Shown here: positions 1 to 64,000 of the stretch, in pieces
Layout of the letters: each line of letters starts with the position of its first letter
How positions within the stretch are numbered: the stretch's first letter is position 1
Source of the DNA: an uncultured Planctomycetales bacterium
Lineage (GTDB): Bacteria > Omnitrophota > Gorgyraeia > Zapsychrales > CAYRXT01
Length of the DNA: 64,000 nt
Direction of reading: 5' to 3'
Assembly: GCA_964428315.1 (NCBI GenBank)
Contig: CAYRXT010000007.1
Coordinates: 5,407-69,406 of the forward strand
Made by a program: the position numbers and the translations under genes
The notes under the pieces: model-generated
Told to the model about the DNA's origin: nothing
Seen by the model: only the letters and a program-made list of their open reading frames with translations
Databases searched by the model: none

Positions 1-500
1 TCGAGCCAGTTGACGCCGGCCGTCGTCAGTTCGGCCAGGTTGTCCCAGTTGATCGTCTCGTCCCAGTTGACGCCGGCGCCGCTCATGTAGGCGATGTCGT
101 ACCAGTTCACACCGGCCTCGCTCATGAACTCCAGGTCCTCCCAGTTAATGCCGCTGTCGCTCAGGACATCCAGGTCCGCCCAGTTGACGCCGGCGTCGGA
201 CATCACGTCGATGTCCAGCCAGTTGATCCCGGCATCGGAGAGGTCATTGATGCTGGTCCAGTTGATACCCTTGTCCGAGAGGATGTCGATATCCGCCCAG
301 TTGATGCCGGCGTCCGACATGTCGTTGACCGCGGTCCAGTTGATGCCCTTGTCGAACATGATGTCCAGGTCCGCCCAGTTCACGCCCGCGTCGCTCATGA
401 TGTCGATATCGAGCCAGTTGATGCCCGCCTCGGTGAGCTCGTAGATATCGTCCCAGTTGATCCCGGCCGCGGTCATGTCCGCGAGATCGCTCCAGGTGAC
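1..500 (-). repeat. Tandem 39-bp coding repeats encoding at least 12 copies of a 13-residue motif [S/T][D/E]AG[I/V]NW.D[I/L]D[I/V][M/L]. The array continues past the window edge. More degenerate NW units extend to about 720.
   Basis: The plus strand shows a periodic (c)cagttga(t/c)gccggc core every 39 nt. Translation reads ...TAAGINWDDIYELTEAGINWLDIDIMSDAGVNWADLDIMFDKGINWTAVNDMSDAGINWADIDILSDKGINWTSINDLSDAGINWLDIDVMSDAGVNWADLDVLSDSGINWEDLEFMSEAGVNWYDIAYMSGAGVNWDETINWDNLAELTTAGVNWL. Confidence 0.65.
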
Positions 501-3500
501 GTTGGCCTTGCTCAGCACCTCGATATCGTCCCAGTTGACGGGATCCATCTTGTCGGTGGTGGTCTTGATGCTGTCGGTGGTCGACTGGATGACCCCGACC
601 TGGTCCCAGTTGATGGTGTCGGTCACCGCCTTGATGGCGTCCACATTGGTGTCTATGGTATCGATCTTGGAATCGATCGTCGATATATCGCTCCAGTCGA
701 TGGTGTCGGTCTTGGCCTTGATGTCCGCCAGCTGGGAGGCGGTGACCGCGTAGAGCAGGCACTTGTCGTAGGTGGACCCGCCGTAGGAGATCTCCACGCA
801 GACCGAATACTCGTCGTCCAGGTCCGAGGGTGTCCAGCCGGTATAACTCTCGTAATCGAAATCGTCGCCGTCCGTCTTGGTCATCTCAAGCGAATCGCAG
901 TCACCGGGACACCCCGTATCCACCGCCCCGCTCCCCTGGTAGATGGTCAGGGTCCCGCTGGCCGCCTCCAGGTCCGCGACATAGCCGCCGTCATCGGAGA
1001 GCATGGCGCGGACCTCCCAGTTGTCGGCCGACTCGTCGTAGATGACGACGACATCGGCCACAGTCCCGCCCCCTCCGCTGCTGCCGCCGGTATTCGCGAT
1101 ATCCCGGACATTGTAGACCGCGTTGGAGGTGTAAGAGACCGCGCCGTTGCCGTCGTCGTAGGAAATGGTCACCACACCGTAGTAGATGTCGCTGGAATCC
1201 AAAGGCATCCAGCTGCCGTAACTGAAGATGTCATTCGCGTCCGGGTTGCCGATATCCGCCACCGTTGCGAGTTCCTCGGTCCCGTCGGGCTCATAAATCG
1301 TCAGTGAACAGGTGTCGTCGTTGTCCACGTCCACCACGTCCTGGTGGCCCTGCAGCCAGCATTTGACATAATAGGTCGACGCGGAATCGTCGTAAACGAC
1401 CTCGGACTTGACCTCCGTCGAAGGCAGGATGTCGAAGGCGCTGGAGGTCGCTGATGAGAGCCCCCCCGATGTGGCCGAAAGGTCGTAGTCGTTGCCGGCC
1501 CGGGTGATCCGCAGGTCGTTGAACGTGGCCACGCCGCTGGAAACGGTCTGCGTCAACGTCCCCAATAAAACACCGCTGGACGGGTTGGTGTTGATGGCGA
1601 CCGTGACGTTCGTCGAGTTGTCCTGCGCGATCACGGCGTTGTTGGAATCCCTCACCTGCACCTGCGGAAAATCCTGCAGGACGTCGAACTGGTAGGAATC
1701 TCCGGGGGACGTGCTGAAGTTCAGATTGTTGGGCCCCAGGAGCGTGGTCGTGCCCGATATGGCCACGGAACCCGAGGTGCTGACTGTCCCGGAGCTGAGG
1801 GTCACATCCGAGGGGGGATCATTGATGGATATCTCCACGGTCTCGCTGTCCGAGGCGCTGGAGGTCACATCCAGGACCGCGTAAACGCACAGGGCCTGCG
1901 TGGAAGAAATCTCGACCGAATCCGAAAAGGCCGAGGTCCCGTTGGCCGCGCTGAACCCGTCGGTATCGGTCGATCCGTACTGGGACTCGCCGCCGCCGTA
2001 GCTTTCCGAGGCGCAGTCATACGGCGAGGAGGTGTCCAGGTCGTAGTACAGCTTGATATTGTCCAGCCCGGTGGAGGCGTCCACGGTACCGCCTTCGGTG
2101 ATGGTGATGCCGGTAACGTTGCGCGCGGCGCTGTTTTCGGTGATCGTGAAGGCGCCGCCGATGTACTCGTTGACGTCGGGGATCTGCAGGCTGGCGGTCT
2201 GGGAGCCCGAAGTGCTGACCTCGGTCACTGCGAAAAACTCATCCGCGCCGATATCCGGCTGGGAGCTATCACGGCTGTCACCGTCGATGTCATCGGTAAT
2301 GGCAAGGTTGGAGTCTTCATCGAGGTCAGCCCCGTAGCTCCCCCATAAGGAATTAGAGTCATTTTTTAGGTGAAAATCTTCTGACCCTGCGGTTACGCTC
2401 TGAAAATAATCCGAATACGATGTCTGTTCCGTTACTCCATTAGCAAGGCTTGCTGAACTTGCCGATGTATCTGACGATACATTATTGGTAGAACCGGAAC
2501 CCCACGCCTGACCATCAAAATCAGAATTTGAATTATTGAGACAGACGTTGTTTTTTGCATAAAGCGTCGTCGTAGTCCCTCCAATATCCAAACCGTCATA
2601 GCTATCATAAACCGTGTTGTTATATATATAGGCCGTAGCCGTCCCCGTCACCCAAATACCCGCCCCCGAAGTAATTCCACGCAAGTAAACGATATTATTC
2701 CATATCTTCGCGACAACATCAGAATCTCCAAAAGAAATTCCCGTTGCAGAATTCGAAAAACTATTCGCATAAAGGATATTGTTAGAAACACGCAAATCAT
2801 TATTTGCAGAAATAGACTGATCACAAATTAAATAAGGATTGGAATATGTATCGTTGGACACTTTGATCTGTAACCCGTCAACACGCACATAATCATCGCG
2901 TATCCTAAAAATACGTTCATCATCTCCCGCTAAAGTCCTCTCTATACGATAGGCATCAGTATCATCCCACACACCCGCATGACGCTGACTGGTTCCCACC
3001 TCAGAAGTCTCTGTAGGCGTGTAAACATGAATATAATTAGCGGGACCTGTTGTATACCCATCGATATTGACCGTATTCGTATCCGCCCCGTCCCCATAAC
3101 AGGGCCAGTGCAGGACATATCCTTCCGTCAAGTCAGACGTATTCAAATAACTCGCGTCATCAGAATCATCCTCGGCACCGTCACCACCGCCGAGCGAATT
3201 AAACGCGCGTGAGATGGAATTGACGGTTACATCGGTCACGTCCGACGGCGTGTGTCCGGTAGCCGTGATGACGCTGTAGACGGTAGCGCTGGTGCGGCCC
3301 GAAATATAGGCGATCTTGTTGTCCGTATCATAGTCGATCTCATCGCCGACGCCCACATTATCGGCCTGGTCTTCGTCAAAGGTCGCCGTGCCGTCGGAAA
3401 TCGTCACCGTTAAGGTATCGGCGGTGGTCTTGAGATCTGAGGTGGACGTCCCCACCGAATAATACACGTTGACCACGTTCTCGTAAGACGAGCTGTATTC

Positions 3501-5633
3501 GTCGGCGCCGATGTCCGGGGCCGAGCTGTCGCGGGACTCGCCGTCGATGTCATCGGTCACGGCCAGGTTCGCATCCTCATCCAAGTCGGTCCCGTTGCCG
3601 CCCCACAGATTACTCGCCGTATCCCTCAGGTGCAGGTCCTCAAGCCCGTCGACGGTGATCCAGAAATAGTCCGTGTAACTCGACTGGCTGTCCACACTGC
3701 CGGTGCCGTCGGCGGTGGTGTCAGAGGCAACGTTGTAGGACTGGGTCATGGTGCCATCATAGCAATACTCATAGCTATTAGTCGAATCAACGTCGCCGAC
3801 ATAATTATTTGTGGCGGTTAACGTCCCCGCAGTAGCCCGCTGAATACCTCGTGCATTACCGCCTGTCGCTCCGCTTTGTTTAATATCGAACACCGTATTG
3901 TTGTAAAAATACGCGTTCAGAGTATTTCCAGCTTCATACACCATGAGCGCCGAAACATATGAATCACTATGTGCCGACACATTGGTCAGACTATAAATAA
4001 GCGTATTGCTCACTTTGAATGTTCCGCTTGTCCCGTATACCCCGCGGACACGGCTCTGATCCGTGTCATCAACCGTCGAATTGGTCAGGTCATGCACAAT
4101 ACAATGGGTCACCCGGACATCACTGGAAGCACTGGTACTGCCAACATAAATACCATTGAGCCCCTCGGCATTCGTAATACTGCTTCCGTCAATCTCTATC
4201 CCTTCAAACCGAACATAGTCCTCGTGATTCAGAATTATGTGATGGAAAGCACGGTCCGGACTGCTGGTTTCCTGCTGTATCCGAAATCCGGTACCGGCAA
4301 TACCGGTATGCCTCTGGCTCGCACCTACCTCAGAGGTGCCGTCAGGCGCGTATAATCGGATATATGTTTTGGGACCTGTCGTATACCCGTCGATGGTAAC
4401 CTGGTCATCAAGAGCCCCGTCGTTGTAACAGGGCCAGTGCAGGCGGTAATCGTTGGCCTGCAGGTCGGTGAGATTGAGATAACTCGCGTCGTCAGAGTCA
4501 TCTTCGGCGTCGGTCAGCGTGGTGAAAGTGCGGGTTATGGAGTTGACTGTGGCATCGGTCACATCCGAAGGCACGGCACCCGTGGCAGTAGTCACGGTAT
4601 AGACGGTGGAGCTGGTGCGGCCCGAGATATAGGCGTAGTTCGAGGTGTTGTAGGTGATCTTGTCACCCACCCCGACGTTATCGGCCTGGGCCTCGTCAAA
4701 GGTGGCCGTGCCGTCGGAGATCGTCACCGTTAAAGTGTCGGCGGTGGTCTTGAGATCCGATTCGTCCGTCCCCACCGAATAGTACACGTCCTTGACGACC
4801 AGGCCGTTGTCGTAGATATCCTTGATCTCATCGGCGCTGAGCGCCCGGTCAAAAATACCGACTTCGTCGATCAGCCCGTCGAAATACATCAGTTCATTCC
4901 AGCCGCCTTTACCGATCAAAAAACTGCGGCTGGAATTGTTGATGCCGCCGGAATAGGTCTGTGGATTATCCGATCCGTTGGAGTCAAGTTCCCCATCGAC
5001 ATAGATGCGGATGTCGGTCCCGTTATAGACCCCGGCAACATGATACCATGTCCCGGTCGAAAGGGTTGTCCCTCCGCTGGCGGTCGTGGTCGCGCTGCCG
5101 TCAGATGATAACGTCATACGCACATCCAAACCGCTTTCCACAAAAAACATGTAGGCCTTTTCATTGCCGGATGTCAAATATTTGTTAACAATAAACTGGT
5201 CGCTTCCGGTGTCGCTCTCCAACCGTATCCAGGCGCATATAGTCATACTGCCGGTAATGTCCAGTCCGGTCTGGCTCCCGTCTGTTATCTCCAGGTATTC
5301 GGTGTCTCCGGCCTCAAAATCAGCGCTGTAATTTCCCTGCTGGTAGGTGGAGGAGCGATCGATGGTGCCGGAGGTCTCTGAGAGGTCATTATCATTAGAG
5401 GTCTCATCATAGCGGGTGCCGGTCTCCTCGAAGAGCCAGATGCCCTGGGCGTTGTCGTCGTCGGCGTAGTTGGTGGCGAAGGCGTGTCCCGAGAGGCCGA
5501 GCACGGCCGCGGCGGCCAGCGCGGACACAAGAAGGCCCCGTGTCCATGCGTTGCCACGGCACGAAATCCTTTCGGACCTTGTCTTTCCTGATTGAAGACA
5601 AATAGTTTTTATTAATTTAAATAAAGAATCCAA
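1..5633 (-). CDS. Giant secreted multidomain surface (adhesin/S-layer-like) protein, partial because the C-terminus runs off the window start. Domains N-to-C: signal peptide; LamG/ConA-like lectin domain; two tandem ~420-aa parallel beta-helix modules; Ig-like region; 13-aa NW tandem repeats.
   Basis: Continuous minus-strand reading frame (codons on plus positions 3k..3k+2) with no stop between 5637 and position 1, hand-translated at both ends and through the middle. The other two minus frames and all plus frames show only short ORFs in the track. N-terminus ...RGLLVSALAAAAVLGLSGHAFA is a signal peptide with AXA cleavage. The first in-frame start is TTG at 5631-5633, after a TAA at 5637-5639; the start codon is uncertain. 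LamG motif ...TGTWYHVAGVYNGTDIRIYVDGEL...FDGLIDEVGIFDRALSADEI. Beta-helix PbH1-type turns NNTVFD, NNIVY, NNTVYD, NNVCLNNS. Both modules end ...DIDG(E/D)SRDSS.PDIGADE. Confidence 0.6.
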   Translation of the reverse strand, partial: MDSLFKLIKTICLQSGKTRSERISCRGNAWTRGLLVSALAAAAVLGLSGHAFATNYADDDNAQGIWLFEETGTRYDETSNDNDLSETSGTIDRSSTYQQGNYSADFEAGDTEYLEITDGSQTGLDITGSMTICAWIRLESDTGSDQFIVNKYLTSGNEKAYMFFVESGLDVRMTLSSDGSATTTASGGTTLSTGTWYHVAGVYNGTDIRIYVDGELDSNGSDNPQTYSGGINNSSRSFLIGKGGWNELMYFDGLIDEVGIFDRALSADEIKDIYDNGLVVKDVYYSVGTDESDLKTTADTLTVTISDGTATFDEAQADNVGVGDKITYNTSNYAYISGRTSSTVYTVTTATGAVPSDVTDATVNSITRTFTTLTDAEDDSDDASYLNLTDLQANDYRLHWPCYNDGALDDQVTIDGYTTGPKTYIRLYAPDGTSEVGASQRHTGIAGTGFRIQQETSSPDRAFHHIILNHEDYVRFEGIEIDGSSITNAEGLNGIYVGSTSASSDVRVTHCIVHDLTNSTVDDTDQSRVRGVYGTSGTFKVSNTLIYSLTNVSAHSDSYVSALMVYEAGNTLNAYFYNNTVFDIKQSGATGGNARGIQRATAGTLTATNNYVGDVDSTNSYEYCYDGTMTQSYNVASDTTADGTGSVDSQSSYTDYFWITVDGLEDLHLRDTASNLWGGNGTDLDEDANLAVTDDIDGESRDSSAPDIGADEYSSSYENVVNVYYSVGTSTSDLKTTADTLTVTISDGTATFDEDQADNVGVGDEIDYDTDNKIAYISGRTSATVYSVITATGHTPSDVTDVTVNSISRAFNSLGGGDGAEDDSDDASYLNTSDLTEGYVLHWPCYGDGADTNTVNIDGYTTGPANYIHVYTPTETSEVGTSQRHAGVWDDTDAYRIERTLAGDDERIFRIRDDYVRVDGLQIKVSNDTYSNPYLICDQSISANNDLRVSNNILYANSFSNSATGISFGDSDVVAKIWNNIVYLRGITSGAGIWVTGTATAYIYNNTVYDSYDGLDIGGTTTTLYAKNNVCLNNSNSDFDGQAWGSGSTNNVSSDTSASSASLANGVTEQTSYSDYFQSVTAGSEDFHLKNDSNSLWGSYGADLDEDSNLAITDDIDGDSRDSSQPDIGADEFFAVTEVSTSGSQTASLQIPDVNEYIGGAFTITENSAARNVTGITITEGGTVDASTGLDNIKLYYDLDTSSPYDCASESYGGGESQYGSTDTDGFSAANGTSAFSDSVEISSTQALCVYAVLDVTSSASDSETVEISINDPPSDVTLSSGTVSTSGSVAISGTTTLLGPNNLNFSTSPGDSYQFDVLQDFPQVQVRDSNNAVIAQDNSTNVTVAINTNPSSGVLLGTLTQTVSSGVATFNDLRITRAGNDYDLSATSGGLSSATSSAFDILPSTEVKSEVVYDDSASTYYVKCWLQGHQDVVDVDNDDTCSLTIYEPDGTEELATVADIGNPDANDIFSYGSWMPLDSSDIYYGVVTISYDDGNGAVSYTSNAVYNVRDIANTGGSSGGGGTVADVVVIYDESADNWEVRAMLSDDGGYVADLEAASGTLTIYQGSGAVDTGCPGDCDSLEMTKTDGDDFDYESYTGWTPSDLDDEYSVCVEISYGGSTYDKCLLYAVTASQLADIKAKTDTIDWSDISTIDSKIDTIDTNVDAIKAVTDTINWDQVGVIQSTTDSIKTTTDKMDPVNWDDIEVLSKANVTWSDLADMTAAGINWDDIYELTEAGINWLDIDIMSDAGVNWADLDIMFDKGINWTAVNDMSDAGINWADIDILSDKGINWTSINDLSDAGINWLDIDVMSDAGVNWADLDVLSDSGINWEDLEFMSEAGVNWYDIAYMSGAGVNWDETINWDNLAELTTAGVNWL
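2232..4790 (-). repeat. Intragenic tandem duplication: two ~1.29-kb copies (about 2232..3496 and 3497..4790), each encoding one beta-helix module of the giant protein.
   Basis: Near-identical DNA blocks, for example 3330-3440 vs 4640-4750 (…tcggcctgg.c.tcgtcaaaggt.gccgtgccgtcgga.atcgtcaccgttaa.gt.tcggcggtggtcttgagatc…). Both protein copies begin VYYSVGT..SDLKTTADTLTVTISDGTATFDE and end PDIGADE. Confidence 0.55.
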
Positions 5634-5989
5634 CGGTTACAGAACCCCTCGGTTCAGGCGGCCGGGCAGAAACCGCCGGCGGCCGGTCCGTTAACGTGTG
5701 TTTTATCCTGAAGGCGGGTTTGAGGTGAGCTGCAAAACTCGAAAGACAATATTAAGAAATAAGGAAAAAAATAATGCCGGTTTGCGTCCAAAGAAAGAAC
5801 AACCGCGCAGGCTCGGGTTTTGTCTCTCACTCTTCGCCCAATCCGTTAACATCAAGGTGTTGTCAACGTAAAAAATATAGCATCGATTGTTGAATGGGCA
5901 ATGCCCGGAACACAGAAATTCCCATTGAAAAGAAAGCGTTTTTATCTTTTTTACGGCTCCAAACCAATTGAAAACAAAGCCTTATACGA

Positions 5990-6024
5990 AAAACCGGTTC
6001 CACCTACGAGGTGGAACCGGTTTT
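5990..6024. repeat. REP-like hairpin, left flank of the RAYT.
   Basis: aaaaccggttccacc-tacga-ggtggaaccggtttt: a 15-bp perfect inverted repeat with a 5-nt loop. Confidence 0.8.
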
Positions 6025-6700
6025 ACTCCAAAATCGCCTTTTTGATCCTTGACAGCTCCCGCTGGTAACCGACCTGGTCTTCGACGAACGTCTTGTACGC
6101 ACCCGGATTTATATCAACGATATGGTCAAACTGACATAAAGAATCCGGGCGGTCCCGTTCAATATACTCCCGGTACGAGGAATAACGCCATTCCTCCGGA
6201 TAGTCGACCAGATGCGCGGTCACGGGATTCAGGTGGATATAGCGCGTCACATGCAAAAGGACCTCGTCTGTATCCACCAGGACTTTGCGCGTGCGCCCCT
6301 GCCACAGCGGCCCCTGCCGTTTATGCCGGAGGTTGAAATACCGGGAATAACTGTTGAGCACATCGCTCGTGTACCGTGGCAGGCTCTCCTCTTTGGTTTC
6401 CTCGACCAGAAGATGGAAATGCGTCGGCATAAGGCAATAGGCGATAAGACGGATACGCCTGCTCCGGTGGTTCCGCGGCGGGGAGGCCCCGCCCTTTGCG
6501 GGTCCGGTCCTGCGCCCCGGTGAGACGGGATGCATCCGGCGATAAAGAGAAAATTTCTGAGGCGGCTTTTTCAGCTGATAATAGTCCAGGGCATCGGTCA
6601 TGCGCATGTATTCGGCGTTGTTATTGAAGATCTTGTACCGGGCGATGCTCCGGTTAAAGACATGATAGACGGCGTTCATGGGAAGTTTTTTACGTTCCAC
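6023..6700 (-). CDS. REP-associated tyrosine transposase (RAYT) / IS200-like Y1 HUH transposase.
   Basis: Motifs YHVFNRS...IF, HUH motif LIAYCLMPTHFHLLVEE, GPLWQGRTRKVLVDTDEVLLHVTRYIHLNPV (catalytic Tyr region) and EEWRYSSYREY. The track start is GTG at 6700; ATG at 6679 (MNAVYHVFNRS) is the more likely start. The stop overlaps the left hairpin. Confidence 0.75.
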   Translation of the reverse strand: MERKKLPMNAVYHVFNRSIARYKIFNNNAEYMRMTDALDYYQLKKPPQKFSLYRRMHPVSPGRRTGPAKGGASPPRNHRSRRIRLIAYCLMPTHFHLLVEETKEESLPRYTSDVLNSYSRYFNLRHKRQGPLWQGRTRKVLVDTDEVLLHVTRYIHLNPVTAHLVDYPEEWRYSSYREYIERDRPDSLCQFDHIVDINPGAYKTFVEDQVGYQRELSRIKKAILE

Positions 6701-6714
6701 CTACAAGGTGGAAC
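6694..6714. repeat. REP-like hairpin, right flank of the RAYT.
   Basis: gttccacc-tacaa-ggtggaac: an 8-bp inverted repeat with a 5-nt loop. It shares its core with the left hairpin and overlaps the track's GTG start. Confidence 0.75.
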
Positions 6715-6750
6715 CGGCATCAGGACGGAAAGGCATAACACAGCCGCGGC

Positions 6751-7965
6751 TCATTCCGTCAAAAACGGCGCGTTAATGATCACCGCCTTTTCCTCATCCA
6801 GCTCTTTCTCGGTCGGCGAATCGATCATGGACCGCATCTCCAGTTTCGCCTCCAGGATCTTCTCCTTGACCAGGTCGACATCGCCGGCGTTGGGCCTGAG
6901 ATAGAGATATTCCTGGTAATGCTTCAACGCCGTTTCCGTGTCCCCCAAAAATTCCCCGCTGACGAACGCCAGATTGTAATGCGCGGCCGCGTCATTGGGC
7001 ATGATCTCCAGGACCTTTTTATACTCGACCACGGACCGGCCGTAATCGCCGCGTTCATAGAAGAGATTCGCCAGGTTATAATGCAGGCGCGCCGAGTCCG
7101 CCCGCAGTTCCTGGTTTTCCGCGTTAAGCTGGCGGATCTTCTCCGCCGCGGTCTTGACGTCATCGCTCATGTCCTCAAAGGTGGTCTGGACTTCCTCCTC
7201 GAGCTTGTCCAGCAGTTCCAGCGACTCCCGGCGGAGTTCCTGGTTTTCCTCTTTAAGCGCCGCGATTCTCCGGTCGGTTTCGCGCTGGACGGTCTCCTGT
7301 TTTTCGATGGCGGCGGCACGCAGACGCTCGTTTTCTTCACTCAAAAAACTGATCCTCTCGGCGGCCATCTTCAGCCTGTCATCGGTTGCCTCCATGTCTC
7401 CGGGGTCCCAGAAGAGTCCCATCTGTTTAATCTTCTCTTTTTCCTTCTGCAGGGCACTCAGCTCGGCGATCTTATCATCCAGTTCCTTTTCCAGGCCCGC
7501 CATCCGGGCGTTGAGAGCCTCCAGCTCTTTGCCTGTCGACTCCCGGCTGTCGTCGAGCGCGTCGATCTCGGCCTGGAGGTCATCCCTCTGCCGGATGAGG
7601 TTGTTGATACGGTTTCGCCGGATGGTGCTCTGGCCGCGCAGTTCCTTCAGCTCGCTCTCAAGGGTCTTGCGCTCGTCGATCAGCTGTTTGTTCTCCTCCA
7701 GGGCGTTCCTGAGGCTCTGGTTGATGATCACCATCTGCTTTTCGTTGAGATCGAGTGCGGGGACATCCTCTCCAGCCGCCGGAAGCGCGTCATCATCCCC
7801 CACCGCCGTCTCGTCATCGACAGAAGGGGCGATCTGCTCGATCTGGATCTCCGTCTCAACCACCGCCCTCTCCTGGGCCAGCACGCACGGAACAATCAGC
7901 AGGCCAAGCGAAATACCAACACCCGTGCGGACCGCGGACCGCAAACCTTCACGCATTAAATCCAT
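6751..7965 (-). CDS. Secreted or membrane-anchored coiled-coil protein with C-terminal TPR repeats. It may be an MshN-like partner of the secretin.
   Basis: Long heptad-rich E/K/L/R segment (…ELKELRGQ…LQAEIDALDD…LEKELDDKIAELSALQKEKEK…) followed by TPR-like GDYGRSVVEYKKVLEIMPNDAAAHYNLAFV…ALKHYQEYLYLRPNAG. The preferred start is ATG 7965 (MDLMREGLRSAVRTGVGISLGLLIVPCVLAQ, signal-like), with a GAGGAAGGG RBS 5 nt upstream. The track ORF extends to 8025. Confidence 0.5.
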   Translation of the reverse strand: MDLMREGLRSAVRTGVGISLGLLIVPCVLAQERAVVETEIQIEQIAPSVDDETAVGDDDALPAAGEDVPALDLNEKQMVIINQSLRNALEENKQLIDERKTLESELKELRGQSTIRRNRINNLIRQRDDLQAEIDALDDSRESTGKELEALNARMAGLEKELDDKIAELSALQKEKEKIKQMGLFWDPGDMEATDDRLKMAAERISFLSEENERLRAAAIEKQETVQRETDRRIAALKEENQELRRESLELLDKLEEEVQTTFEDMSDDVKTAAEKIRQLNAENQELRADSARLHYNLANLFYERGDYGRSVVEYKKVLEIMPNDAAAHYNLAFVSGEFLGDTETALKHYQEYLYLRPNAGDVDLVKEKILEAKLEMRSMIDSPTEKELDEEKAVIINAPFLTE

Positions 7966-8052
7966 TAGCCCTTCCTCTTGTTTGTCCTTTTTGCTTTCTC
8001 GTCCCGCTGACGGGGAGCGTTTCACCCGGCAGGGAGAAGTGGTTTTCGAGCC

Positions 8053-9705
8053 TCACATCTCCTTGAGTTCCTGCGGCTCCTCATAATCTTTGAACGGCTT
8101 GATCGTCCCCCGCCATTGTTTATACCGGTCGTCCGCCCTTACGACATGTGGCGTGATAAAGATAACGATCTCCGTCTTCGTTATGGTGTCGCTCTGGTTG
8201 CGGAACAAGGCGCCCAGCAACGGGATATCCATCAAAAGGGGGACGCCTTTTTCCACATGGCTCTTGTCGTCCTTTTTTAACCCGGCAAGGATGATGGTAT
8301 TCCCGTCCTTGACCATGACGGTCGTCTCCACCTCGGTCTTGTTGACCTGGGGGATCCCGCCGCCCTGTGATTCGATCTTGGCCGTGACCGTGGAGATCTC
8401 CGGCTTCAGGCTCATGGTGACAAATCCGTCGTCGTTGATGGTCGGCGTCACCAGCAGTTTCAACCCCACATCGACAAAACGCACGTCTTCGCTGGTGATC
8501 GCGTTGTCGCCCGTGCCCGATGTAGTGGAAATGATGTAGGGCACGGAGTCCCCTATATGGATCTTGGCCTCTTCATTGTTGGTCACCAGGAGCTTGGGAT
8601 TGGAGAGGATCTTCGTGTCGCTGACCTGCTGGAGCGCGCGCAGATTGATCTCAAACTGATCCGGCGTGATATCGCCGTAGCCGATCTTGCCGAATTCTGA
8701 ATAAAGGGCGTCGCTGCTGCTGAGGTTGTTTTCATCAAGAAAGATACTTCGGAAGCTGAGGTCTCTCAGACCGGAGTGTTCGCTGCGCTTGAAATCCGTC
8801 TCCCAGTCAATGCCGAAATCAAACTGGGGCTTAAATGTAATCTGGATGACCCTGGCTTCGATGAGGACTTCCTTCGTCTGGGCATCCAGCTCTTGAATCA
8901 GCTCCTCGACCTCCTTGCGCCGTCCGGGAAGCGCCCGGACGATCAGCTTGTTGGACCGCTCGTCTGGCGTGATGCTGCCGACCGCATTGGCGTCGATTCG
9001 CGCACGCAGCTTCTCGGCGACCACATCGGCCTTGGCGTACTGCAGGCTGAAGACCATCGACTCGACGGGCATGTCGATCCGGCGGATGGCCGCCATCATC
9101 TTCTCCAGGGTCTGCGGCGTGTCGATCATCGCCACGGTCCCGGTGTCTTCGTCAATGATAATCTTGCCCAAATTGCTCTTGATGGAATCCAGCGCGGCAA
9201 GGATATAGCTCGGCTTGGCGTAATGCAGGCGGACGATTTTTACCTCCTGCTTGTCGGAAAAGCGCCGGCCGTAAAGGGCGGAATATTCCGATTCCGTCAT
9301 GACATGGACGATGCCGTTCTTGACCTCGTAAGCCAGGTTGTTGGAAATCAGGATGATGTCCAGGGCGTCCCTGATGGAAACGCTCTTGAGGTACAGCGTC
9401 ACCCGGCCGGTCACGGTTGGATTGGTGACGACGTTAAACTCTCCCTTCAGCGCCAGAAACTTTATGACGTCCACCATGTTCATGTCGCGCACGTCGAGGG
9501 TGATCTTGCGGCCCAGCCCCTCAACGTCGTCCGGGCCGGTCTCCTCACTGAATTCCGAGCCTGCGTCGGTCCCGCTGACACCCGGTACCGGCATGGCATG
9601 CGCCTGCGGCGTGACGCCGGCAGGCTGAGCCTTCAGAGTCCCGGCAAAAACCGCGATGCCGAAAACCGTCGCCGCGATGATGACGCATCCTTTAACACTG
9701 CGCAT
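8053..9705 (-). CDS. Secretin of the GspD/PilQ/MshL family (type II secretion / type IV pilus outer-membrane channel).
   Basis: Signal peptide MRSVKGCVIIAATVFGIAVFAGTLKAQ. N-terminal secretin-N-like domains. C-terminal secretin domain …VETTVMVKDGNTIILAGLKKDDKSHVEKGVPLLMDIPLLGALFRNQSDTITKTEIVIFITPHVV. Confidence 0.8.
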   Translation of the reverse strand: MRSVKGCVIIAATVFGIAVFAGTLKAQPAGVTPQAHAMPVPGVSGTDAGSEFSEETGPDDVEGLGRKITLDVRDMNMVDVIKFLALKGEFNVVTNPTVTGRVTLYLKSVSIRDALDIILISNNLAYEVKNGIVHVMTESEYSALYGRRFSDKQEVKIVRLHYAKPSYILAALDSIKSNLGKIIIDEDTGTVAMIDTPQTLEKMMAAIRRIDMPVESMVFSLQYAKADVVAEKLRARIDANAVGSITPDERSNKLIVRALPGRRKEVEELIQELDAQTKEVLIEARVIQITFKPQFDFGIDWETDFKRSEHSGLRDLSFRSIFLDENNLSSSDALYSEFGKIGYGDITPDQFEINLRALQQVSDTKILSNPKLLVTNNEEAKIHIGDSVPYIISTTSGTGDNAITSEDVRFVDVGLKLLVTPTINDDGFVTMSLKPEISTVTAKIESQGGGIPQVNKTEVETTVMVKDGNTIILAGLKKDDKSHVEKGVPLLMDIPLLGALFRNQSDTITKTEIVIFITPHVVRADDRYKQWRGTIKPFKDYEEPQELKEM

Positions 9706-9733
9706 AAATTTCCATCCCCTAACTTCCCGGCTT

Positions 9734-10444
9734 TTAAAGATTCATCATCATCTCTTCGGATTTATAGCCCAGGATGACTTCGTCGCCGCGGATCGCCTTG
9801 ACCTTCAGGGCGTCGATGCTCTCTCCCACGGCCACGAAATGCGTAATGCCGTTTACCGTGTCCTCGATCATCGCGATGGGGGCCCCTTCGTCCTCCACGC
9901 TGGAAATCCCCACCAGCCTGAGATTCTTCGTGAGTGCCGTAATCTGCACGGCTTCGGGCGCTTCGTCAGGTGATTTTTCCACCACCTTCTTCTCGTAGGG
10001 CTGAAAAATATTCCTGTGTTCCAGCAGGCTCAGGTATAGGGAGACATCCGGCGAAGACGGTACCGCGATCTGCATCGACCCTTTGCTCCCCTCATCCCGA
10101 GAAACAGCGATCTCCTGCCTGGTGTAACGCAGTCCGTTTACAATATTCCAAACGAAAAGCAGGCATACAACCATAAGGGCGGCCAGGAGGAGATTGTTCA
10201 CTTCCCTCATCCCGAAGCTCGGCCGGCCAGAACCGCTGCGAAGGCCGGAAAAGAGTCCCTCCAGGGCCGGCGGCAGGTTCAGGCCCGGGAGGCCCAGTCC
10301 CTTGACTGAGGTAGCGACCGCCGCCGCCTCCATTTCCCCCGAGGCTTCTTCCTTTTCGGCCTCTACGGCCGGGGCATCACCTCCCTGCTCTTCAATCAGA
10401 CGCAGGAGTTTCTGCTCGCCTGTTTCTTTTTTTTTTGCTGACAT
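9734..10444 (-). CDS. Single-pass membrane protein, possibly a GspC/PilP-like secretin-interacting component.
   Basis: Charged N-terminus, one TM helix (LLLAALMVVCLLFVWNIV) and a periplasmic C-terminal beta-rich segment (…LRLVGISSVEDEGAPIAMIEDTVNGITHFVAVGESIDALKVKAIRGDEVILGY) resembling HR/PilP-type domains. A poly(A)10 tract covers codons 3-6. Confidence 0.35.
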   Translation of the reverse strand: MSAKKKETGEQKLLRLIEEQGGDAPAVEAEKEEASGEMEAAAVATSVKGLGLPGLNLPPALEGLFSGLRSGSGRPSFGMREVNNLLLAALMVVCLLFVWNIVNGLRYTRQEIAVSRDEGSKGSMQIAVPSSPDVSLYLSLLEHRNIFQPYEKKVVEKSPDEAPEAVQITALTKNLRLVGISSVEDEGAPIAMIEDTVNGITHFVAVGESIDALKVKAIRGDEVILGYKSEEMMMNL

Positions 10445-10453
10445 AGTGTGTCC

Positions 10454-10501
10454 AGGTCACCAGGTCACCAGGTCACATGTGACCTTGTGACTTTGTGACT
10501 T
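10454..10501. repeat. Triple tandem inverted-repeat array: (aggtcacc)x3 followed by (tgtgac[ct]t)x3. It is a 48-bp imperfect palindrome with a perfect 16-bp core, aggtcacatgtgacct.
   Basis: aggtcacc aggtcacc aggtcaca | tgtgacct tgtgactt tgtgactt lies in the 65-nt gap between the exeA-like stop (10510) and the downstream ATG (10444), ending 9 nt before that start codon. Confidence 0.7.
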
Positions 10502-10509
10502 CGCGCCGT

Positions 10510-11406
10510 TCACGCCAAATCCTCCGTCTTCTGATAAGCCGGCTTGCTGATCATCGTCTTGCGGTCCCATCCCGCCTGTCGCTCCTTATCCAGGACATCC
10601 CTCACGACAGACTTGTCGGCGACAGGCTTGTTCTGCATAACCATCTCCTTCAGGACGCGGTGGCAGAGCATCGTGATACTGCGGGGGTATCCACGCGAGT
10701 AATTGTATATCTCGCTGACGGCATCCGGAGAGAACAATTCCATCGCAGAGGCATACCCGGCCTTCCGGATCCGGTATTCTATCATTTCCTTTGTCTCTTT
10801 GGGGCCCAGCGGATTCAGCGTGTACTTAAAACTTATCCGGTCAATGAAATTGGACATGTTCGCTATCTTCGAATATAACTCCATCTGTCCAAGAAGCACA
10901 AGCTGTATAAGTTTGTATTCATTGGTTTCGAAATTCAGCAAAACCCGCAGGACCTCCAGCGTTGTGAGGTCCAGCTTCTGCGCCTCATCAATAATGAGGA
11001 TGACGGTCTTCTTCTCCTCGACACTCTTCTGGATCAGAAATCTTTCAACGGCGTCACGCAGATCCAGGATGCGTTCAATGGCCGGCATGTCCGACGGCTC
11101 CAGTTCGATATTAAAATTTCTTACCAGTGATATCAAAAACTGCTCTTCATTTTCAAAGGCCGGATTGAGTATCATGTGAAATATCAGATCGCCGCGCCTT
11201 CGCAGTTCTTGAACAAGCTTGCGCGACAGGCTCGTCTTCCCGGTCCCGATATCACCGAATATGACTGTGAGACCACGGCGCAAACGCAGTTCAATCAGGA
11301 TGTTGGTCAAGGCCATATCGTGTTCGCGCGTAAGATAGAAAAATTCCGGATCGGGGCTCGTTGAGAATGGTTCTTTTTTAAAACCAAGCAGACTGTGATA
11401 GGACAT
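10510..11406 (-). CDS. ExeA/GspA/MshM-like AAA ATPase (secretin assembly/piloting ATPase).
   Basis: N-terminus MSYHSLLGFKKEPF, Walker A GDIGTGKTSL and Walker B ILIIDEAQ, with ExeA-family architecture. An AT-rich promoter region lies upstream (11407-11528). Confidence 0.75.
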   Translation of the reverse strand: MSYHSLLGFKKEPFSTSPDPEFFYLTREHDMALTNILIELRLRRGLTVIFGDIGTGKTSLSRKLVQELRRRGDLIFHMILNPAFENEEQFLISLVRNFNIELEPSDMPAIERILDLRDAVERFLIQKSVEEKKTVILIIDEAQKLDLTTLEVLRVLLNFETNEYKLIQLVLLGQMELYSKIANMSNFIDRISFKYTLNPLGPKETKEMIEYRIRKAGYASAMELFSPDAVSEIYNYSRGYPRSITMLCHRVLKEMVMQNKPVADKSVVRDVLDKERQAGWDRKTMISKPAYQKTEDLA

Positions 11407-11528
11407 ATGCGTTCATTCTTGGGTTGGCAGGGAATATTCAGATATGCCGCGAAGTTTACACCATCGCGACATCATCATTCCTATGTGATAGATAACTATA
11501 TATTACGATATTTATATTTAATTTAATT

Positions 11529-12569
11529 TTAACAAAGTCGAGTTGATTGAGAAGACTTTTTTGACTTTTTTTTCGACGAGTGGCACAACATGAGATTCCA
11601 AATACCGACGATAAATCCATAGGTCCGCGTGAAAGACCTCAGGAACATGACGGCGCACAAATAAAGTCTTTCAGTCCAGAACGCGCACATCCGGAAAGAA
11701 TAGGCGGTTTCCGTAATGCCTAATAACACTGTTCCGGTTAAAACAGTTATTCCGCCACCGGTTACACCCAGGGCCCACATTGCAGTTCCGGCCGCGATCA
11801 CACAGACTAAAACAGGTTCCATCATGTCTTTCACAAATGTATAGTCGTCCCCCCGACTCATGCCGGGATGATCCCTGTACATCTTGGCCCTCCAGAATCC
11901 GTGGCGCGCCTGTTCCCGCAAATACAAAACCAGGTTTTCCGGAAACACATGGTTCACTTCGACTTTTTTCGCGAACCTTATTGCGTATCCGGCCTTAAAG
12001 ATCCTGTAACTTAAGTCATTATCCTCACCGCTGGCAGATCTATATGTCTCATCAAAACCGCCGACCTCCATCATCACATTTCTTCTGACACAAAAGTTAT
12101 AACTTCCGAACGACTTAGGATAATCGGGCATTAACGTGCGATGGCGAAAGATGATCTCACGGTAAATGCATCTCGCCAGAAGGCTATCATTATTCTTAAT
12201 TCCGTAACTGCCTGATACTACAGCTACTTTTGTTTCTGCCAAATATCCGAGCATGGTTTTGATCCATGTCTCTTTCGGCTCGCAATCCGCATCTGTAAAA
12301 AAGACAACCTCTCCGGTGCTGATCTTCCAGCCCCTGTTTCGAGCGGTCGCCGGTCCGGCGTTGTCTTGATAAAAATATTGGACTTGGGGGAAGCCTTTCA
12401 CAACCTCTCTCGTGGCATCCGTAGATCCGTCATCAACGACAATGATTTCCTTTTCTCCAGGATAATTCTGACACAACAGGGCCTTTATAGTTTCCCTAAG
12501 AGAAACCGCGCTGTTGTAGGCGGGGATAACAATGCTGACACGAGAATTCTTAGAGTAGCCGTCCGTCAT
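11529..12569 (-). CDS. Family-2 glycosyltransferase with C-terminal TM helices (GtrB/ArnC-like polyprenyl-phosphate sugar transferase type).
   Basis: VSIVIPAYNSAVSLRETIKAL…IIVVDDGSTDAT…FFTDADCEP (DXD). Hydrophobic C-terminal helices. Confidence 0.75.
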   Translation of the reverse strand: MTDGYSKNSRVSIVIPAYNSAVSLRETIKALLCQNYPGEKEIIVVDDGSTDATREVVKGFPQVQYFYQDNAGPATARNRGWKISTGEVVFFTDADCEPKETWIKTMLGYLAETKVAVVSGSYGIKNNDSLLARCIYREIIFRHRTLMPDYPKSFGSYNFCVRRNVMMEVGGFDETYRSASGEDNDLSYRIFKAGYAIRFAKKVEVNHVFPENLVLYLREQARHGFWRAKMYRDHPGMSRGDDYTFVKDMMEPVLVCVIAAGTAMWALGVTGGGITVLTGTVLLGITETAYSFRMCAFWTERLYLCAVMFLRSFTRTYGFIVGIWNLMLCHSSKKKSKKSSQSTRLC

Positions 12570-13225
12570 CTTTTTTGAGCGACAACATACAGGATCATTC
12601 CAAAAAGCCTTCCGGCCATCTTGTCCGGTGATAATCGAAGCGGAAACGTATTGAGCCCCCCCTCCCGTACTGCGCGAAGACCGTTTCGTTCATGCAGCCG
12701 GCGCAAAGCGGACAAGGTGAAAGGGCGTTCGTCGATTCCCGGCATGTAGAAGGGGCGTATGATCTCCCAGGGCGACCAACGGTTGGGGACGAAAGTCGCG
12801 ATCACGCCGTTCTCTCCAAGGACAGAAACAAAATTGCGCAGGATCCTGTCCTGATCTTGCGCAACAAAATGTTCGAACAACCCGTCCGAAAAAATCAGAT
12901 CAAACCGTCCCGCCGTCTTTTTAGACAGCTCCTCCTTGAGCAGATCGGCCTGCAGAAGATCCGCCCTGCCATCGGTCATGTGCCTGGTCATGGCCAGGGA
13001 CTGATCGGCAAAATCAACAGCGGCCGTGCGCATGCCCCTGTCGCAAAAAAACCTTGAAAAAAAACCGCTGCCGCATCCCGCGTCCAGGGCCCGTCTTCCA
13101 GAAACGGTCAGCGGATCAAGGACGCGCATAATCCGCCGCTTGGACCAGCTGACGTTTTCCGCACTCCTTTTCTGTCTCCGCCAGAATTGATCCCAATTCC
13201 GTGATGTGGGCGTATCGAGTTCCAT
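12566..13225 (-). CDS. Class I SAM-dependent methyltransferase.
   Basis: Motif I LDAGCGSGFFSRFF and acidic loop AVDFAD. The stop overlaps the GT2 start by 4 nt. Confidence 0.7.
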   Translation of the reverse strand: MELDTPTSRNWDQFWRRQKRSAENVSWSKRRIMRVLDPLTVSGRRALDAGCGSGFFSRFFCDRGMRTAAVDFADQSLAMTRHMTDGRADLLQADLLKEELSKKTAGRFDLIFSDGLFEHFVAQDQDRILRNFVSVLGENGVIATFVPNRWSPWEIIRPFYMPGIDERPFTLSALRRLHERNGLRAVREGGLNTFPLRLSPDKMAGRLFGMILYVVAQKR

Positions 13226-13275
13226 AAAATATTCTTACCGGTCAGGCGCCGGTTCCAAGGCAACAGCCGGGGTTT

Positions 13276-13635
13276 TTATTTTGCATCCCCCACCCTCTCC
13301 CTGAGCTGCTCAATTTCAAGTTCCAGCATGCCGATGCGCTGCGCCATGACGGCGTTGCGGCCGTCTTGCTGGCAGATGAACGTTGTCAACAAAAGGCTCA
13401 GAAACACAAAGAAAGCCAGCAGCGTAAAAAAGATAAAATTGCTGGGCAATTCGAAACCCGCCCACCGGGCCAGGCCAAAAAGCCAGTCATCAAAAATGAT
13501 AAACACGATGCCGGCAACAGAAAGGATGATCCAGCCGACGGCGTATTTAAAGGTGAGCTTTCCCCGGCGGATCAATTCAATGACGATCATCAAAAACATC
13601 AGCGGCATCAAAAAGGCGAAGAGCTTAAGGTCCAT
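13276..13635 (-). CDS. DUF2304-type small 4-TM membrane protein (GtrA-like partner of GT2 enzymes).
   Basis: 119 aa with four predicted TM helices and a C-terminal amphipathic tail. This family typically neighbours GT2 genes. Confidence 0.5.
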   Translation of the reverse strand: MDLKLFAFLMPLMFLMIVIELIRRGKLTFKYAVGWIILSVAGIVFIIFDDWLFGLARWAGFELPSNFIFFTLLAFFVFLSLLLTTFICQQDGRNAVMAQRIGMLELEIEQLRERVGDAK

Positions 13636-13636
13636 A

Positions 13637-14353
13637 TCACGTCCCCTTCTTTCTCGTTCTTAACATGTTGATAAGGATAGCGGTTGTCACCTTGAGCATG
13701 TAGTACAGAGCGACAAGAAAGCGTATAGAAGAATGTCCTTCCCGGCGGGCACGCATCCTGACGGGGACCTCGGCGATACGCAGCCGGGACCGCCGCGCTA
13801 TAACAATCGCTTCGGGCTCGGGAAAATCCTGGGGATATTCACCGGCGAACTCTTCAACCGCTTTTCGGTTATAAGCGAAAAAGCCGGACGTCGGATCCGT
13901 CACCTTCATGCCGATAAGCCATCCGATCAGACGCGAAAAAAAGTTTATGCCGAAGCGTCTCAGACGAGATGACCGGAAACCCCGGTGCGGCGGTAAAAAG
14001 CGGCTCCCGATCACGACGTCCGCCATGTCCTTGTGCAGCAGGTCAAGGAGATTCCCGGCACAGGCCGGATCATGCTGCCCGTCACCGTCGACACGGACAA
14101 TTTGATCGAAATCCTGCCGCAGGGCGTATTTCAATCCCGTCTGCACGGCGCCGCCCACCCCTACGTTAAAAGGCAGGGAAATCACGGACACGCCCTTCTC
14201 CCTGGCCGTGACGGCCGTCTCATCATCTGAACCGTCATTGACCACCAGGATCTCTGCCTCGAGGGGCAATCCCTTGATTTCATCGATGAGACCTCCGATA
14301 TTTCCGGATTCATTGTAGGCAGGCACTATGAAAAGAAGCTTTGCCTTATTCAT
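13637..14353 (-). CDS. Family-2 glycosyltransferase, Dpm1/GtrB catalytic-domain type (polyprenol-phosphate hexose synthase-like).
   Basis: LLFIVPAYNESGNIGGLIDEI…ILVVNDGSDDET…RVDGDGQHDP…SGFFAYNRK. The track ORF extends to 14494, but the homologous start is MNKAKLLF at 14353. Confidence 0.75.
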   Translation of the reverse strand: MNKAKLLFIVPAYNESGNIGGLIDEIKGLPLEAEILVVNDGSDDETAVTAREKGVSVISLPFNVGVGGAVQTGLKYALRQDFDQIVRVDGDGQHDPACAGNLLDLLHKDMADVVIGSRFLPPHRGFRSSRLRRFGINFFSRLIGWLIGMKVTDPTSGFFAYNRKAVEEFAGEYPQDFPEPEAIVIARRSRLRIAEVPVRMRARREGHSSIRFLVALYYMLKVTTAILINMLRTRKKGT

Positions 14354-14439
14354 AGAACGCTTGTCTTTCCGAGGGAGCGAGAAAAACGTTATACGCAAGT
14401 GGAGCCGGGAAAACCCGGCAGGGTAACCGCAGCAGCGAG

Positions 14440-14808
14440 TTATCGGACAATCCCGCCTTCTTTTAAGCGGCCCATGAGACTGCAATCGATGCAAAAAGAT
14501 TCGGCCTTGATCACGATGCCGCCTTTCAGCCTCTTATCGATACACTCTTTGATCCCGACGGACGGGCCCCATTTGCGCCGCACGAGCCGCTGTATTGCCC
14601 GAAGGTTAACCGTCTTGATCGTCTTATGCGTAATGACCGTCACCTCATCGGGAGAATCCGCACCTTCCCCCAGTCTTAAGACATCAAGCCGTTTAAGCGC
14701 GGATTCGACAAGAATGTTGTCCAGCATCTTTTTCAGAACGAAGACAATAATGATGGCTATGCCGATCTGGACAAGGATAATCTTCAGCAAGACAGCGGCC
14801 GCGTCCAT
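14440..14808 (-). CDS. Hypothetical small membrane-anchored protein, apparently translationally coupled to the upstream peptidase gene.
   Basis: Its start lies 1 nt after the ctpA-like stop. N-terminal TM helix AAVLLKIILVQIGIAIIIVFVL. No recognisable domain. The overlapping long plus-strand ORF is antisense to ctpA and is rejected. Confidence 0.3.
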   Translation of the reverse strand: MDAAAVLLKIILVQIGIAIIIVFVLKKMLDNILVESALKRLDVLRLGEGADSPDEVTVITHKTIKTVNLRAIQRLVRRKWGPSVGIKECIDKRLKGGIVIKAESFCIDCSLMGRLKEGGIVR

Positions 14809-14809
14809 G

Positions 14810-16114
14810 TCACGGAACCTTCTTTGTGTGGCTCTTTATATAACGGGCCGCATAGGCGATCAGCCGGTCACCCTCTTCCTTCCGTCTCTTGTCGGGCCTG
14901 ACCCCCTCAAAAGGGAACACGGATCCGTCGGGGAAATACCCGCGGGCGGTCACCAGCGCCACCATCGACCCGTCCTCGAAATGGAACATGCTTTTGAGCA
15001 GGACCCGTCCGGCCGTGGAGACGCCCATCAAGATCGCCCGTCCCCTGCGCTGCAGGACACCGGAAAAAAGTTCCGACGCGCTTCCGCTTTTCTCATTAAC
15101 CAGTATAACGACCGGCCCTTCGTACCGGAACCGTTCGGGGATCTCGGGAACGACCAGCGAGGACTTCGGTTGATCCCTTTTCTTAAAATAGGCAAATTCC
15201 TGGTTCGGCTCAAGGAAAAAAGAAGAGATCTCCCAGGCCGCCAGCGGCGGCCCGCCCGGATTACCCCGAAGGTCAAGGATGAGGCCCGCATGGTCCTTGC
15301 GCCCGATGAGTTCAAGGTACCGGAACAAATCGTCCGACGTCTTGCGGTTAAACCTCGTGATCTCCAGGCAATAGACATCCTCGACGGGAGTGGGAACCAT
15401 AAAAACCGTCTGTTTGTAGTACTGCTGGCTGACGAGTTCGAGGGTCTTGACCCGGCCGTCCTCGGGGTCAATGTACCGCACCATTGTCTCTGTCCCTTTC
15501 AACGGCGTAAGCAATTCCTGGATCTCGGATTCCGTGAGCCCGCCGATGTCCTGACCGTTGACGGCCTTGACCAGCGCCTCGGGACGAAGGCCCTTTCGAT
15601 AGGCGTCCGATCGCGGCTCCACATGTCCGACACGAAAACCTTCCGCCGTCAACCGGCCTTCAATCCCAAGATCAATCTTTTCACCGAGCACCTTGCGCTG
15701 AAAGTCATCCGCGACCTGCGGAGGAAGGAACGCCGAAAAATCATCGCGGGGATCTTTCATAAAGTCGACCAGATAGGCCGCCGAACGCCATGTGATGTAC
15801 TCGCTTCGTTTGCCCTCACCTTTCAGTTGGGGGTAGATCTTTTTGTCAAAGGTCTTGAGGAACCGTTTGAAATCCTTCCTTTGCACGGGCTGAAAATAAT
15901 TCTCGTCCATCGTGCGGTAGACCTCTTCAAAAAAATCAATATATTCCCGGTATGACCCGTCCTGCCCGCCTGAGACAGCGTAAACGGCGCCCGCCGAAAG
16001 AATGGACACAGACAACAGAATACCGGCACAGCCCAGCGACGTCATGTTAACGATGGGAAAACGCATTAAGAAATATCTTAAGGACATAGTTGCATTATAA
16101 CACACGCGGTTCAT
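14810..16114 (-). CDS. S41 family C-terminal processing peptidase (CtpA/Prc-like).
   Basis: LILDLRGNPGG, VVILVNEKSGSASELFSG, PDZ-like region and a signal peptide. Confidence 0.8.
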   Translation of the reverse strand: MNRVCYNATMSLRYFLMRFPIVNMTSLGCAGILLSVSILSAGAVYAVSGGQDGSYREYIDFFEEVYRTMDENYFQPVQRKDFKRFLKTFDKKIYPQLKGEGKRSEYITWRSAAYLVDFMKDPRDDFSAFLPPQVADDFQRKVLGEKIDLGIEGRLTAEGFRVGHVEPRSDAYRKGLRPEALVKAVNGQDIGGLTESEIQELLTPLKGTETMVRYIDPEDGRVKTLELVSQQYYKQTVFMVPTPVEDVYCLEITRFNRKTSDDLFRYLELIGRKDHAGLILDLRGNPGGPPLAAWEISSFFLEPNQEFAYFKKRDQPKSSLVVPEIPERFRYEGPVVILVNEKSGSASELFSGVLQRRGRAILMGVSTAGRVLLKSMFHFEDGSMVALVTARGYFPDGSVFPFEGVRPDKRRKEEGDRLIAYAARYIKSHTKKVP

Positions 16115-16178
16115 GATTGCCCGCCGATTCCCATCAGGTGAACAGGTCTCCTCTCCGGCCCTCCGTTAGATCAAGACC

Positions 16179-16219
16179 AAAAAAATCCCCCGCTCCAAAC
16201 AATCTGCCGCAAGCGGGGG
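16179..16219 (-). terminator. Rho-independent terminator downstream of the EF-hand gene.
   Basis: Minus-strand CCCCCGC…GCGGGGG stem followed by ATTTTTTTGG, 31 nt after the stop at 16250. Confidence 0.55.
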
Positions 16220-16249
16220 CATTCCCTCTCAAGACAAAACCAAGCAGTT

Positions 16250-16642
16250 TTAGCGGACATGCTTCTTGATCGCCTCCGCCTCCTCCCGGGATATCACGCC
16301 GTCATCGTTGTCATCGTACTCCTTGAGGATATCGGAATGGACCGCAATGCCGCCTCGTCCATCGATATCGTCAACCACGTCGCGCAAAAATATCTTCGTC
16401 TCGGCGAGCTGAAGGTAACCGTCGCGGTTGACGTCATAGCGCCGCTCGTCGCTGTTGTTTACCATGGGAAGCGTCGACACCCACTGGGGCAACTCCTTCT
16501 TCATTTCTTCCTTCTTTTCCTTATTGGCCCGTTCCAGCGCCCGGCGGCGCCGGTTCCAGTCGATAAGCTGGGCGTGCGCCTGGCATGTCGATAAAAAGAA
16601 GACGGCCGTCATGACAATAAGAGAACCTGTTTTTTTAATCAT
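16250..16642 (-). CDS. Secreted two-EF-hand calcium-binding protein.
   Basis: Signal peptide MIKKTGSLIVMTAVFFLSTCQAHA. Two canonical DxNxDGxIxxxE loops: DVNRDGYLQLAE and DDNDDGVISREE. The preferred start is 16642; the track extends to 16705. Confidence 0.6.
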   Translation of the reverse strand: MIKKTGSLIVMTAVFFLSTCQAHAQLIDWNRRRRALERANKEKKEEMKKELPQWVSTLPMVNNSDERRYDVNRDGYLQLAETKIFLRDVVDDIDGRGGIAVHSDILKEYDDNDDGVISREEAEAIKKHVR

Positions 16643-16701
16643 CGGCTCCTCCTTATTCCGGTTCCAATTATTAAAAGTATATACTCTTTGGATGCCACAT
16701 G

Positions 16702-17430
16702 TCAATTGCCATCAGACAGCATTTCTTCCTCGCGCCGGATCCGGCTTCTGTCAAGCCCGTCCTTTTCGTCCGCAGTGAGTTCGTCGGCCCATATCAACGG
16801 CGTGAAGACGGAAGCGACGGCCTTTTTGACGCTCCCGGCACACAGAGGAAGGTTACCCAGAAAATCTCGGTGCGCACGCCCGCGACGGTAATCGGGGATA
16901 TCTTCCGGAACGGCAAGATAACGTTCGATCTTCTCCAGATCGAAATTGTACAGAACCGTGCCGTGGTGCAGGATATAACGGCGTCCGCGTTTCTGCGCGT
17001 TGCCGGATATCTTGCGTTCGTCCGGCCCCATCGCCAGATCACAGACGGGACGGAAAAAAACCTCGCGGCCGGCCGCCTTCCCCAAGACCGACAACTTTTC
17101 AAGGATGTACCGGTAGGATCGCCTGATATCATGCAGGGCGGGATGGCGCGCCTTGTCCAGTATCAGAGTGTAATTCAAGCATCCTCTTCCCTGTAGCACT
17201 GTCCCGCCGCCTGAACACCGGCGCAAAACCGGGATCCCGTCCCTCCCTGCCTCCTCCATGCGCACATCCCTGCGCGCATCGGCGATACGGCCGAGCACAA
17301 TAAAAGGCTTCTGTGATTCCCAAAACCGCAAGGCCTCTCCTCCCTTACCCTGCTCGGCCATATTCAAAAGGACTTCATCAAAATGGATATTGTCCGCAGG
17401 CGAAGAAAAGGAGATATCTTTTGCGATCAT
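16702..17430 (-). CDS. Lipoate-protein ligase / octanoyltransferase family protein (BPL/LPL catalytic domain), last gene of the gcv operon.
   Basis: …RRCSGGGTVLQGRGCLNYTLIL…KISGNAQKRGRRYILHHGTVLYN. The homologous start is MIAKDISF at 17430; the track ORF runs on to 17784, overlapping the gcvPB 3' end. Confidence 0.7.
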   Translation of the reverse strand: MIAKDISFSSPADNIHFDEVLLNMAEQGKGGEALRFWESQKPFIVLGRIADARRDVRMEEAGRDGIPVLRRCSGGGTVLQGRGCLNYTLILDKARHPALHDIRRSYRYILEKLSVLGKAAGREVFFRPVCDLAMGPDERKISGNAQKRGRRYILHHGTVLYNFDLEKIERYLAVPEDIPDYRRGRAHRDFLGNLPLCAGSVKKAVASVFTPLIWADELTADEKDGLDRSRIRREEEMLSDGN

Positions 17431-17459
17431 GGATAGCCGCCTTATCCGCGCTTTTGACG

Positions 17460-18908
17460 CTATTGAAAAAAATTGCAGTTGAGTTCTCTCGCGGCCCTGA
17501 CCTCGTCGGGTCTGTAGACGGGCGTGGTCATTGGCTTTTTCTGAAAATAGGCGGGATCCGCCTCGGTCTTCCGGGCGGCCTCGATCATGGCGTCGATAAA
17601 AGAGTCCATGGTCTCTTTGGATTCCGTCTCCGTCGGTTCGATCATGATGGCCTCCTTGACGATCAGGGGGAAATAGACCGTCGGCGGATGCATATTGCCG
17701 TCGATGAGGAACTTGGCGATATCCTGGGCGTGGACTCCCGATTTGGCCTGCCGGGAAGCCGAAAGAACGCACTCGTGCATGCACCGACGGTCAAAGGCGG
17801 GGGGGAAATCTTGTTTCAGTTTGGCCAATATATAATTCGCATTCAGGACGGCATGACCGGCGGTATCGCACAGCCCTTCTTTGCCCAAGAGCAGGATGTA
17901 GGCGAAGGCCCTGAGGATGACGCCGAAATTGCCGTAAAAAGAGGCGATGTAACCGACCGACTGTGGATAATCATAATTCAGGTAATACGTCCCGTCATCC
18001 CTTTTAACGACGCGCGAAACGGGCAGGAAAGGAGATAGGTTTTTTTTAACGCCCACCGGGCCGGCGCCCGGGCCACCCCCCCCGTGCGGGGTGGCGAAGG
18101 TCTTATGCAGATTGACGTGGACGATATCGAAACCGATATCCCCCGGACGGCACCGTCCCAGGATAGCATTGAGATTGGCCCCGTCGTAATACATCAGACC
18201 GTCAACGTCATGCACCGCCCGGGCAACGAGATCGATCTCGGAATTAAAGATACCGAGGGTGTTCGGACAGGTGAGCATCACTCCGGCCAGTTCGCCGGTG
18301 ATCTTTTCTTTCAAACGGGAAAGATCCATGACACCGCGATCATCGGTCGGCACGCAAACGATATCATAGCCCGCGATCGCCGCCGAGGCGGGGTTCGTGC
18401 CGTGCGCCGAATCAGGCACGATGATGAATTTCTTCCTGTTATTTTTCGATTGGTGGTAGGCCGCCATCAGCATCACGCCGGTCAGTTCCCCGTGGGCGCC
18501 GGCCAGAGGCTGCATCGTGAAATCGTCCATGCCGCAGATCTCGCAAAGCAGACGGTCCATGGCATAGAGAACCTCCAGGGCGCCCTGGGTGAATCTTTCT
18601 CCCGACTTCAGCTGGGGCAGCAACGGGTGCAGGTCGCAAAAACCCGTCATCGCCGCGGCCTTTTCGGCCATGCGCGGGTTGTATTTCATTGTGCATGAGC
18701 CCAGCGGGTAAAACTGGGTGTCCACCGAATAGTTAAGCTGGGATAAACGGGTGAAATGGCGTACGGCATCAAGTTCCGTCAACCTCGGCCAGCGGCAGGC
18801 TTCTTGACGTTCCAGATCCTTGGGAACCTTCGCCCGGACCGGCACATCGGATTTCGGCAGTTTTAAACCCCGTCGCAGCGGGGTGTCTTGTTCGAATATT
18901 AATTGCAT
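17460..18908 (-). CDS. gcvPB: Glycine dehydrogenase (decarboxylating) subunit 2.
   Basis: Full-length GcvPB similarity (…SCTMKYNP…HVNLHKTFATPHGGGGPG…). Confidence 0.9.
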   Translation of the reverse strand: MQLIFEQDTPLRRGLKLPKSDVPVRAKVPKDLERQEACRWPRLTELDAVRHFTRLSQLNYSVDTQFYPLGSCTMKYNPRMAEKAAAMTGFCDLHPLLPQLKSGERFTQGALEVLYAMDRLLCEICGMDDFTMQPLAGAHGELTGVMLMAAYHQSKNNRKKFIIVPDSAHGTNPASAAIAGYDIVCVPTDDRGVMDLSRLKEKITGELAGVMLTCPNTLGIFNSEIDLVARAVHDVDGLMYYDGANLNAILGRCRPGDIGFDIVHVNLHKTFATPHGGGGPGAGPVGVKKNLSPFLPVSRVVKRDDGTYYLNYDYPQSVGYIASFYGNFGVILRAFAYILLLGKEGLCDTAGHAVLNANYILAKLKQDFPPAFDRRCMHECVLSASRQAKSGVHAQDIAKFLIDGNMHPPTVYFPLIVKEAIMIEPTETESKETMDSFIDAMIEAARKTEADPAYFQKKPMTTPVYRPDEVRAARELNCNFFQ

Positions 18909-19035
18909 TGTTAGTATACTCTGCGTTTTAAGTCTTCAGTGTTGAGTGATAAATTATGAATGGCGCCAAACCGTCATCTTCTTTCTTTGCTCCTTGACTC
19001 TTGTTCACTTAACACTCGACATCTGACACTGACAG

Positions 19036-20382
19036 TTAACACGTCTTCTGCAAGACTTCTCTCAAACATCCCGCGTACCCGTCGATCTCTTCTTTCGTAC
19101 GTTTTTCCGTCACGGCGACCAGGAGATACCGTTCCATTCCCTTATAATAACGGCCCAGGGGAAAGCCCGCCGCAAATCCCTTGTCGATCATGGCCTCGGC
19201 CACGCGCGAGGCGTCCGCGGGCAGGGACAGAGTGAACTCGTTGAACGTCGGGGAACTGCGTTTGACTTCCACGCCCTCGATCTTCTCGATGATCTGCCGG
19301 GCATATTCGGCCTTGTCGAGATTCAACTGGGCGAGCTCCCTTAATCCGTCCTGCCCGATAAGGGACATGAACATGAGCGAACGAATGGCGCACAGAGAGA
19401 CATTGGTACAGATATTGGACGTGGCCTTTTCGCGACGGATATGCTGTTCTCTCGCCTGGAGGGTGTTCACAAAACACTGCCGTCCGAGCCGGTCAACGGT
19501 CTTCCCGACGATACGGCCAGGCATCTTGCGGACAAATTTTTCCCGGGACGCCATGAGTCCGAGATACGGACCCCCGAAACTGAGCGAAAGGCCCAGGCTC
19601 TGCCCCTCTCCGGTAACGATATCCGCGCCCATCTCGCCCGGCGTCTTAATCAACCCGAGGGATACAGGATATACGCTCATGATCGCCAGGATCCCCAGGC
19701 TATGGGCCCTGGCGATGATGTCGCTGTGATCGTCGATCACGCCGAAAAAGTTCGGATTCTGCAGGATGACGGCGGCCGTCTTTTCATCCATTTGTTCATA
19801 CAGCCGTTCCCGGTCGCAACGGCCGTGGACGACCTCCGTTTCGGCAAATTGGATCTTGAGATTGCTCGTGTAGGTCTTGAGGATCTTCCGGTAGATGGGG
19901 CTGACACCCCCGTCCATGAGGACCGAGTCTCTGCCGGTCAGCCGGATTGCCATCATCATGGCTTCATAAAGCGCCGCGCCTCCGTCGTAAAGGGACGCGT
20001 TGGCGACCTCCATGCCGGTCAGCGTGCATATCGCGCTTTGATATTCATAGAGGGCCTGGAGGGTGCCCTGGGCACATTCAGGCTGATAAGGTGTATAGGC
20101 TGTGAGGTATTCTCCCCGGGCGATCAGGGCCTCGACGGCTGCGGGGACGTAATGGTCGTAATAGCCGCCTCCTATAAACAGCTTAAGACGGGAGGCGTTT
20201 TTCCCGGCGAGCGCGCGCAGTCGTTCCAGGACCTCGAATTCGCTCAATCCCTCAGGAAGCGCGAAGGACCGCGGTTTGTGCCGGTCAAGGATATCGGCGA
20301 AAAGGTCATCGACAGTCCTGGCGCCGATGACATCAAGCATCTCTTGAATGTCCTGGGGAGTATTGGCTATGTAAGGATTCAA
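19036..20382 (-). CDS. gcvPA: Glycine dehydrogenase (decarboxylating) subunit 1.
   Basis: Full-length GcvPA similarity (MNPYIANTPQDIQEMLDVIG…). Confidence 0.9.
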   Translation of the reverse strand: MNPYIANTPQDIQEMLDVIGARTVDDLFADILDRHKPRSFALPEGLSEFEVLERLRALAGKNASRLKLFIGGGYYDHYVPAAVEALIARGEYLTAYTPYQPECAQGTLQALYEYQSAICTLTGMEVANASLYDGGAALYEAMMMAIRLTGRDSVLMDGGVSPIYRKILKTYTSNLKIQFAETEVVHGRCDRERLYEQMDEKTAAVILQNPNFFGVIDDHSDIIARAHSLGILAIMSVYPVSLGLIKTPGEMGADIVTGEGQSLGLSLSFGGPYLGLMASREKFVRKMPGRIVGKTVDRLGRQCFVNTLQAREQHIRREKATSNICTNVSLCAIRSLMFMSLIGQDGLRELAQLNLDKAEYARQIIEKIEGVEVKRSSPTFNEFTLSLPADASRVAEAMIDKGFAAGFPLGRYYKGMERYLLVAVTEKRTKEEIDGYAGCLREVLQKTC

Positions 20383-20425
20383 TCCGAGTTCCTGTTATTC
20401 TGATAGGAATGGAAAAAGGCGGCGC

Positions 20426-20839
20426 TTATTCGTCCTCCGGATTTTTATCTCCGGAATCAAGGCTTTCGAGAAAACGCTCGTACTCTTCGGAGGTCATCAG
20501 GCTGGACCGCTCCTCCAAATCGTCGACTTCAAGCTTGGCGATCCATCCGTTATCGTAGGGTGACTGATTGATCAGTTCCGGCGAAGTCTCCAGATCCCCG
20601 TTGATCTCGGTGATCTTGCCGGATAAAGGCGAGTAGATGTCGCTGGCCGCTTTAACCGATTCAACGGAAGCGATCTGTTCGAACTGATCCAGCTCCGTTC
20701 CTGGAGACGGGAGATCGATGTACGTGATATCGCCGAGCGACTGCTGGGCGTAGTCCGTTATGCCTATGGTCGCTTTGTTCCCTTCCACGCGGACCCATTC
20801 GTGTTCCTTGGTGTAAAGTAAATCGCCTAATACTTCCAT
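20426..20839 (-). CDS. gcvH: Glycine cleavage system H protein.
   Basis: Lipoyl-lysine motif VESVKAASD. Start ATG 20839 has an AAGGAG RBS 7 nt upstream; the track start at 20872 is less likely. Confidence 0.85.
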   Translation of the reverse strand: MEVLGDLLYTKEHEWVRVEGNKATIGITDYAQQSLGDITYIDLPSPGTELDQFEQIASVESVKAASDIYSPLSGKITEINGDLETSPELINQSPYDNGWIAKLEVDDLEERSSLMTSEEYERFLESLDSGDKNPEDE

Positions 20840-20950
20840 GCTGACTCCTTGCGGTGCTTTTTTCACAAACATGCCTGCCGCTCATTGACCGGCATTAAAC
20901 CTTAGAGTTCAAATCCCTGCAGATTACTTTAATCAAAATCATTCCATTCG

Positions 20951-22054
20951 TCAATATCTCAATGAACCTTTTGAATAAACCGGCCGCTTCACAATCTCGG
21001 CCGCAACGGTCCTTTCGGGTGTTCCGAAATAGAACGTCTTCTTTTGTGCCGTATAATCTTTCCGGATACGACCCAGCCCCATCCCCCGTCTGCTGTGGGG
21101 AGAAAATCCGCCGCTGGTGACCACCCCGACAACCCGTTTTTCCTCATCCAGAAGATTCTGCCCGTGTCGCGGAGACTGGCGTGTACGCGAAATAAAACAA
21201 ACAGAACGATAAGGCACGCCGTTCTGCTTTTGTCTCACCAGGGCGTCCCTGCCGAGCACGTCTTTTTCAAGGTCCACAAACTTGGAAAGACCTGTCTCAA
21301 AAGGCGTCGTTGTTTCATCCATATCGTTCCCGTAAAGCGGATAACCCATTTCCAGACGAAGGGCGTCCCGGGCGCCCAGCCCGGCGGGTTCGACCGGATC
21401 CAACCTCAGGCAGTCGTTCCAAAGTCGGTCGACGCATTGAGAGGAACAAAAAAGCTCATACCCCAGCTCGCCGGTATACCCCGTCCGGCTGACGAGAATT
21501 TTTTCACCCCTATATTCAAAGTCATCAAACGTATAATAACCCAGTTTCCCGATCCCGGGCATCAAGCGTTCCAGCACCGAGCGCGCCAGCGGCCCCTGGA
21601 GGTCGATCTTGCCCAGCCGGCCTGTCGCATTCTCCAGCGCCGAAGGATTCGCAAGATTCCTGCGGAGATGTGCTTCGTCCTTCTCGATTGTCCCCCCGTT
21701 GGCTACGATCAACCATTCCTCGTGATCCCGCCGAAAAACAATGCAATCGTCGACGACACCTCCCTGTTCGTTAAGCATCATGCCGTATCGGCATGTCTTC
21801 AAAGGCATATCGTTGAGCCGGCAGGTCACGACCCGGTCAAGTCCGCTGCCCCCGGAATCCCCCCTGACGATGAACTCGCTCATATGGCAGGTATCGAAAA
21901 GTGAGGCGCAACGCCTTGTATGGTCATATTCGGCGATGATGCCCCTGTATTGCACAGGCATAAGCCAACCGCCGAAAGCGATCATACGCGCCCCCAGTGC
22001 TAGGTGCTGGTCATAAAGCGGCGTCTTCCTCAATTGTGCGGCTGTCTTTGTCAT
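20951..22054 (-). CDS. gcvT: Aminomethyltransferase (glycine cleavage T protein).
   Basis: GcvT similarity throughout. ATG 22054 is preferred over the TTG at 22066. Confidence 0.9.
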   Translation of the reverse strand: MTKTAAQLRKTPLYDQHLALGARMIAFGGWLMPVQYRGIIAEYDHTRRCASLFDTCHMSEFIVRGDSGGSGLDRVVTCRLNDMPLKTCRYGMMLNEQGGVVDDCIVFRRDHEEWLIVANGGTIEKDEAHLRRNLANPSALENATGRLGKIDLQGPLARSVLERLMPGIGKLGYYTFDDFEYRGEKILVSRTGYTGELGYELFCSSQCVDRLWNDCLRLDPVEPAGLGARDALRLEMGYPLYGNDMDETTTPFETGLSKFVDLEKDVLGRDALVRQKQNGVPYRSVCFISRTRQSPRHGQNLLDEEKRVVGVVTSGGFSPHSRRGMGLGRIRKDYTAQKKTFYFGTPERTVAAEIVKRPVYSKGSLRY

Positions 22055-22096
22055 TCGTGCAGTCAACTCCTGATCGTTTCGGCCATATATTATATA

Positions 22097-22125
22097 AAGC
22101 CTCCTGTGTTGTAAAGCAAATTATC
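22097..22125 (-). promoter_or_regulatory. Sigma70-type promoter of the gcv operon.
   Basis: Minus-strand TTTACA-17 nt-TAATAT, about 40 nt upstream of gcvT. Confidence 0.5.
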
Positions 22126-22146
22126 GCAAAGAAGCTCTCTTTTGGA

Positions 22147-24294
22147 TTATTCTTGCGGCCGGGGCAATTGCACCCGGTAAAAGTGTTCGTTGTCCGCCCT
22201 CCCCGTGCGATAAACCGTCACAAAATAATAGCCCGTGTCCAGTTTCAAAGGCGGTTCAAAGACAAATTGCACCCGGCCTCCTTTTGCCTCCGGAGACAGG
22301 GATGCGCTTTCAAGCGGCAGGGAGCGGTAATGGTCTCCGGCGGGAGTCCAGGCCGGGTCTTCGGCCGTGGCGTTGAAGACGTAGGCGACAAGAGAATCTT
22401 GGGGTTGACCGACTTTGGCGATATGCAAGGGGACGGAATAAAGACGGCGCCCCTCCTTCAGCGGAAGTAAATTGCCCCGGTAAAGATAACGCCGATGGAT
22501 GGTGCCGATATTCCTGAGGCCTTCCCTCGCAGGTTTCAGCATCTCTTCGCCTGGGGCATTGGCATGGCGGTCCGCGAAGAGCTTCCGGGCATCCAGGACA
22601 TGAACCTTCGTCCCATCCGGCGATTCATGGTCAAACTGGCCGAGGATAAGCTTCCGGTAGGAAAGGATCTCTTCCTCATGCATCCAGTAACGGCTCGAGA
22701 CGAGGGTCTTGAAAGAGGCCCGCGCGTAACCGCCTATTAAATTGTCGGCGACAAGCGCGTTGAGATAAACGTCTTCGTCAAAAGGCGCATAATCACTTGT
22801 GGCGGCAATATAAATCGAATTGCCTGAAACCGGCGGCAACAGAATGTGGCCGTCCCTCACCTCATAGACATGGCGGATGGTCTTGAACCTAATGCCTTCC
22901 GACGTCTTCGGATTAAGATATTGCGTGAAATAGGTCTTGTGGGGATGATTCGTGTGCACATAAAGCGTGTCGATACCTCTCTCTTCCAGAAAACGCGAGA
23001 GATAGGTCGTGGCCATCCGGCAGGGCATAATGTCCGTGAGAAAGATGAAAAGATTGCCGGCGCCATGGACCATGATGAAAAAGACAAGCAGGCCGATAAA
23101 AACGCGACGCGTCCATTGAGAGAGAGCCGCTCCATACTCCCGGCCGAAGTCATGCAGACCATACGCGATCAGAAGTATCATCCCAACAAGCGAAGGGAAA
23201 TAATTTCCGCCGTACTGGGCGACCTGCCGCAGTTCGGCCAGCAGGGGCGGCGAAAGGCTCAGGAGAATCATTCCCGCGGTGATCAGGCCCTGGACCGTTT
23301 TCCATTGGAAACGTTTCAGGGTTTTGATGATAAGATAAAAAAACGCCAGTCCATAAAGGGGAAAAACGACGGGCGTGATCAATCGAAAGTAGCGGATAAT
23401 CCATAATGCGCCCCCGCGCGCCCGAGAAGGGGTCTCCAGCCATTCCTGGAGCACGGGCTGATTGTAATAGAAGTGATTATAACGGCTGCTGATTTCGATA
23501 TATTCAAAAAAGCGGCGGATGTTTGAACCGATATCCGGATAGGTCAGATAAACCACCGGAATAACCGCACCCGCCAGGACGCATACCATGCCCCCTGCGG
23601 CCCTGCCGGCCAAGACTGAAATTCTCTTTTGGTCGGCCGAGCCTGCGTAGACGCTGATTCCGAAGGCCGCCACCCACAGCGGAATATAAAGCGCCGAGAC
23701 CGTGGAAGAAAACAACGCGCCGCCCAGGGCTAAACCGGAAAGAAAACAGAATAAAGCAAAGGGCCACGGCTTCTGCCCGGGGGTGCCCGCCCTTTGGGTC
23801 AGATAAACAGCCGCCAAAGACAGGAATAGCCCGAGCGGCTGATGTTTGGCAAACAATATATAGAGGTAGGGCCAAAAGGAAAAGGCAAAAAGACTAAAAC
23901 TGACCCATCCGATGAGCCTGCCCCAGTACCGGCTTGTGATCAAAAAGACGAGAACAGCTGACAAGGCCGTCGATATCAGGTCAAGGAGCAGGAACGGCCG
24001 CAGGGTCCTCGTGTCATGGATCAACCTCTGCATCCATGACGCAAAGAGAATGAACATTTCCTTGCCGTGCAGCCACCGGACCTTGTCCTGATCGAGCAGA
24101 GAATGCATCTCGGAGACATAACGGAAAGAGGGCAAACGCACCGCGACGTCAAAGAGGTAGACCTTCGTGTCGGTCGGCCAGAAATTGATATCCCAGGACG
24201 CCATCCCGATTAGGATGACTATCAGAAAGGATATGACCGCAATAATCATAAGATCTTGCTGAAAGACGGGACAAGGGGATGACGTCTTGCGCAT
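22147..24294 (-). CDS. Large polytopic membrane protein of GT-C glycosyltransferase architecture (ArnT/PMT/GT39-83-like), with a ~300-aa C-terminal periplasmic domain.
   Basis: About 12 predicted TM helices in the first 470 aa, then a soluble C-terminal domain. The track start at 24510 overlaps the tRNA-Arg, so the start is trimmed to ATG 24294 (MRKTSS…); ATG 24249 is an alternative. Confidence 0.45.
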   Translation of the reverse strand: MRKTSSPCPVFQQDLMIIAVISFLIVILIGMASWDINFWPTDTKVYLFDVAVRLPSFRYVSEMHSLLDQDKVRWLHGKEMFILFASWMQRLIHDTRTLRPFLLLDLISTALSAVLVFLITSRYWGRLIGWVSFSLFAFSFWPYLYILFAKHQPLGLFLSLAAVYLTQRAGTPGQKPWPFALFCFLSGLALGGALFSSTVSALYIPLWVAAFGISVYAGSADQKRISVLAGRAAGGMVCVLAGAVIPVVYLTYPDIGSNIRRFFEYIEISSRYNHFYYNQPVLQEWLETPSRARGGALWIIRYFRLITPVVFPLYGLAFFYLIIKTLKRFQWKTVQGLITAGMILLSLSPPLLAELRQVAQYGGNYFPSLVGMILLIAYGLHDFGREYGAALSQWTRRVFIGLLVFFIMVHGAGNLFIFLTDIMPCRMATTYLSRFLEERGIDTLYVHTNHPHKTYFTQYLNPKTSEGIRFKTIRHVYEVRDGHILLPPVSGNSIYIAATSDYAPFDEDVYLNALVADNLIGGYARASFKTLVSSRYWMHEEEILSYRKLILGQFDHESPDGTKVHVLDARKLFADRHANAPGEEMLKPAREGLRNIGTIHRRYLYRGNLLPLKEGRRLYSVPLHIAKVGQPQDSLVAYVFNATAEDPAWTPAGDHYRSLPLESASLSPEAKGGRVQFVFEPPLKLDTGYYFVTVYRTGRADNEHFYRVQLPRPQE

Positions 24295-24451
24295 AGCCGT
24301 TTGCGTGTGCCGTTTTGCCCGGTCCGGGAGGCCTCGCCCCCAGCACTTTTTTATGTCAAGAAATGTCAAAAGGCTTCCTTGATTGTGGCCGGGATTTCGC
24401 CTCTCCAGTTCTTTTTTAAGCCGGACGGCAGGATCCGTCCGCGGTGAACTG

Positions 24452-24525
24452 CCCGCCCGGCACGACTCGAACGTGCAACACCTAGGTCCGAAGCCTAGTG
24501 CTCTATCCAATTGAGCTACGGGCGG
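24452..24525 (-). tRNA. tRNA-Arg (anticodon TCG).
   Basis: Cloverleaf read by eye: acceptor CCGCCCG/CGGGCGG, D-arm GCTC-AATTGGATA-GAGC, anticodon arm CTAGG-CTTCGGA-CCTAG (U33, anticodon UCG, G37), variable loop GTGTT, T-arm GCACG-TTCGAGT-CGTGC, discriminator G. CCA is not encoded. Confidence 0.7.
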
Positions 24526-24834
24526 TCAAATTCAATCTGACATGAGATTATTCTTATCGGGCCGACAAAAATCGTAACAGGCCGGCCCGGGCTATCCCCA
24601 TGATCTGCGGACGGTTTGATATCCAAAATCGAACGTCCGCTGGTCAGCTGTCCCGCCGCGCCGCTTTCGGAGGCGCACCGGAACCCCGCAAAGATTATAA
24701 CAACAGCACCTTATTTATCAAGCGCCGACTTGAGGCTGTTTCAGCCTTTTTCAGATAAACTCATAAAAGCAGTTGTCCATACAGGCGTCTTTGTTTACAA
24801 TAATTTTAATACCAGAAAAACAGGAGGATTGATT

Positions 24835-25176
24835 ATGGCGTTTAATGAAGTCATGGCCAAAATCCGTTACATGGATAACAAGATGGCCAAATGGATGCTG
24901 CGGCATTTTTACATTCTCTTTTTTGAGATCTTTCTTGTCTTTATCTTTTTTCTTCTATTCGTCAACACCCTCAAAGTCATTGATGTCTTTTCCGCCGCGA
25001 CTCACGGGTCGGTCGTCGAGAAGCTTCTGCTGACAATCAGTTTCAGCTGTCTGCTTCTCGTGCTTCTCTTTATAATGAACTCATTCTGGATGCTTTTTGT
25101 CTTCAATTCGATCCTGCGCATGCGGTCTCTCATGCGTGAAATGAATTTCAATATCCTTAAACGCCGGAAGGCGTGA
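24835..25176 (+). CDS. Small two-TM membrane protein, one of the few plus-strand genes, convergent with ftsA.
   Basis: AGGAGG 8 nt upstream of ATG 24835. 113 aa with two hydrophobic helices. An AT-rich putative promoter lies upstream. Confidence 0.5.
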   Translation: MAFNEVMAKIRYMDNKMAKWMLRHFYILFFEIFLVFIFFLLFVNTLKVIDVFSAATHGSVVEKLLLTISFSCLLLVLLFIMNSFWMLFVFNSILRMRSLMREMNFNILKRRKA

Positions 25177-25221
25177 GGGCCCGGCGCGATCAATGCCTGG
25201 CGTCCCTCCCGGTGAACGTCC

Positions 25222-26448
25222 TTAAAAATATTCCTGGTAAAGCTCCTGTACGCGTTCGAGGATCTTCCGGGATAAGGCGAGTTTATTTGAGCCCCCTCCG
25301 CCGATGACATCTGAATCCCGGCAGGCCGCCTGGGCCAGTCCCACCGCCGCCGCGTAAACGGCGGGTCTGTTCAGCCGGTTCAATTCGATATTGACCTTGC
25401 CAAGCCGGACTTCAAAGGGAAACCTCTCCTCGATATATTCTATGAAACCCGGCAGCAGGCAACTGCCTCCGGATACCACCATCCCCGCATTGAGCATGCG
25501 CAGAAGCGATGGATCCTCCAGCGCCTTCTGTATACGGTCGACCAGCGCGCTGACCTGCGGGCGTATAGCCCGGTTGATGACTGTCCTGGATAGAGGTTTA
25601 TACGTCTTCTCCTGTTTGACCAGAATGTCTTCATGCCGCTCTTCCCCGTGATCCTTCGCTTCCCCGTACGACTGCTTGATGTCCTCGGCAAGATCAAAAG
25701 GAAGTCCCAATTCCTTTACGATCGCTTCGGTGATGTGATCCCCGCCCATCGGAAGGATGACCGCCCGGCGAAGTCGTTCATCCTTATAAACGATCAGAGA
25801 AGTTACAGATGCGCCGATATCGACAAACACACATCCCGCCATCCGGTTTTTTTCCGAAAGTGAGGCCTCGGCCGCCGCATAGCTTGAGAAAAAGACATGC
25901 TCAGCCTCAAAACCCGCCTGATTGACCGCCTTAATAAAATTCTTTTTAAGATTGGACTTAACCAGTACCATCAAACATTGGGTCTCGAGCCGCCGGCCGT
26001 GCAAGCCGACGGGGTGGATCGCCTCGGTCGTATCGTCGATCAAATAATACTGCGGAAAGGCGTGCAGGACGTCCTCATCCGTCTTTAGTCCCAGAAGACA
26101 CGTCTGTTTATGGATACGCCGGACATCGCCGGTTGTGATCACTTTCGAGCCCCGGTCAAGGAGAGGGATGATCGTTCCGCTCACCCGCGTTTGCACCAAA
26201 GGTCCGGCCATGCCGAGTTGGACATCCTTAATCTTGCGTCCGATCTTCTTGGAAAGACTTTTCAACGTCTGATGGATATTGTCGGAAAAGTCATTCAGAT
26301 CGCGTATGGCGTTGTCCTCCAGGCAGACGCCGGGGGATTCATGGACTCCAATCAGTTGCGGGCCGCCTCGTTTTTTCTGCACTACGGCACCGGCCTTGAT
26401 CTTCCGGGAACCGATATCCAGCCCAACGTGAATGCGTTCACCGATCAT
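25222..26448 (-). CDS. ftsA: Cell division protein FtsA.
   Basis: Actin-like ATPase motifs (HVGLDIGS…, …DIGASVTSLIV…). Confidence 0.9.
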   Translation of the reverse strand: MIGERIHVGLDIGSRKIKAGAVVQKKRGGPQLIGVHESPGVCLEDNAIRDLNDFSDNIHQTLKSLSKKIGRKIKDVQLGMAGPLVQTRVSGTIIPLLDRGSKVITTGDVRRIHKQTCLLGLKTDEDVLHAFPQYYLIDDTTEAIHPVGLHGRRLETQCLMVLVKSNLKKNFIKAVNQAGFEAEHVFFSSYAAAEASLSEKNRMAGCVFVDIGASVTSLIVYKDERLRRAVILPMGGDHITEAIVKELGLPFDLAEDIKQSYGEAKDHGEERHEDILVKQEKTYKPLSRTVINRAIRPQVSALVDRIQKALEDPSLLRMLNAGMVVSGGSCLLPGFIEYIEERFPFEVRLGKVNIELNRLNRPAVYAAAVGLAQAACRDSDVIGGGGSNKLALSRKILERVQELYQEYF

Positions 26449-27238
26449 TTTTTTTGCCTATGGGTTGATTAAAGCGCAGATCGATGGATTCTATTTCCCC
26501 GGCATCCACCCTGGCACGCGAAAGGACCTGCCCCAATTTATTCAGTTTGTCCGGTATACTTTCCGCATCCAGCAACACCTTCAAACCGTTGGAAAGAAAA
26601 AGCCGGATCTGAGAAAGCCGGGACATGTCGAGTTCGAGGATCCGGTAATCAGACAAAAGCGGTTCCCTGGCAAACGCCCGGATAAGATGCACGGCAACAC
26701 GCAAAGGTCCGTTGGAAACTCTTCTGCCTTTCTCAACGGGGATCCGTCCGATATCCAATCCGGTCACCAGAGGCAGAGACGAATCCGTAGCGGCCGATGT
26801 ATCCAGTGCCACCATTTCCGCATCCATTGTGATATGGTATCCCCTGATCCTGGCTTGGAGGAAAGGTTTCCTCTCTTTTGCCTGGATCCATAATGTGTCC
26901 GGAAATTGCTTTATCACCTGCAACTGGAAGAGCTGGGGATGCCCGGATTTCAACTGTTGACGGACGGCCTTCACGTCAATGGAAAAGAGGCTCTTGCCCT
27001 TAAGCCCTTCCAGTCTCTCGATATGCCGTGGAGAAATAGATGCCGGATAGATAATTCTTTTAGCGGTGAAATAATCCGACTCTTTCATGCCCGCGACCAA
27101 CTTCTCAATGGTCAAAAAGAGCGCAAAAAAAACGAAGAGAAACAGCACGGCATTCCTTATCCATTTTACGGATATCCGTGATGTGTTGCGGGCAGAGGTC
27201 CTAGAAGACCCTTTGCGCGTATTTTTCTTTTTTGCCAT
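26438..27238 (-). CDS. ftsQ: Cell division protein FtsQ/DivIB (POTRA).
   Basis: Cytoplasmic basic tail, one TM, POTRA and FtsQ-type domains. Confidence 0.75.
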   Translation of the reverse strand: MAKKKNTRKGSSRTSARNTSRISVKWIRNAVLFLFVFFALFLTIEKLVAGMKESDYFTAKRIIYPASISPRHIERLEGLKGKSLFSIDVKAVRQQLKSGHPQLFQLQVIKQFPDTLWIQAKERKPFLQARIRGYHITMDAEMVALDTSAATDSSLPLVTGLDIGRIPVEKGRRVSNGPLRVAVHLIRAFAREPLLSDYRILELDMSRLSQIRLFLSNGLKVLLDAESIPDKLNKLGQVLSRARVDAGEIESIDLRFNQPIGKKNDR

Positions 27239-28175
27239 AAGCTAATCCTACTAATTGCATGCAAAGTTCGGGAAAACTGATATCCGCCGCCGCTGCCGCC
27301 ATGGGCAGCAGGCTCGTGGCCGTAAAGCCTGGAACGGTGTTAATCTCCATGACAAAGGGGTGATCCTGACGATCAAGCATGAGGTCGACACGAGCATAAT
27401 CCGAACATCCCAGGCTCATAAAGGCCTTTTGAGCGGTATCTTGAACCAACCGGGTAACGTCCTTCGCCATCGGTGCGGGCACCAAGTATTCGGTCATTCC
27501 CTTTTCGTATTTGGCGGCAAAATCGAAAAAGGCGTTTCCCGGCCGGATTTCGACCACAGGCAAAGGCTGTCCGTCCAGGATACCGACCGTGAGCTCCCTT
27601 CCCTTTATATATTGCTCCACAAGGACGCGCTCATCATAGCCGAAGGCCACGTCGCAGGCGGAGGGCAGGCCTGTTTTGTCCCGCACGATAGTGACGCCGA
27701 TACTGGATCCTTCCCGGGCCGGTTTGACGACCACGGGAAAGAGGTCATGTCTTTGCATGGTGATCTCCCCGGCCTTTGCGGCGTCCTTTTCCAGGACAAA
27801 AAAATCGGCGACAGGGATGCCTTGGTCCCGGAATCTCGTCTGCGCGGCAATCTTGTCGATGGCCAGACGGCTGGCTTCGATTCCAGATCCCGTGTAGGGG
27901 ATCTTCCATTTTTCCAAAAGGGCCTGTATGCGGCCGTCCTCGCCGAAACGGCCGTGCAGGGCGATAAAAGCGACCTCACAGCCTCCCCCTGTAAGAAGGG
28001 CATAGAGCTCGTCCGAATCCTGCGAGGCTAGAATGATCTCGCGCGTGCAGCATCCGGCATCAGTTAGGGCCTGCGCGACCGCATGCCCCGACTTCAGGGA
28101 GATATCCCGCTCGGAAGAATCGCCGCCCATAATTACGCCGATGCGACCCAGTTCTTTTGCCCTCGCCGCCTTCAT
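27201..28175 (-). CDS. ddl: D-alanine--D-alanine ligase.
   Basis: ATP-grasp Ddl motifs throughout. Confidence 0.9.
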   Translation of the reverse strand: MKAARAKELGRIGVIMGGDSSERDISLKSGHAVAQALTDAGCCTREIILASQDSDELYALLTGGGCEVAFIALHGRFGEDGRIQALLEKWKIPYTGSGIEASRLAIDKIAAQTRFRDQGIPVADFFVLEKDAAKAGEITMQRHDLFPVVVKPAREGSSIGVTIVRDKTGLPSACDVAFGYDERVLVEQYIKGRELTVGILDGQPLPVVEIRPGNAFFDFAAKYEKGMTEYLVPAPMAKDVTRLVQDTAQKAFMSLGCSDYARVDLMLDRQDHPFVMEINTVPGFTATSLLPMAAAAADISFPELCMQLVGLAYGKKEKYAQRVF

Positions 28176-29569
28176 CGTTGTCCCTCACCCGACGGGCTCT
28201 TTTTGACAAGACTATCCTTGAGCTTCGCCTGCAGTTCTTCGCCGACCTGAACGATATCCCCGGCGCCTAAAGTTAAAACCAGATCACCCTGTCGAATAAC
28301 CTTCATCAGTCTGTCCACGATCCCTTCTTTCTTCACGTACTCAACGGGAAAACCGTTCCTGGCCTTAATGGCCTTGCACAGCGCCTCAACGCTAAGACCG
28401 CCTATAGGTTCCTCGTTGGCCGCGTAGATATCCGTTACAATAAGATAATCAATTCCTTCAAAACATCCGGGAAACATGTCGAAAAGAAATTTTGTCCGGG
28501 AATAACGGTGTGGCTGAAATACCGCGACAACCCTTCCGTGACCCAACGATTGGGCAGCCTTAAGCGTCTCCCGGATCTCATTAGGATGGTGGGCGTAGTC
28601 GTCCACGATCATGATCCCCCCGACCTCTCCCTTTTGTTGAAAACGCCGCTCGACCCCCATGTACGTCCTAAGGCTTTCCTTAATCAGATCAAAATCGATC
28701 TCCAGGGCCAGGCCTACCCCGACCGCGGCCAGGGCGTTGAGGACATTATGCCGTCCCGGCATCTGTAAGACGATCTCACCACAAGGTTTACCTTCAAGAA
28801 AACAGCGGAACCGGCTTCCGAAACCCTCGAGAAGGACATCTCCGGCGGACAAATGACATTGTCGGGAGAATCCGTACGTAAAAACCTCTCTGCGCACCCC
28901 TTTAGCCAGTTCTACCAGCCGCGCGTCTTCACCGCAAACGATTAAACGTCCGTGCGCTTTGGTATTCTTCATGAACCGGCCGTAGGCCGACAGTATATTA
29001 TCCCAGTTGCGGAAATAATCAACATGTTCGTAATCGATATTGGTGATCACCGCGTAAGTAGGCTCAAACAACAAAAAAGAACCGTCGCTCTCATCCAATT
29101 CAGCGATGAAATACTTGCCTGCGCCCATTCGCGCGTGATAGGTGTCATCCTTGACGATCCCCCCGACCAAGGCGGTCGGATCCAAACCGCCGGCGATCAA
29201 AACGCGGGCTATCATCGAAGACGTTGTGGTTTTGCCGTGCGCACCGGCCACCGTGACGCCGGTCTCGCGATTCAAGAGTCCGGCCAGGACCTCGGCCCTC
29301 TTTTTGACCGGGATGCCTTTTTCTCCGGCGGCCACCAGCTCGGGATTATCGGGCGGTATGGCCGATGAACAGACGACGCAATCGGCCGAACCGACATTCC
29401 TCCCCTTATGGCCGATGCAAACCGTCGCGCCGCGCCCAGCCAGGAATCTGGTAAAAAAGCCTTCTTTGATGTCGGAACCGCTGACCGTCATCCCTTTGTC
29501 CATCAGGAGAGAGGCGATGGTTCCCATGCCCATCCCGCCGATACCGACAAAATGATAATGCGTTTTCAT
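28172..29569 (-). CDS. murC: UDP-N-acetylmuramate--L-alanine ligase.
   Basis: Mur ligase with GAHGKTTT. The preferred start is MKTHYHFVGIGG at 29569. Confidence 0.9.
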   Translation of the reverse strand: MKTHYHFVGIGGMGMGTIASLLMDKGMTVSGSDIKEGFFTRFLAGRGATVCIGHKGRNVGSADCVVCSSAIPPDNPELVAAGEKGIPVKKRAEVLAGLLNRETGVTVAGAHGKTTTSSMIARVLIAGGLDPTALVGGIVKDDTYHARMGAGKYFIAELDESDGSFLLFEPTYAVITNIDYEHVDYFRNWDNILSAYGRFMKNTKAHGRLIVCGEDARLVELAKGVRREVFTYGFSRQCHLSAGDVLLEGFGSRFRCFLEGKPCGEIVLQMPGRHNVLNALAAVGVGLALEIDFDLIKESLRTYMGVERRFQQKGEVGGIMIVDDYAHHPNEIRETLKAAQSLGHGRVVAVFQPHRYSRTKFLFDMFPGCFEGIDYLIVTDIYAANEEPIGGLSVEALCKAIKARNGFPVEYVKKEGIVDRLMKVIRQGDLVLTLGAGDIVQVGEELQAKLKDSLVKKSPSGEGQR

Positions 29570-29589
29570 GAAAGACCCGCCGTGAGGCA

Positions 29590-30375
29590 TCAATTGCGTT
29601 TCAAATACTCGATCCAGGCGCTGTTTAGATCTTCAAGGTCCTCGAAACGGTAATACGCTGAGTAGACGGCGCCGTCCAAGGACAAGCCTTCTTTTAGGTT
29701 TCTGCAGAGCTTGACAAATTTGTATTTTCCGTGTTCGGTAATCAGATAATACACTATGCTGGCAGCCTCGGCATAAAAAAGGTTCACCTTTTCCCGGGGT
29801 GTACGGCGTGTCAAACGCACATGGCTAAGCTCGCTCAGAGGGATGAAGGACCCATCCTCAATGGCGGCCTTCACGATCTTGTTGGCGCCCCACCGCTTGG
29901 CCTTTTCCTGGTACATCGCCACGCCCTCATCCAGCCACAGGGGGCTGCTGGCTCGGAAACCAATAAATTCACGGAAGACGATGTGGCCCAGTTCATGAGG
30001 CAGGGTTGTATCAAAGAACCCGTGCATGGTCGGATAGGTCCTTATGAGCTTGTCCGCCGCCGAAGCGACCCCGGACGACCAGCGCGCCTGTTTCGCGGAT
30101 TCATAATAATCCTCGTCATCATCGTAGATATAGATCTTCGCGCGTTCATCCCATGACCAGGCGTTCGTCCGGCTGAACCCAAGATTGTTCGTCACCTGCT
30201 GGTAATAGTACTCGGCGGTCTCTTCCACCGTCTTGACAAAATCTTCCGGGACATCCTTGTAATAAATGAGAAAATGGGATCCCCTGTATTCTTTCCATTC
30301 CTCCTGCGCCCGGGCCAAAACACTGGACAATATAAGTAAAACACCTATGATAAGTATCCGTCGACGGGTTCTCAT
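29590..30375 (-). CDS. Secreted Peptidase_MA_2-like (HEXXH gluzincin-like) protein embedded in the dcw operon where murB normally sits.
   Basis: Signal peptide MRTRRRILIIGVLLILSSVLARAQ; HELGH…LWLDEGVAMYQE. The stop overlaps the murC region and the start overlaps the murG stop by 4 nt. Confidence 0.55.
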   Translation of the reverse strand: MRTRRRILIIGVLLILSSVLARAQEEWKEYRGSHFLIYYKDVPEDFVKTVEETAEYYYQQVTNNLGFSRTNAWSWDERAKIYIYDDDEDYYESAKQARWSSGVASAADKLIRTYPTMHGFFDTTLPHELGHIVFREFIGFRASSPLWLDEGVAMYQEKAKRWGANKIVKAAIEDGSFIPLSELSHVRLTRRTPREKVNLFYAEAASIVYYLITEHGKYKFVKLCRNLKEGLSLDGAVYSAYYRFEDLEDLNSAWIEYLKRN

Positions 30376-31451
30376 TCTTTTTTTCGCGTTATCTCGCTAG
30401 CCAGCCGCAGCGTTGCGTCCGAAAGAAATGTGCGTACGGACTTATGTACCCCCGGCTTTGCGGGCATTCCTCCCTTAAAAAGTATATCGACAATCTCCTC
30501 TTTAAGCAAACGAGGATTGGTCTGATTTTGTTCCAGGATGCGGACGATTCCGGTCTCCTTCAATAATTGGGCATTCTCCATTTGATGCCCCCCTGCAAAA
30601 GGATAGGGGATCAAAATGGCGGGCGTGCGGAAGCAAGACAGTTCGCTGACCGTCAAGGCGCCAGCACGGGAAACAACCAGATCCGCCAAGGCATAGGCCT
30701 CTTCCATGGCCTCCAGGAAACTGAACAGACAGCAATGGATCCCGGCTTTCGTATATGCCTCTGTCAACGACACGAAGTCGACGCTTCCGCAGATATGGAT
30801 CACCCCAAAATCGTGATGCTCCTTCAGAATCTTAACGGCCTCGAAAAATTGCCGGTTGATAAACTGCGCGCCCTGGCTGCCGCCGAATACGAGAATAACT
30901 GGGATATTGTCCCTGATTCCATATTTCCTGCGCAATTCGGACGGGCTCACATCGATACCGCGCAGATGGATGGGGCATCCGGTCAGGACAGTTTTCTTCT
31001 CCGTGAAATACCGCCGCGTCCGGCTAAAACTGATGGCGATCTTGTCGACCCGGCCGGCCAGGATACGGTTGGCGCGTCCCGGCACAACGTTCTGTTCATG
31101 GATGACAGTCGCAATCCCCATCCTCTGGGCCGCCAAAACGACCGGGAACGAGGCATAACTCCCGAAACCCACCACAACATCAGGATTGAATCTATGCAAT
31201 TCTTCTCGGGCTCGGCGGTAACCGGCGACCATCTTAGCGCAAAATGGAAGCAACGTCCACGGCCGGACAACCGCTAAACCACTGACCCGCACTCCGACAA
31301 CCTCATGTCCGTAACGCCGGACCAGCCGCTCGCCTTCGCCTGCCGAGGCAAAAAAAAGGATCCCGTGACGCTCCTTTTGAAGTGCGCTGGCGACACTCAG
31401 GGCCGGAAAGATATGGCCTCCCGATCCTCCCGTCGCCAGTACTATGCGCAT
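30372..31451 (-). CDS. murG: UDP-GlcNAc:undecaprenyl-PP-MurNAc-pentapeptide GlcNAc transferase.
   Basis: MurG N-terminus GGSGGHIFPAL. Confidence 0.9.
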   Translation of the reverse strand: MRIVLATGGSGGHIFPALSVASALQKERHGILFFASAGEGERLVRRYGHEVVGVRVSGLAVVRPWTLLPFCAKMVAGYRRAREELHRFNPDVVVGFGSYASFPVVLAAQRMGIATVIHEQNVVPGRANRILAGRVDKIAISFSRTRRYFTEKKTVLTGCPIHLRGIDVSPSELRRKYGIRDNIPVILVFGGSQGAQFINRQFFEAVKILKEHHDFGVIHICGSVDFVSLTEAYTKAGIHCCLFSFLEAMEEAYALADLVVSRAGALTVSELSCFRTPAILIPYPFAGGHQMENAQLLKETGIVRILEQNQTNPRLLKEEIVDILFKGGMPAKPGVHKSVRTFLSDATLRLASEITRKKE

Positions 31452-31465
31452 GTCTCTTCTCCCTT

Positions 31466-32554
31466 TTATACCTCTTCCATCCGGGAGATATTCAGCAATA
31501 ACCCCACGGCGATAAGATTAAAGACCAAGGCCGAGCCCCCGTAGCTGATAAAGGGCAGGGGCAGGCCCTTTGTCGGCAAAGCGCCGATGCTCACCCCGAT
31601 ATTAATGGCGGCCTGAAGACCGATCATCAGGATCAGGCCGGTGCTCAGATAATAGCCGAAAGGATCGCTGACCCTTTTGGCTATGCGGGCCCCCTGCCAA
31701 ATAAAAAGACTGAACAAGAATACGATAGAAAGCGTGCCCCATAATCCCAGTTCTTCGCCGACGATCGAAAGGATAAAATCCGTATGCGCGGCCGGCAAAT
31801 AGAACAGTTTCTGCATGCCCTTGCCCAGTCCCACGCCCCATACGCCGCCCGAACCAAGGGCGATCTGGGACTGCGTCAGCTGGAACCCGGCGCCGAGAGG
31901 ATCGCTCCAAGGATCGAGAAACGTCACGATCCTGGCCAGACGGTAAGAGGCTTCCAATATCAAGAAATAAAAGGCCGGTATCACCGAGGCCGCGATGAGC
32001 GCCAGATGACTTAACCGCGCACCGGCTATAAAGATCATAAGAAAATATATGATGGCGATATAAACGGTCGTCCCCATGTCCGGCTGCCGGAGAATCAAAA
32101 GGCTGAAAACTCCCAAAACAATCATCACCGGCAGGAACCCCCTGCGGAAATAGCGTATGCGGTCACGCTTGCGGCACAGGTAGTCCGCCAAGTAAATAAT
32201 CATGGCCATTTTCGCGAATTCCGATGGCTGAAAACTTAAACCTCCTGCTTTGAACCATCGCTGGGCACCGCCGATCTCCGCGCCGATACCGGGAACAAGC
32301 ACGAGGACAAGCATAGCAAAAGCGGCGGTCAAAAGCGGTTTCGCGAAATTCTGAAGTCTGCGGTAATCAAAACTCATGGCACCCAACATCAGGAAAAAAC
32401 CCGCCGTTAAAAAAAGCAGATGCCGCCTCAAATAATAACTGCTTTGGCCATGCTCCTCCAGGGCGTAAATCCCGCTCGAGGAGAATATCATCATCACTCC
32501 CGCACACATCAGGATCGAAACGATCACGGCAAGGGATATTCTTAGATCACGCAT
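31466..32554 (-). CDS. ftsW: SEDS family peptidoglycan glycosyltransferase FtsW.
   Basis: FtsW/RodA family, 10 TM helices, …GALPTKGLPLPFISYGGSAL. Confidence 0.85.
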   Translation of the reverse strand: MRDLRISLAVIVSILMCAGVMMIFSSSGIYALEEHGQSSYYLRRHLLFLTAGFFLMLGAMSFDYRRLQNFAKPLLTAAFAMLVLVLVPGIGAEIGGAQRWFKAGGLSFQPSEFAKMAMIIYLADYLCRKRDRIRYFRRGFLPVMIVLGVFSLLILRQPDMGTTVYIAIIYFLMIFIAGARLSHLALIAASVIPAFYFLILEASYRLARIVTFLDPWSDPLGAGFQLTQSQIALGSGGVWGVGLGKGMQKLFYLPAAHTDFILSIVGEELGLWGTLSIVFLFSLFIWQGARIAKRVSDPFGYYLSTGLILMIGLQAAINIGVSIGALPTKGLPLPFISYGGSALVFNLIAVGLLLNISRMEEV

Positions 32555-33837
32555 TATGTCAACCGATTAACGAGGTCCTTGAAAACGCGCCCCCGATCTT
32601 CGTAATCTTTAAACATGTCGAAACTCGCGCACATCGGACAAAGCAGAATGCAGTCGCCGGTATCGGCCAGGGCCCGGGCCCGATTGACCGCCTCCGGCAG
32701 TGTTGCGCTCTCCTCGATAGGCACTGCGCCCTTCCACGCCTTTGCCATCTTCCGACGTGCCTCACCGATCAGGACAAGGTGTTTGACCCGCGCGGCGACC
32801 ATTTCTTTGAGCTCTGTAAAATCGCTGTTCTTATCCCTGCCGCCGCTGATCATCACAATAGGTCTCTCCAGGGATTGAAGAGCCCAGCGGCCGGATTCGA
32901 CTGTCGTGGCCTTCGAATCGTTGACATATTCCACGCCGTCCAATCGGCGCACGCGTTCCAGCCGATGTTCAACGCCTTTAAAATCAAGGCACGTCTGCAG
33001 GGCCGAATCTTTCCGTATGCCCAGGATCTCCGCCACGCGGACCGCCGCCAGAAAATTAGGATTATCCGTGCCGACATCTTCTTTCTGCTGAGGGTCTGCG
33101 AAAAAGGCCACCCGGGCCTTGAGCTCTCCTTTCAAGGCGCGCAGACGTTCTTCCCCGAAATTCAAAACAGCAAAATCCTCAGCGGTCTGATTGAGAAAAA
33201 TAGTCTTTTTTGCCGCAAAATATTCGTCCATATCCGCATGCCGGTCCATATGGTTCGGGCTGAAATTCAGCCAAAGGGCTACGCGGGGGCGAAAAGACTG
33301 AATCGTTTCCAACTGAAAAGAGCTGATCTCGACGACCGCCCAGGTGTCTTTGTTCATCTTTTCCACAAAGGCGCTGAGAGGACGGCCGATGTTACCGCAC
33401 AGGCAGACCTCTTGACCTGCCGCCTCGAGAATCCGGGCAATTAACGTGGAAACGGTCGTCTTGCCGTTACTCCCGGTCACCCCGATGACCTTGCCCGGGC
33501 AAAACTGCCAGGCCAATTCCAACTCGCCGATAACAGGGATGCCTTCGCTTCTGGCCCACGCGATCACGGGAGCATTCCGGGGGACGCCCGGGCTCACAAC
33601 AACCATATAGCTGCCTCGAATAAATTGTTCGCGATGTCCTCCGAACTCAACGGCCACCCTGTGCCTCTCCGGCCATTCCCGAAAGGCGGCATGGATTGTC
33701 TGATCATCTTTCTGCTCGGAGATTTTTACGCGTCCGCCCTCGCGCAGGACCAGGGATGCCGCCGCCTGTCCGCTGCGGGCGAACCCCACAACCGTCACTA
33801 TCTTGTCTTCTAACAGTACGTTCGAAAAGGACCGCAT
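32554..33837 (-). CDS. murD: UDP-N-acetylmuramoylalanine--D-glutamate ligase.
   Basis: GVTGSNGKTT; MurD architecture. Confidence 0.9.
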   Translation of the reverse strand: MRSFSNVLLEDKIVTVVGFARSGQAAASLVLREGGRVKISEQKDDQTIHAAFREWPERHRVAVEFGGHREQFIRGSYMVVVSPGVPRNAPVIAWARSEGIPVIGELELAWQFCPGKVIGVTGSNGKTTVSTLIARILEAAGQEVCLCGNIGRPLSAFVEKMNKDTWAVVEISSFQLETIQSFRPRVALWLNFSPNHMDRHADMDEYFAAKKTIFLNQTAEDFAVLNFGEERLRALKGELKARVAFFADPQQKEDVGTDNPNFLAAVRVAEILGIRKDSALQTCLDFKGVEHRLERVRRLDGVEYVNDSKATTVESGRWALQSLERPIVMISGGRDKNSDFTELKEMVAARVKHLVLIGEARRKMAKAWKGAVPIEESATLPEAVNRARALADTGDCILLCPMCASFDMFKDYEDRGRVFKDLVNRLT

Positions 33838-33869
33838 GACACCTTGTTTTCAACAGACCGGGACCGGCC

Positions 33870-34976
33870 TCAACGGATTTTCAGCGTCGTGAGCGTGATC
33901 AACGCCAGTATTATGGCCGATATCCAGAAACGGATGATAATCTTGGATTCATCCCATCCCGAAAGCTGCAGATGATGATGCAGGGGAGAAACCTTAAACA
34001 GCCGTTTCCTTCGTGTTTTAAATGAGACAACCTGTAAAATAACCGACAAGGCCTCGACAACAAAAATCCCGCCCGCGAGGACAAGCAACATCTCTTTTTT
34101 GATAAAAATGGCGATCACCCCGATCGTACCGCCAAGCGACAAAGATCCAACATCCCCCATGAAAATCGTGGCGGGGTAACAGTTGAACCACAAAAATCCC
34201 AGACTGGCCCCGAGCATGGCGGCGCAGATCACGGTCAATTCACCTGCGCCGGGCAGAAAAGGAATGAAAAGGTACTGGCTGAATGTCATATGGCCGCTGA
34301 TATAGCATAAGATGCTGAAAGTCATGGAGACAATCAGGACACACCCTATGGCCAAACCATCAAGACCATCCGTCAGGTTGACCGCATTGGATGATCCCAC
34401 AATGACCAGAATGGCAAAAAGGACATAAAATATGCCGAGATTCAGGACCAGGGCCTTGAAGAAGGGGATCTCCAGCGTCGGCGCGATAGCTGGATTCGTG
34501 TAGGCGAACCATCCGATAACCAGCCCCAGGGCGCATTGCCAAAACAGTTTCGTGCGGGCGCCCAGACCTCTTTTCATTTTCAGCGAACCGGCACCTTTTT
34601 TCTGGCGCAGCTTGATAGTATCATCCACGCATCCCAGTACGGCCAACGCGATCATGGTTAACAGCGTCATCTGGACATATTGATTGCCAAGATCTGCCCA
34701 CAATAAAACGGATAAGACAATGCTCCCTATGATAAACAGGCCTCCCATCGTAGGTGTGCCCTTCTTCTTCCCGTGAAAGGTGTCCAGCTGAGGGCAATCT
34801 TTGCGTTGGACGTCTTCATGAATACTGCGCTCTTTGAACTTCCGGATAAAAAGGGGACCGAAGATAACGCACAGCACAAAGGTCGTGATCGCGGCCATCC
34901 CCGAACGGAAGGTGATGTACCTGAAAATGTTGAAAGCAAAGAAGAGATCCCGGAAACCCGATAAGTAGTAAAACAT
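33870..34976 (-). CDS. mraY: Phospho-N-acetylmuramoyl-pentapeptide transferase.
   Basis: MraY motifs (…NAVNLTDGLDGLA…, …DVGSLSLGG…). Confidence 0.9.
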   Translation of the reverse strand: MFYYLSGFRDLFFAFNIFRYITFRSGMAAITTFVLCVIFGPLFIRKFKERSIHEDVQRKDCPQLDTFHGKKKGTPTMGGLFIIGSIVLSVLLWADLGNQYVQMTLLTMIALAVLGCVDDTIKLRQKKGAGSLKMKRGLGARTKLFWQCALGLVIGWFAYTNPAIAPTLEIPFFKALVLNLGIFYVLFAILVIVGSSNAVNLTDGLDGLAIGCVLIVSMTFSILCYISGHMTFSQYLFIPFLPGAGELTVICAAMLGASLGFLWFNCYPATIFMGDVGSLSLGGTIGVIAIFIKKEMLLVLAGGIFVVEALSVILQVVSFKTRRKRLFKVSPLHHHLQLSGWDESKIIIRFWISAIILALITLTTLKIR

Positions 34977-35081
34977 ATCTCACCTCATAGATAAGAAGTG
35001 CCTGGTATAGAATGTTTTTTGCACTGCACCCTTTGCTCCCGCTTCTTCACAAAGGCCTGATGAGTCACAACTATTTCAGCC

Positions 35082-36452
35082 TCATAAAGCCAGAGGCTTT
35101 TTCAATAACTCGACAACGTCTTCGAGCTTAATCCGGCGCGACCCCTTTACCAGCACGGCGTCCCCTCGATTCAGACACGTCTTCAAAAACCGCATCAGGG
35201 TGCCTTTATTATGAAAGTGCCTGGCCTCAAGCGCGGGATTGCGTCCTTTTGCGGTCTGAGATACGATACGTGCCTCCCGGCCGATTGTCAACACCAGATC
35301 AATATCGCAAGATGCGATTTGTGCGCCCAGGCGGCGATGCCAATGGGACGAACGCGGGCCCAGCTCCAGCATATCACCGCACACGAGCACCTTCCGGCCG
35401 CGGACATTGCGTTCAGATAGGGTCTTCACGGCACTGGAAAAGGAGAGCGGGTTGGCATTGTAGGTATCATCAATGACCGTAAGACCATGAAGGCAAAAAG
35501 TCCTCTGCCGGCCGGGCGGAAACACAAAATCCTTCAAGGCATCCTGCATGGTTCTTACAGGAATCTTAAGGATGCGGCCGCATAGAATACTGGCCGCGGC
35601 ATTGACCGCATTGTGCGTAACCGAGCTTTTCAACCGAAAGCGCCTCCTCAAAAAGGAAAAATGAAGAAACCGGTTCTCCTCAACCCGTATCCCGCTGATT
35701 GAAAACCTGCCTTCGCCGTTTTGGCCAAAACCGTAAAGTCGTTGGGACGAGACGCGCGTTTCGACCTTCCTCACAAACGGATCATCGCGATTATAAATCA
35801 CGGTTCCCCCTGGCCTCATGAAACGGACCAAATCAAATTTTTCCTCGAATACTCGTGAAGGCGATTTCAGAAACTCCAGATGGGCCGCACCGACATTCAG
35901 CAAGACAGCGACCGTCGGCTCACAGATCTTCGTCAAATAACGGATCTCTCCGAAATGGTTTGTGCCCAGTTCCACGACGCAAATGTCATGGCGAGGGCTC
36001 AACCGCAATAACGTCAGGGGGACACCGATATCGTTATTCTGTGTTCCTGCGTTCTTCAAAACCGTATATTTCCTCCGCAATATGGCGGCAGTCATTTCTT
36101 TGGTTGTTGTCTTGCCGGAACTGCCGGTCACCGCGATGACCGGTCCAGCAAAACGTCTTCTGACAAAGCGGGCGAGGTCTCCCAACGCCAGCCGCGTATC
36201 CCTGACGCAGATCACGCTGACCCCCGCGGGGCATCTGATCTTTCCGCGCTGTACAACAACAACCCTCACACCCTTTCCAACGACCTGAGGCAAAAATTCA
36301 TGCCCGTCGAAGCGTTTTCCCCGAAGGGCGACAAAAGCCTCCCCCCGCGTTATCTTCCGCGAGTCGATCGAAACCCCGCGGCATGTTCCTCCGGCAGGTC
36401 CTTTGACCAGCTCACCCCCTGTCGCCTCCACTATATCACTGATCTTCATCAT
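35082..36452 (-). CDS. murF: UDP-MurNAc-tripeptide--D-Ala-D-Ala ligase.
   Basis: AVTGSSGKTTTKEM; Mur ligase. Confidence 0.85.
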   Translation of the reverse strand: MMKISDIVEATGGELVKGPAGGTCRGVSIDSRKITRGEAFVALRGKRFDGHEFLPQVVGKGVRVVVVQRGKIRCPAGVSVICVRDTRLALGDLARFVRRRFAGPVIAVTGSSGKTTTKEMTAAILRRKYTVLKNAGTQNNDIGVPLTLLRLSPRHDICVVELGTNHFGEIRYLTKICEPTVAVLLNVGAAHLEFLKSPSRVFEEKFDLVRFMRPGGTVIYNRDDPFVRKVETRVSSQRLYGFGQNGEGRFSISGIRVEENRFLHFSFLRRRFRLKSSVTHNAVNAAASILCGRILKIPVRTMQDALKDFVFPPGRQRTFCLHGLTVIDDTYNANPLSFSSAVKTLSERNVRGRKVLVCGDMLELGPRSSHWHRRLGAQIASCDIDLVLTIGREARIVSQTAKGRNPALEARHFHNKGTLMRFLKTCLNRGDAVLVKGSRRIKLEDVVELLKKPLAL

Positions 36453-37903
36453 CCCAGGATCTTTCGGATTTCTTCACGGTCATCGAAATGCTGTCTGGTC
36501 TTGCCGAATATCTGATAATCTTCGTGCCCTTTTCCCGCGACAAGGACGATGTCACCGGCCGCGGCCGACCCGATGGCCCTTCGGATAGCCTCGGCCCTGT
36601 CGGGGATCTCTTCACAAGGTGTTCGACGGATGCCGGAACGTATCTGGCGAATAATGCCCATGGCATCCTCTCCCCGCGGATTGTCATTCGTCAAAAATAT
36701 TCGGCTGCACCAATTGTCGGCCACAGCCCCCATTTTCGGCCGTTTCTCTTTGTCCCTGTCTCCGCCGCAGCCGAAGACGAGCAAGACAGGGCGATCAGCG
36801 ATTGTCTTCAAATTGGAAAGGACGTTCTCCAAAGCGTCTTCGGTATGCGCGTAATCCACAAAAACATGGAAACCCGCATCAGCGGATATATGTTCCAGAC
36901 GTCCCGGGACACCCTGCAGGCCCTCGATCCCATTTTTGATCAGTTTGAGATCAAAGCCTTCGCTCTTCGCCCAGGCAGCGGACGCCAGGATATTGTACAC
37001 ATTATGCCGGCCAATCAGGCTGGTCCGGATAGCCTGCTCCCCTCCGTCCTTTGTCTTAATGACTAAACACGTCCCCCCAAGGTCCAAATGGATATCTTCT
37101 GCCCAGACATCACATCCGCTCAGGCAGCCGTAAGTCACCGCGGTCTTCCCGGACAAAGAGAGAATCCTTTGACCGTAAGGATCATCCCGGTTGATAACGG
37201 CCGTTCCTTCCGGAACCAATATATCAAACAAATGCTTCTTGGCACGGAAATAGTCCTCCATGGTCGTATGATAATCCAGATGGTCCTGCGTCAGGTTGGT
37301 AAAAACCGCCGACCGAAAGGCAATCGCATCCACACGTCCCTGATGCAGTGCATGGGAAGACACTTCCATAAAACAGTAGTCGGTGCGCCGCAGAGCCATC
37401 TCGGCCAGATACTCCTGGCTGTCGATCAATCCGGGTGTCGTATTGCGGCAGGGGAACATCTCCGTGCCGATACGGTAATTCACGGTTCCGATCACGCCGC
37501 AGGATCTCTTCGCCCGGCCGGCAATTGATTCGCACAGATAGGTAATGGTAGTTTTGCCGTTGGTTCCGGTAATCCCGACGACCTTAACCCGCCGGCTGGG
37601 ATGACCGAAAAACCGCTGTGCGACAACGGCCAGGGCATCACCGGGAAAGGCAACCTTCCAGTGAAAAACACCGGGGTCAGGGATATCGGGATATCCCGGG
37701 GCCGTGACGATGACGGCCGCGCCTTTGGCAACGGCCTCGGGGATATAATCCTCGCCGTTGACCTCGGGCCCTTTCAGGGCAAAGAAGACCGCCCCCGGAC
37801 GTATTCGTCGGGAATCTGACGCGACCTGCGTGATGTCTTTTTCGAGCCATTCTGACGGGACGGTCTCTTCCCCGATTCCCTCAATGAGGGCCTTCAGACG
37901 CAT
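36449..37903 (-). CDS. murE: UDP-MurNAc-L-Ala-D-Glu--2,6-diaminopimelate ligase.
   Basis: GITGTNGKTT…DNPR. The preferred start is MRLKALIEG at 37903. Confidence 0.9.
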   Translation of the reverse strand: MRLKALIEGIGEETVPSEWLEKDITQVASDSRRIRPGAVFFALKGPEVNGEDYIPEAVAKGAAVIVTAPGYPDIPDPGVFHWKVAFPGDALAVVAQRFFGHPSRRVKVVGITGTNGKTTITYLCESIAGRAKRSCGVIGTVNYRIGTEMFPCRNTTPGLIDSQEYLAEMALRRTDYCFMEVSSHALHQGRVDAIAFRSAVFTNLTQDHLDYHTTMEDYFRAKKHLFDILVPEGTAVINRDDPYGQRILSLSGKTAVTYGCLSGCDVWAEDIHLDLGGTCLVIKTKDGGEQAIRTSLIGRHNVYNILASAAWAKSEGFDLKLIKNGIEGLQGVPGRLEHISADAGFHVFVDYAHTEDALENVLSNLKTIADRPVLLVFGCGGDRDKEKRPKMGAVADNWCSRIFLTNDNPRGEDAMGIIRQIRSGIRRTPCEEIPDRAEAIRRAIGSAAAGDIVLVAGKGHEDYQIFGKTRQHFDDREEIRKILG

Positions 37904-39581
37904 AGGCCTCCTCCGGCAAAGTGTCAAGATATCTTATGACATCCCCCGCCACTTTCCGAAAGACCGGAGCCGCCACAGTGCCCCCGAAGTGATCCGGGTG
38001 CGGTTCGTCGAAAAGGACCACCATGGCGATCTGCGGATCCTCGACAGGCGCAAATCCGATAAATGTGGCATAAAACTTGGAGTGAGAATAAACGCCATCG
38101 ACCACTTTTTGGGCCGTGCCGGTTTTACCGGCCACGGGGATATCATCGATAGCTGCCCGGCGACCGGTTCCCTGCTTAACGACTCTTTGGAGTATCTTTT
38201 TCATACGCAGAGCCGTCGCCCGGCTGATCACCCTTCCTCGTTCACGTGGCTCATATGTTCTTATGACCTCACCCCGCTGATCTTGAATGTATTTTACCAC
38301 AAAAGGTTTCATGGAGAGGCCGTCATTGGCAACCGAGGCGACAGCGCAAACCAACTGAAGTGCCGTAACGGTGACCTCATGTCCGATGGGAACGGCTGCG
38401 ATCGAGACCCTGGACCAGCGCGACGGCGGCTTGACCACGCCTTCGACTTCACCCAGAAGGTCAATACCGGTTTGCTGGCCAAAGCGGAAAAACCTCGCGT
38501 ATTTATAGACCACATCACTTCCGAGGGCCTGAGCGATCTTTGTCACACCGATATTGCTGGACTGTTCAAACACCTCGCTGAAGGTCAGGGTGCCATGCGG
38601 CCTGTGATCATGCAGGATATGCGGTCCGACCCTGTAAGATCCTTGTTCGCAATAAAAGGTGTCTTCCTCGGTGAATTTCCCTTCCTCGAGAGCGGCAGCC
38701 ATTGCGACGATCTTGAAAACCGATCCGGGTTCATACATATCATGGATAGCGCGGTTGCGGCGGACATCCGCCTCGCTATTGCGCACATCTTCCAGATCAT
38801 AGGTCGGCCGGCTCGCCATGGCCAAAATCTCACCGGTCTTCGGGGCGATCATGACAAGCGCTGCCCCTTTGGCGTTATGTTGTTCAAAGGCTTCGTCTAA
38901 AGCACGCTCGGCCAAATACTGGATGGTCTCATCGATCGTAAGGACCAGATCCATTCCGTCTTTGGGCGGAAGAAAATCCTTTTCTATCATCAGTTCGCGA
39001 TGACGCGCATCTTTCAGAATACGCGTGAAGCCGGCGTTGCCTTTCAAGTAGCTGTTATACTGTTTCTCCAACCCCTCAAGGCCTTCGTTCTCCAGACCGG
39101 CAAATCCTATCACGTGCGCCGCCAGACTCTTGTTGGGATAATACCTTTTGCTCTCTTTTCTGAATCCCAGCCCCCGCAATTTTAAATGTTCAATCTCTTT
39201 GGCTTTCTGTGGGTTGAGTTTTCTTTTAAGCCATATGAAATATTTGTCCCGGTCAAGCCGCTCGCGCAGGTATGTTCCGCTTACATCCAGGACCTCCGGC
39301 AAACTCTCGATCACCTCCTCTTTATCCTGATGACGCATCGTCTTCGGCTGGGCGTAAAGGGAATAGGCCGCCACGTTCAAGGCCATGGGTTTTCCGTTCC
39401 GGTCGTAAATGGTTCCCCGTTTGGGCTCCAGCTGGATAAAAAAGTTGTGCTGTCTTTGCGCCAACTTCGCCAGATGCTCCGAACGGAAGACCTGGATCAA
39501 AACCAGACGGACGCCAAAATAAAAAAGACAGAAGATAAGGCATAAAAATACGAGGATAAACCGTAAAGAGCGTTTATTCAT
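37881..39581 (-). CDS. ftsI: Penicillin-binding protein (transpeptidase) FtsI/PBP3-like.
   Basis: SVFK (SXXK), SSN and KTGT motifs; N-terminal TM. Confidence 0.85.
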   Translation of the reverse strand: MNKRSLRFILVFLCLIFCLFYFGVRLVLIQVFRSEHLAKLAQRQHNFFIQLEPKRGTIYDRNGKPMALNVAAYSLYAQPKTMRHQDKEEVIESLPEVLDVSGTYLRERLDRDKYFIWLKRKLNPQKAKEIEHLKLRGLGFRKESKRYYPNKSLAAHVIGFAGLENEGLEGLEKQYNSYLKGNAGFTRILKDARHRELMIEKDFLPPKDGMDLVLTIDETIQYLAERALDEAFEQHNAKGAALVMIAPKTGEILAMASRPTYDLEDVRNSEADVRRNRAIHDMYEPGSVFKIVAMAAALEEGKFTEEDTFYCEQGSYRVGPHILHDHRPHGTLTFSEVFEQSSNIGVTKIAQALGSDVVYKYARFFRFGQQTGIDLLGEVEGVVKPPSRWSRVSIAAVPIGHEVTVTALQLVCAVASVANDGLSMKPFVVKYIQDQRGEVIRTYEPRERGRVISRATALRMKKILQRVVKQGTGRRAAIDDIPVAGKTGTAQKVVDGVYSHSKFYATFIGFAPVEDPQIAMVVLFDEPHPDHFGGTVAAPVFRKVAGDVIRYLDTLPEEAYASEGPH

Positions 39582-39660
39582 GGATGGAGGCCAAGGACTG
39601 TACTCAGGATCACTTTTGACTCAAAAATCGGAATGCCTGATGGAATAATGGACGATCGGA

Positions 39661-40047
39661 CTATTTGCGAACGGTCCGGGCTTCAGCCTGAGCCTTCAGG
39701 GAGAACAAGTTCGAGAGAAATGCCAGTCCCCGATTCCTTTGACGGGAGAAGGCCAACGCCTTCTGTTCTGTTTCTTTCGCGGGTGTTGTGACCAAAACGA
39801 TTTGCGTCCTTTCCATGAACTGCATTTCCGAATCTTCGTTCAACAGCTTTACGCCGAGATGGTTCGCTGATTTCAACGCGCAGATGTTATACATGACATC
39901 ACCGTTGTCGTCTTTTAACCGCTGAATGATTTTTTCCCTTTGTTTCCCCTGATAGGCGAGATGGAAGATCTGGACCTGAAGCTGGATATAAACCAAGGCC
40001 GTTAACGTGATCCCTATCATAAAAATAAGAAATTTGGATAATCTCAT
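39661..40047 (-). CDS. ftsL: FtsL-like cell division protein.
   Basis: 128 aa with one N-terminal TM and a coiled coil; sits between rsmH and ftsI. Confidence 0.6.
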   Translation of the reverse strand: MRLSKFLIFMIGITLTALVYIQLQVQIFHLAYQGKQREKIIQRLKDDNGDVMYNICALKSANHLGVKLLNEDSEMQFMERTQIVLVTTPAKETEQKALAFSRQRNRGLAFLSNLFSLKAQAEARTVRK

Positions 40048-40949
40048 GATATCCTTTCTGCGGCACGAAAGCGTGCACTTCTTGAACGTGGGTTGCTTTG
40101 CAATTCTCGGGGATCGGGTCGCAAAGGCTTCTTCGTTATCGTCCTTAACGTTCCCTGCTGGATCAAGTGGCGGAATCTCTGCTTCACCATCCTGTCTTCC
40201 AGGGAATGAAAGGCGATCACCCCAATCCTCCCCCCTTCTTTGAGAAGTGCGACGGCCTTGTCCAGCCCCAGATCCAACGCCTCTAATTCGCGGTTGACGG
40301 CAATCCGGAAAGCCTGGAATGTCCTTGTCGCAGGATGAATGCGTGACCGCTGATAACGCTGGGGAATGGCCTGAAGAACGATTTCCGTCAAATCATGCGT
40401 TGATTCAATGGGACGCCTCTCTCTGTGCCGAACAATGTAATGCGCAATACGATGATGCCAGCGTTCTTCCCCGTAATTCTTCAAGATATAGACTATCTCC
40501 CGTTCGGAAAGCGAATTGACCAAATCGAAGGCCGTGATGAATCCGTCCTGGTCCATGCGCATGTCCAGGGGGCCCTGTTCACGCAGACTGAATCCTCTGT
40601 CGGGCCTGTCAAGCTGAAAACTGGAAAGGCCAAGATCAAACAGGATAACATCGACTTTTTTGTATCCGGCCCTGGCCACGATTACGTCGATATCACGAAA
40701 ATCTCCTTTGAACAGTTTGACAGGCACAGACAATGCCTTCAGCCGTTTCTCGGCCAGATGCAGCGATCGTCCGTCTCGGTCCAGGCCGATGATCTGTCCC
40801 CGTGACGACAGCCGGCCGGCAATGGCGCGGGCGTGACCTCCTGTGCCGAGCGTGCAATCCACAACGCAATCCCCCGGCCGCGGATCCAGACACCGCAGGA
40901 CCTCGTCGACCATGACGGGAATATGGATTGTCTCCTCTTCCATGGACAA
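40044..40949 (-). CDS. rsmH: 16S rRNA (cytosine1402-N4)-methyltransferase.
   Basis: RsmH/MraW motifs (…VDCTLGTGGH…). Confidence 0.9.
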   Translation of the reverse strand: MSMEEETIHIPVMVDEVLRCLDPRPGDCVVDCTLGTGGHARAIAGRLSSRGQIIGLDRDGRSLHLAEKRLKALSVPVKLFKGDFRDIDVIVARAGYKKVDVILFDLGLSSFQLDRPDRGFSLREQGPLDMRMDQDGFITAFDLVNSLSEREIVYILKNYGEERWHHRIAHYIVRHRERRPIESTHDLTEIVLQAIPQRYQRSRIHPATRTFQAFRIAVNRELEALDLGLDKAVALLKEGGRIGVIAFHSLEDRMVKQRFRHLIQQGTLRTITKKPLRPDPRELQSNPRSRSARFRAAERIS

Positions 40950-41005
40950 GATATGAATCTTCTCCCCCTTGTCTATTACGAAAACAGGATGAATACGGAA
41001 CCGGC

Positions 41006-41446
41006 TTACTCGCTTTCGAAGATCTTCTCGGCAATCTCTTCAAACACGGCGGCTGAATTCGTATACATAGACCGCCAGGCGTCCGTATCCCAGATCTCGA
41101 TGCGGTTGGAAAGACCGATGAGCGTAGTCTCCTTCTTGATGCCCGCGAATTCCTTCAAGAATGTCGGGATAATGAAACGCCCCTGCCTGTCAGGAACCAC
41201 ATCGGCCGCGCCGGAGAAAAACATCCGGTGAAACGTTCTGGTTTGCTGTTTAGTAAACGAAAGGTTTTTGAACTTCTGTTCCTGAAGACGCCATTCGTCT
41301 TCGGTGAACATGAAGACGCATTTATCCAGACCGCGGGTGAGAAAAAATCGTTCTATGCCGTATTCTTTGGCAGAATCCCGAAAGCGGGCCGGCAGAATTA
41401 AGCGGCCCTTTCGGTCGAGATGATGCGAATATTCTCCATAAAACAT
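41006..41446 (-). CDS. mraZ: Transcriptional regulator MraZ.
   Basis: Two DXXXR-like MraZ repeats; MFYGEYSHHLDRKGRLILP. Confidence 0.9.
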   Translation of the reverse strand: MFYGEYSHHLDRKGRLILPARFRDSAKEYGIERFFLTRGLDKCVFMFTEDEWRLQEQKFKNLSFTKQQTRTFHRMFFSGAADVVPDRQGRFIIPTFLKEFAGIKKETTLIGLSNRIEIWDTDAWRSMYTNSAAVFEEIAEKIFESE

Positions 41447-41464
41447 GACGGTCCCAAGATGTTA

Positions 41465-41490
41465 AACCACTTTCCACCACTTTACCCCAC
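41465..41490 (-). promoter_or_regulatory. Putative MraZ operator: three direct GTGG[GT] repeats at 10-bp spacing.
   Basis: Minus strand aGTGGGgtaaaGTGGTggaaaGTGGTtt, immediately downstream of the -10 box and upstream of the mraZ ATG. The arrangement matches the E. coli Pmra/MraZ box layout. Confidence 0.55.
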
Positions 41491-41498
41491 TCTATGGG

Positions 41499-41527
41499 CA
41501 GTATAGTGAACCCCTCTCCTTTTGTCA
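41499..41527 (-). promoter_or_regulatory. Sigma70 promoter of the dcw (mra) operon.
   Basis: Minus strand TTGACA-17 nt-TATACT. Confidence 0.6.
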
Positions 41528-41633
41528 ATCTGCAAATGGCATATTTTGACGGAAGGACAAAAAGTAAAAAAACCAGTGTAACGTTCAATGAAGGTTAACT
41601 AAAGGGGGAAATCTGAAAGGGGGTTTCTATAAC

Positions 41634-42590
41634 TTAAGCATTATTAATAAGATGGATCAATTTACATTCTTTGACACATCGCTTGACTTTGCGGATATCC
41701 CGTTCAATCTGCCGTATGAGAGAGTTTTCATTTTGGAAGACTCTTTCCTCTCTGATCTTCTTATAAAAAAGGACCTCTATCCATTGTTGGTATAAGCTAT
41801 CCTGAAGATCAAAGATATGCACTTCCACTACGGGCCGGGCACCACGCCGGCTAAACGACGGGCGAGATCCGACATTCGCGATACCCCATAACTTGCTTTT
41901 TTTCCATATCACCGAAACACAATAGACGCCAAAAGGCGGCAATATCTCTTCGGTCGGCACGAGGTTTGCCGTCGGAAAGCCTAACCGGGTTCCCCGGCGT
42001 TCTCCTCTTTCAACCCGACCCCAGATGGACGGCGGCCGGCCCAAGAGGGATCCCGCCTGTCCGAGTTTTCCTTCAGCGATCAACCTCCTTATCTTGCTGC
42101 TACTGATCACCGCGCGGCCTTTGCGGACGGGGCTCATGCTGTTAACCGTAATTCCGGCCGCCTCAAGGCGTTGCTTCAACATGGAGATATCGCCACGGCG
42201 TTCCCGTCCGAAACGAAAGTCATATCCCACATAGATTGAGTGCGGATTAAGCCTTCGCATCACATGCTCAATAAATCGCTCCGCCGTGAGCCGGGAAAAA
42301 GACTTGGTGAACCTCATAACAAGACACACGTCCACTCCCAGATAGGCAATCAGTTGAAGTCTGTGCGCAAGCGAAACGATCAGCGGCGGGGACTGGCGGG
42401 GACACACTACGGTCAAAGGATGCGGATAAAAAGTCATAACGACGGCCTGTCGGCCGCTCCGGCGCGCCCGTCGCCGCATAGTCCTGATGATGTGTTGATG
42501 GCCGACGTGAACACCGTCGAAAACACCGATGGCCAGACACGGCCTGTTCAGTCTTACCTTAGTGAGAGAATTGCCGTAAATGACTTTCAT
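41634..42590 (-). CDS. ribF: Bifunctional riboflavin kinase / FAD synthetase.
   Basis: IGVFDGVHVGHQ…; C-terminal riboflavin kinase domain. The start is trimmed from the track (42761) to MKVIYG at 42590, overlapping the truB 3' end. Confidence 0.8.
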   Translation of the reverse strand: MKVIYGNSLTKVRLNRPCLAIGVFDGVHVGHQHIIRTMRRRARRSGRQAVVMTFYPHPLTVVCPRQSPPLIVSLAHRLQLIAYLGVDVCLVMRFTKSFSRLTAERFIEHVMRRLNPHSIYVGYDFRFGRERRGDISMLKQRLEAAGITVNSMSPVRKGRAVISSSKIRRLIAEGKLGQAGSLLGRPPSIWGRVERGERRGTRLGFPTANLVPTEEILPPFGVYCVSVIWKKSKLWGIANVGSRPSFSRRGARPVVEVHIFDLQDSLYQQWIEVLFYKKIREERVFQNENSLIRQIERDIRKVKRCVKECKLIHLINNA

Positions 42591-43221
42591 TGACATTGTC
42601 CAAAGAAACAGCGTCCTTGAGAGTGTAGGGACCAACACGGGTGCGTTTGATTTGGACAATGCATCCTCCGCATCCGCACATCTCCCCCGCATCTTCGGCA
42701 ATCTTGCGGACATAGGTCCCCTTTGAGCATTCAAGGATAAAGCGGACGTCCGGCGGGACAAAGTCCAGCACCCTCAAGCTGTGGATACGGACCCGCCGTG
42801 GGGCGCGCTTCACCTCGATGCCCTTCCGGGCCAGCTTGTAGAGACGTTGTCCCTGAATTTTAACGGCCGAATACATCGGCGGAACCTGCTCGATCTCACC
42901 GGTCATGTCTTTAAATATTTTTTCGATTTGTTCCCGGCCGACATGGGCATAGGACGCCGTACGGGTCACCTTCCCGTTAATGTCTGCCGAATCGGTGGTC
43001 ATCCCCAGACGCAATACGGCCTCATAGGCCTTATCCATATTCACGAACCGTCCGAAAAGTTTTGTCGATTGGCCAACGAGAACAATGAGGATGCCGGTCG
43101 CTAAGGGGTCAAGGGTCCCGGCATGACCCACCCGGCGCATTTTAAATTTCCTGCGAACTCGGTCGACGACGTCATGCGACGTCAACCGGATCGGTTTGTC
43201 CACAACGAGAATCCCTTCCAT
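42559..43221 (-). CDS. truB: tRNA pseudouridine(55) synthase.
   Basis: …HAGTLDPLATG… catalytic Asp motif. Confidence 0.9.
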   Translation of the reverse strand: MEGILVVDKPIRLTSHDVVDRVRRKFKMRRVGHAGTLDPLATGILIVLVGQSTKLFGRFVNMDKAYEAVLRLGMTTDSADINGKVTRTASYAHVGREQIEKIFKDMTGEIEQVPPMYSAVKIQGQRLYKLARKGIEVKRAPRRVRIHSLRVLDFVPPDVRFILECSKGTYVRKIAEDAGEMCGCGGCIVQIKRTRVGPYTLKDAVSLDNVNESHLRQFSH

Positions 43222-44193
43222 CTATTTCTCCAGTATCTTGTCAAGCTTACGGTGAACGCGCGCCTTGGCCTCGGGAAGCGTGGTCTGCAGGGAACAACCG
43301 CTGGCCCTTTTGTGGCCGCCGCCGCCGAAAAAAGCCGCCAGCCGGGCCACATCAACCTTCTGTTGAGAACGGAAATTCACCCTCGTGAAGCGCCTCTCTT
43401 CCTCAGTAAAGATGATAATGACTTCAATGCCTTTTATGGCGCGCAGAAAGGTAAAAATCCTGTCACGCAGGTCAAAATGGGAGGAAAACTTGTCAATGTC
43501 TTTCTGTTGAAGGACAACCGTCACCGCCCGTCCGCGATGGCTGATCTCGAAAGAATTGACAAGTTTTGAAAAAACCCGGAAGTCCTCCAGCGGGATGCGT
43601 TCGTAGATTTGGTGGTATATGCTCTGAACCGAAAATCTGAATTGCATGAGTTCGCTGACAACTCGGTGCGTCTGGGCCGTCGTACTGTCGTATCGAAAAG
43701 AACCGGTATCGGTCATGATACCCATATAAAGCTGTTTGGCGATTGTGGCGTTTATCCTGAAGCCCGCTTTCTTCAAAAGAAGGTGCACGACTTCAGCCGT
43801 CGAAGACGCCCCTTGCTCAACCAGATTAATATGTCCGAATCCCGTGTTGGTCAGATGATGGTCAATATTGACCACGGGGACGTTTTCGTCAATCAGTTGT
43901 CTGACACGGCCAATCCGGTTCAAGTCCCCGCAATCCACAATCACCGCCGCATCAAAAGGGGCCATCCGTCTTGGCCGGTAAGTCCGAATGGCGCGGATAC
44001 CGGGTATAAAATCATACATCCCTTCATTACGTTCCTCATTGACAATAACAGCCGTCTTGTGCATTGAGCGCAAAAAAGCCGCCATGACAAGTTCGGAACT
44101 CAAGGCGTCGATATCGGGGCGCACGTGTGAACTGATGAGGAACCTGCGGTATTTCGGGTCACGCAACATCCTGATAGCCCCGGACATGCTCAT
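43222..44193 (-). CDS. nrnA: DHH/DHHA1 phosphoesterase (NrnA-like bifunctional oligoribonuclease / pAp phosphatase).
   Basis: …HVRPDIDALSS…DHH…GGGGH. Confidence 0.75.
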   Translation of the reverse strand: MSMSGAIRMLRDPKYRRFLISSHVRPDIDALSSELVMAAFLRSMHKTAVIVNEERNEGMYDFIPGIRAIRTYRPRRMAPFDAAVIVDCGDLNRIGRVRQLIDENVPVVNIDHHLTNTGFGHINLVEQGASSTAEVVHLLLKKAGFRINATIAKQLYMGIMTDTGSFRYDSTTAQTHRVVSELMQFRFSVQSIYHQIYERIPLEDFRVFSKLVNSFEISHRGRAVTVVLQQKDIDKFSSHFDLRDRIFTFLRAIKGIEVIIIFTEEERRFTRVNFRSQQKVDVARLAAFFGGGGHKRASGCSLQTTLPEAKARVHRKLDKILEK

Positions 44194-44564
44194 CCTGCCT
44201 CTCCCTTCGAACTGCCGCCTTCATCTTGGTGTTGACGGATGTCCTGCATCACCTTTTCCAAACGCAAGCGGTCTTCAAGAGATTGATCAAAAATGAAATT
44301 CAGCTGCGGGATATACCTCAAACGAACCCGCTGTCCCACCAAGCGGCGGATATATCCGCTGGCCCTGCTCAGCCCCTTCTGCGTTTCTTTGATCTGAGAC
44401 TCTTGTCCCAAGACGGTAAAAAACACCTTGGCGTGTTGAAGGTCTTTGCTCACCTCGACGCGCGTGATGGTGACGAAACCCAGGCGGGGATCCCGCACCT
44501 CCGTCTGCACGATATCAGAAAGTTCCTTTTTTACTGTTTGATTAACCCGTTCAATCCTGCTCAT
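44190..44564 (-). CDS. rbfA: Ribosome-binding factor A.
   Basis: RbfA KH-like domain. Confidence 0.9.
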   Translation of the reverse strand: MSRIERVNQTVKKELSDIVQTEVRDPRLGFVTITRVEVSKDLQHAKVFFTVLGQESQIKETQKGLSRASGYIRRLVGQRVRLRYIPQLNFIFDQSLEDRLRLEKVMQDIRQHQDEGGSSKGEAG

Positions 44565-44574
44565 GGTCGTTCCT

Positions 44575-45849
44575 TCACCGTTCGTGAATTAACTGTCTGG
44601 CAAGCTGCCTTTCTTCCCTTTTTGTGGCAATCTTCCCGTTTAGGCGCGCATGGAGAACAATCTTCAGGATCTCTCCGATTTTCTTTCCGGGATAAACACC
44701 CATGGCCTGGATATCCCGGCCGTCAAGTTTGAGAGTTATGCGCCTGTCCTGAATCAGGTATCGGTCAATGAGCCGTTTCACTTTTCGTTCAACTGCCATG
44801 ACCCTGAAATAGATGACCGTTTCCAATCCGTAGGGTCCCAGGATCTCGAAGACCTCGCTCGGTTTTATCCGGCGGACCTTCAATTTCCGATAGACGTCCT
44901 CGGCCTTGAAGCTCGTTATCACATTTTGGCATTCCCGGCGGTTAAGCTGTAAGCGACGGGCCAGAGACTCAGCGGCGCGTACAGGTAGTTTTCTCAGAAG
45001 GATCATCAGATAGACCTGCCAGAACGCCATCTGCTCTTTAAACCGGGGATCACCCCGCAGGCGTCCGAGACAAAGCTCGGCCTTCCGGAGCGCCCGGAGG
45101 TCGGAAGCGTTCATTGTATAACGCTCATGGATAAATTTCAAGGCCCGCAACATGTGTAGCCGTTTGATACACTTTGAAGGCCGAGGTTCCGTCAGGATTT
45201 TTCTGAATTCATGAAAATACCTCGCCGGCTTGACATTGAGGTAGAGACGCCTGCGCACGGCCGACTTCAGGCATCCCAAGGTAAATGGTTCAATCAAGAA
45301 ATCGAAGCGTTGTTCAAAGCGTACGGCGCGCAGGATACGGGTAGGGTCGTCTTCGAAACTTCGCCTGTGCAAAATCCGAATCCGTCCCGCCTTAACGTCT
45401 TGGAGTCCCCCGAAGGCATCGATAATATGTCCGTATCGGCCTGGAGAAATATCCATGGCCAAGCCATTGATCGTAAAATCCCGGCGGAAGAGATCATCGC
45501 GAAGGGAGCCCGGGCTGACCACAGGGAGAGCCCCGGGGTGAGGATATGCCTCCTTGCGGGCCGAAGCCAGATCGATCCGCAGTCCCCGAGGGGTTTGCAA
45601 TGTTGCCGTTCCGAATTGACGGTGACAGAGAAGTTCCGCCTTCATTTCCCGACTCAAGGTCCAGGCCACCTTTGTAGCGTCGTCTTCAACGACGATGTCC
45701 ACGTCGACATTAGAGCGTCCCAGCAGAAGATCCCGGACGATCCCTCCCACCAGGAATGCACGGATACCCTCCCGGGCGGTGAGACGTCCGATCCTTTTGA
45801 TCACATCCTCAATTCGCGCATCGAGACATCCGGGGTGTGTTTTCTTCAT
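44575..45849 (-). CDS. cca: CCA tRNA nucleotidyltransferase / poly(A) polymerase family protein.
   Basis: GGIVRDLLLGR…DVDIVV head-domain motifs. Confidence 0.75.
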   Translation of the reverse strand: MKKTHPGCLDARIEDVIKRIGRLTAREGIRAFLVGGIVRDLLLGRSNVDVDIVVEDDATKVAWTLSREMKAELLCHRQFGTATLQTPRGLRIDLASARKEAYPHPGALPVVSPGSLRDDLFRRDFTINGLAMDISPGRYGHIIDAFGGLQDVKAGRIRILHRRSFEDDPTRILRAVRFEQRFDFLIEPFTLGCLKSAVRRRLYLNVKPARYFHEFRKILTEPRPSKCIKRLHMLRALKFIHERYTMNASDLRALRKAELCLGRLRGDPRFKEQMAFWQVYLMILLRKLPVRAAESLARRLQLNRRECQNVITSFKAEDVYRKLKVRRIKPSEVFEILGPYGLETVIYFRVMAVERKVKRLIDRYLIQDRRITLKLDGRDIQAMGVYPGKKIGEILKIVLHARLNGKIATKREERQLARQLIHER

Positions 45850-45850
45850 A

Positions 45851-46738
45851 TCACGGGCGGGGATGAAATTTCTGGTGGATGGATTTCAACCGTTCCCTGT
45901 CCACATGCGTGTAAATCTGGGTCGTCGCAATGTCGGCGTGACCGAGCATCTCCTGCACAGAACGCAAATCCGCGCCGTGCTCCAAAAGATGGGTCGCAAA
46001 GGAATGCCTCAGCGTATGAGGCTTGATGACTTTTTTGACCCTCGCCCGGCGGGCATAATATTTAATGATCTTCCAGACACTTTGACGGCTGATCTTCTTC
46101 CCCAGACGGCTCACAAATAAGGCGTTGGTGAGCGTGTTCCTCGCCAGCCTCTTTCGCGCGTCCGAGAGATAACGTCTTAAAGCGCGGCAGGCCTTTTTGC
46201 CGATGGGCACAATCCTTTCCTTTCGGCCCTTTCCGATACAACGGACATACCCTATATCCAGATTAACGCTCTCCACTTTTAAATCCACCAGCTCCGAGAC
46301 CCTCATCCCGCTGGCATAAAGCATTTCAAGAATCGCGTGGTCACGGACTTGCTTCCAGCGTCTTCCATGAGCGGCTCCGATCATGGATTCTACTTCGGAA
46401 GACGTCAAAACATCCGGAACGCGCCTCCACATTTTCGGGGTCTCCACCAGGCTTGAGACATCCTCCTTCACCAGACGCTCCCTGGCAAGAAAACGGTGAA
46501 AGGTCTTAATCGCGGCCAGGGCCCGGTTAATGGTGGCAACCGCCCGCCCCTTTTCCTTCTGATTCTGCATGAACTCAACGATATCCTGTCTCTTGACGGG
46601 ATCCGCCTTTTCCATACCGCGACCCGCCAAAAACCGCGCGTACTTTTCCAGATCACGCCGGTAAGCCAACAGGGTGTTATTGGAAAGCCCCCGCTCGATG
46701 GAAAGGTAATCGAGAAACTGCTGGATAAGCTCTTTCAT
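45851..46738 (-). CDS. xerD: Tyrosine site-specific recombinase XerD/XerC.
   Basis: R…HxxR…Y catalytic residues (…LRHSFATHLLEHG…TQIYTHV). Confidence 0.8.
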   Translation of the reverse strand: MKELIQQFLDYLSIERGLSNNTLLAYRRDLEKYARFLAGRGMEKADPVKRQDIVEFMQNQKEKGRAVATINRALAAIKTFHRFLARERLVKEDVSSLVETPKMWRRVPDVLTSSEVESMIGAAHGRRWKQVRDHAILEMLYASGMRVSELVDLKVESVNLDIGYVRCIGKGRKERIVPIGKKACRALRRYLSDARKRLARNTLTNALFVSRLGKKISRQSVWKIIKYYARRARVKKVIKPHTLRHSFATHLLEHGADLRSVQEMLGHADIATTQIYTHVDRERLKSIHQKFHPRP

Positions 46739-46741
46739 GGA

Positions 46742-50016
<3,275 letters not shown>

Positions 50017-50034
50017 TCACTCCACCGTGTGATT

Positions 50035-50304
50035 TTAAAACGTAATCTTGAACTCCTGATGCCTGTCCGAGGACTTTTCGAATCGGACGTCTTTGGACCG
50101 GATATAGCCATCAAAATGGTCCTCGATGTCCCGAATTGCCTGTTCGACCTTCTCCTGCGGGCCTTCCGCCACCATCTCCACCCTCCCGTCGGAAAGATTG
50201 CGAACCCATCCGGTCAGGCCGGATTCCTTCGCCACCTGACGGACGGTATAACGGAATCCAATTCCCTGAACCGTTCCTGAAAAAAATATGTGCGCCTGTA
50301 TCAT
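50035..50304 (-). CDS. acyP: Acylphosphatase.
   Basis: …SGTVQGIGFRYTVRQ…GWVRNLSDGRVE. The preferred start is MIQAHIFF at 50304. Confidence 0.75.
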   Translation of the reverse strand: MIQAHIFFSGTVQGIGFRYTVRQVAKESGLTGWVRNLSDGRVEMVAEGPQEKVEQAIRDIEDHFDGYIRSKDVRFEKSSDRHQEFKITF

Positions 50305-50535
50305 GGGAAATTCGGATTGTCTATCGGTATTACGATCACGCAAGCAGGGTGCCAAGCTGGGAAGAAATAAATTTCTTTAAGCGGCTTTGATGCCGAAAAA
50401 ACTTGAGGCATGAACGCCGGATTATGTGCCGTCGTTTAGGTAAGTGATTCTCCGTCAAAAACTATCGCCCCGGCCCCGAAAGCAACTCTTACTATTACCG
50501 GAAGGCAGACCGGCCGGCATGGACCTTATCATATT

Positions 50536-50613
50536 TGGTCGGGGAGATGGGATTTGAACCCATGACCTCAACGTCCCGAACGTTGCGCGCTAGCCAAGCT
50601 GCGCTACTCCCCG
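50536..50613 (-). tRNA. tRNA-Pro (anticodon CGG), with CCA encoded.
   Basis: CGGGGAG-TA-GCGC-AGCTTGGCTA-GCGC-G-CAACG-TTCGGGA-CGTTG-AGGTC-ATGGG-TTCAAAT-CCCAT-CTCCCCG-A-CCA. C1:G72 and A73 are typical of bacterial tRNA-Pro. Confidence 0.8.
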
Positions 50614-50693
50614 AATCATATTATTAAATTGTGTACCAGACCAAAGGAAAGCTTAGTTTATCATCTCCCGTAGTGCTCGTCAATTTCCGGAGA

Positions 50694-51131
50694 TCATTCA
50701 ATCTCCTTAACGCTAAAAACCACTTGCCCTTCGCACACGGTTTTTTCTCCCACAGTGGCCTTTGTCGTGATAATCCCCGTCCTGGCCATAAACTTGACAT
50801 GTCCGACTTCGATCCGCAGTTGATCACCGGGGACAACGGGCGCGGAGAACTTCGCCGTAACCTTGCCCAGATAATAGATCAGCTTCTTGCCGACAAGATT
50901 TTTTGAATAATAAAAATATATGCACCCCGCCTGGGCCATGGCCTCGACGATAAGCACGCCGGGCATCACTTTTTCTCCGGGGAAATGGCCTTCAAAAAAG
51001 TGTTCGTTCGCCGACACGTTCTTGACCGCGACCAGCCTTTCATTGGGCACAACCTCTTCAACGCGGTCAATAAGGATGAAGGGGAACCGGTGCGGTATAA
51101 TTTTTTGAATTTCGAGAATATCTAATGGCAT
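50694..51131 (-). CDS. fabZ: 3-hydroxyacyl-ACP dehydratase.
   Basis: …EHFFEGHFPGEKVMPGVLIVEAMAQ. Confidence 0.9.
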   Translation of the reverse strand: MPLDILEIQKIIPHRFPFILIDRVEEVVPNERLVAVKNVSANEHFFEGHFPGEKVMPGVLIVEAMAQAGCIYFYYSKNLVGKKLIYYLGKVTAKFSAPVVPGDQLRIEVGHVKFMARTGIITTKATVGEKTVCEGQVVFSVKEIE

Positions 51132-51145
51132 GCCATGTCCTTTCT

Positions 51146-51901
51146 TTACCGTAACGACAGCCCTCCGTCAACCCGGAGGACCTCACCGTGAATATACTGT
51201 CCCCCTGGCCCCAACAAGAACCGGATACAGGCCGCGACATCCCGAGGCGTACCCAGCCGGCCCAAAGGGATCGTCTCACGCAGGGCCCTTTTCTTTGAAT
51301 CGGATATCACGTCGAGCATGGGGGTGTCGACATATCCGGGGGCGACGGCGTTCACCCTAACTCCATAACCTCCGACCTCCTTGGCCAGGGCCTTGGTGAA
51401 GGCGATAATAGCGCCTTTTGAAGCGCTGTAGTTCGTCTGGCGCGGCAGGCCGGTTATACCTGCCACGGAACTCATATTGATAATAATCCCGCTTTTTTGC
51501 TTCAGAAAGCCCACAATGCACGAGCGGGTGGCATTATATATTCCGTCCAGATTTGTCGCCATCACCTTTCTCCAATCCTCCTGTGTCATTAGCATCAGGG
51601 CCTTGTCCCGAATTATCCCGGCATTATTGATAAGGATATCGATCCTGCCGAATTCCTTAACTACGTTTTTGCACCATTGATTCACCGCGTCAAATTCTGT
51701 TATGTCCACGCCATATCCCCGGCAGCGCCCCCCTGACGCCTTCACCTCTTTTTCCAGGGTACGCGCTTCGCCGGCATGCCTGAAAAAATTGAAAGCCACC
51801 GTGCATCCTTCCTGGGCGATCATCGCGACGATCTCCCGTCCGATACCGCGGGAACCGCCGGTGACGACAGCGACCTTCCCCTCTAACACTTTAGTCCTCA
51901 T
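51146..51901 (-). CDS. fabG: 3-oxoacyl-ACP reductase (SDR).
   Basis: TGGSRGIG…NAG…S…YSASK. Confidence 0.85.
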   Translation of the reverse strand: MRTKVLEGKVAVVTGGSRGIGREIVAMIAQEGCTVAFNFFRHAGEARTLEKEVKASGGRCRGYGVDITEFDAVNQWCKNVVKEFGRIDILINNAGIIRDKALMLMTQEDWRKVMATNLDGIYNATRSCIVGFLKQKSGIIINMSSVAGITGLPRQTNYSASKGAIIAFTKALAKEVGGYGVRVNAVAPGYVDTPMLDVISDSKKRALRETIPLGRLGTPRDVAACIRFLLGPGGQYIHGEVLRVDGGLSLR

Positions 51902-53136
51902 GCTTTATACCTCTTGAGCATGATGCACGAATTGGCGCCGTTTGGCCCGAAGGTAATAATCAGGACCGTGTTGACTTTTGCCTTTCGCGATTGATTCGGG
52001 ACGTAATCCAGATCGCAATCCGGGTCCCTCTCCCGATAATTCACTGTCGGCGGTATAAAATCCTTGTTAAGGACGCCGAGACCGGCCGCTGTCATGAATG
52101 ATCCGGTCACGCTAAAACATTCGCCCGTCATGGATTTTACCGCACTCACCGGAATTTTGTAAGCCCTTTGGCCAAAAATCTCCTTAATGGCATCTGTCTC
52201 GATCTTATCGGCAGCCTTGGTCGAGTTGGCGTTAGCACAGATATAATCCACATCACTGGTCATACAGCCCGCGTCTTCAAGGGTGGCGCGTATCGCCTCT
52301 TTGAGCCCCGTCCCACGGGGATTATACTTGTTTATCCGGAATGGATCAAAGGAATATCCGAAGCCGGCGATTTCCCCGAGGACGGAGGCCCGGCGGTGTT
52401 TGGCATGGTCCAGATCCTCCAGGGCCATCAGGCACGCCCCTTCCCCGAACGTGATACCGTTGCGTCTGGCGTCGAACGGGCAGTTGATGAATCCCTGCCC
52501 TTCGATGGAACCGGAAAGAAACTTCAGTATATGAAAACCAAAAAAGGTCTGCTTACACATCTCTTCGACGCCTCCGGCATAAACAACGCTGGCGCGGTCT
52601 ATTTTTATGAAGTCGTAGGCGTAATGGATAGCATCGATGCTGGCGGTAAAGCCCGTGGATATCGTCGTGTTGAATCCCTGAATGTTGTTCCAGATGGAGA
52701 CCTGGCTGGCCGGCGAATTGATGACGGTATTGGGAAAAAGCGCGGGGTTCGTAAAGCGCGGGCCTTCGCGGAGAGTCACCTCGTCAAAGTCGCTGATGCT
52801 TTTGACACTGCCGAGCGTTGTCCCCACGCTCACTCCGACCCCGTTTGTGTTTTCTTCGGTGATGGCGAACCCGCTGTCGGCCACCGCCAGCTTGGAAGCG
52901 GAGACTAACAGCCTTGTGCTGCGGTCCAGGGACCGCAGGCCCTTTTTTCCCATATAAGGCTCGGGATCAAAATCGCTGATTTCCCCTCCTATATCAACGA
53001 GAAATTCATTTGTGTCGAAAAGTGTGAGCTTCCGGTATCCCACCGTTCCCTTTTCCAGGGCATCCCAGAATTCTTCCTTGCCCTTGCCGTTCGGCGCAAG
53101 TATGCCTAACCCCGTGATGACTACACGTCGTGCCAT
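51898..53136 (-). CDS. Beta-ketoacyl-ACP synthase II (FabF) homologue with all three catalytic residues substituted; a presumably inactive KS/CLF-like paralogue.
   Basis: Full-length KAS II fold. At the E. coli FabF C163 position it reads TISTGFTASIDAI (Cys to Phe). At H303 it reads ICANANSTKAADK (His to Asn). At H340 it reads KSMTGECFSVTG (His to Glu). All three were confirmed by re-translating DNA at 52560-52680, 52201-52260 and 52101-52160. Confidence 0.75.
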   Translation of the reverse strand: MARRVVITGLGILAPNGKGKEEFWDALEKGTVGYRKLTLFDTNEFLVDIGGEISDFDPEPYMGKKGLRSLDRSTRLLVSASKLAVADSGFAITEENTNGVGVSVGTTLGSVKSISDFDEVTLREGPRFTNPALFPNTVINSPASQVSIWNNIQGFNTTISTGFTASIDAIHYAYDFIKIDRASVVYAGGVEEMCKQTFFGFHILKFLSGSIEGQGFINCPFDARRNGITFGEGACLMALEDLDHAKHRRASVLGEIAGFGYSFDPFRINKYNPRGTGLKEAIRATLEDAGCMTSDVDYICANANSTKAADKIETDAIKEIFGQRAYKIPVSAVKSMTGECFSVTGSFMTAAGLGVLNKDFIPPTVNYRERDPDCDLDYVPNQSRKAKVNTVLIITFGPNGANSCIMLKRYKA

Positions 53137-53139
53137 TTC

Positions 53140-53754
53140 TTATCTCTTCTTTTTGACATTAAGCAAACCCATCTGCGCCAGACGCAGGATGTGCTTGGCG
53201 ATCAGGTCGGTTTCAATGTTCACCCTGTCGCCCTTTTCCTTGTATCCCAGCGTCGTCACGCTCAGCGTGTGGGGAATGATGTAGACCGAAAATTCCTTCC
53301 GTCCGATATCGCCGACGGTAAGGCTGATGCCATCTACGCTGACGGAGCCTTTTGTAACAAGCTGTACGAGCAAATCCCGCGGTGGTTCAATGCGGTATTC
53401 ACAGTAATGCCTTCGGGTTATCTTCTTACGAATCATGCCGATCCCGTCCACATGGCCCTGGACAAAATGTCCTCCCAGGGGGGCGCCCGCTTTAAGGGCC
53501 CTCTCGAGGTTGACCCGATATCCCTCAGCGCAAAAACCCAGTGTCGTCCTGGCTATGGTTTCTTTCATCAGATCAAAACAAAATGAATCTCTGCTTTTTT
53601 TCGTGACTGTCAAGCATACCCCTTCAACGGCGATGCTGTCACCGGTTTTTGTTCGCTTAAGCGTCTTTTGTGCGGCGATCGTCAAGGTGAGCAGGTTTTT
53701 TTTCCTGACGATGCGGCGCACCACACCCTTCTCTTCAACAATCCCGCTAAACAT
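53140..53754 (-). CDS. ribE: Riboflavin synthase.
   Basis: MFSGIVEEKG…; two lumazine-binding repeats. Confidence 0.85.
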   Translation of the reverse strand: MFSGIVEEKGVVRRIVRKKNLLTLTIAAQKTLKRTKTGDSIAVEGVCLTVTKKSRDSFCFDLMKETIARTTLGFCAEGYRVNLERALKAGAPLGGHFVQGHVDGIGMIRKKITRRHYCEYRIEPPRDLLVQLVTKGSVSVDGISLTVGDIGRKEFSVYIIPHTLSVTTLGYKEKGDRVNIETDLIAKHILRLAQMGLLNVKKKR

Positions 53755-54841
53755 ATTGCACATACCCCTCGATAAGGATATCCTCTGCGATCCGCCAGAA
53801 GTCCATGTCCCGCAGGAGGATCGTCTTGTTCACGTCTCCGGTCTTCAAGCCGATGATGGAACTCAAGGCCTTCTCGTCCCCCAGTATCTTCGGGGCGATA
53901 AAAATCATGGCCTTATCCGCGAGTTTTTCTCTGAAGAATTCTCCGATCACATGCGCGCCGCCTTCCACCAGAAGGCTTGTCACCTCTTTTTGGCCCAAAA
54001 GCTCCACTAGGCGAGACAATTGCAGGCGGCCGTTTTTAAGCGGACAGACTATCACATTATACCCTTTTTTCCTGAACCGTTCGACCTTTATGCGCGAAGC
54101 CCTGGAGGACACCGCCAGGATAACGTCCTGCGGCCGGCTTTTGTTCATAACCCTGGCACGGGCAGAAATGCGCAGGGCGCTGTCCAGGATAATTTTCTTA
54201 ATCCGTTTGGTCTTGTCCAAGGCATTCAGAAGAGGATCATCCTTCAAAATCGTCCTGATCCCGACAAGAATACCGTCGAAATCATTACGCAGGAATCGGG
54301 CATATGCGCGGGTCTTGGCCGAGGTAATCCACTTGGAGTTCCCGCCGGAGGTCGCAATCTTTCCGTCCAGCGTCTGGGCCGATTTGACAACGACAAACGG
54401 CTGTCCGCTTCGGATATATTTTATAAAAACTTCGTTAAGCCTTTTCAGCTCCTCTTCAAGCAGACCAGATTTAACGCGGATACCCGCCCGCGCAAGTTTT
54501 TTCAGAGAACGTCCGTTATTCAGCGGATTGGGGTCCTTCATCCCCACAACGACTTCCCGGATACCGGACTGGATGATCCGATCCGCACACGGAGGGGTAC
54601 GGCCGTAGTGGGAGCACGGTTCAAGGGTGACGTACATCTTGGCTCCGCGGGCCCGTGCACCGGCCTTCTTTAAGGCCATGACCTCGGCATGATCCTCTCC
54701 GCAGCGGCGATGATAGCCTCCAGCGATAATCCTCCCACCCTTCACGATCAAAGCCCCCACCATGGGGTTCGGAGAAGTCCTGCCCCTCCCCTTAAGGGCC
54801 AGATCCATGGCAAGCCGCATATAATCGGAGTCTTTCTTCAT
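53747..54841 (-). CDS. ribD: Bifunctional diaminohydroxyphosphoribosylaminopyrimidine deaminase / 5-amino-6-(5-phosphoribosylamino)uracil reductase.
   Basis: HAEVMAL…PCSHYGRTPPC deaminase motifs plus a C-terminal reductase domain. Confidence 0.9.
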   Translation of the reverse strand: MKKDSDYMRLAMDLALKGRGRTSPNPMVGALIVKGGRIIAGGYHRRCGEDHAEVMALKKAGARARGAKMYVTLEPCSHYGRTPPCADRIIQSGIREVVVGMKDPNPLNNGRSLKKLARAGIRVKSGLLEEELKRLNEVFIKYIRSGQPFVVVKSAQTLDGKIATSGGNSKWITSAKTRAYARFLRNDFDGILVGIRTILKDDPLLNALDKTKRIKKIILDSALRISARARVMNKSRPQDVILAVSSRASRIKVERFRKKGYNVIVCPLKNGRLQLSRLVELLGQKEVTSLLVEGGAHVIGEFFREKLADKAMIFIAPKILGDEKALSSIIGLKTGDVNKTILLRDMDFWRIAEDILIEGYVQYV

Positions 54842-55668
54842 CGCCGTTGGTCCAGACGTTCTTTCATTTTTTCTATCAATTCGTAGGGGATCTTCGCCTT
54901 GCCGATAAATGTGTTTCTCTTATACTCCCCGTGGGCATCCGATCCCCCCGTCATTAAGAGTCCGTAACGCCCGGCCAAATCCCGATAAAATTCTGTGACA
55001 GGCCTGGCGACATTCGGGTAGAAAACCTCGATCCCTTCAAGTCCTGAATCCACCAGAGAAGGTATCATATCATCTCTCCGCGTAACCATAGGATGCGCCA
55101 TAACGGCAATCCCACCGCCGGAGCGAATCATGGCTATGGCTTCAAAGGGTGTCTGCATGGGATAACAGACATAAGCCGGGCCGTCATCTCCTATGTACCG
55201 GTCAAAGGCCTCCTTGACCGTCGCACATTTTCCCTTTTTCACCAAGACCCGGGCCAGATGCGGCCGGCCCACATTACGGCTTCTGACTTCCTTCAAAACC
55301 TCATTTACCGTCAATTCGGTGATCCCATTCTCCCTAAGACGGTCAATCATGCGCGCCATGCGATGGATCCTCTTTTCCCGGATCACGGACAGGCCTTTCT
55401 GAAACGCCGGATCAGCGACATCCAAAAAATAACCAAGGATATGGATATCTCTTCCATCCCATGAGGACGACAATTCGATGCCGGGAATGACTTCCAGATG
55501 ATAATCTTCGGCCAGGGGGAGGGCCTCCAACACGCCATCAACGGTGTCGTGATCGCAGATGCTGAGACATGTCAGTCCGGCCCGGCTGCCGCCTTCCAGG
55601 ACATCCCGCGGAGACAATGATCCGTCGGAAAAAAAGGTGTGAATATGCAGATCGGCAAAATGTGTCAC
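54838..55668 (-). CDS. PHP-domain phosphoesterase.
   Basis: ADLHIHTFFSDGS…CDHDT. Confidence 0.7.
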   Translation of the reverse strand: MTHFADLHIHTFFSDGSLSPRDVLEGGSRAGLTCLSICDHDTVDGVLEALPLAEDYHLEVIPGIELSSSWDGRDIHILGYFLDVADPAFQKGLSVIREKRIHRMARMIDRLRENGITELTVNEVLKEVRSRNVGRPHLARVLVKKGKCATVKEAFDRYIGDDGPAYVCYPMQTPFEAIAMIRSGGGIAVMAHPMVTRRDDMIPSLVDSGLEGIEVFYPNVARPVTEFYRDLAGRYGLLMTGGSDAHGEYKRNTFIGKAKIPYELIEKMKERLDQRR

Positions 55669-55679
55669 GGCGTATGACG

Positions 55680-56093
55680 CTAGGATATAATCTCCGACTT
55701 ATGGATCTTGTCCAGGACGCCGTTGATGAATTTTCCTGAATCAATATCCCCATATTTCTTTGCCATCTCAACGGCCTCATTGATAGTGACCTTGGGGGGG
55801 ATATCGGGCATATATTTCAGTTCGCAGACGCCCAACCGGAGGATATTCCGATCCACGACCGCCATGCGGTTCAACTCCCAGTTGGCCGCATAGCGGCTTA
55901 TGCATTGGTCCAGATCGGTAAAGTTCTTCTCAACCATCGAGGTCAGCCTCATGCAGAATGCCCTGACCTCGGGTTTCTCGTCTGCCTCAACCGACAGGAA
56001 TTCGGACGCGGCCTCCAGAATGCCTTGACGCGTTATTTCAGCCTGATAAAGAATCTTTAGAACCCATTCCCGGGCTAATGTCCTCTTACGCAT
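55680..56093 (-). CDS. nusB: Transcription antitermination factor NusB.
   Basis: NusB fold; conserved neighbour of ribH. Confidence 0.85.
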
Positions 56094-56102
56094 AGCAAAT
56101 GT

Positions 56103-56567
56103 TCACATGCTCCTCATAAGATTGACCATGGATACAGCCGCCGAGGCCGCTTCCTGTCCTTTATTATTGCCGTCCTCACGTGAACGCTCATAAGCCTGAT
56201 TTACCGTATCCGCCGTCAACACGCCCAAGATGACCGGTTTCCCCGTCATCAGACCCGCCCGCACAATGCCCTGGGCCATGCCGTTTGACACGATCTCAAA
56301 ATGATAGGTCTCCCCGCGAATGACCGCTCCCAGGCAAATGACAGCGCCTATGTTCCTTTTCTTGGCCAGCTTGAGAGCGCAGACCGGGATCTCGAACGCG
56401 CCGGGGACCCAGACTACGTTGATGTCTTTTTCCTTGACCCCGCGTCGCCTCAATTCGCGCAAACATCCCTCCAGTAATCGCTGCGTGATAAATTCGTTGA
56501 AGCGCGATGCGACGACGGCGAATCTTCCGCCCTGGTTCTTTGGTTTCCGCGAAGTTACCGCCGCCAT
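56103..56567 (-). CDS. ribH: 6,7-dimethyl-8-ribityllumazine synthase.
   Basis: …FAVVASRFNEFIT…VPGAFEIP…. Confidence 0.9.
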   Translation of the reverse strand: MAAVTSRKPKNQGGRFAVVASRFNEFITQRLLEGCLRELRRRGVKEKDINVVWVPGAFEIPVCALKLAKKRNIGAVICLGAVIRGETYHFEIVSNGMAQGIVRAGLMTGKPVILGVLTADTVNQAYERSREDGNNKGQEAASAAVSMVNLMRSM

Positions 56568-56582
56568 GGTCGTCCTTCCAAA

Positions 56583-57782
56583 TCAGAAAAGGTGCCCAAG
56601 TTTGTTTTTTTTCGTGCGCAGGTATTGTTCATTGGTGGGTTTATGGGGGACCTTAAGGGAAACCCGCTCAACGACCGAGAGACCGTACCCTTCAAGGCCG
56701 ACGATCTTGCGCGGATTATTCGTCAAGAGACGAATCTGCTTAACGCCGAGATCAACCAGAATCTGGGCGCCGATTCCGTAGTCGCGCAGATCCGCAGGGA
56801 ATCCCAACGCCTCGTTGGCCTCCACGGTATCCATACCGCTGTCCTGCAAATGATAGGCCTTAATCTTGTTCAGCAGACCTATGCCCCGGCCTTCCTGGCG
56901 CATGTACAACAGGATCCCCGATCCGTTCATTTGTATGACCTTCAAGGAGGCCTCCAGCTGTTCCCCGCAGTCGCAACGATACGATTTGAAGACGTCCCCC
57001 GTCAGACATTCCGACTGGACACGGACCAGCTCGGGCACCGTTCCGTCCACTTTGCCCAGGACCAAAGCGATATGACAGATGCCGTCGACCATAGACTCAT
57101 ATCCGATCATCCGGAATTTACCCCAAGGCGTAGGCAAAACGGTTTCGACGACCCGTTTGATGAGCTTCTCATATTTCCGCCGATATTCGATAAGGCTGTC
57201 TATCGTACATATCTTGATCCCGTGTTTTCTGGCAAAATCAACAAGCTCCTGCGTTCTGGCCATGGTCCCGTTCTCATTCATAATCTCGCAGATTACGCCG
57301 GCGGGATACAAGCCCGCGATACGCATAAGATCGACGGAGGCCTCCGTGTGACCGGCTCTGACGAGAACCCCACCTTTTCTCGCCCGTAGAGGAAAAAGGT
57401 GACCCGGGGTCACCAGATCGCTCGGATTGGATTTCGGGTCGATCAAGACCTCCACCGTCTTGGCGCGGTCAAAGGCCGATATGCCCGTCGTTACGCCAAA
57501 TTTGGCATCCACCGACATGGCCCATGCCGTCGAACAATGATCGTGTTTTGTCGAATAATCGTCCCGCATAGGAAAAAGATGCAGCTGATCCAACCGCTCA
57601 CCTTCCATCGGAACGCAGATAAGACCTCTCGCCTCCCTGGCCATGAAATTAATGATGTCCGGCGTAATAAATTGAGCGGCCACCAGGATATCACCTTCAT
57701 TCTCACGGCCCTCATCATCCATCACGATGACCATTTTCCCGTTTTTGAGATCTTCGACAATTTCTGTTATGGAATTGAACAT
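56583..57782 (-). CDS. ribBA: Bifunctional 3,4-dihydroxy-2-butanone-4-phosphate synthase / GTP cyclohydrolase II.
   Basis: Start ATG 57782 has an AAGGAGAGG RBS; the track starts at 57815. DHBP synthase and GCHII domains. Confidence 0.9.
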   Translation of the reverse strand: MFNSITEIVEDLKNGKMVIVMDDEGRENEGDILVAAQFITPDIINFMAREARGLICVPMEGERLDQLHLFPMRDDYSTKHDHCSTAWAMSVDAKFGVTTGISAFDRAKTVEVLIDPKSNPSDLVTPGHLFPLRARKGGVLVRAGHTEASVDLMRIAGLYPAGVICEIMNENGTMARTQELVDFARKHGIKICTIDSLIEYRRKYEKLIKRVVETVLPTPWGKFRMIGYESMVDGICHIALVLGKVDGTVPELVRVQSECLTGDVFKSYRCDCGEQLEASLKVIQMNGSGILLYMRQEGRGIGLLNKIKAYHLQDSGMDTVEANEALGFPADLRDYGIGAQILVDLGVKQIRLLTNNPRKIVGLEGYGLSVVERVSLKVPHKPTNEQYLRTKKNKLGHLF

Positions 57783-57812
57783 ATGCGCACCTCTCCTTTT
57801 TTTCCAAAGGAA

Positions 57813-58078
57813 CAAAAAATCCCCGAATCATTCTCTCGGGGCCTGAACGCAGTCTTTACGTTAACTTTCTCCCCTCTAGGCTTTGGTTCCGCTCATCGCG
57901 GCCCCCCCTGCATAATAACAGGACTATTGGCTCAAGATTCCCTCATCCTCAAGGGTGAGGCCACTTGATCTGCTAACCTTAAGAACATTATCGCCGAATG
58001 CCCGCTGTTGTCCTTAAGTGCTCGTAGGCTTCCCCCGCAAACAGCGGAGATCACTACCAGCTGGGAATTTCACCCGAC
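57813..58078 (-). ncRNA. FMN riboswitch (RFN element) with an intrinsic-terminator expression platform, in the ribBA 5' leader.
   Basis: Minus strand begins …CTTTCGGGGTCGGGTGAAATTCCCAGCTGGTAG… (hallmark GGGTGAAATTCCC) and has …GGATGAGGGAATC… near the 3' part. It ends with hairpin CCCCGAGAGAATGATTCGGGG + ATTTTTTG (57813-57843), about 25 nt before the ribBA RBS. Confidence 0.6.
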
Positions 58079-58083
58079 CCCGA

Positions 58084-58112
58084 AAGTTTTTTGTAATATA
58101 TTCTAAATAACC
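58084..58112 (-). promoter_or_regulatory. Sigma70 promoter driving the FMN riboswitch and rib operon.
   Basis: Minus strand TTGACA-17 nt-TATATT, with +1 near the aptamer start. Confidence 0.55.
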
Positions 58113-58175
58113 AGACCTGTCAAGTTTTTTCGGATTGAAAAATATTGAAATCAAAGGGCTTATCCCACTCATCAC

Positions 58176-58204
58176 TTGCCAAACTGTTTTATTCTCTTTA
58201 TAAT
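58176..58204 (+). promoter_or_regulatory. Divergent sigma70 promoter for pncC-thpR.
   Basis: TTGCCA-17 nt-TATAAT, about 35 nt upstream of ATG 58240. Confidence 0.55.
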
Positions 58205-58239
58205 ATACGTCCATCGGAACCATTGAAGGCCTTTCTGCA

Positions 58240-58707
58240 ATGTCGCTTGAACGTATTATCGCCAAAACATTAAAAGACCTCCATTTGACCCTGGCAGTCG
58301 CCGAATCCTGTTCCGGAGGCCTCCTCGCCCATCGAATCACGAACATCCCGGGAAGTTCTATCTACATGAAAGGCGGGATCATTGCTTACGCTGACGAGAT
58401 CAAGATCCGACAGCTGGGTATCCCGAAGAAGACAATCAGGGAAAAAGGCGCTGTCAGCGGGATCGTGGCCCGTCTCATGGCCTCGCAGGTAAGAAAAATA
58501 TTCAAAGCGGATATTGGTGTCGGCATTACAGGTATTGCCGGACCGGGCGGCGGAAGTGCTCAAAAGCCCGCGGGCCTCACTTTCATTGCCATCGACTCAG
58601 CTCAAAGCAATAAGTGCTGGCGCACCGTTTTCTCGGGCAACCGTCTTGCCGTTAAAACGAAAGCCTGCTCAAAGGCGCTGGACCTCCTCAACAACATCCT
58701 GACATGA
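58240..58707 (+). CDS. pncC: CinA C-terminal domain protein / nicotinamide-nucleotide amidohydrolase PncC.
   Basis: …LAVAESCSGGLLA…GITGIAGP…. Confidence 0.8.
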   Translation: MSLERIIAKTLKDLHLTLAVAESCSGGLLAHRITNIPGSSIYMKGGIIAYADEIKIRQLGIPKKTIREKGAVSGIVARLMASQVRKIFKADIGVGITGIAGPGGGSAQKPAGLTFIAIDSAQSNKCWRTVFSGNRLAVKTKACSKALDLLNNILT

Positions 58708-59285
58708 TAGAAACTATACGCGCCTTTTTGGCACTGGAAATCACCGAGGAACTGCGAAAAGAAATCGGTCTGATTCAGGACCTTTTGAAAAAGACGGGGG
58801 CTGACGTGAAATGGGTTTTACCCAAAAACCTGCATCTGACACTGAAATTTCTCGGGGAAACTCCTCTGGATACTATCGAAGACATAACCTCCGGTCTGAA
58901 AAAGACGACCCGGGAAATCTCTTCTTTCACACTAAGTGTCGAGGAACTTGGGGCCTTCCCCGCCATCGGAAATCCACGGATTATCTGGATCGGGATCAAG
59001 GAGGGAAAGGATCAAACCATCGAACTGGCTGCCCGTCTGGAAGACGTCCTGGGCGGATTGGGTTTTGAAAAAGACAAGAGGCCGTTCAGTCATCATTTGA
59101 CCCTCGGCAGGAAAAAAAGCGGTCTCAATACGTATCATCTCGTAAAACAGCTGAAGACTTACCGGCCTTCTAAAAAAATGCTTCAGGAGGTCACGGCGCT
59201 TCATTTCATCAAAAGCACCCTGACACCTCAAGGGCCGGTATATGAAACGATCGACCGGTTTCCTTTTGCGAGAAAACCGAGGTAG
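58704..59285 (+). CDS. thpR: RNA 2',3'-cyclic phosphodiesterase (2H family, ThpR/LigT).
   Basis: Two H-x-T/S-x motifs (NLHLTLKFLG, SHHLTLGR). The start overlaps the pncC stop (ATGA). Confidence 0.8.
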   Translation: MIETIRAFLALEITEELRKEIGLIQDLLKKTGADVKWVLPKNLHLTLKFLGETPLDTIEDITSGLKKTTREISSFTLSVEELGAFPAIGNPRIIWIGIKEGKDQTIELAARLEDVLGGLGFEKDKRPFSHHLTLGRKKSGLNTYHLVKQLKTYRPSKKMLQEVTALHFIKSTLTPQGPVYETIDRFPFARKPR

Positions 59286-59287
59286 TA

Positions 59288-59479
59288 TTACTTAGGGAGG
59301 ACTTTCTTGATTTTGTATTTCAGATCGCGGAAGTATTGTTCAACGTTCTTCCAGTTCCAGCGGTATTCTTCTTTCTCCACGCCGAGTACGCGGTCATAAA
59401 CCGCCACTTTCTCCACGACTTGACTCTGCTGACCAATCAGCAGGACAAAGAATATAAGAACAAGAATGATCCGTTTCAA
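59288..59479 (-). CDS. Hypothetical small secreted/membrane peptide (doubtful).
   Basis: 63 aa, TTG start, no SD, hydrophobic N-terminus. Listed only because it is convergent with thpR and lies downstream of the AT-rich element. Confidence 0.2.
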   Translation of the reverse strand: MKRIILVLIFFVLLIGQQSQVVEKVAVYDRVLGVEKEEYRWNWKNVEQYFRDLKYKIKKVLPK

Positions 59480-59608
59480 TGTAATATTTGTATTAAAATG
59501 TTATTAATAATTATCATAAATATCATTAAGTAAATTTATGTAATTTTAGGTAAGTTTGAGTAATTTTAAGTATCTTTGATTAAATGTGCCTGGTCTGATT
59601 CATCATGT
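59480..59608. repeat. AT-rich (~80% AT) island with phased ~10-11-bp imperfect direct repeats (gtaaNtttNag).
   Basis: …gtaaatttatgtaattttaggtaagtttgagtaattttaagtatctttgattaaatg… in a ~53% GC context. Helical-phase A/T tracts suggest intrinsically bent DNA or a protein-binding array. Confidence 0.5.
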
Positions 59609-60391
59609 CTATCGCCGGTTGCCCATAATCTTTGCCAGAAGACGCAGGATCTCCAGGTACAACCATACCAGCGTGACCAGCAGAGCAAAGGCACCGTACC
59701 ACTCCATAAATTTGGGCGCGCCCATCTCTTCACCGTTCTCGATGAAATCAAAATCCATGACCAAATTCAGCGCGGCTATAATCACCACGAAGACGCTGAA
59801 ACCGATACCAATGGGCCCTGATTCATGGATGAAAGGCACGCGCACGCCGAACAAACCTAAAATGATCGTCACCACATAGATCAAAGCGATGCCGCCGGTT
59901 GCCGCAAAGACACCAAGTTTAAAATTCTCGGTTACTTTGATCAGACCGGATTTATAGGCCAAAAGCAGACTGAACAGTGTCCCGAACGTCAGGGCCACCG
60001 CCTGGATAACGATCCCCGGATACTGGAGTTCCATTGCCGCTGAAACTCCGCCGAGAAAGGCGCCCTCACATAACGCGTAAATCGGCGAGGTGACAGGAGA
60101 CCAATCGACCTTGAAGGCCGTGATGATGGCGATGACAAACCCCACGATCGCCCCTAAAGTGGCTATCCCCATCATGCGCGACTGAACTTGTGAAACGGCA
60201 GCAGCGGATTCCCAGGACGCCGGGACGCTCTGAAAAAACTGGGTCCAAACCCAGGAGGCCGAAATGAGCAACAAGAACATCAGGATCATACTTTTATTGA
60301 CCGTGCCCTGAATAGTCATTGTTCCCGCGCCTGTTGCCATGGATTTCTGAAAAACCGCCGACCTTAATGTCGGATTGGCCGAACGCATCAT
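59609..60391 (-). CDS. Bax inhibitor-1/YccA (TMBIM) family membrane protein.
   Basis: 7 predicted TM helices; C-terminal …FMEWYGAFALLVTLVWLYLEILRLLAKIMG is typical of BI-1/YccA. Confidence 0.55.
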   Translation of the reverse strand: MMRSANPTLRSAVFQKSMATGAGTMTIQGTVNKSMILMFLLLISASWVWTQFFQSVPASWESAAAVSQVQSRMMGIATLGAIVGFVIAIITAFKVDWSPVTSPIYALCEGAFLGGVSAAMELQYPGIVIQAVALTFGTLFSLLLAYKSGLIKVTENFKLGVFAATGGIALIYVVTIILGLFGVRVPFIHESGPIGIGFSVFVVIIAALNLVMDFDFIENGEEMGAPKFMEWYGAFALLVTLVWLYLEILRLLAKIMGNRR

Positions 60392-60419
60392 TGTCTTATC
60401 CTCCCTTTGTCTTAATTTC

Positions 60420-60902
60420 TCAAAACATGCCTGCCTTAAGAAATAAGGCCGCCTGCATCACAATATTAGCGTATAATCCCGCTACGACATCGTCAAGCAT
60501 AATTCCCCGGCCCCCCGCGGTGTTTTCCATCCGGTTGGCCGGGTATACCTTAAACATGTCAAAGGCCCGGAACAGAAAAAAGGCCGTAACCAAAACCGGA
60601 AAATCCGCCGGCAGGCCGATCAAAGTGATCATCATGCCTACGACCTCATCGATGACGACAACGGACGGATCCTTCTCTCCGAGACGGTCCTCCACAACAC
60701 GGGAGGCCCAAACACCGAAAAAGAACAAACACACAAGCGTGGCCCCGTAAATCATTACAGACAAGGGCGCTAAGACCAAATATAGGACAACACCGAGAAT
60801 GCTGGCAACGCTTCCCGAAGCGGGCCGGACATACCCCAGGAAACAACAGGTGGCCAAGATTCTTGCGCCTGCGGGCACCCTTCTCTTTTCCTTTGCTGTC
60901 AT
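60420..60902 (-). CDS. pgpA: Phosphatidylglycerophosphatase A.
   Basis: PgpA motifs …GSVASILGV…IDEVVGM…FRAFDMFKVYPA. Confidence 0.8.
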   Translation of the reverse strand: MTAKEKRRVPAGARILATCCFLGYVRPASGSVASILGVVLYLVLAPLSVMIYGATLVCLFFFGVWASRVVEDRLGEKDPSVVVIDEVVGMMITLIGLPADFPVLVTAFFLFRAFDMFKVYPANRMENTAGGRGIMLDDVVAGLYANIVMQAALFLKAGMF

Positions 60903-60906
60903 TTCA

Positions 60907-61482
60907 TTACATCCTGATAAGATTCTTATTGGTCCAGAGATAGGAGATTCCCGAAATCAATGTCAGGGCCACCGTGATCAGCATCAAGATATCGATCCCG
61001 ATCTCCCACCAGTTCTCAATGTTGAGAGACCACAGCCCCTTGGCGTCGAGAGCCTTTCGAATCATAATAAAAAGAAAGATGCTGATAACAGCCACAATCT
61101 GGGAAACCGTCTTGTGTTTCCCCGCTCTTTCCGCCGGTATCACCTTGCCTTTCGATAAGGCGAAAAGCCGGAGACTCGTGATCACAATCTCCCGGCCCAG
61201 TATAATGACAACCATCCAGACATCGACGACCTGCATGCGGACGAAGGCCAGGAAGGCAGCCAGGAGCAGAAACTTGTCGGCAAGAGGATCCATAAGTTTG
61301 CCGAAATCCGTTATCCAGTTGTTCCGCTTGGCCAGATACCCGTCATAAAAATCCGTCAGCGAGGCGACGCAGAATATCAGAAATGCCGTAATGATTGAGG
61401 CCAGGCTGTCTTTGGAAATAAAATAAATGAAAATAAAAGTCAGGATAACACGGGCCAGAGTCAGTTGGTTAGGCAGATTCAT
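60907..61482 (-). CDS. pgsA: CDP-diacylglycerol--glycerol-3-phosphate 3-phosphatidyltransferase.
   Basis: CDP-alcohol phosphatidyltransferase motif DFYDGYLAKR…G…DPLADK. Confidence 0.85.
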   Translation of the reverse strand: MNLPNQLTLARVILTFIFIYFISKDSLASIITAFLIFCVASLTDFYDGYLAKRNNWITDFGKLMDPLADKFLLLAAFLAFVRMQVVDVWMVVIILGREIVITSLRLFALSKGKVIPAERAGKHKTVSQIVAVISIFLFIMIRKALDAKGLWSLNIENWWEIGIDILMLITVALTLISGISYLWTNKNLIRM

Positions 61483-62819
61483 TTGTCTCGGTTTTCTTTA
61501 GTCCGCGCGACAAGATCATAAACCAAGGCATCGGCAATCTCGACTTCGCATAGATCGCCGGGTTCAAGGCCGTTTGCCGAATGGACATAAACCACCCCGT
61601 CCACCTCCGGGGCATCGTATTGAGTCCGGCCGATCATGATGTCCTCTTTCCCTTTTTGTTTCTCATCGATCAAGACGGGAAGAGTGCGGGCCACATAGCC
61701 GCTTAAAACGGATCGGGATATGAGTTGCTGCTCGCGCATAAGGATGTCCATGCGTCTTTTTTTAACCTCTGCCGGGACTTGGCCGGGCAATTCCTGTGCC
61801 GGGGTCCCCTCTTCTTTCGAATATTGGAAAGCCCCCATGCGATGAAACCGTGTCCGTCTTACAAAATCCACTAGCTCGCGGAAATCCTTTTCCGTCTCCC
61901 CCGGATAACCGACAATAAAGGTCGTGCGCAAAGCGATATCCGGAATTCGTCTTTTTATCTTCGCGATGAGGGCCGTAGTGCCTTCCTGAAACATCCCCCT
62001 GTTCATGCTCCGCAAGATGGGATCACTGATATGCTGCAGGGGAATGTCCAGATATTTGCATATCTTCGATTCTTCGGCGATAACATCGACCAAATCATCA
62101 GTCACGTGGGCCGGAAAGGCATAAAGCAGCCGTATCCAGCGGATATAGTTTGTCTGAGCGGCCATCTTTTTCAGTAGTGCGGCCAGGGCAAAAGACTTGT
62201 ATCTGTCGATGCCATAGGCGGTAATGTCTTGCCCCACAAGATTGATTTCTTTAACCCCTCGCTCGTCAAGATGACGGGTCTCCTCCAGAATGGATTCCAT
62301 TGGTCTTGACACAAAGCGCCCCTTGATGGAAGGGATCGCGCAAAAACTGCATCTGTTATAGCAACTCTCGCAAATCTTGACGTACGCGAAATGTCCCGGC
62401 GTCAAGGATACATCACGGACGAATGTGTCCTTATCCAGAGCAAGCGTTCCCACCAGGGCATCAATGCCCTTTAACTCCGGGATCAGCCGCTCACCGTATC
62501 GCTGGGCCAGGCATCCGGCCACGATCACTTTCTTGATCCGGCCCTGATGCTTAAGATCGATCAAATCTAGAATGATATCGATAGATTCGCGGCGCGCTTC
62601 TTCGATAAACGAACAGGTGTTGACGATAGCGATATCGGCACTCTGGAGATCGACAATGGGATGCCCCTTGTGCTTGAGTACGTCCAGGATAACCTGAGAA
62701 TCGACGAGATTCCGCGCACAACCCAGGTTAATCAGCGTCACTTTGGACGGCTGCGGGGCGCCGGAGCCAAGATAGCGCCTGGAAACAGTCCGGCTCTTCC
62801 TATGCGTTACGGTCTTCAT
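61479..62819 (-). CDS. rimO: Ribosomal protein S12 methylthiotransferase RimO (radical SAM MTTase).
   Basis: MTTase N-terminal Cys triad, radical-SAM CYNRCSFC and TRAM domain. Confidence 0.85.
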   Translation of the reverse strand: MKTVTHRKSRTVSRRYLGSGAPQPSKVTLINLGCARNLVDSQVILDVLKHKGHPIVDLQSADIAIVNTCSFIEEARRESIDIILDLIDLKHQGRIKKVIVAGCLAQRYGERLIPELKGIDALVGTLALDKDTFVRDVSLTPGHFAYVKICESCYNRCSFCAIPSIKGRFVSRPMESILEETRHLDERGVKEINLVGQDITAYGIDRYKSFALAALLKKMAAQTNYIRWIRLLYAFPAHVTDDLVDVIAEESKICKYLDIPLQHISDPILRSMNRGMFQEGTTALIAKIKRRIPDIALRTTFIVGYPGETEKDFRELVDFVRRTRFHRMGAFQYSKEEGTPAQELPGQVPAEVKKRRMDILMREQQLISRSVLSGYVARTLPVLIDEKQKGKEDIMIGRTQYDAPEVDGVVYVHSANGLEPGDLCEVEIADALVYDLVARTKENRDK

Positions 62820-62828
62820 GCGAAACGA

Positions 62829-63671
62829 TTATTGTTTGACGGAAAACCCGTTCTGGGTGAAGATGATTTTTTTGGCCCGCCGGTCGCGCCGCCCCAATGT
62901 GCCGATAACTTTTCCGTTCAGTTCAAATTCCAGCTCGCTGACATTCTTTCCGGACAATTCGATCTTTTCGTCAGCCGACCATGTCTCGACATTACCTTTG
63001 TTCAGGGCAGACTGAAAAACGACCCTCCCGTCGGCCTCAACCCGCAACCAGCTGTCCTTTCTCGCCTTAACGGTCACGGTTACGTTGTCCTGTCTGGCCG
63101 GAGGGGCGACGCCTTCTTGCCGGGCAACGGACGTCCGCTGACCTGTGGCCGTCTTTTCTCCTGGAGAAAAGTCGGGTGAAGATTCGGCGGTTTTCGTGGA
63201 TTTGGTTTGAGTCCGAACCGAGGAAGAATCCGGCTTAAGCGATGGGCCGGTTTCCGTTCTGGGGCGTGTCATTTTCGTCAAAAGACATCCGCCGATCTTA
63301 AAAAACAAGACGGCCAGAAAGATGATGAAAAAGCCCTTGACGATCCTTCGCATGACCTCGGGTGTTAACGCCGAATCGATCCTTTCGGTAAAGATGTTCT
63401 CGCGCCCCTCGCGTTTGGAGATCGGCTGGGGCAGCCTCTCAGGCTCATAATCCTTCAAGACCATTTTCAGGTCCACATCGAGATACTGGGCGTAGAGTTT
63501 AATGAATCCACGGTAATAAAAGGGGTTTAGTGTGCGTATGGTATACCCCTCCTCAATGGCACGAAGAGCGTCGAGAGGGATCTTGGTGGCCTCGTGAACC
63601 GTATTTATCTGTATCCCTTTGGATTCGCGGGTTTGTTTGAGGATCTGGCCCTGACGTGTTCTCTCTTCCAT
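62829..63671 (-). CDS. rodZ: RodZ-like cytoskeleton protein (HTH-XRE + TM + DUF4115).
   Basis: N-terminal HTH (LKQTRESKGIQINTVHEATKI), central TM, S/T/P-rich linker and C-terminal DUF4115-like …WLRVEADGRVVFQ…L.GKN. Confidence 0.6.
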   Translation of the reverse strand: MEERTRQGQILKQTRESKGIQINTVHEATKIPLDALRAIEEGYTIRTLNPFYYRGFIKLYAQYLDVDLKMVLKDYEPERLPQPISKREGRENIFTERIDSALTPEVMRRIVKGFFIIFLAVLFFKIGGCLLTKMTRPRTETGPSLKPDSSSVRTQTKSTKTAESSPDFSPGEKTATGQRTSVARQEGVAPPARQDNVTVTVKARKDSWLRVEADGRVVFQSALNKGNVETWSADEKIELSGKNVSELEFELNGKVIGTLGRRDRRAKKIIFTQNGFSVKQ

Positions 63672-63738
63672 AATTCTATCCTCCGGCCGGCAGACATATC
63701 GGCGCCGGGCCGCGGCGCGGTTTCACCTTCACTGCGAC

Positions 63739-64000
63739 TCATTCTTCCTCTGAAGTTTTCATATGATTCATAAGCCATTCTTCCCGATTGACAAGCAATT
63801 CCCGCGGTTTGCTCCCGCAGTAGGGTCCGACGATCCCTTCCTGTTCCATCATGTCGATCAAACGGGCCGCACGGGTATACCCCAAACGCATCCTTCTCTG
63901 CAAAATGGAAACGGAAGCCTGGTTTGTTTCAATAACCAACCGGACAGCCTCATCGAACAGTTCGTCTTTTTCATCCAGGGCGCCTGAGGCTAGAGAACTC
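63739..64000 (-). CDS. ftsK: DNA translocase FtsK, C-terminal (gamma, KOPS-binding winged-helix) end only. The gene continues past the window end.
   Basis: …[43 protein letters not shown]…. The frame stays open to position 64000. Confidence 0.75.

What the first reader, a model, noticed from the sequence alone, without database searches (positions are those of the whole stretch)
51898..53136. FabF-like ketosynthase with the entire Cys-His-His catalytic triad replaced (Phe/Asn/Glu)
The protein aligns end-to-end with KAS II, but the nucleophile (E. coli FabF C163) is Phe in TISTGFTASIDAI, H303 is Asn in ICANANSTK and H340 is Glu in KSMTGECFSV. A triple substitution cannot condense acyl-ACP with malonyl-ACP. 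The gene sits in an operon with active-looking fabG and fabZ. It could be a chain-length-factor-like partner of another KS, an ACP-binding scaffold or regulator of fatty-acid or lipid A synthesis, or a neofunctionalised enzyme. It is not pseudogenised, since the ORF is intact at 412 aa.
Basis: partly seen in the sequence, partly recalled or inferred. Interest (0 to 1): 0.6.

Follow-up and report, generated by a model that had tools for sequence, protein, structure and literature searches.

The report
Orphan dead ketosynthase, chain-length-factor type
This intact gene encodes a fatty-acid ketosynthase look-alike that has lost all three catalytic residues; it belongs to the same family as a recently described helper subunit from anammox bacteria, but here it is encoded without its active partner enzyme.

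Summary
The ORF lies on the minus strand (51898-53136, 412 aa). It has a full KAS II fold, with Phe163, Asn302 and Glu339 in place of Cys, His and His. These substitutions are fixed: 120 of 120 orthologues, all from Candidatus Omnitrophota, keep Phe and Glu.

The protein is not a canonical FabF. Its closest solved relative (E 1e-118, 47% identity) is the inactive chain of PDB 9s5h. I infer this to be amxFabFmut, the chain-length-factor-like subunit of the anammox FabF heterodimer (bioRxiv 2026). All triad-less homologues I collected form one clade (50 of 50 bootstraps), sister to the active amxFabF2-type ketosynthases ("KS2"). The best-conserved segment is the helix-loop-helix that lines the partner's acyl tunnel in the anammox complex.

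What is unusual is the gene context. Most relatives with enough visible context sit next to an active KS2, often with an ACP. This family keeps only dead KS, KR (FabG-like) and DH (FabZ-like), fused to the end of a riboflavin/nusB operon in 5 of 5 contexts. No partner KS or ACP lies in the 64-kb window.

The most likely function is a non-catalytic, tunnel-shaping subunit of a heterodimeric ketosynthase. The partner is unidentified. I rate it a new variant of a known kind, of moderate interest.

The parts
51898..53136 (-). Triad-less KAS II paralogue ('KSmut', 412 aa), a chain-length-factor-like dead ketosynthase
   Evidence: ORF and translation. Pfam PF00109 + PF02801. Scores below the curated cutoff of all 21 matching NCBIfam KS models; fabF TIGR03150 scores 353.7 against a cutoff of 493.75. 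Best PDB match is 9s5h_C, E 1.1e-118. AF2 mean pLDDT 92.9.
52648..52650 (-). Codon for Phe163, at the position of the nucleophilic Cys (E. coli FabF C163)
   Evidence: HMMER and MAFFT alignments. Phe in 120/120 orthologues.
52231..52233 (-). Codon for Asn302, at the position of the first catalytic His (FabF H303)
   Evidence: Asn in 116/120 orthologues.
52120..52122 (-). Codon for Glu339, at the position of the second catalytic His (FabF H340). Lys334 (52135-52137) is retained.
   Evidence: Glu 120/120 and Lys 120/120. Glu at this position in most triad-less homologues collected.
52705..52770 (-). Helix-loop-helix motif REGPRFTNPALFPNTVINSPAS (residues 123-144). It includes Phe134 and Val138, which I equate with amxFabFmut Phe135/Val139, the residues that line the partner's acyl tunnel.
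   Evidence: This is the most conserved segment of the family: residues 109-144 show 0.90 identity within the family against 0.71 for the whole protein, 0.65 against 0.47 to 9s5h_C, and only 0.20 to active KSs. It is the lowest-confidence part of the monomer model. Role of the motif from the paper.
51146..51901 (-). FabG-like ketoacyl-ACP reductase (KR, 251 aa). Its start overlaps the KSmut stop by 4 nt.
   Evidence: Pfam and NCBIfam. 48-49% identical to the KR of Omnitrophota KSmut/KS2 clusters, against 42% to a canonical FabG. Catalytic motifs present.
50694..51131 (-). FabZ-like hydroxyacyl-ACP dehydratase (DH, 145 aa)
   Evidence: PF07977; NCBIfam PRK00006 scores 158.8, above its cutoff of 113. 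51% identical to the DH of KSmut/KS2 clusters. Equally similar to E. coli FabZ and to PDB 7qv0, a TrEMBL-style-named FabZ chain that I take to be amxFabZ.
53140..57815 (-). Upstream co-oriented genes with short gaps or overlaps: ribBA (56583-57815), ribH (56103-56567), nusB (55680-56093), PHP-domain protein (54838-55668), ribD (53747-54841), ribE (53140-53763). The ribE stop lies 3 nt before the KSmut ATG.
   Evidence: ORF list, Pfam calls in syntenic loci, sequence at the junction.
58095..58123 (-). Best sigma-70-like promoter match (TTGACA-17-TATATT, 11/12) upstream of ribBA; a candidate operon promoter
   Evidence: This is a consensus match only.
50536..50613 (-). tRNA-Pro(CGG), marking the downstream end of the KSmut-KR-DH unit

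Best explanation
The gene encodes a catalytically dead KAS II paralogue. I propose that it works as the non-catalytic, chain-length-factor-like half of a heterodimeric beta-ketoacyl-ACP synthase, in the way shown for anammox amxFabFmut/amxFabF2.

Proposed mechanism:
- The dead subunit dimerises with an active Cys-His-His ketosynthase.
- Its strongly conserved helix-loop-helix (FPNTVINSPAS, with Phe134 and Val138) closes over and lines the active subunit's acyl-binding tunnel. This would stabilise the active enzyme and set which chain lengths it accepts.
- The co-translated FabG-like reductase and FabZ-like dehydratase then process the beta-keto product to the enoyl stage.

Shown here:
- the fold and the loss of the triad;
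- strict conservation of the substituted residues;
- membership of the clade that contains the 9s5h inactive chain;
- descent of the KSmut-KR-DH trio from KSmut-KR-ACP-DH-KS2 clusters of other Omnitrophota;
- operon structure and conserved synteny.

Inferred, not shown:
- heterodimer formation;
- the identity of the partner;
- the product.

The partner is not in the window. My split within this explanation is about 55% an amxFabF2-type 'KS2' (with its own ACP) encoded elsewhere in the genome, and about 45% the housekeeping FabF/AcpP.
For: (1) The closest solved relative is the triad-less chain C of PDB 9s5h/9s5i (E 1.1e-118, 400 bits, 47% identity). Canonical FabFs and the active chain B score about 270 bits.
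(2) The 2026 preprint shows that amxFabFmut alone is inactive. It co-purifies with amxFabF2, and only the heterodimer decarboxylates malonyl-ACP. Mutating amxFabFmut Phe135/Val139 changes chain-length preference. The window protein keeps both residues within ...LFPNTVIN....
(3) In NJ trees all 59 triad-less sequences form one clade in 50/50 bootstraps. These comprise the window family, cluster-borne KSmut and 9s5h_C. The clade is sister to the KS2/amxFabF2 clade, and the window family itself is monophyletic in 50/50.
(4) The sisters of the window family (L117, L153, L162) and the next group out (L085, L086) are Omnitrophota clusters ordered KSmut-KR-ACP-DH-KS2. The window KR and DH are closer to those cluster genes than to a canonical FabG.
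(5) The helix-loop-helix is the most constrained region: 0.90 identity within the family, 0.65 to 9s5h_C, and 0.20 to active KSs. It is also the only low-confidence part of the monomer model. This matches its disorder in the amxFabFmut homodimer crystal.
(6) Natural single-chain fusions of an active KS with a dead KS are common: 43 two-domain proteins among the top 150 representative hits, about 40 of them of this kind. In many the N-terminal half is most like KS2 and the C-terminal half most like KSmut.
(7) In K. stuttgartiensis each non-canonical KS, including kuste2805 with the same Phe/Asn/Asn/Lys/Glu signature, is listed in the same cluster as a triad-bearing FabF.
Against: No active KS, ACP or phytoene-desaturase-like gene lies in the 64-kb window or within 10 kb in five syntenic contexts.

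I compared 120 window-family proteins with 227 Omnitrophota KS2 proteins and found no shared contig length. I also retrieved NCBI accessions for 7 window-family and about 25 KS2 proteins and found no neighbouring accession blocks. The comparison included window-family contigs of 1.2 Mb, 520 kb, 305 kb and 230 kb. Both lists are truncated at 120 hits, so this is only weak evidence that these genomes lack KS2.

Heterodimer formation was not and could not be tested here. A simple net-charge proxy for the interface asymmetry described in the paper did not reproduce that asymmetry even for the anammox pair, so it says nothing either way.
Confidence: 0.68

Rival explanations
1. Stand-alone, neofunctionalised protein. 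It would act as a homodimer that binds acyl-ACP or another ligand in the remodelled pocket. Possible roles are a sensor or regulator, a scaffold for the co-encoded KR and DH, or an enzyme with new chemistry. No KS partner would be needed.
For: No partner gene is linked in any of five contexts. The 'dead' pocket residues are themselves highly conserved rather than drifting: residues 158-170 show 0.87 and residues 298-306 show 0.91 identity within the family. Asn304, Lys334, Asp and Glu are invariant. S. brodae amxFabFmut crystallised as a homodimer. The gene is embedded in a housekeeping operon.
Against: The most conserved segment is the helix-loop-helix, which in the anammox complex serves the partner's tunnel. 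In the amxFabFmut homodimer that segment is disordered, and the protein alone shows no activity. Phe at the nucleophile position and Pro at the gate position offer no obvious chemistry. Most relatives with enough visible context are paired with an active KS.
Confidence: 0.2
2. Decaying relic. The ORF would be the non-functional remnant of a KSmut-KR-ACP-DH-KS2 cluster that lost its ACP and KS2 and is only incidentally still open.
For: The trio looks like the ancestral cluster minus ACP and KS2. No partner has been found.
Against: The ORF is intact and about 410 aa long in at least 120 clusters of sequences (clustered at 90% identity) that have diverged to 65% identity. The substituted residues are invariant, the helix-loop-helix is 90% identical, and synteny is fixed. 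The start and stop codons overlap or abut those of the neighbouring genes, which suggests translational coupling.
Confidence: 0.03
3. Artefact. A misalignment or local frame error would be hiding a normal Cys-His-His FabF.
For: None found.
Against: Pairwise HMMER alignments to several solved FabFs and a 247-sequence MAFFT alignment agree on the columns. The flanking motifs align without gaps. The same protein sequence occurs in two independent assemblies, NCBI and Logan, and the same substitutions occur in 120 orthologues.
Confidence: 0.01

Closest known systems
amxFabFmut (KustE3606 / Broful02170), the inactive subunit of the anammox amxFabFhet heterodimer. I infer that PDB 9s5h/9s5i chain C is this protein. 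Source: Granatino et al., bioRxiv 10.64898/2026.05.19.726425.
   Same: It has the KAS II fold and a similar length (412 aa). The triad is replaced, with Asn and Glu at the two His positions, and Lys335 is kept. The tunnel-lining helix-loop-helix with Phe and Val is conserved. The two proteins share a monophyletic clade and are 47% identical.
   Different: The nucleophile position is Phe here, but Val or Thr in amxFabFmut. The gate position is Pro rather than Arg. There is no adjacent amxFabF2, amxACP, phytoene-desaturase-like gene or B12 radical-SAM gene. Instead the gene is fused to a riboflavin/nusB operon together with a KR and a DH. The host is Omnitrophota, which is not known to make ladderanes.
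Kuste2805, the 'non-canonical FabB' of K. stuttgartiensis (Rattray et al. 2009, PMC2649909; Javidpour et al. 2016, PMC4790861)
   Same: Its published active-site signature is Phe163/Asn298/Asn300/Lys328/Glu333. This equals window Phe163/Asn302/Asn304/Lys334/Glu339.
   Different: Kuste2805 keeps the gate Phe392, which is Pro here. It is listed in one cluster with a triad-bearing FabF (kuste2804), an ACP synthase and a B12 radical-SAM enzyme. I could not retrieve its sequence, so orthology is untested.
Omnitrophota KSmut-KR-ACP-DH-KS2 clusters (with or without a hydrolase and a phytoene-desaturase-like gene). They resemble what antiSMASH reports as 'ladderane' BGCs in non-anammox phyla, including Omnitrophota (bioRxiv 10.1101/2022.12.20.521206); I did not run antiSMASH on them.
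   Same: The KSmut, KR and DH are homologous (44-58%, 48-49% and 51% identity). The clusters come from the same phylum and are the immediate sister groups in the tree.
   Different: Those clusters carry their own ACP and an active KS2, whereas the window locus has neither. The product of those clusters is also unknown.
Type II PKS chain length factors (KS-beta: actinorhodin ActI-ORF2 1tqy_B, ishigamide Iga12 6kxd/6kxf)
   Same: The working principle is the same: an inactive KS paralogue heterodimerises with an active KS and shapes the acyl tunnel.
   Different: The relationship is much more distant (1tqy_B E 2.9e-38, against 1e-80 for FabFs). The classical CLF has Gln at the Cys position; here it is Phe. 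No adjacent KS-alpha or PKS tailoring genes are present. This is an analogue, not a family member.
Canonical FabF (KAS II)
   Same: The fold is the same (TM 0.96 to B. subtilis FabF). Identity is 36%, the length is the same, and Lys335, Asp311 and Glu314 are retained.
   Different: The Cys-His-His triad and the gate Phe are all replaced. The protein scores below the curated cutoff of every NCBIfam FabF/FabB model it matches.

Membership tests
[quoted passage not shown] | Cys163-His303-His340 catalytic triad | tested here: not met
   Phe163/Asn302/Glu339
[quoted passage not shown] | Score at or above the curated equivalog cutoff | tested here: not met
   353.7 bits against a cutoff of 493.75. 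All 21 NCBIfam KS models that match are below their cutoffs.
[quoted passage not shown] | Thiolase-type KAS fold over the full length | tested here: met
   Pfam N and C domains. AF2 pLDDT 92.9 and Foldseek TM 0.96 to 4ls5/4ls8.
amxFabFmut-type dead KS (chain-length-factor-like subunit of a FAS-type heterodimer) | KAS II paralogue with the triad replaced and Lys335 kept, typically with Glu at the second His | tested here: met
amxFabFmut-type dead KS (chain-length-factor-like subunit of a FAS-type heterodimer) | Phylogenetic placement with amxFabFmut, to the exclusion of active KSs | tested here: met
   The non-CHH clade is monophyletic in 50/50 NJ bootstraps and includes 9s5h_C. The phmmer score is 400 bits against about 270 bits for FabFs.
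amxFabFmut-type dead KS (chain-length-factor-like subunit of a FAS-type heterodimer) | Conserved helix-loop-helix with the tunnel-lining Phe/Val (amxFabFmut F135/V139) | tested here: met
   LFPNTVIN is present. Region identity is 0.65 to 9s5h_C, against 0.47 overall. The residue mapping is offset by one from the paper's numbering and is my inference.
amxFabFmut-type dead KS (chain-length-factor-like subunit of a FAS-type heterodimer) | Adjacent gene for an active amxFabF2-type partner KS | tested here: not met
   No second KS in the 64-kb window or within 10 kb in 5/5 syntenic loci
amxFabFmut-type dead KS (chain-length-factor-like subunit of a FAS-type heterodimer) | Physical heterodimer with the active KS; activity only as a heterodimer | not testable with these tools
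   This needs co-expression and pull-down, or multimer structure prediction. Only single-chain prediction was available.
Anammox 'Cluster I' ladderane-associated gene cluster | Co-location with amxACP, amxFabZ, a phytoene-desaturase homologue and a B12 radical-SAM enzyme | tested here: not met
   tblastn with the Omnitrophota cluster ACP and PDH (not the anammox proteins) found nothing in the window. Only a FabZ-like gene is present, and it is not specifically amxFabZ-like. No radical-SAM gene lies next to the trio.
Type II PKS chain length factor (KS-beta) | Gln at the KS Cys position, adjacent KS-alpha, and closest similarity to PKS KS/CLF | tested here: not met
   Phe is at that position and there is no adjacent KS. 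1tqy_B scores E 2.9e-38, much weaker than FabFs.
Cispentacin AmcF / aryl-polyene or flexirubin type systems | Score above the curated NCBIfam cutoff | tested here: not met
   AmcF scores 128 against 325. FlxB (for the KR) scores 231.7 against 340. AmcE (for the DH) scores 88 against 140.

The most novel reading that the evidence does not exclude
In a large Omnitrophota lineage the dead KS, together with its KR and DH, may have been cut loose from its dedicated KS2/ACP cluster. It would then have been recruited into housekeeping fatty-acid synthesis and hard-wired into a riboflavin/nusB operon. There it would heterodimerise with the ordinary FabF, or act as an alternative chain length factor for one shared KS, to set membrane acyl-chain length. 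That would make it a chain-length-factor-controlled primary type II fatty-acid synthase. My evidence does not exclude this: no KS2 or ACP was found linked or co-contiged with the family, and Omnitrophota do carry a canonical plsX-fabH-fabD-fabG-acpP-fabF cluster.
Probability: 0.25. Interest if true: 0.75.

Novelty: new variant of a known kind. Interest (0 to 1): 0.5.

Why it matters
The 2026 preprint presents amxFabFmut as the first chain length factor in a fatty-acid pathway, inside a cluster described as unique to ladderane producers. This locus and its relatives suggest a broader picture.

- **Family size.** The dead-KS family is large: dozens of the top 150 representative clusters (at 50% identity) lack the triad.
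- **Distribution.** The family is widespread outside anammox bacteria.
- **An unpaired branch.** One whole Omnitrophota branch keeps the dead subunit under strong purifying selection with no adjacent catalytic partner.

This gives a natural test case for two questions. What does the dead subunit contribute on its own? Can such subunits be shared with, or re-targeted to, housekeeping FabF?

It also cautions against reading antiSMASH 'ladderane' calls, or 'FabF' annotations, in Omnitrophota as evidence for ladderanes or for an extra elongating ketosynthase.

Tried and rejected
(1) **Second KS, ACP, hydrolase or PDH in the window.** tblastn with window, anammox and Omnitrophota cluster proteins found only the ORF itself and its KR and DH. 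Pfam on 20 other window ORFs found no lipid genes.

(2) **Locating the partner by co-occurrence.**
- I matched 'longest_contig' values between 120 window-family proteins and 227 KS2 proteins. None matched.
- I compared NCBI accession blocks for 7 window-family and about 25 KS2 proteins. The nearest pair was 3,767 accessions apart, so it is not the same genome.
- I compared GC and tetranucleotide signatures between the window-family 1.17-Mb contig and KS2 contigs from the same JGI sample. Correlations were r = 0.62-0.78, against 0.94 within a genome, so they are different organisms.
- All three tests are inconclusive, because the hit lists are capped at 120.

(3) **Collection scans.** They yielded many informative clusters but not the partner for this lineage.

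(4) **Candidate 'ACP-KS2 only' loci (L113, L163).** The unseen side of each locus could still hold the other genes, so I rejected them as evidence.

(5) **Net-charge proxy for the interface asymmetry reported in the paper.** It failed even for the anammox pair, so it is uninformative.

(6) **Foldseek against the PDB.** The library predates 9s5h, so it only confirms the FabF fold.

(7) **Full-text search for '9S5H'.** It returned no relevant paper, and the preprint's main text has no PDB code. The link between 9s5h and amxFabFhet is my inference from chain lengths, chain names, triad patterns and the two-entry set.

(8) **Rfam.** No riboswitch or other RNA lies near the operon.
Full report
**Observation**

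The ORF at 51898-53136 is intact and encodes 412 aa, but it lies on the minus strand. Pfam finds the N- and C-terminal ketoacyl-synthase domains across the whole length. NCBIfam's FabF equivalog model matches end to end, yet scores 353.7 bits against a curated cutoff of 493.75. None of the 21 KS models that match reaches its cutoff.

HMMER alignments to solved FabFs put three substituted residues at the catalytic positions:
- Phe163 sits opposite the nucleophilic Cys.
- Asn302 sits opposite the first His.
- Glu339 sits opposite the second His.
- Lys334 is retained.

The 120 closest database homologues are 65-100% identical, and every one that carries a source name is labelled Candidatus Omnitrophota/Omnitrophica. 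In them the pattern is fixed:
- Phe in 120/120.
- Asn in 116/120.
- Glu in 120/120.
- Lys in 120/120.
- The gatekeeper Phe400 is Pro in 118/120.

An AlphaFold2 model built on a 90-sequence alignment has mean pLDDT 92.9. It superposes on B. subtilis FabF at TM 0.96.

**What the protein is**

The best match among solved structures is not a FabF. It is chain C of PDB 9s5h/9s5i (E 1.1e-118, 400 bits), a 412-aa protein that carries Val/Asn/Glu at the triad positions. The same entries hold a 413-aa chain B with an intact triad, which scores like ordinary FabFs at about 270 bits.

A bioRxiv preprint of May 2026 (10.64898/2026.05.19.726425) describes such a pair from the anammox bacterium Brocadia fulgida:
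- The active amxFabF2 and the triad-less amxFabFmut are each inactive alone.
- They co-purify as a heterodimer, and the heterodimer decarboxylates malonyl-ACP.
- Residues Phe135 and Val139 on the helix-loop-helix of the dead subunit line the active subunit's acyl tunnel and alter chain-length preference.
- The authors call this the first chain length factor in a fatty-acid pathway.

That 9s5h is this complex is my inference, because the preprint's main text shows no PDB code. By BLASTP the window protein is 47% identical to 9s5h_C, but only 36% identical to chain B and to Listeria FabF.

**Phylogeny**

I collected KS genes from several sources:
- related Omnitrophota loci;
- 80 GTDB genome loci found with the reconstructed amxFabF2 sequence;
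- 120 metagenome loci found with the KS2-specific motif MLGHTMGAA.

In neighbour-joining trees all triad-less sequences form one clade in 50 of 50 bootstraps. This clade contains the window family, the cluster-borne 'KSmut' proteins and 9s5h_C. It is sister to the clade of active amxFabF2-like enzymes, which I call KS2. The window family itself is monophyletic in 50 of 50 bootstraps.

Across the clade the residue at the Cys position varies (F, V, I, S, E, G, Y, A, L, M, T). Glu at the second His and the retained Lys are present in most members.

A full HMMER scan of 1.84 billion representative proteins found dozens of distinct triad-less clusters (at 50% identity) among the top 150 hits. It also found about 40 clusters of single-chain proteins that fuse an active KS to a dead KS. 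This gives general Rosetta-stone support for a physical pairing of the two kinds of domain.

**Gene context**

On the minus strand the gene order is ribBA, ribH, nusB, a PHP-domain gene, ribD, ribE, KSmut, a FabG-like KR, a FabZ-like DH, and then tRNA-Pro.
- The ribE stop lies 3 nt before the KSmut ATG.
- The KSmut stop overlaps the KR start by 4 nt.
- The KR and DH genes are 14 nt apart.
- The best promoter-like match lies upstream of ribBA.

This order recurs in all five contexts examined, down to family members only 65-66% identical. In one of them a toxin/abortive-infection insert splits the KR from the DH.

The KR and DH keep their catalytic motifs. They are closer to the KR and DH of KSmut/KS2 clusters (48-51%) than the KR is to a canonical Omnitrophota FabG (42%).

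**How the relatives are organised**

Other Omnitrophota, including a Velamenicoccus archaeovorus MAG, carry KSmut-KR-ACP-DH-KS2. This is often followed by an alpha/beta hydrolase and a phytoene-desaturase-like flavoprotein. One such genome also has a canonical plsX-fabH-fabD-fabG-acpP-fabF cluster nearby.

Metagenomic loci show the same parts in shuffled orders. The sister groups of the window family (L117, L153, L162, then L085 and L086) all have the full arrangement.

In K. stuttgartiensis each non-canonical KS is listed in the same cluster as a triad-bearing FabF. This includes kuste2805, whose published signature Phe/Asn/Asn/Lys/Glu equals that of the window protein.

Clusters annotated as 'ladderane' by antiSMASH have already been reported in Omnitrophota and other non-anammox phyla, with unknown function.

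The window family therefore looks like the ancestral cluster minus its ACP and KS2, moved to the end of the riboflavin operon.

**Mechanistic reading**

The segment under the strongest constraint is the helix-loop-helix, residues 109-144:

| Comparison | Helix-loop-helix identity | Whole-protein identity |
|---|---|---|
| Within the family | 0.90 | 0.71 |
| To the sister clade | 0.78 | 0.58 |
| To 9s5h_C | 0.65 | 0.47 |
| To active KSs | 0.20 | 0.36 |

This segment contains the equivalents of amxFabFmut Phe135/Val139 (LFPNTVIN). It is also the only low-confidence part of the monomer model, which parallels its disorder in the amxFabFmut homodimer crystal.

This is what one would expect of a subunit whose job is to complete a partner's substrate tunnel. 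I therefore judge a non-catalytic, chain-length-factor-like role in a heterodimeric KS the most likely function (0.68).

**What stays open**

The partner is unidentified. No KS, ACP or PDH lies in the window.

My attempts to show that KS2 occurs in the same genomes all came back negative:
- contig-length matching;
- accession-block matching;
- compositional matching within one metagenome.

The partner may be a KS2 encoded elsewhere, or the housekeeping FabF. The second case would mean a chain length factor acting in primary fatty-acid synthesis.

A stand-alone function remains possible (0.2), given how well the remodelled pocket itself is conserved. Relic and artefact explanations are excluded by the conservation.

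**Verdict**

The protein is a member of the recently described amxFabFmut-type dead-KS family, not a FabF. Its distinctive features are a fixed Phe/Asn/Glu signature and an orphan, operon-embedded arrangement without partner KS or ACP. It is a new variant of a known kind, of moderate interest.

Noticed in passing
window 3-5636 (minus strand): A giant open frame of at least 1,878 codons runs off the left end of the window, so the ORF listing does not show it. Its N-terminus looks like a signal or anchor sequence (…AAAVLGLSGHAFA…), and it contains repeated AGVNW-type motifs. It is probably a very large secreted or surface protein, of a kind I recall being reported for Omnitrophota.
   Followed up: partly
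window 54838-55668 (minus strand): A PHP-domain phosphoesterase gene is wedged between nusB and ribD, overlaps ribD by 4 nt, and is conserved there in all five syntenic loci. It could be the missing phosphatase step of riboflavin synthesis in this phylum. I did not test this.
   Followed up: no
L153:8864-10150, L162:4844-6157 (also L179, L158, L208): A third, divergent KS (428-437 aa) follows KS2 in several Omnitrophota and metagenomic clusters. It has an intact Cys-His-His triad and is only 23-28% identical to FabF.
   Followed up: no
P0245, P0248, P0257, P0264, P0265, P0273, P0274, P0318 and others: About 40 representative clusters are single-chain didomain proteins of 750-870 aa, with an active KS followed by a dead KS. 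In many the N-terminal half is most like KS2/amxFabF2. Many C-terminal halves carry Glu at the second His position and keep the Lys.
   Followed up: partly
L211:12113-15602: In one family member a cassette of about 3.5 kb, including DUF6088 and an AbiEii toxin gene, has been inserted between the KR and the DH. The DH gene is retained downstream.
   Followed up: no
P0404 and P0480: Two KS2 proteins, 76% and 61% identical to an Omnitrophota KS2, are labelled in NCBI as Methanosarcinaceae archaeon and Candidatus Taylorbacteria. Both sit on contigs of 3-4 kb. These are probably mis-binned Omnitrophota contigs.
   Followed up: no
window 22147-24510 (minus strand) and tRNA-Arg 24451-24525: A 787-aa ORF has no Pfam match. 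Its listed TTG start overlaps the tRNA-Arg(TCG) gene on the same strand, so the true start is probably further downstream.
   Followed up: no
window 6023-6700 (minus strand); window 8053-11406: There is a weak IS200/Y1-transposase-like hit (E 7e-6). Next to it lies a type II secretion-like block containing secretin, a T2SS-C-like protein and an AAA ATPase.
   Followed up: no
L006:3418-5853; L092, L125, L164, L185, L200: A second widespread arrangement is acpP-like ACP, then KS2, then a dead KS, often with a PDH a few kb further on. Here the dead KS is only about 35% identical to 9s5h_C. It occurs in Zixibacteria (L006) and in metagenome contigs of unknown taxonomy. The KS-then-dead-KS order matches the order of the two KS hits in the Planctomycetes locus L005.
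   Followed up: partly
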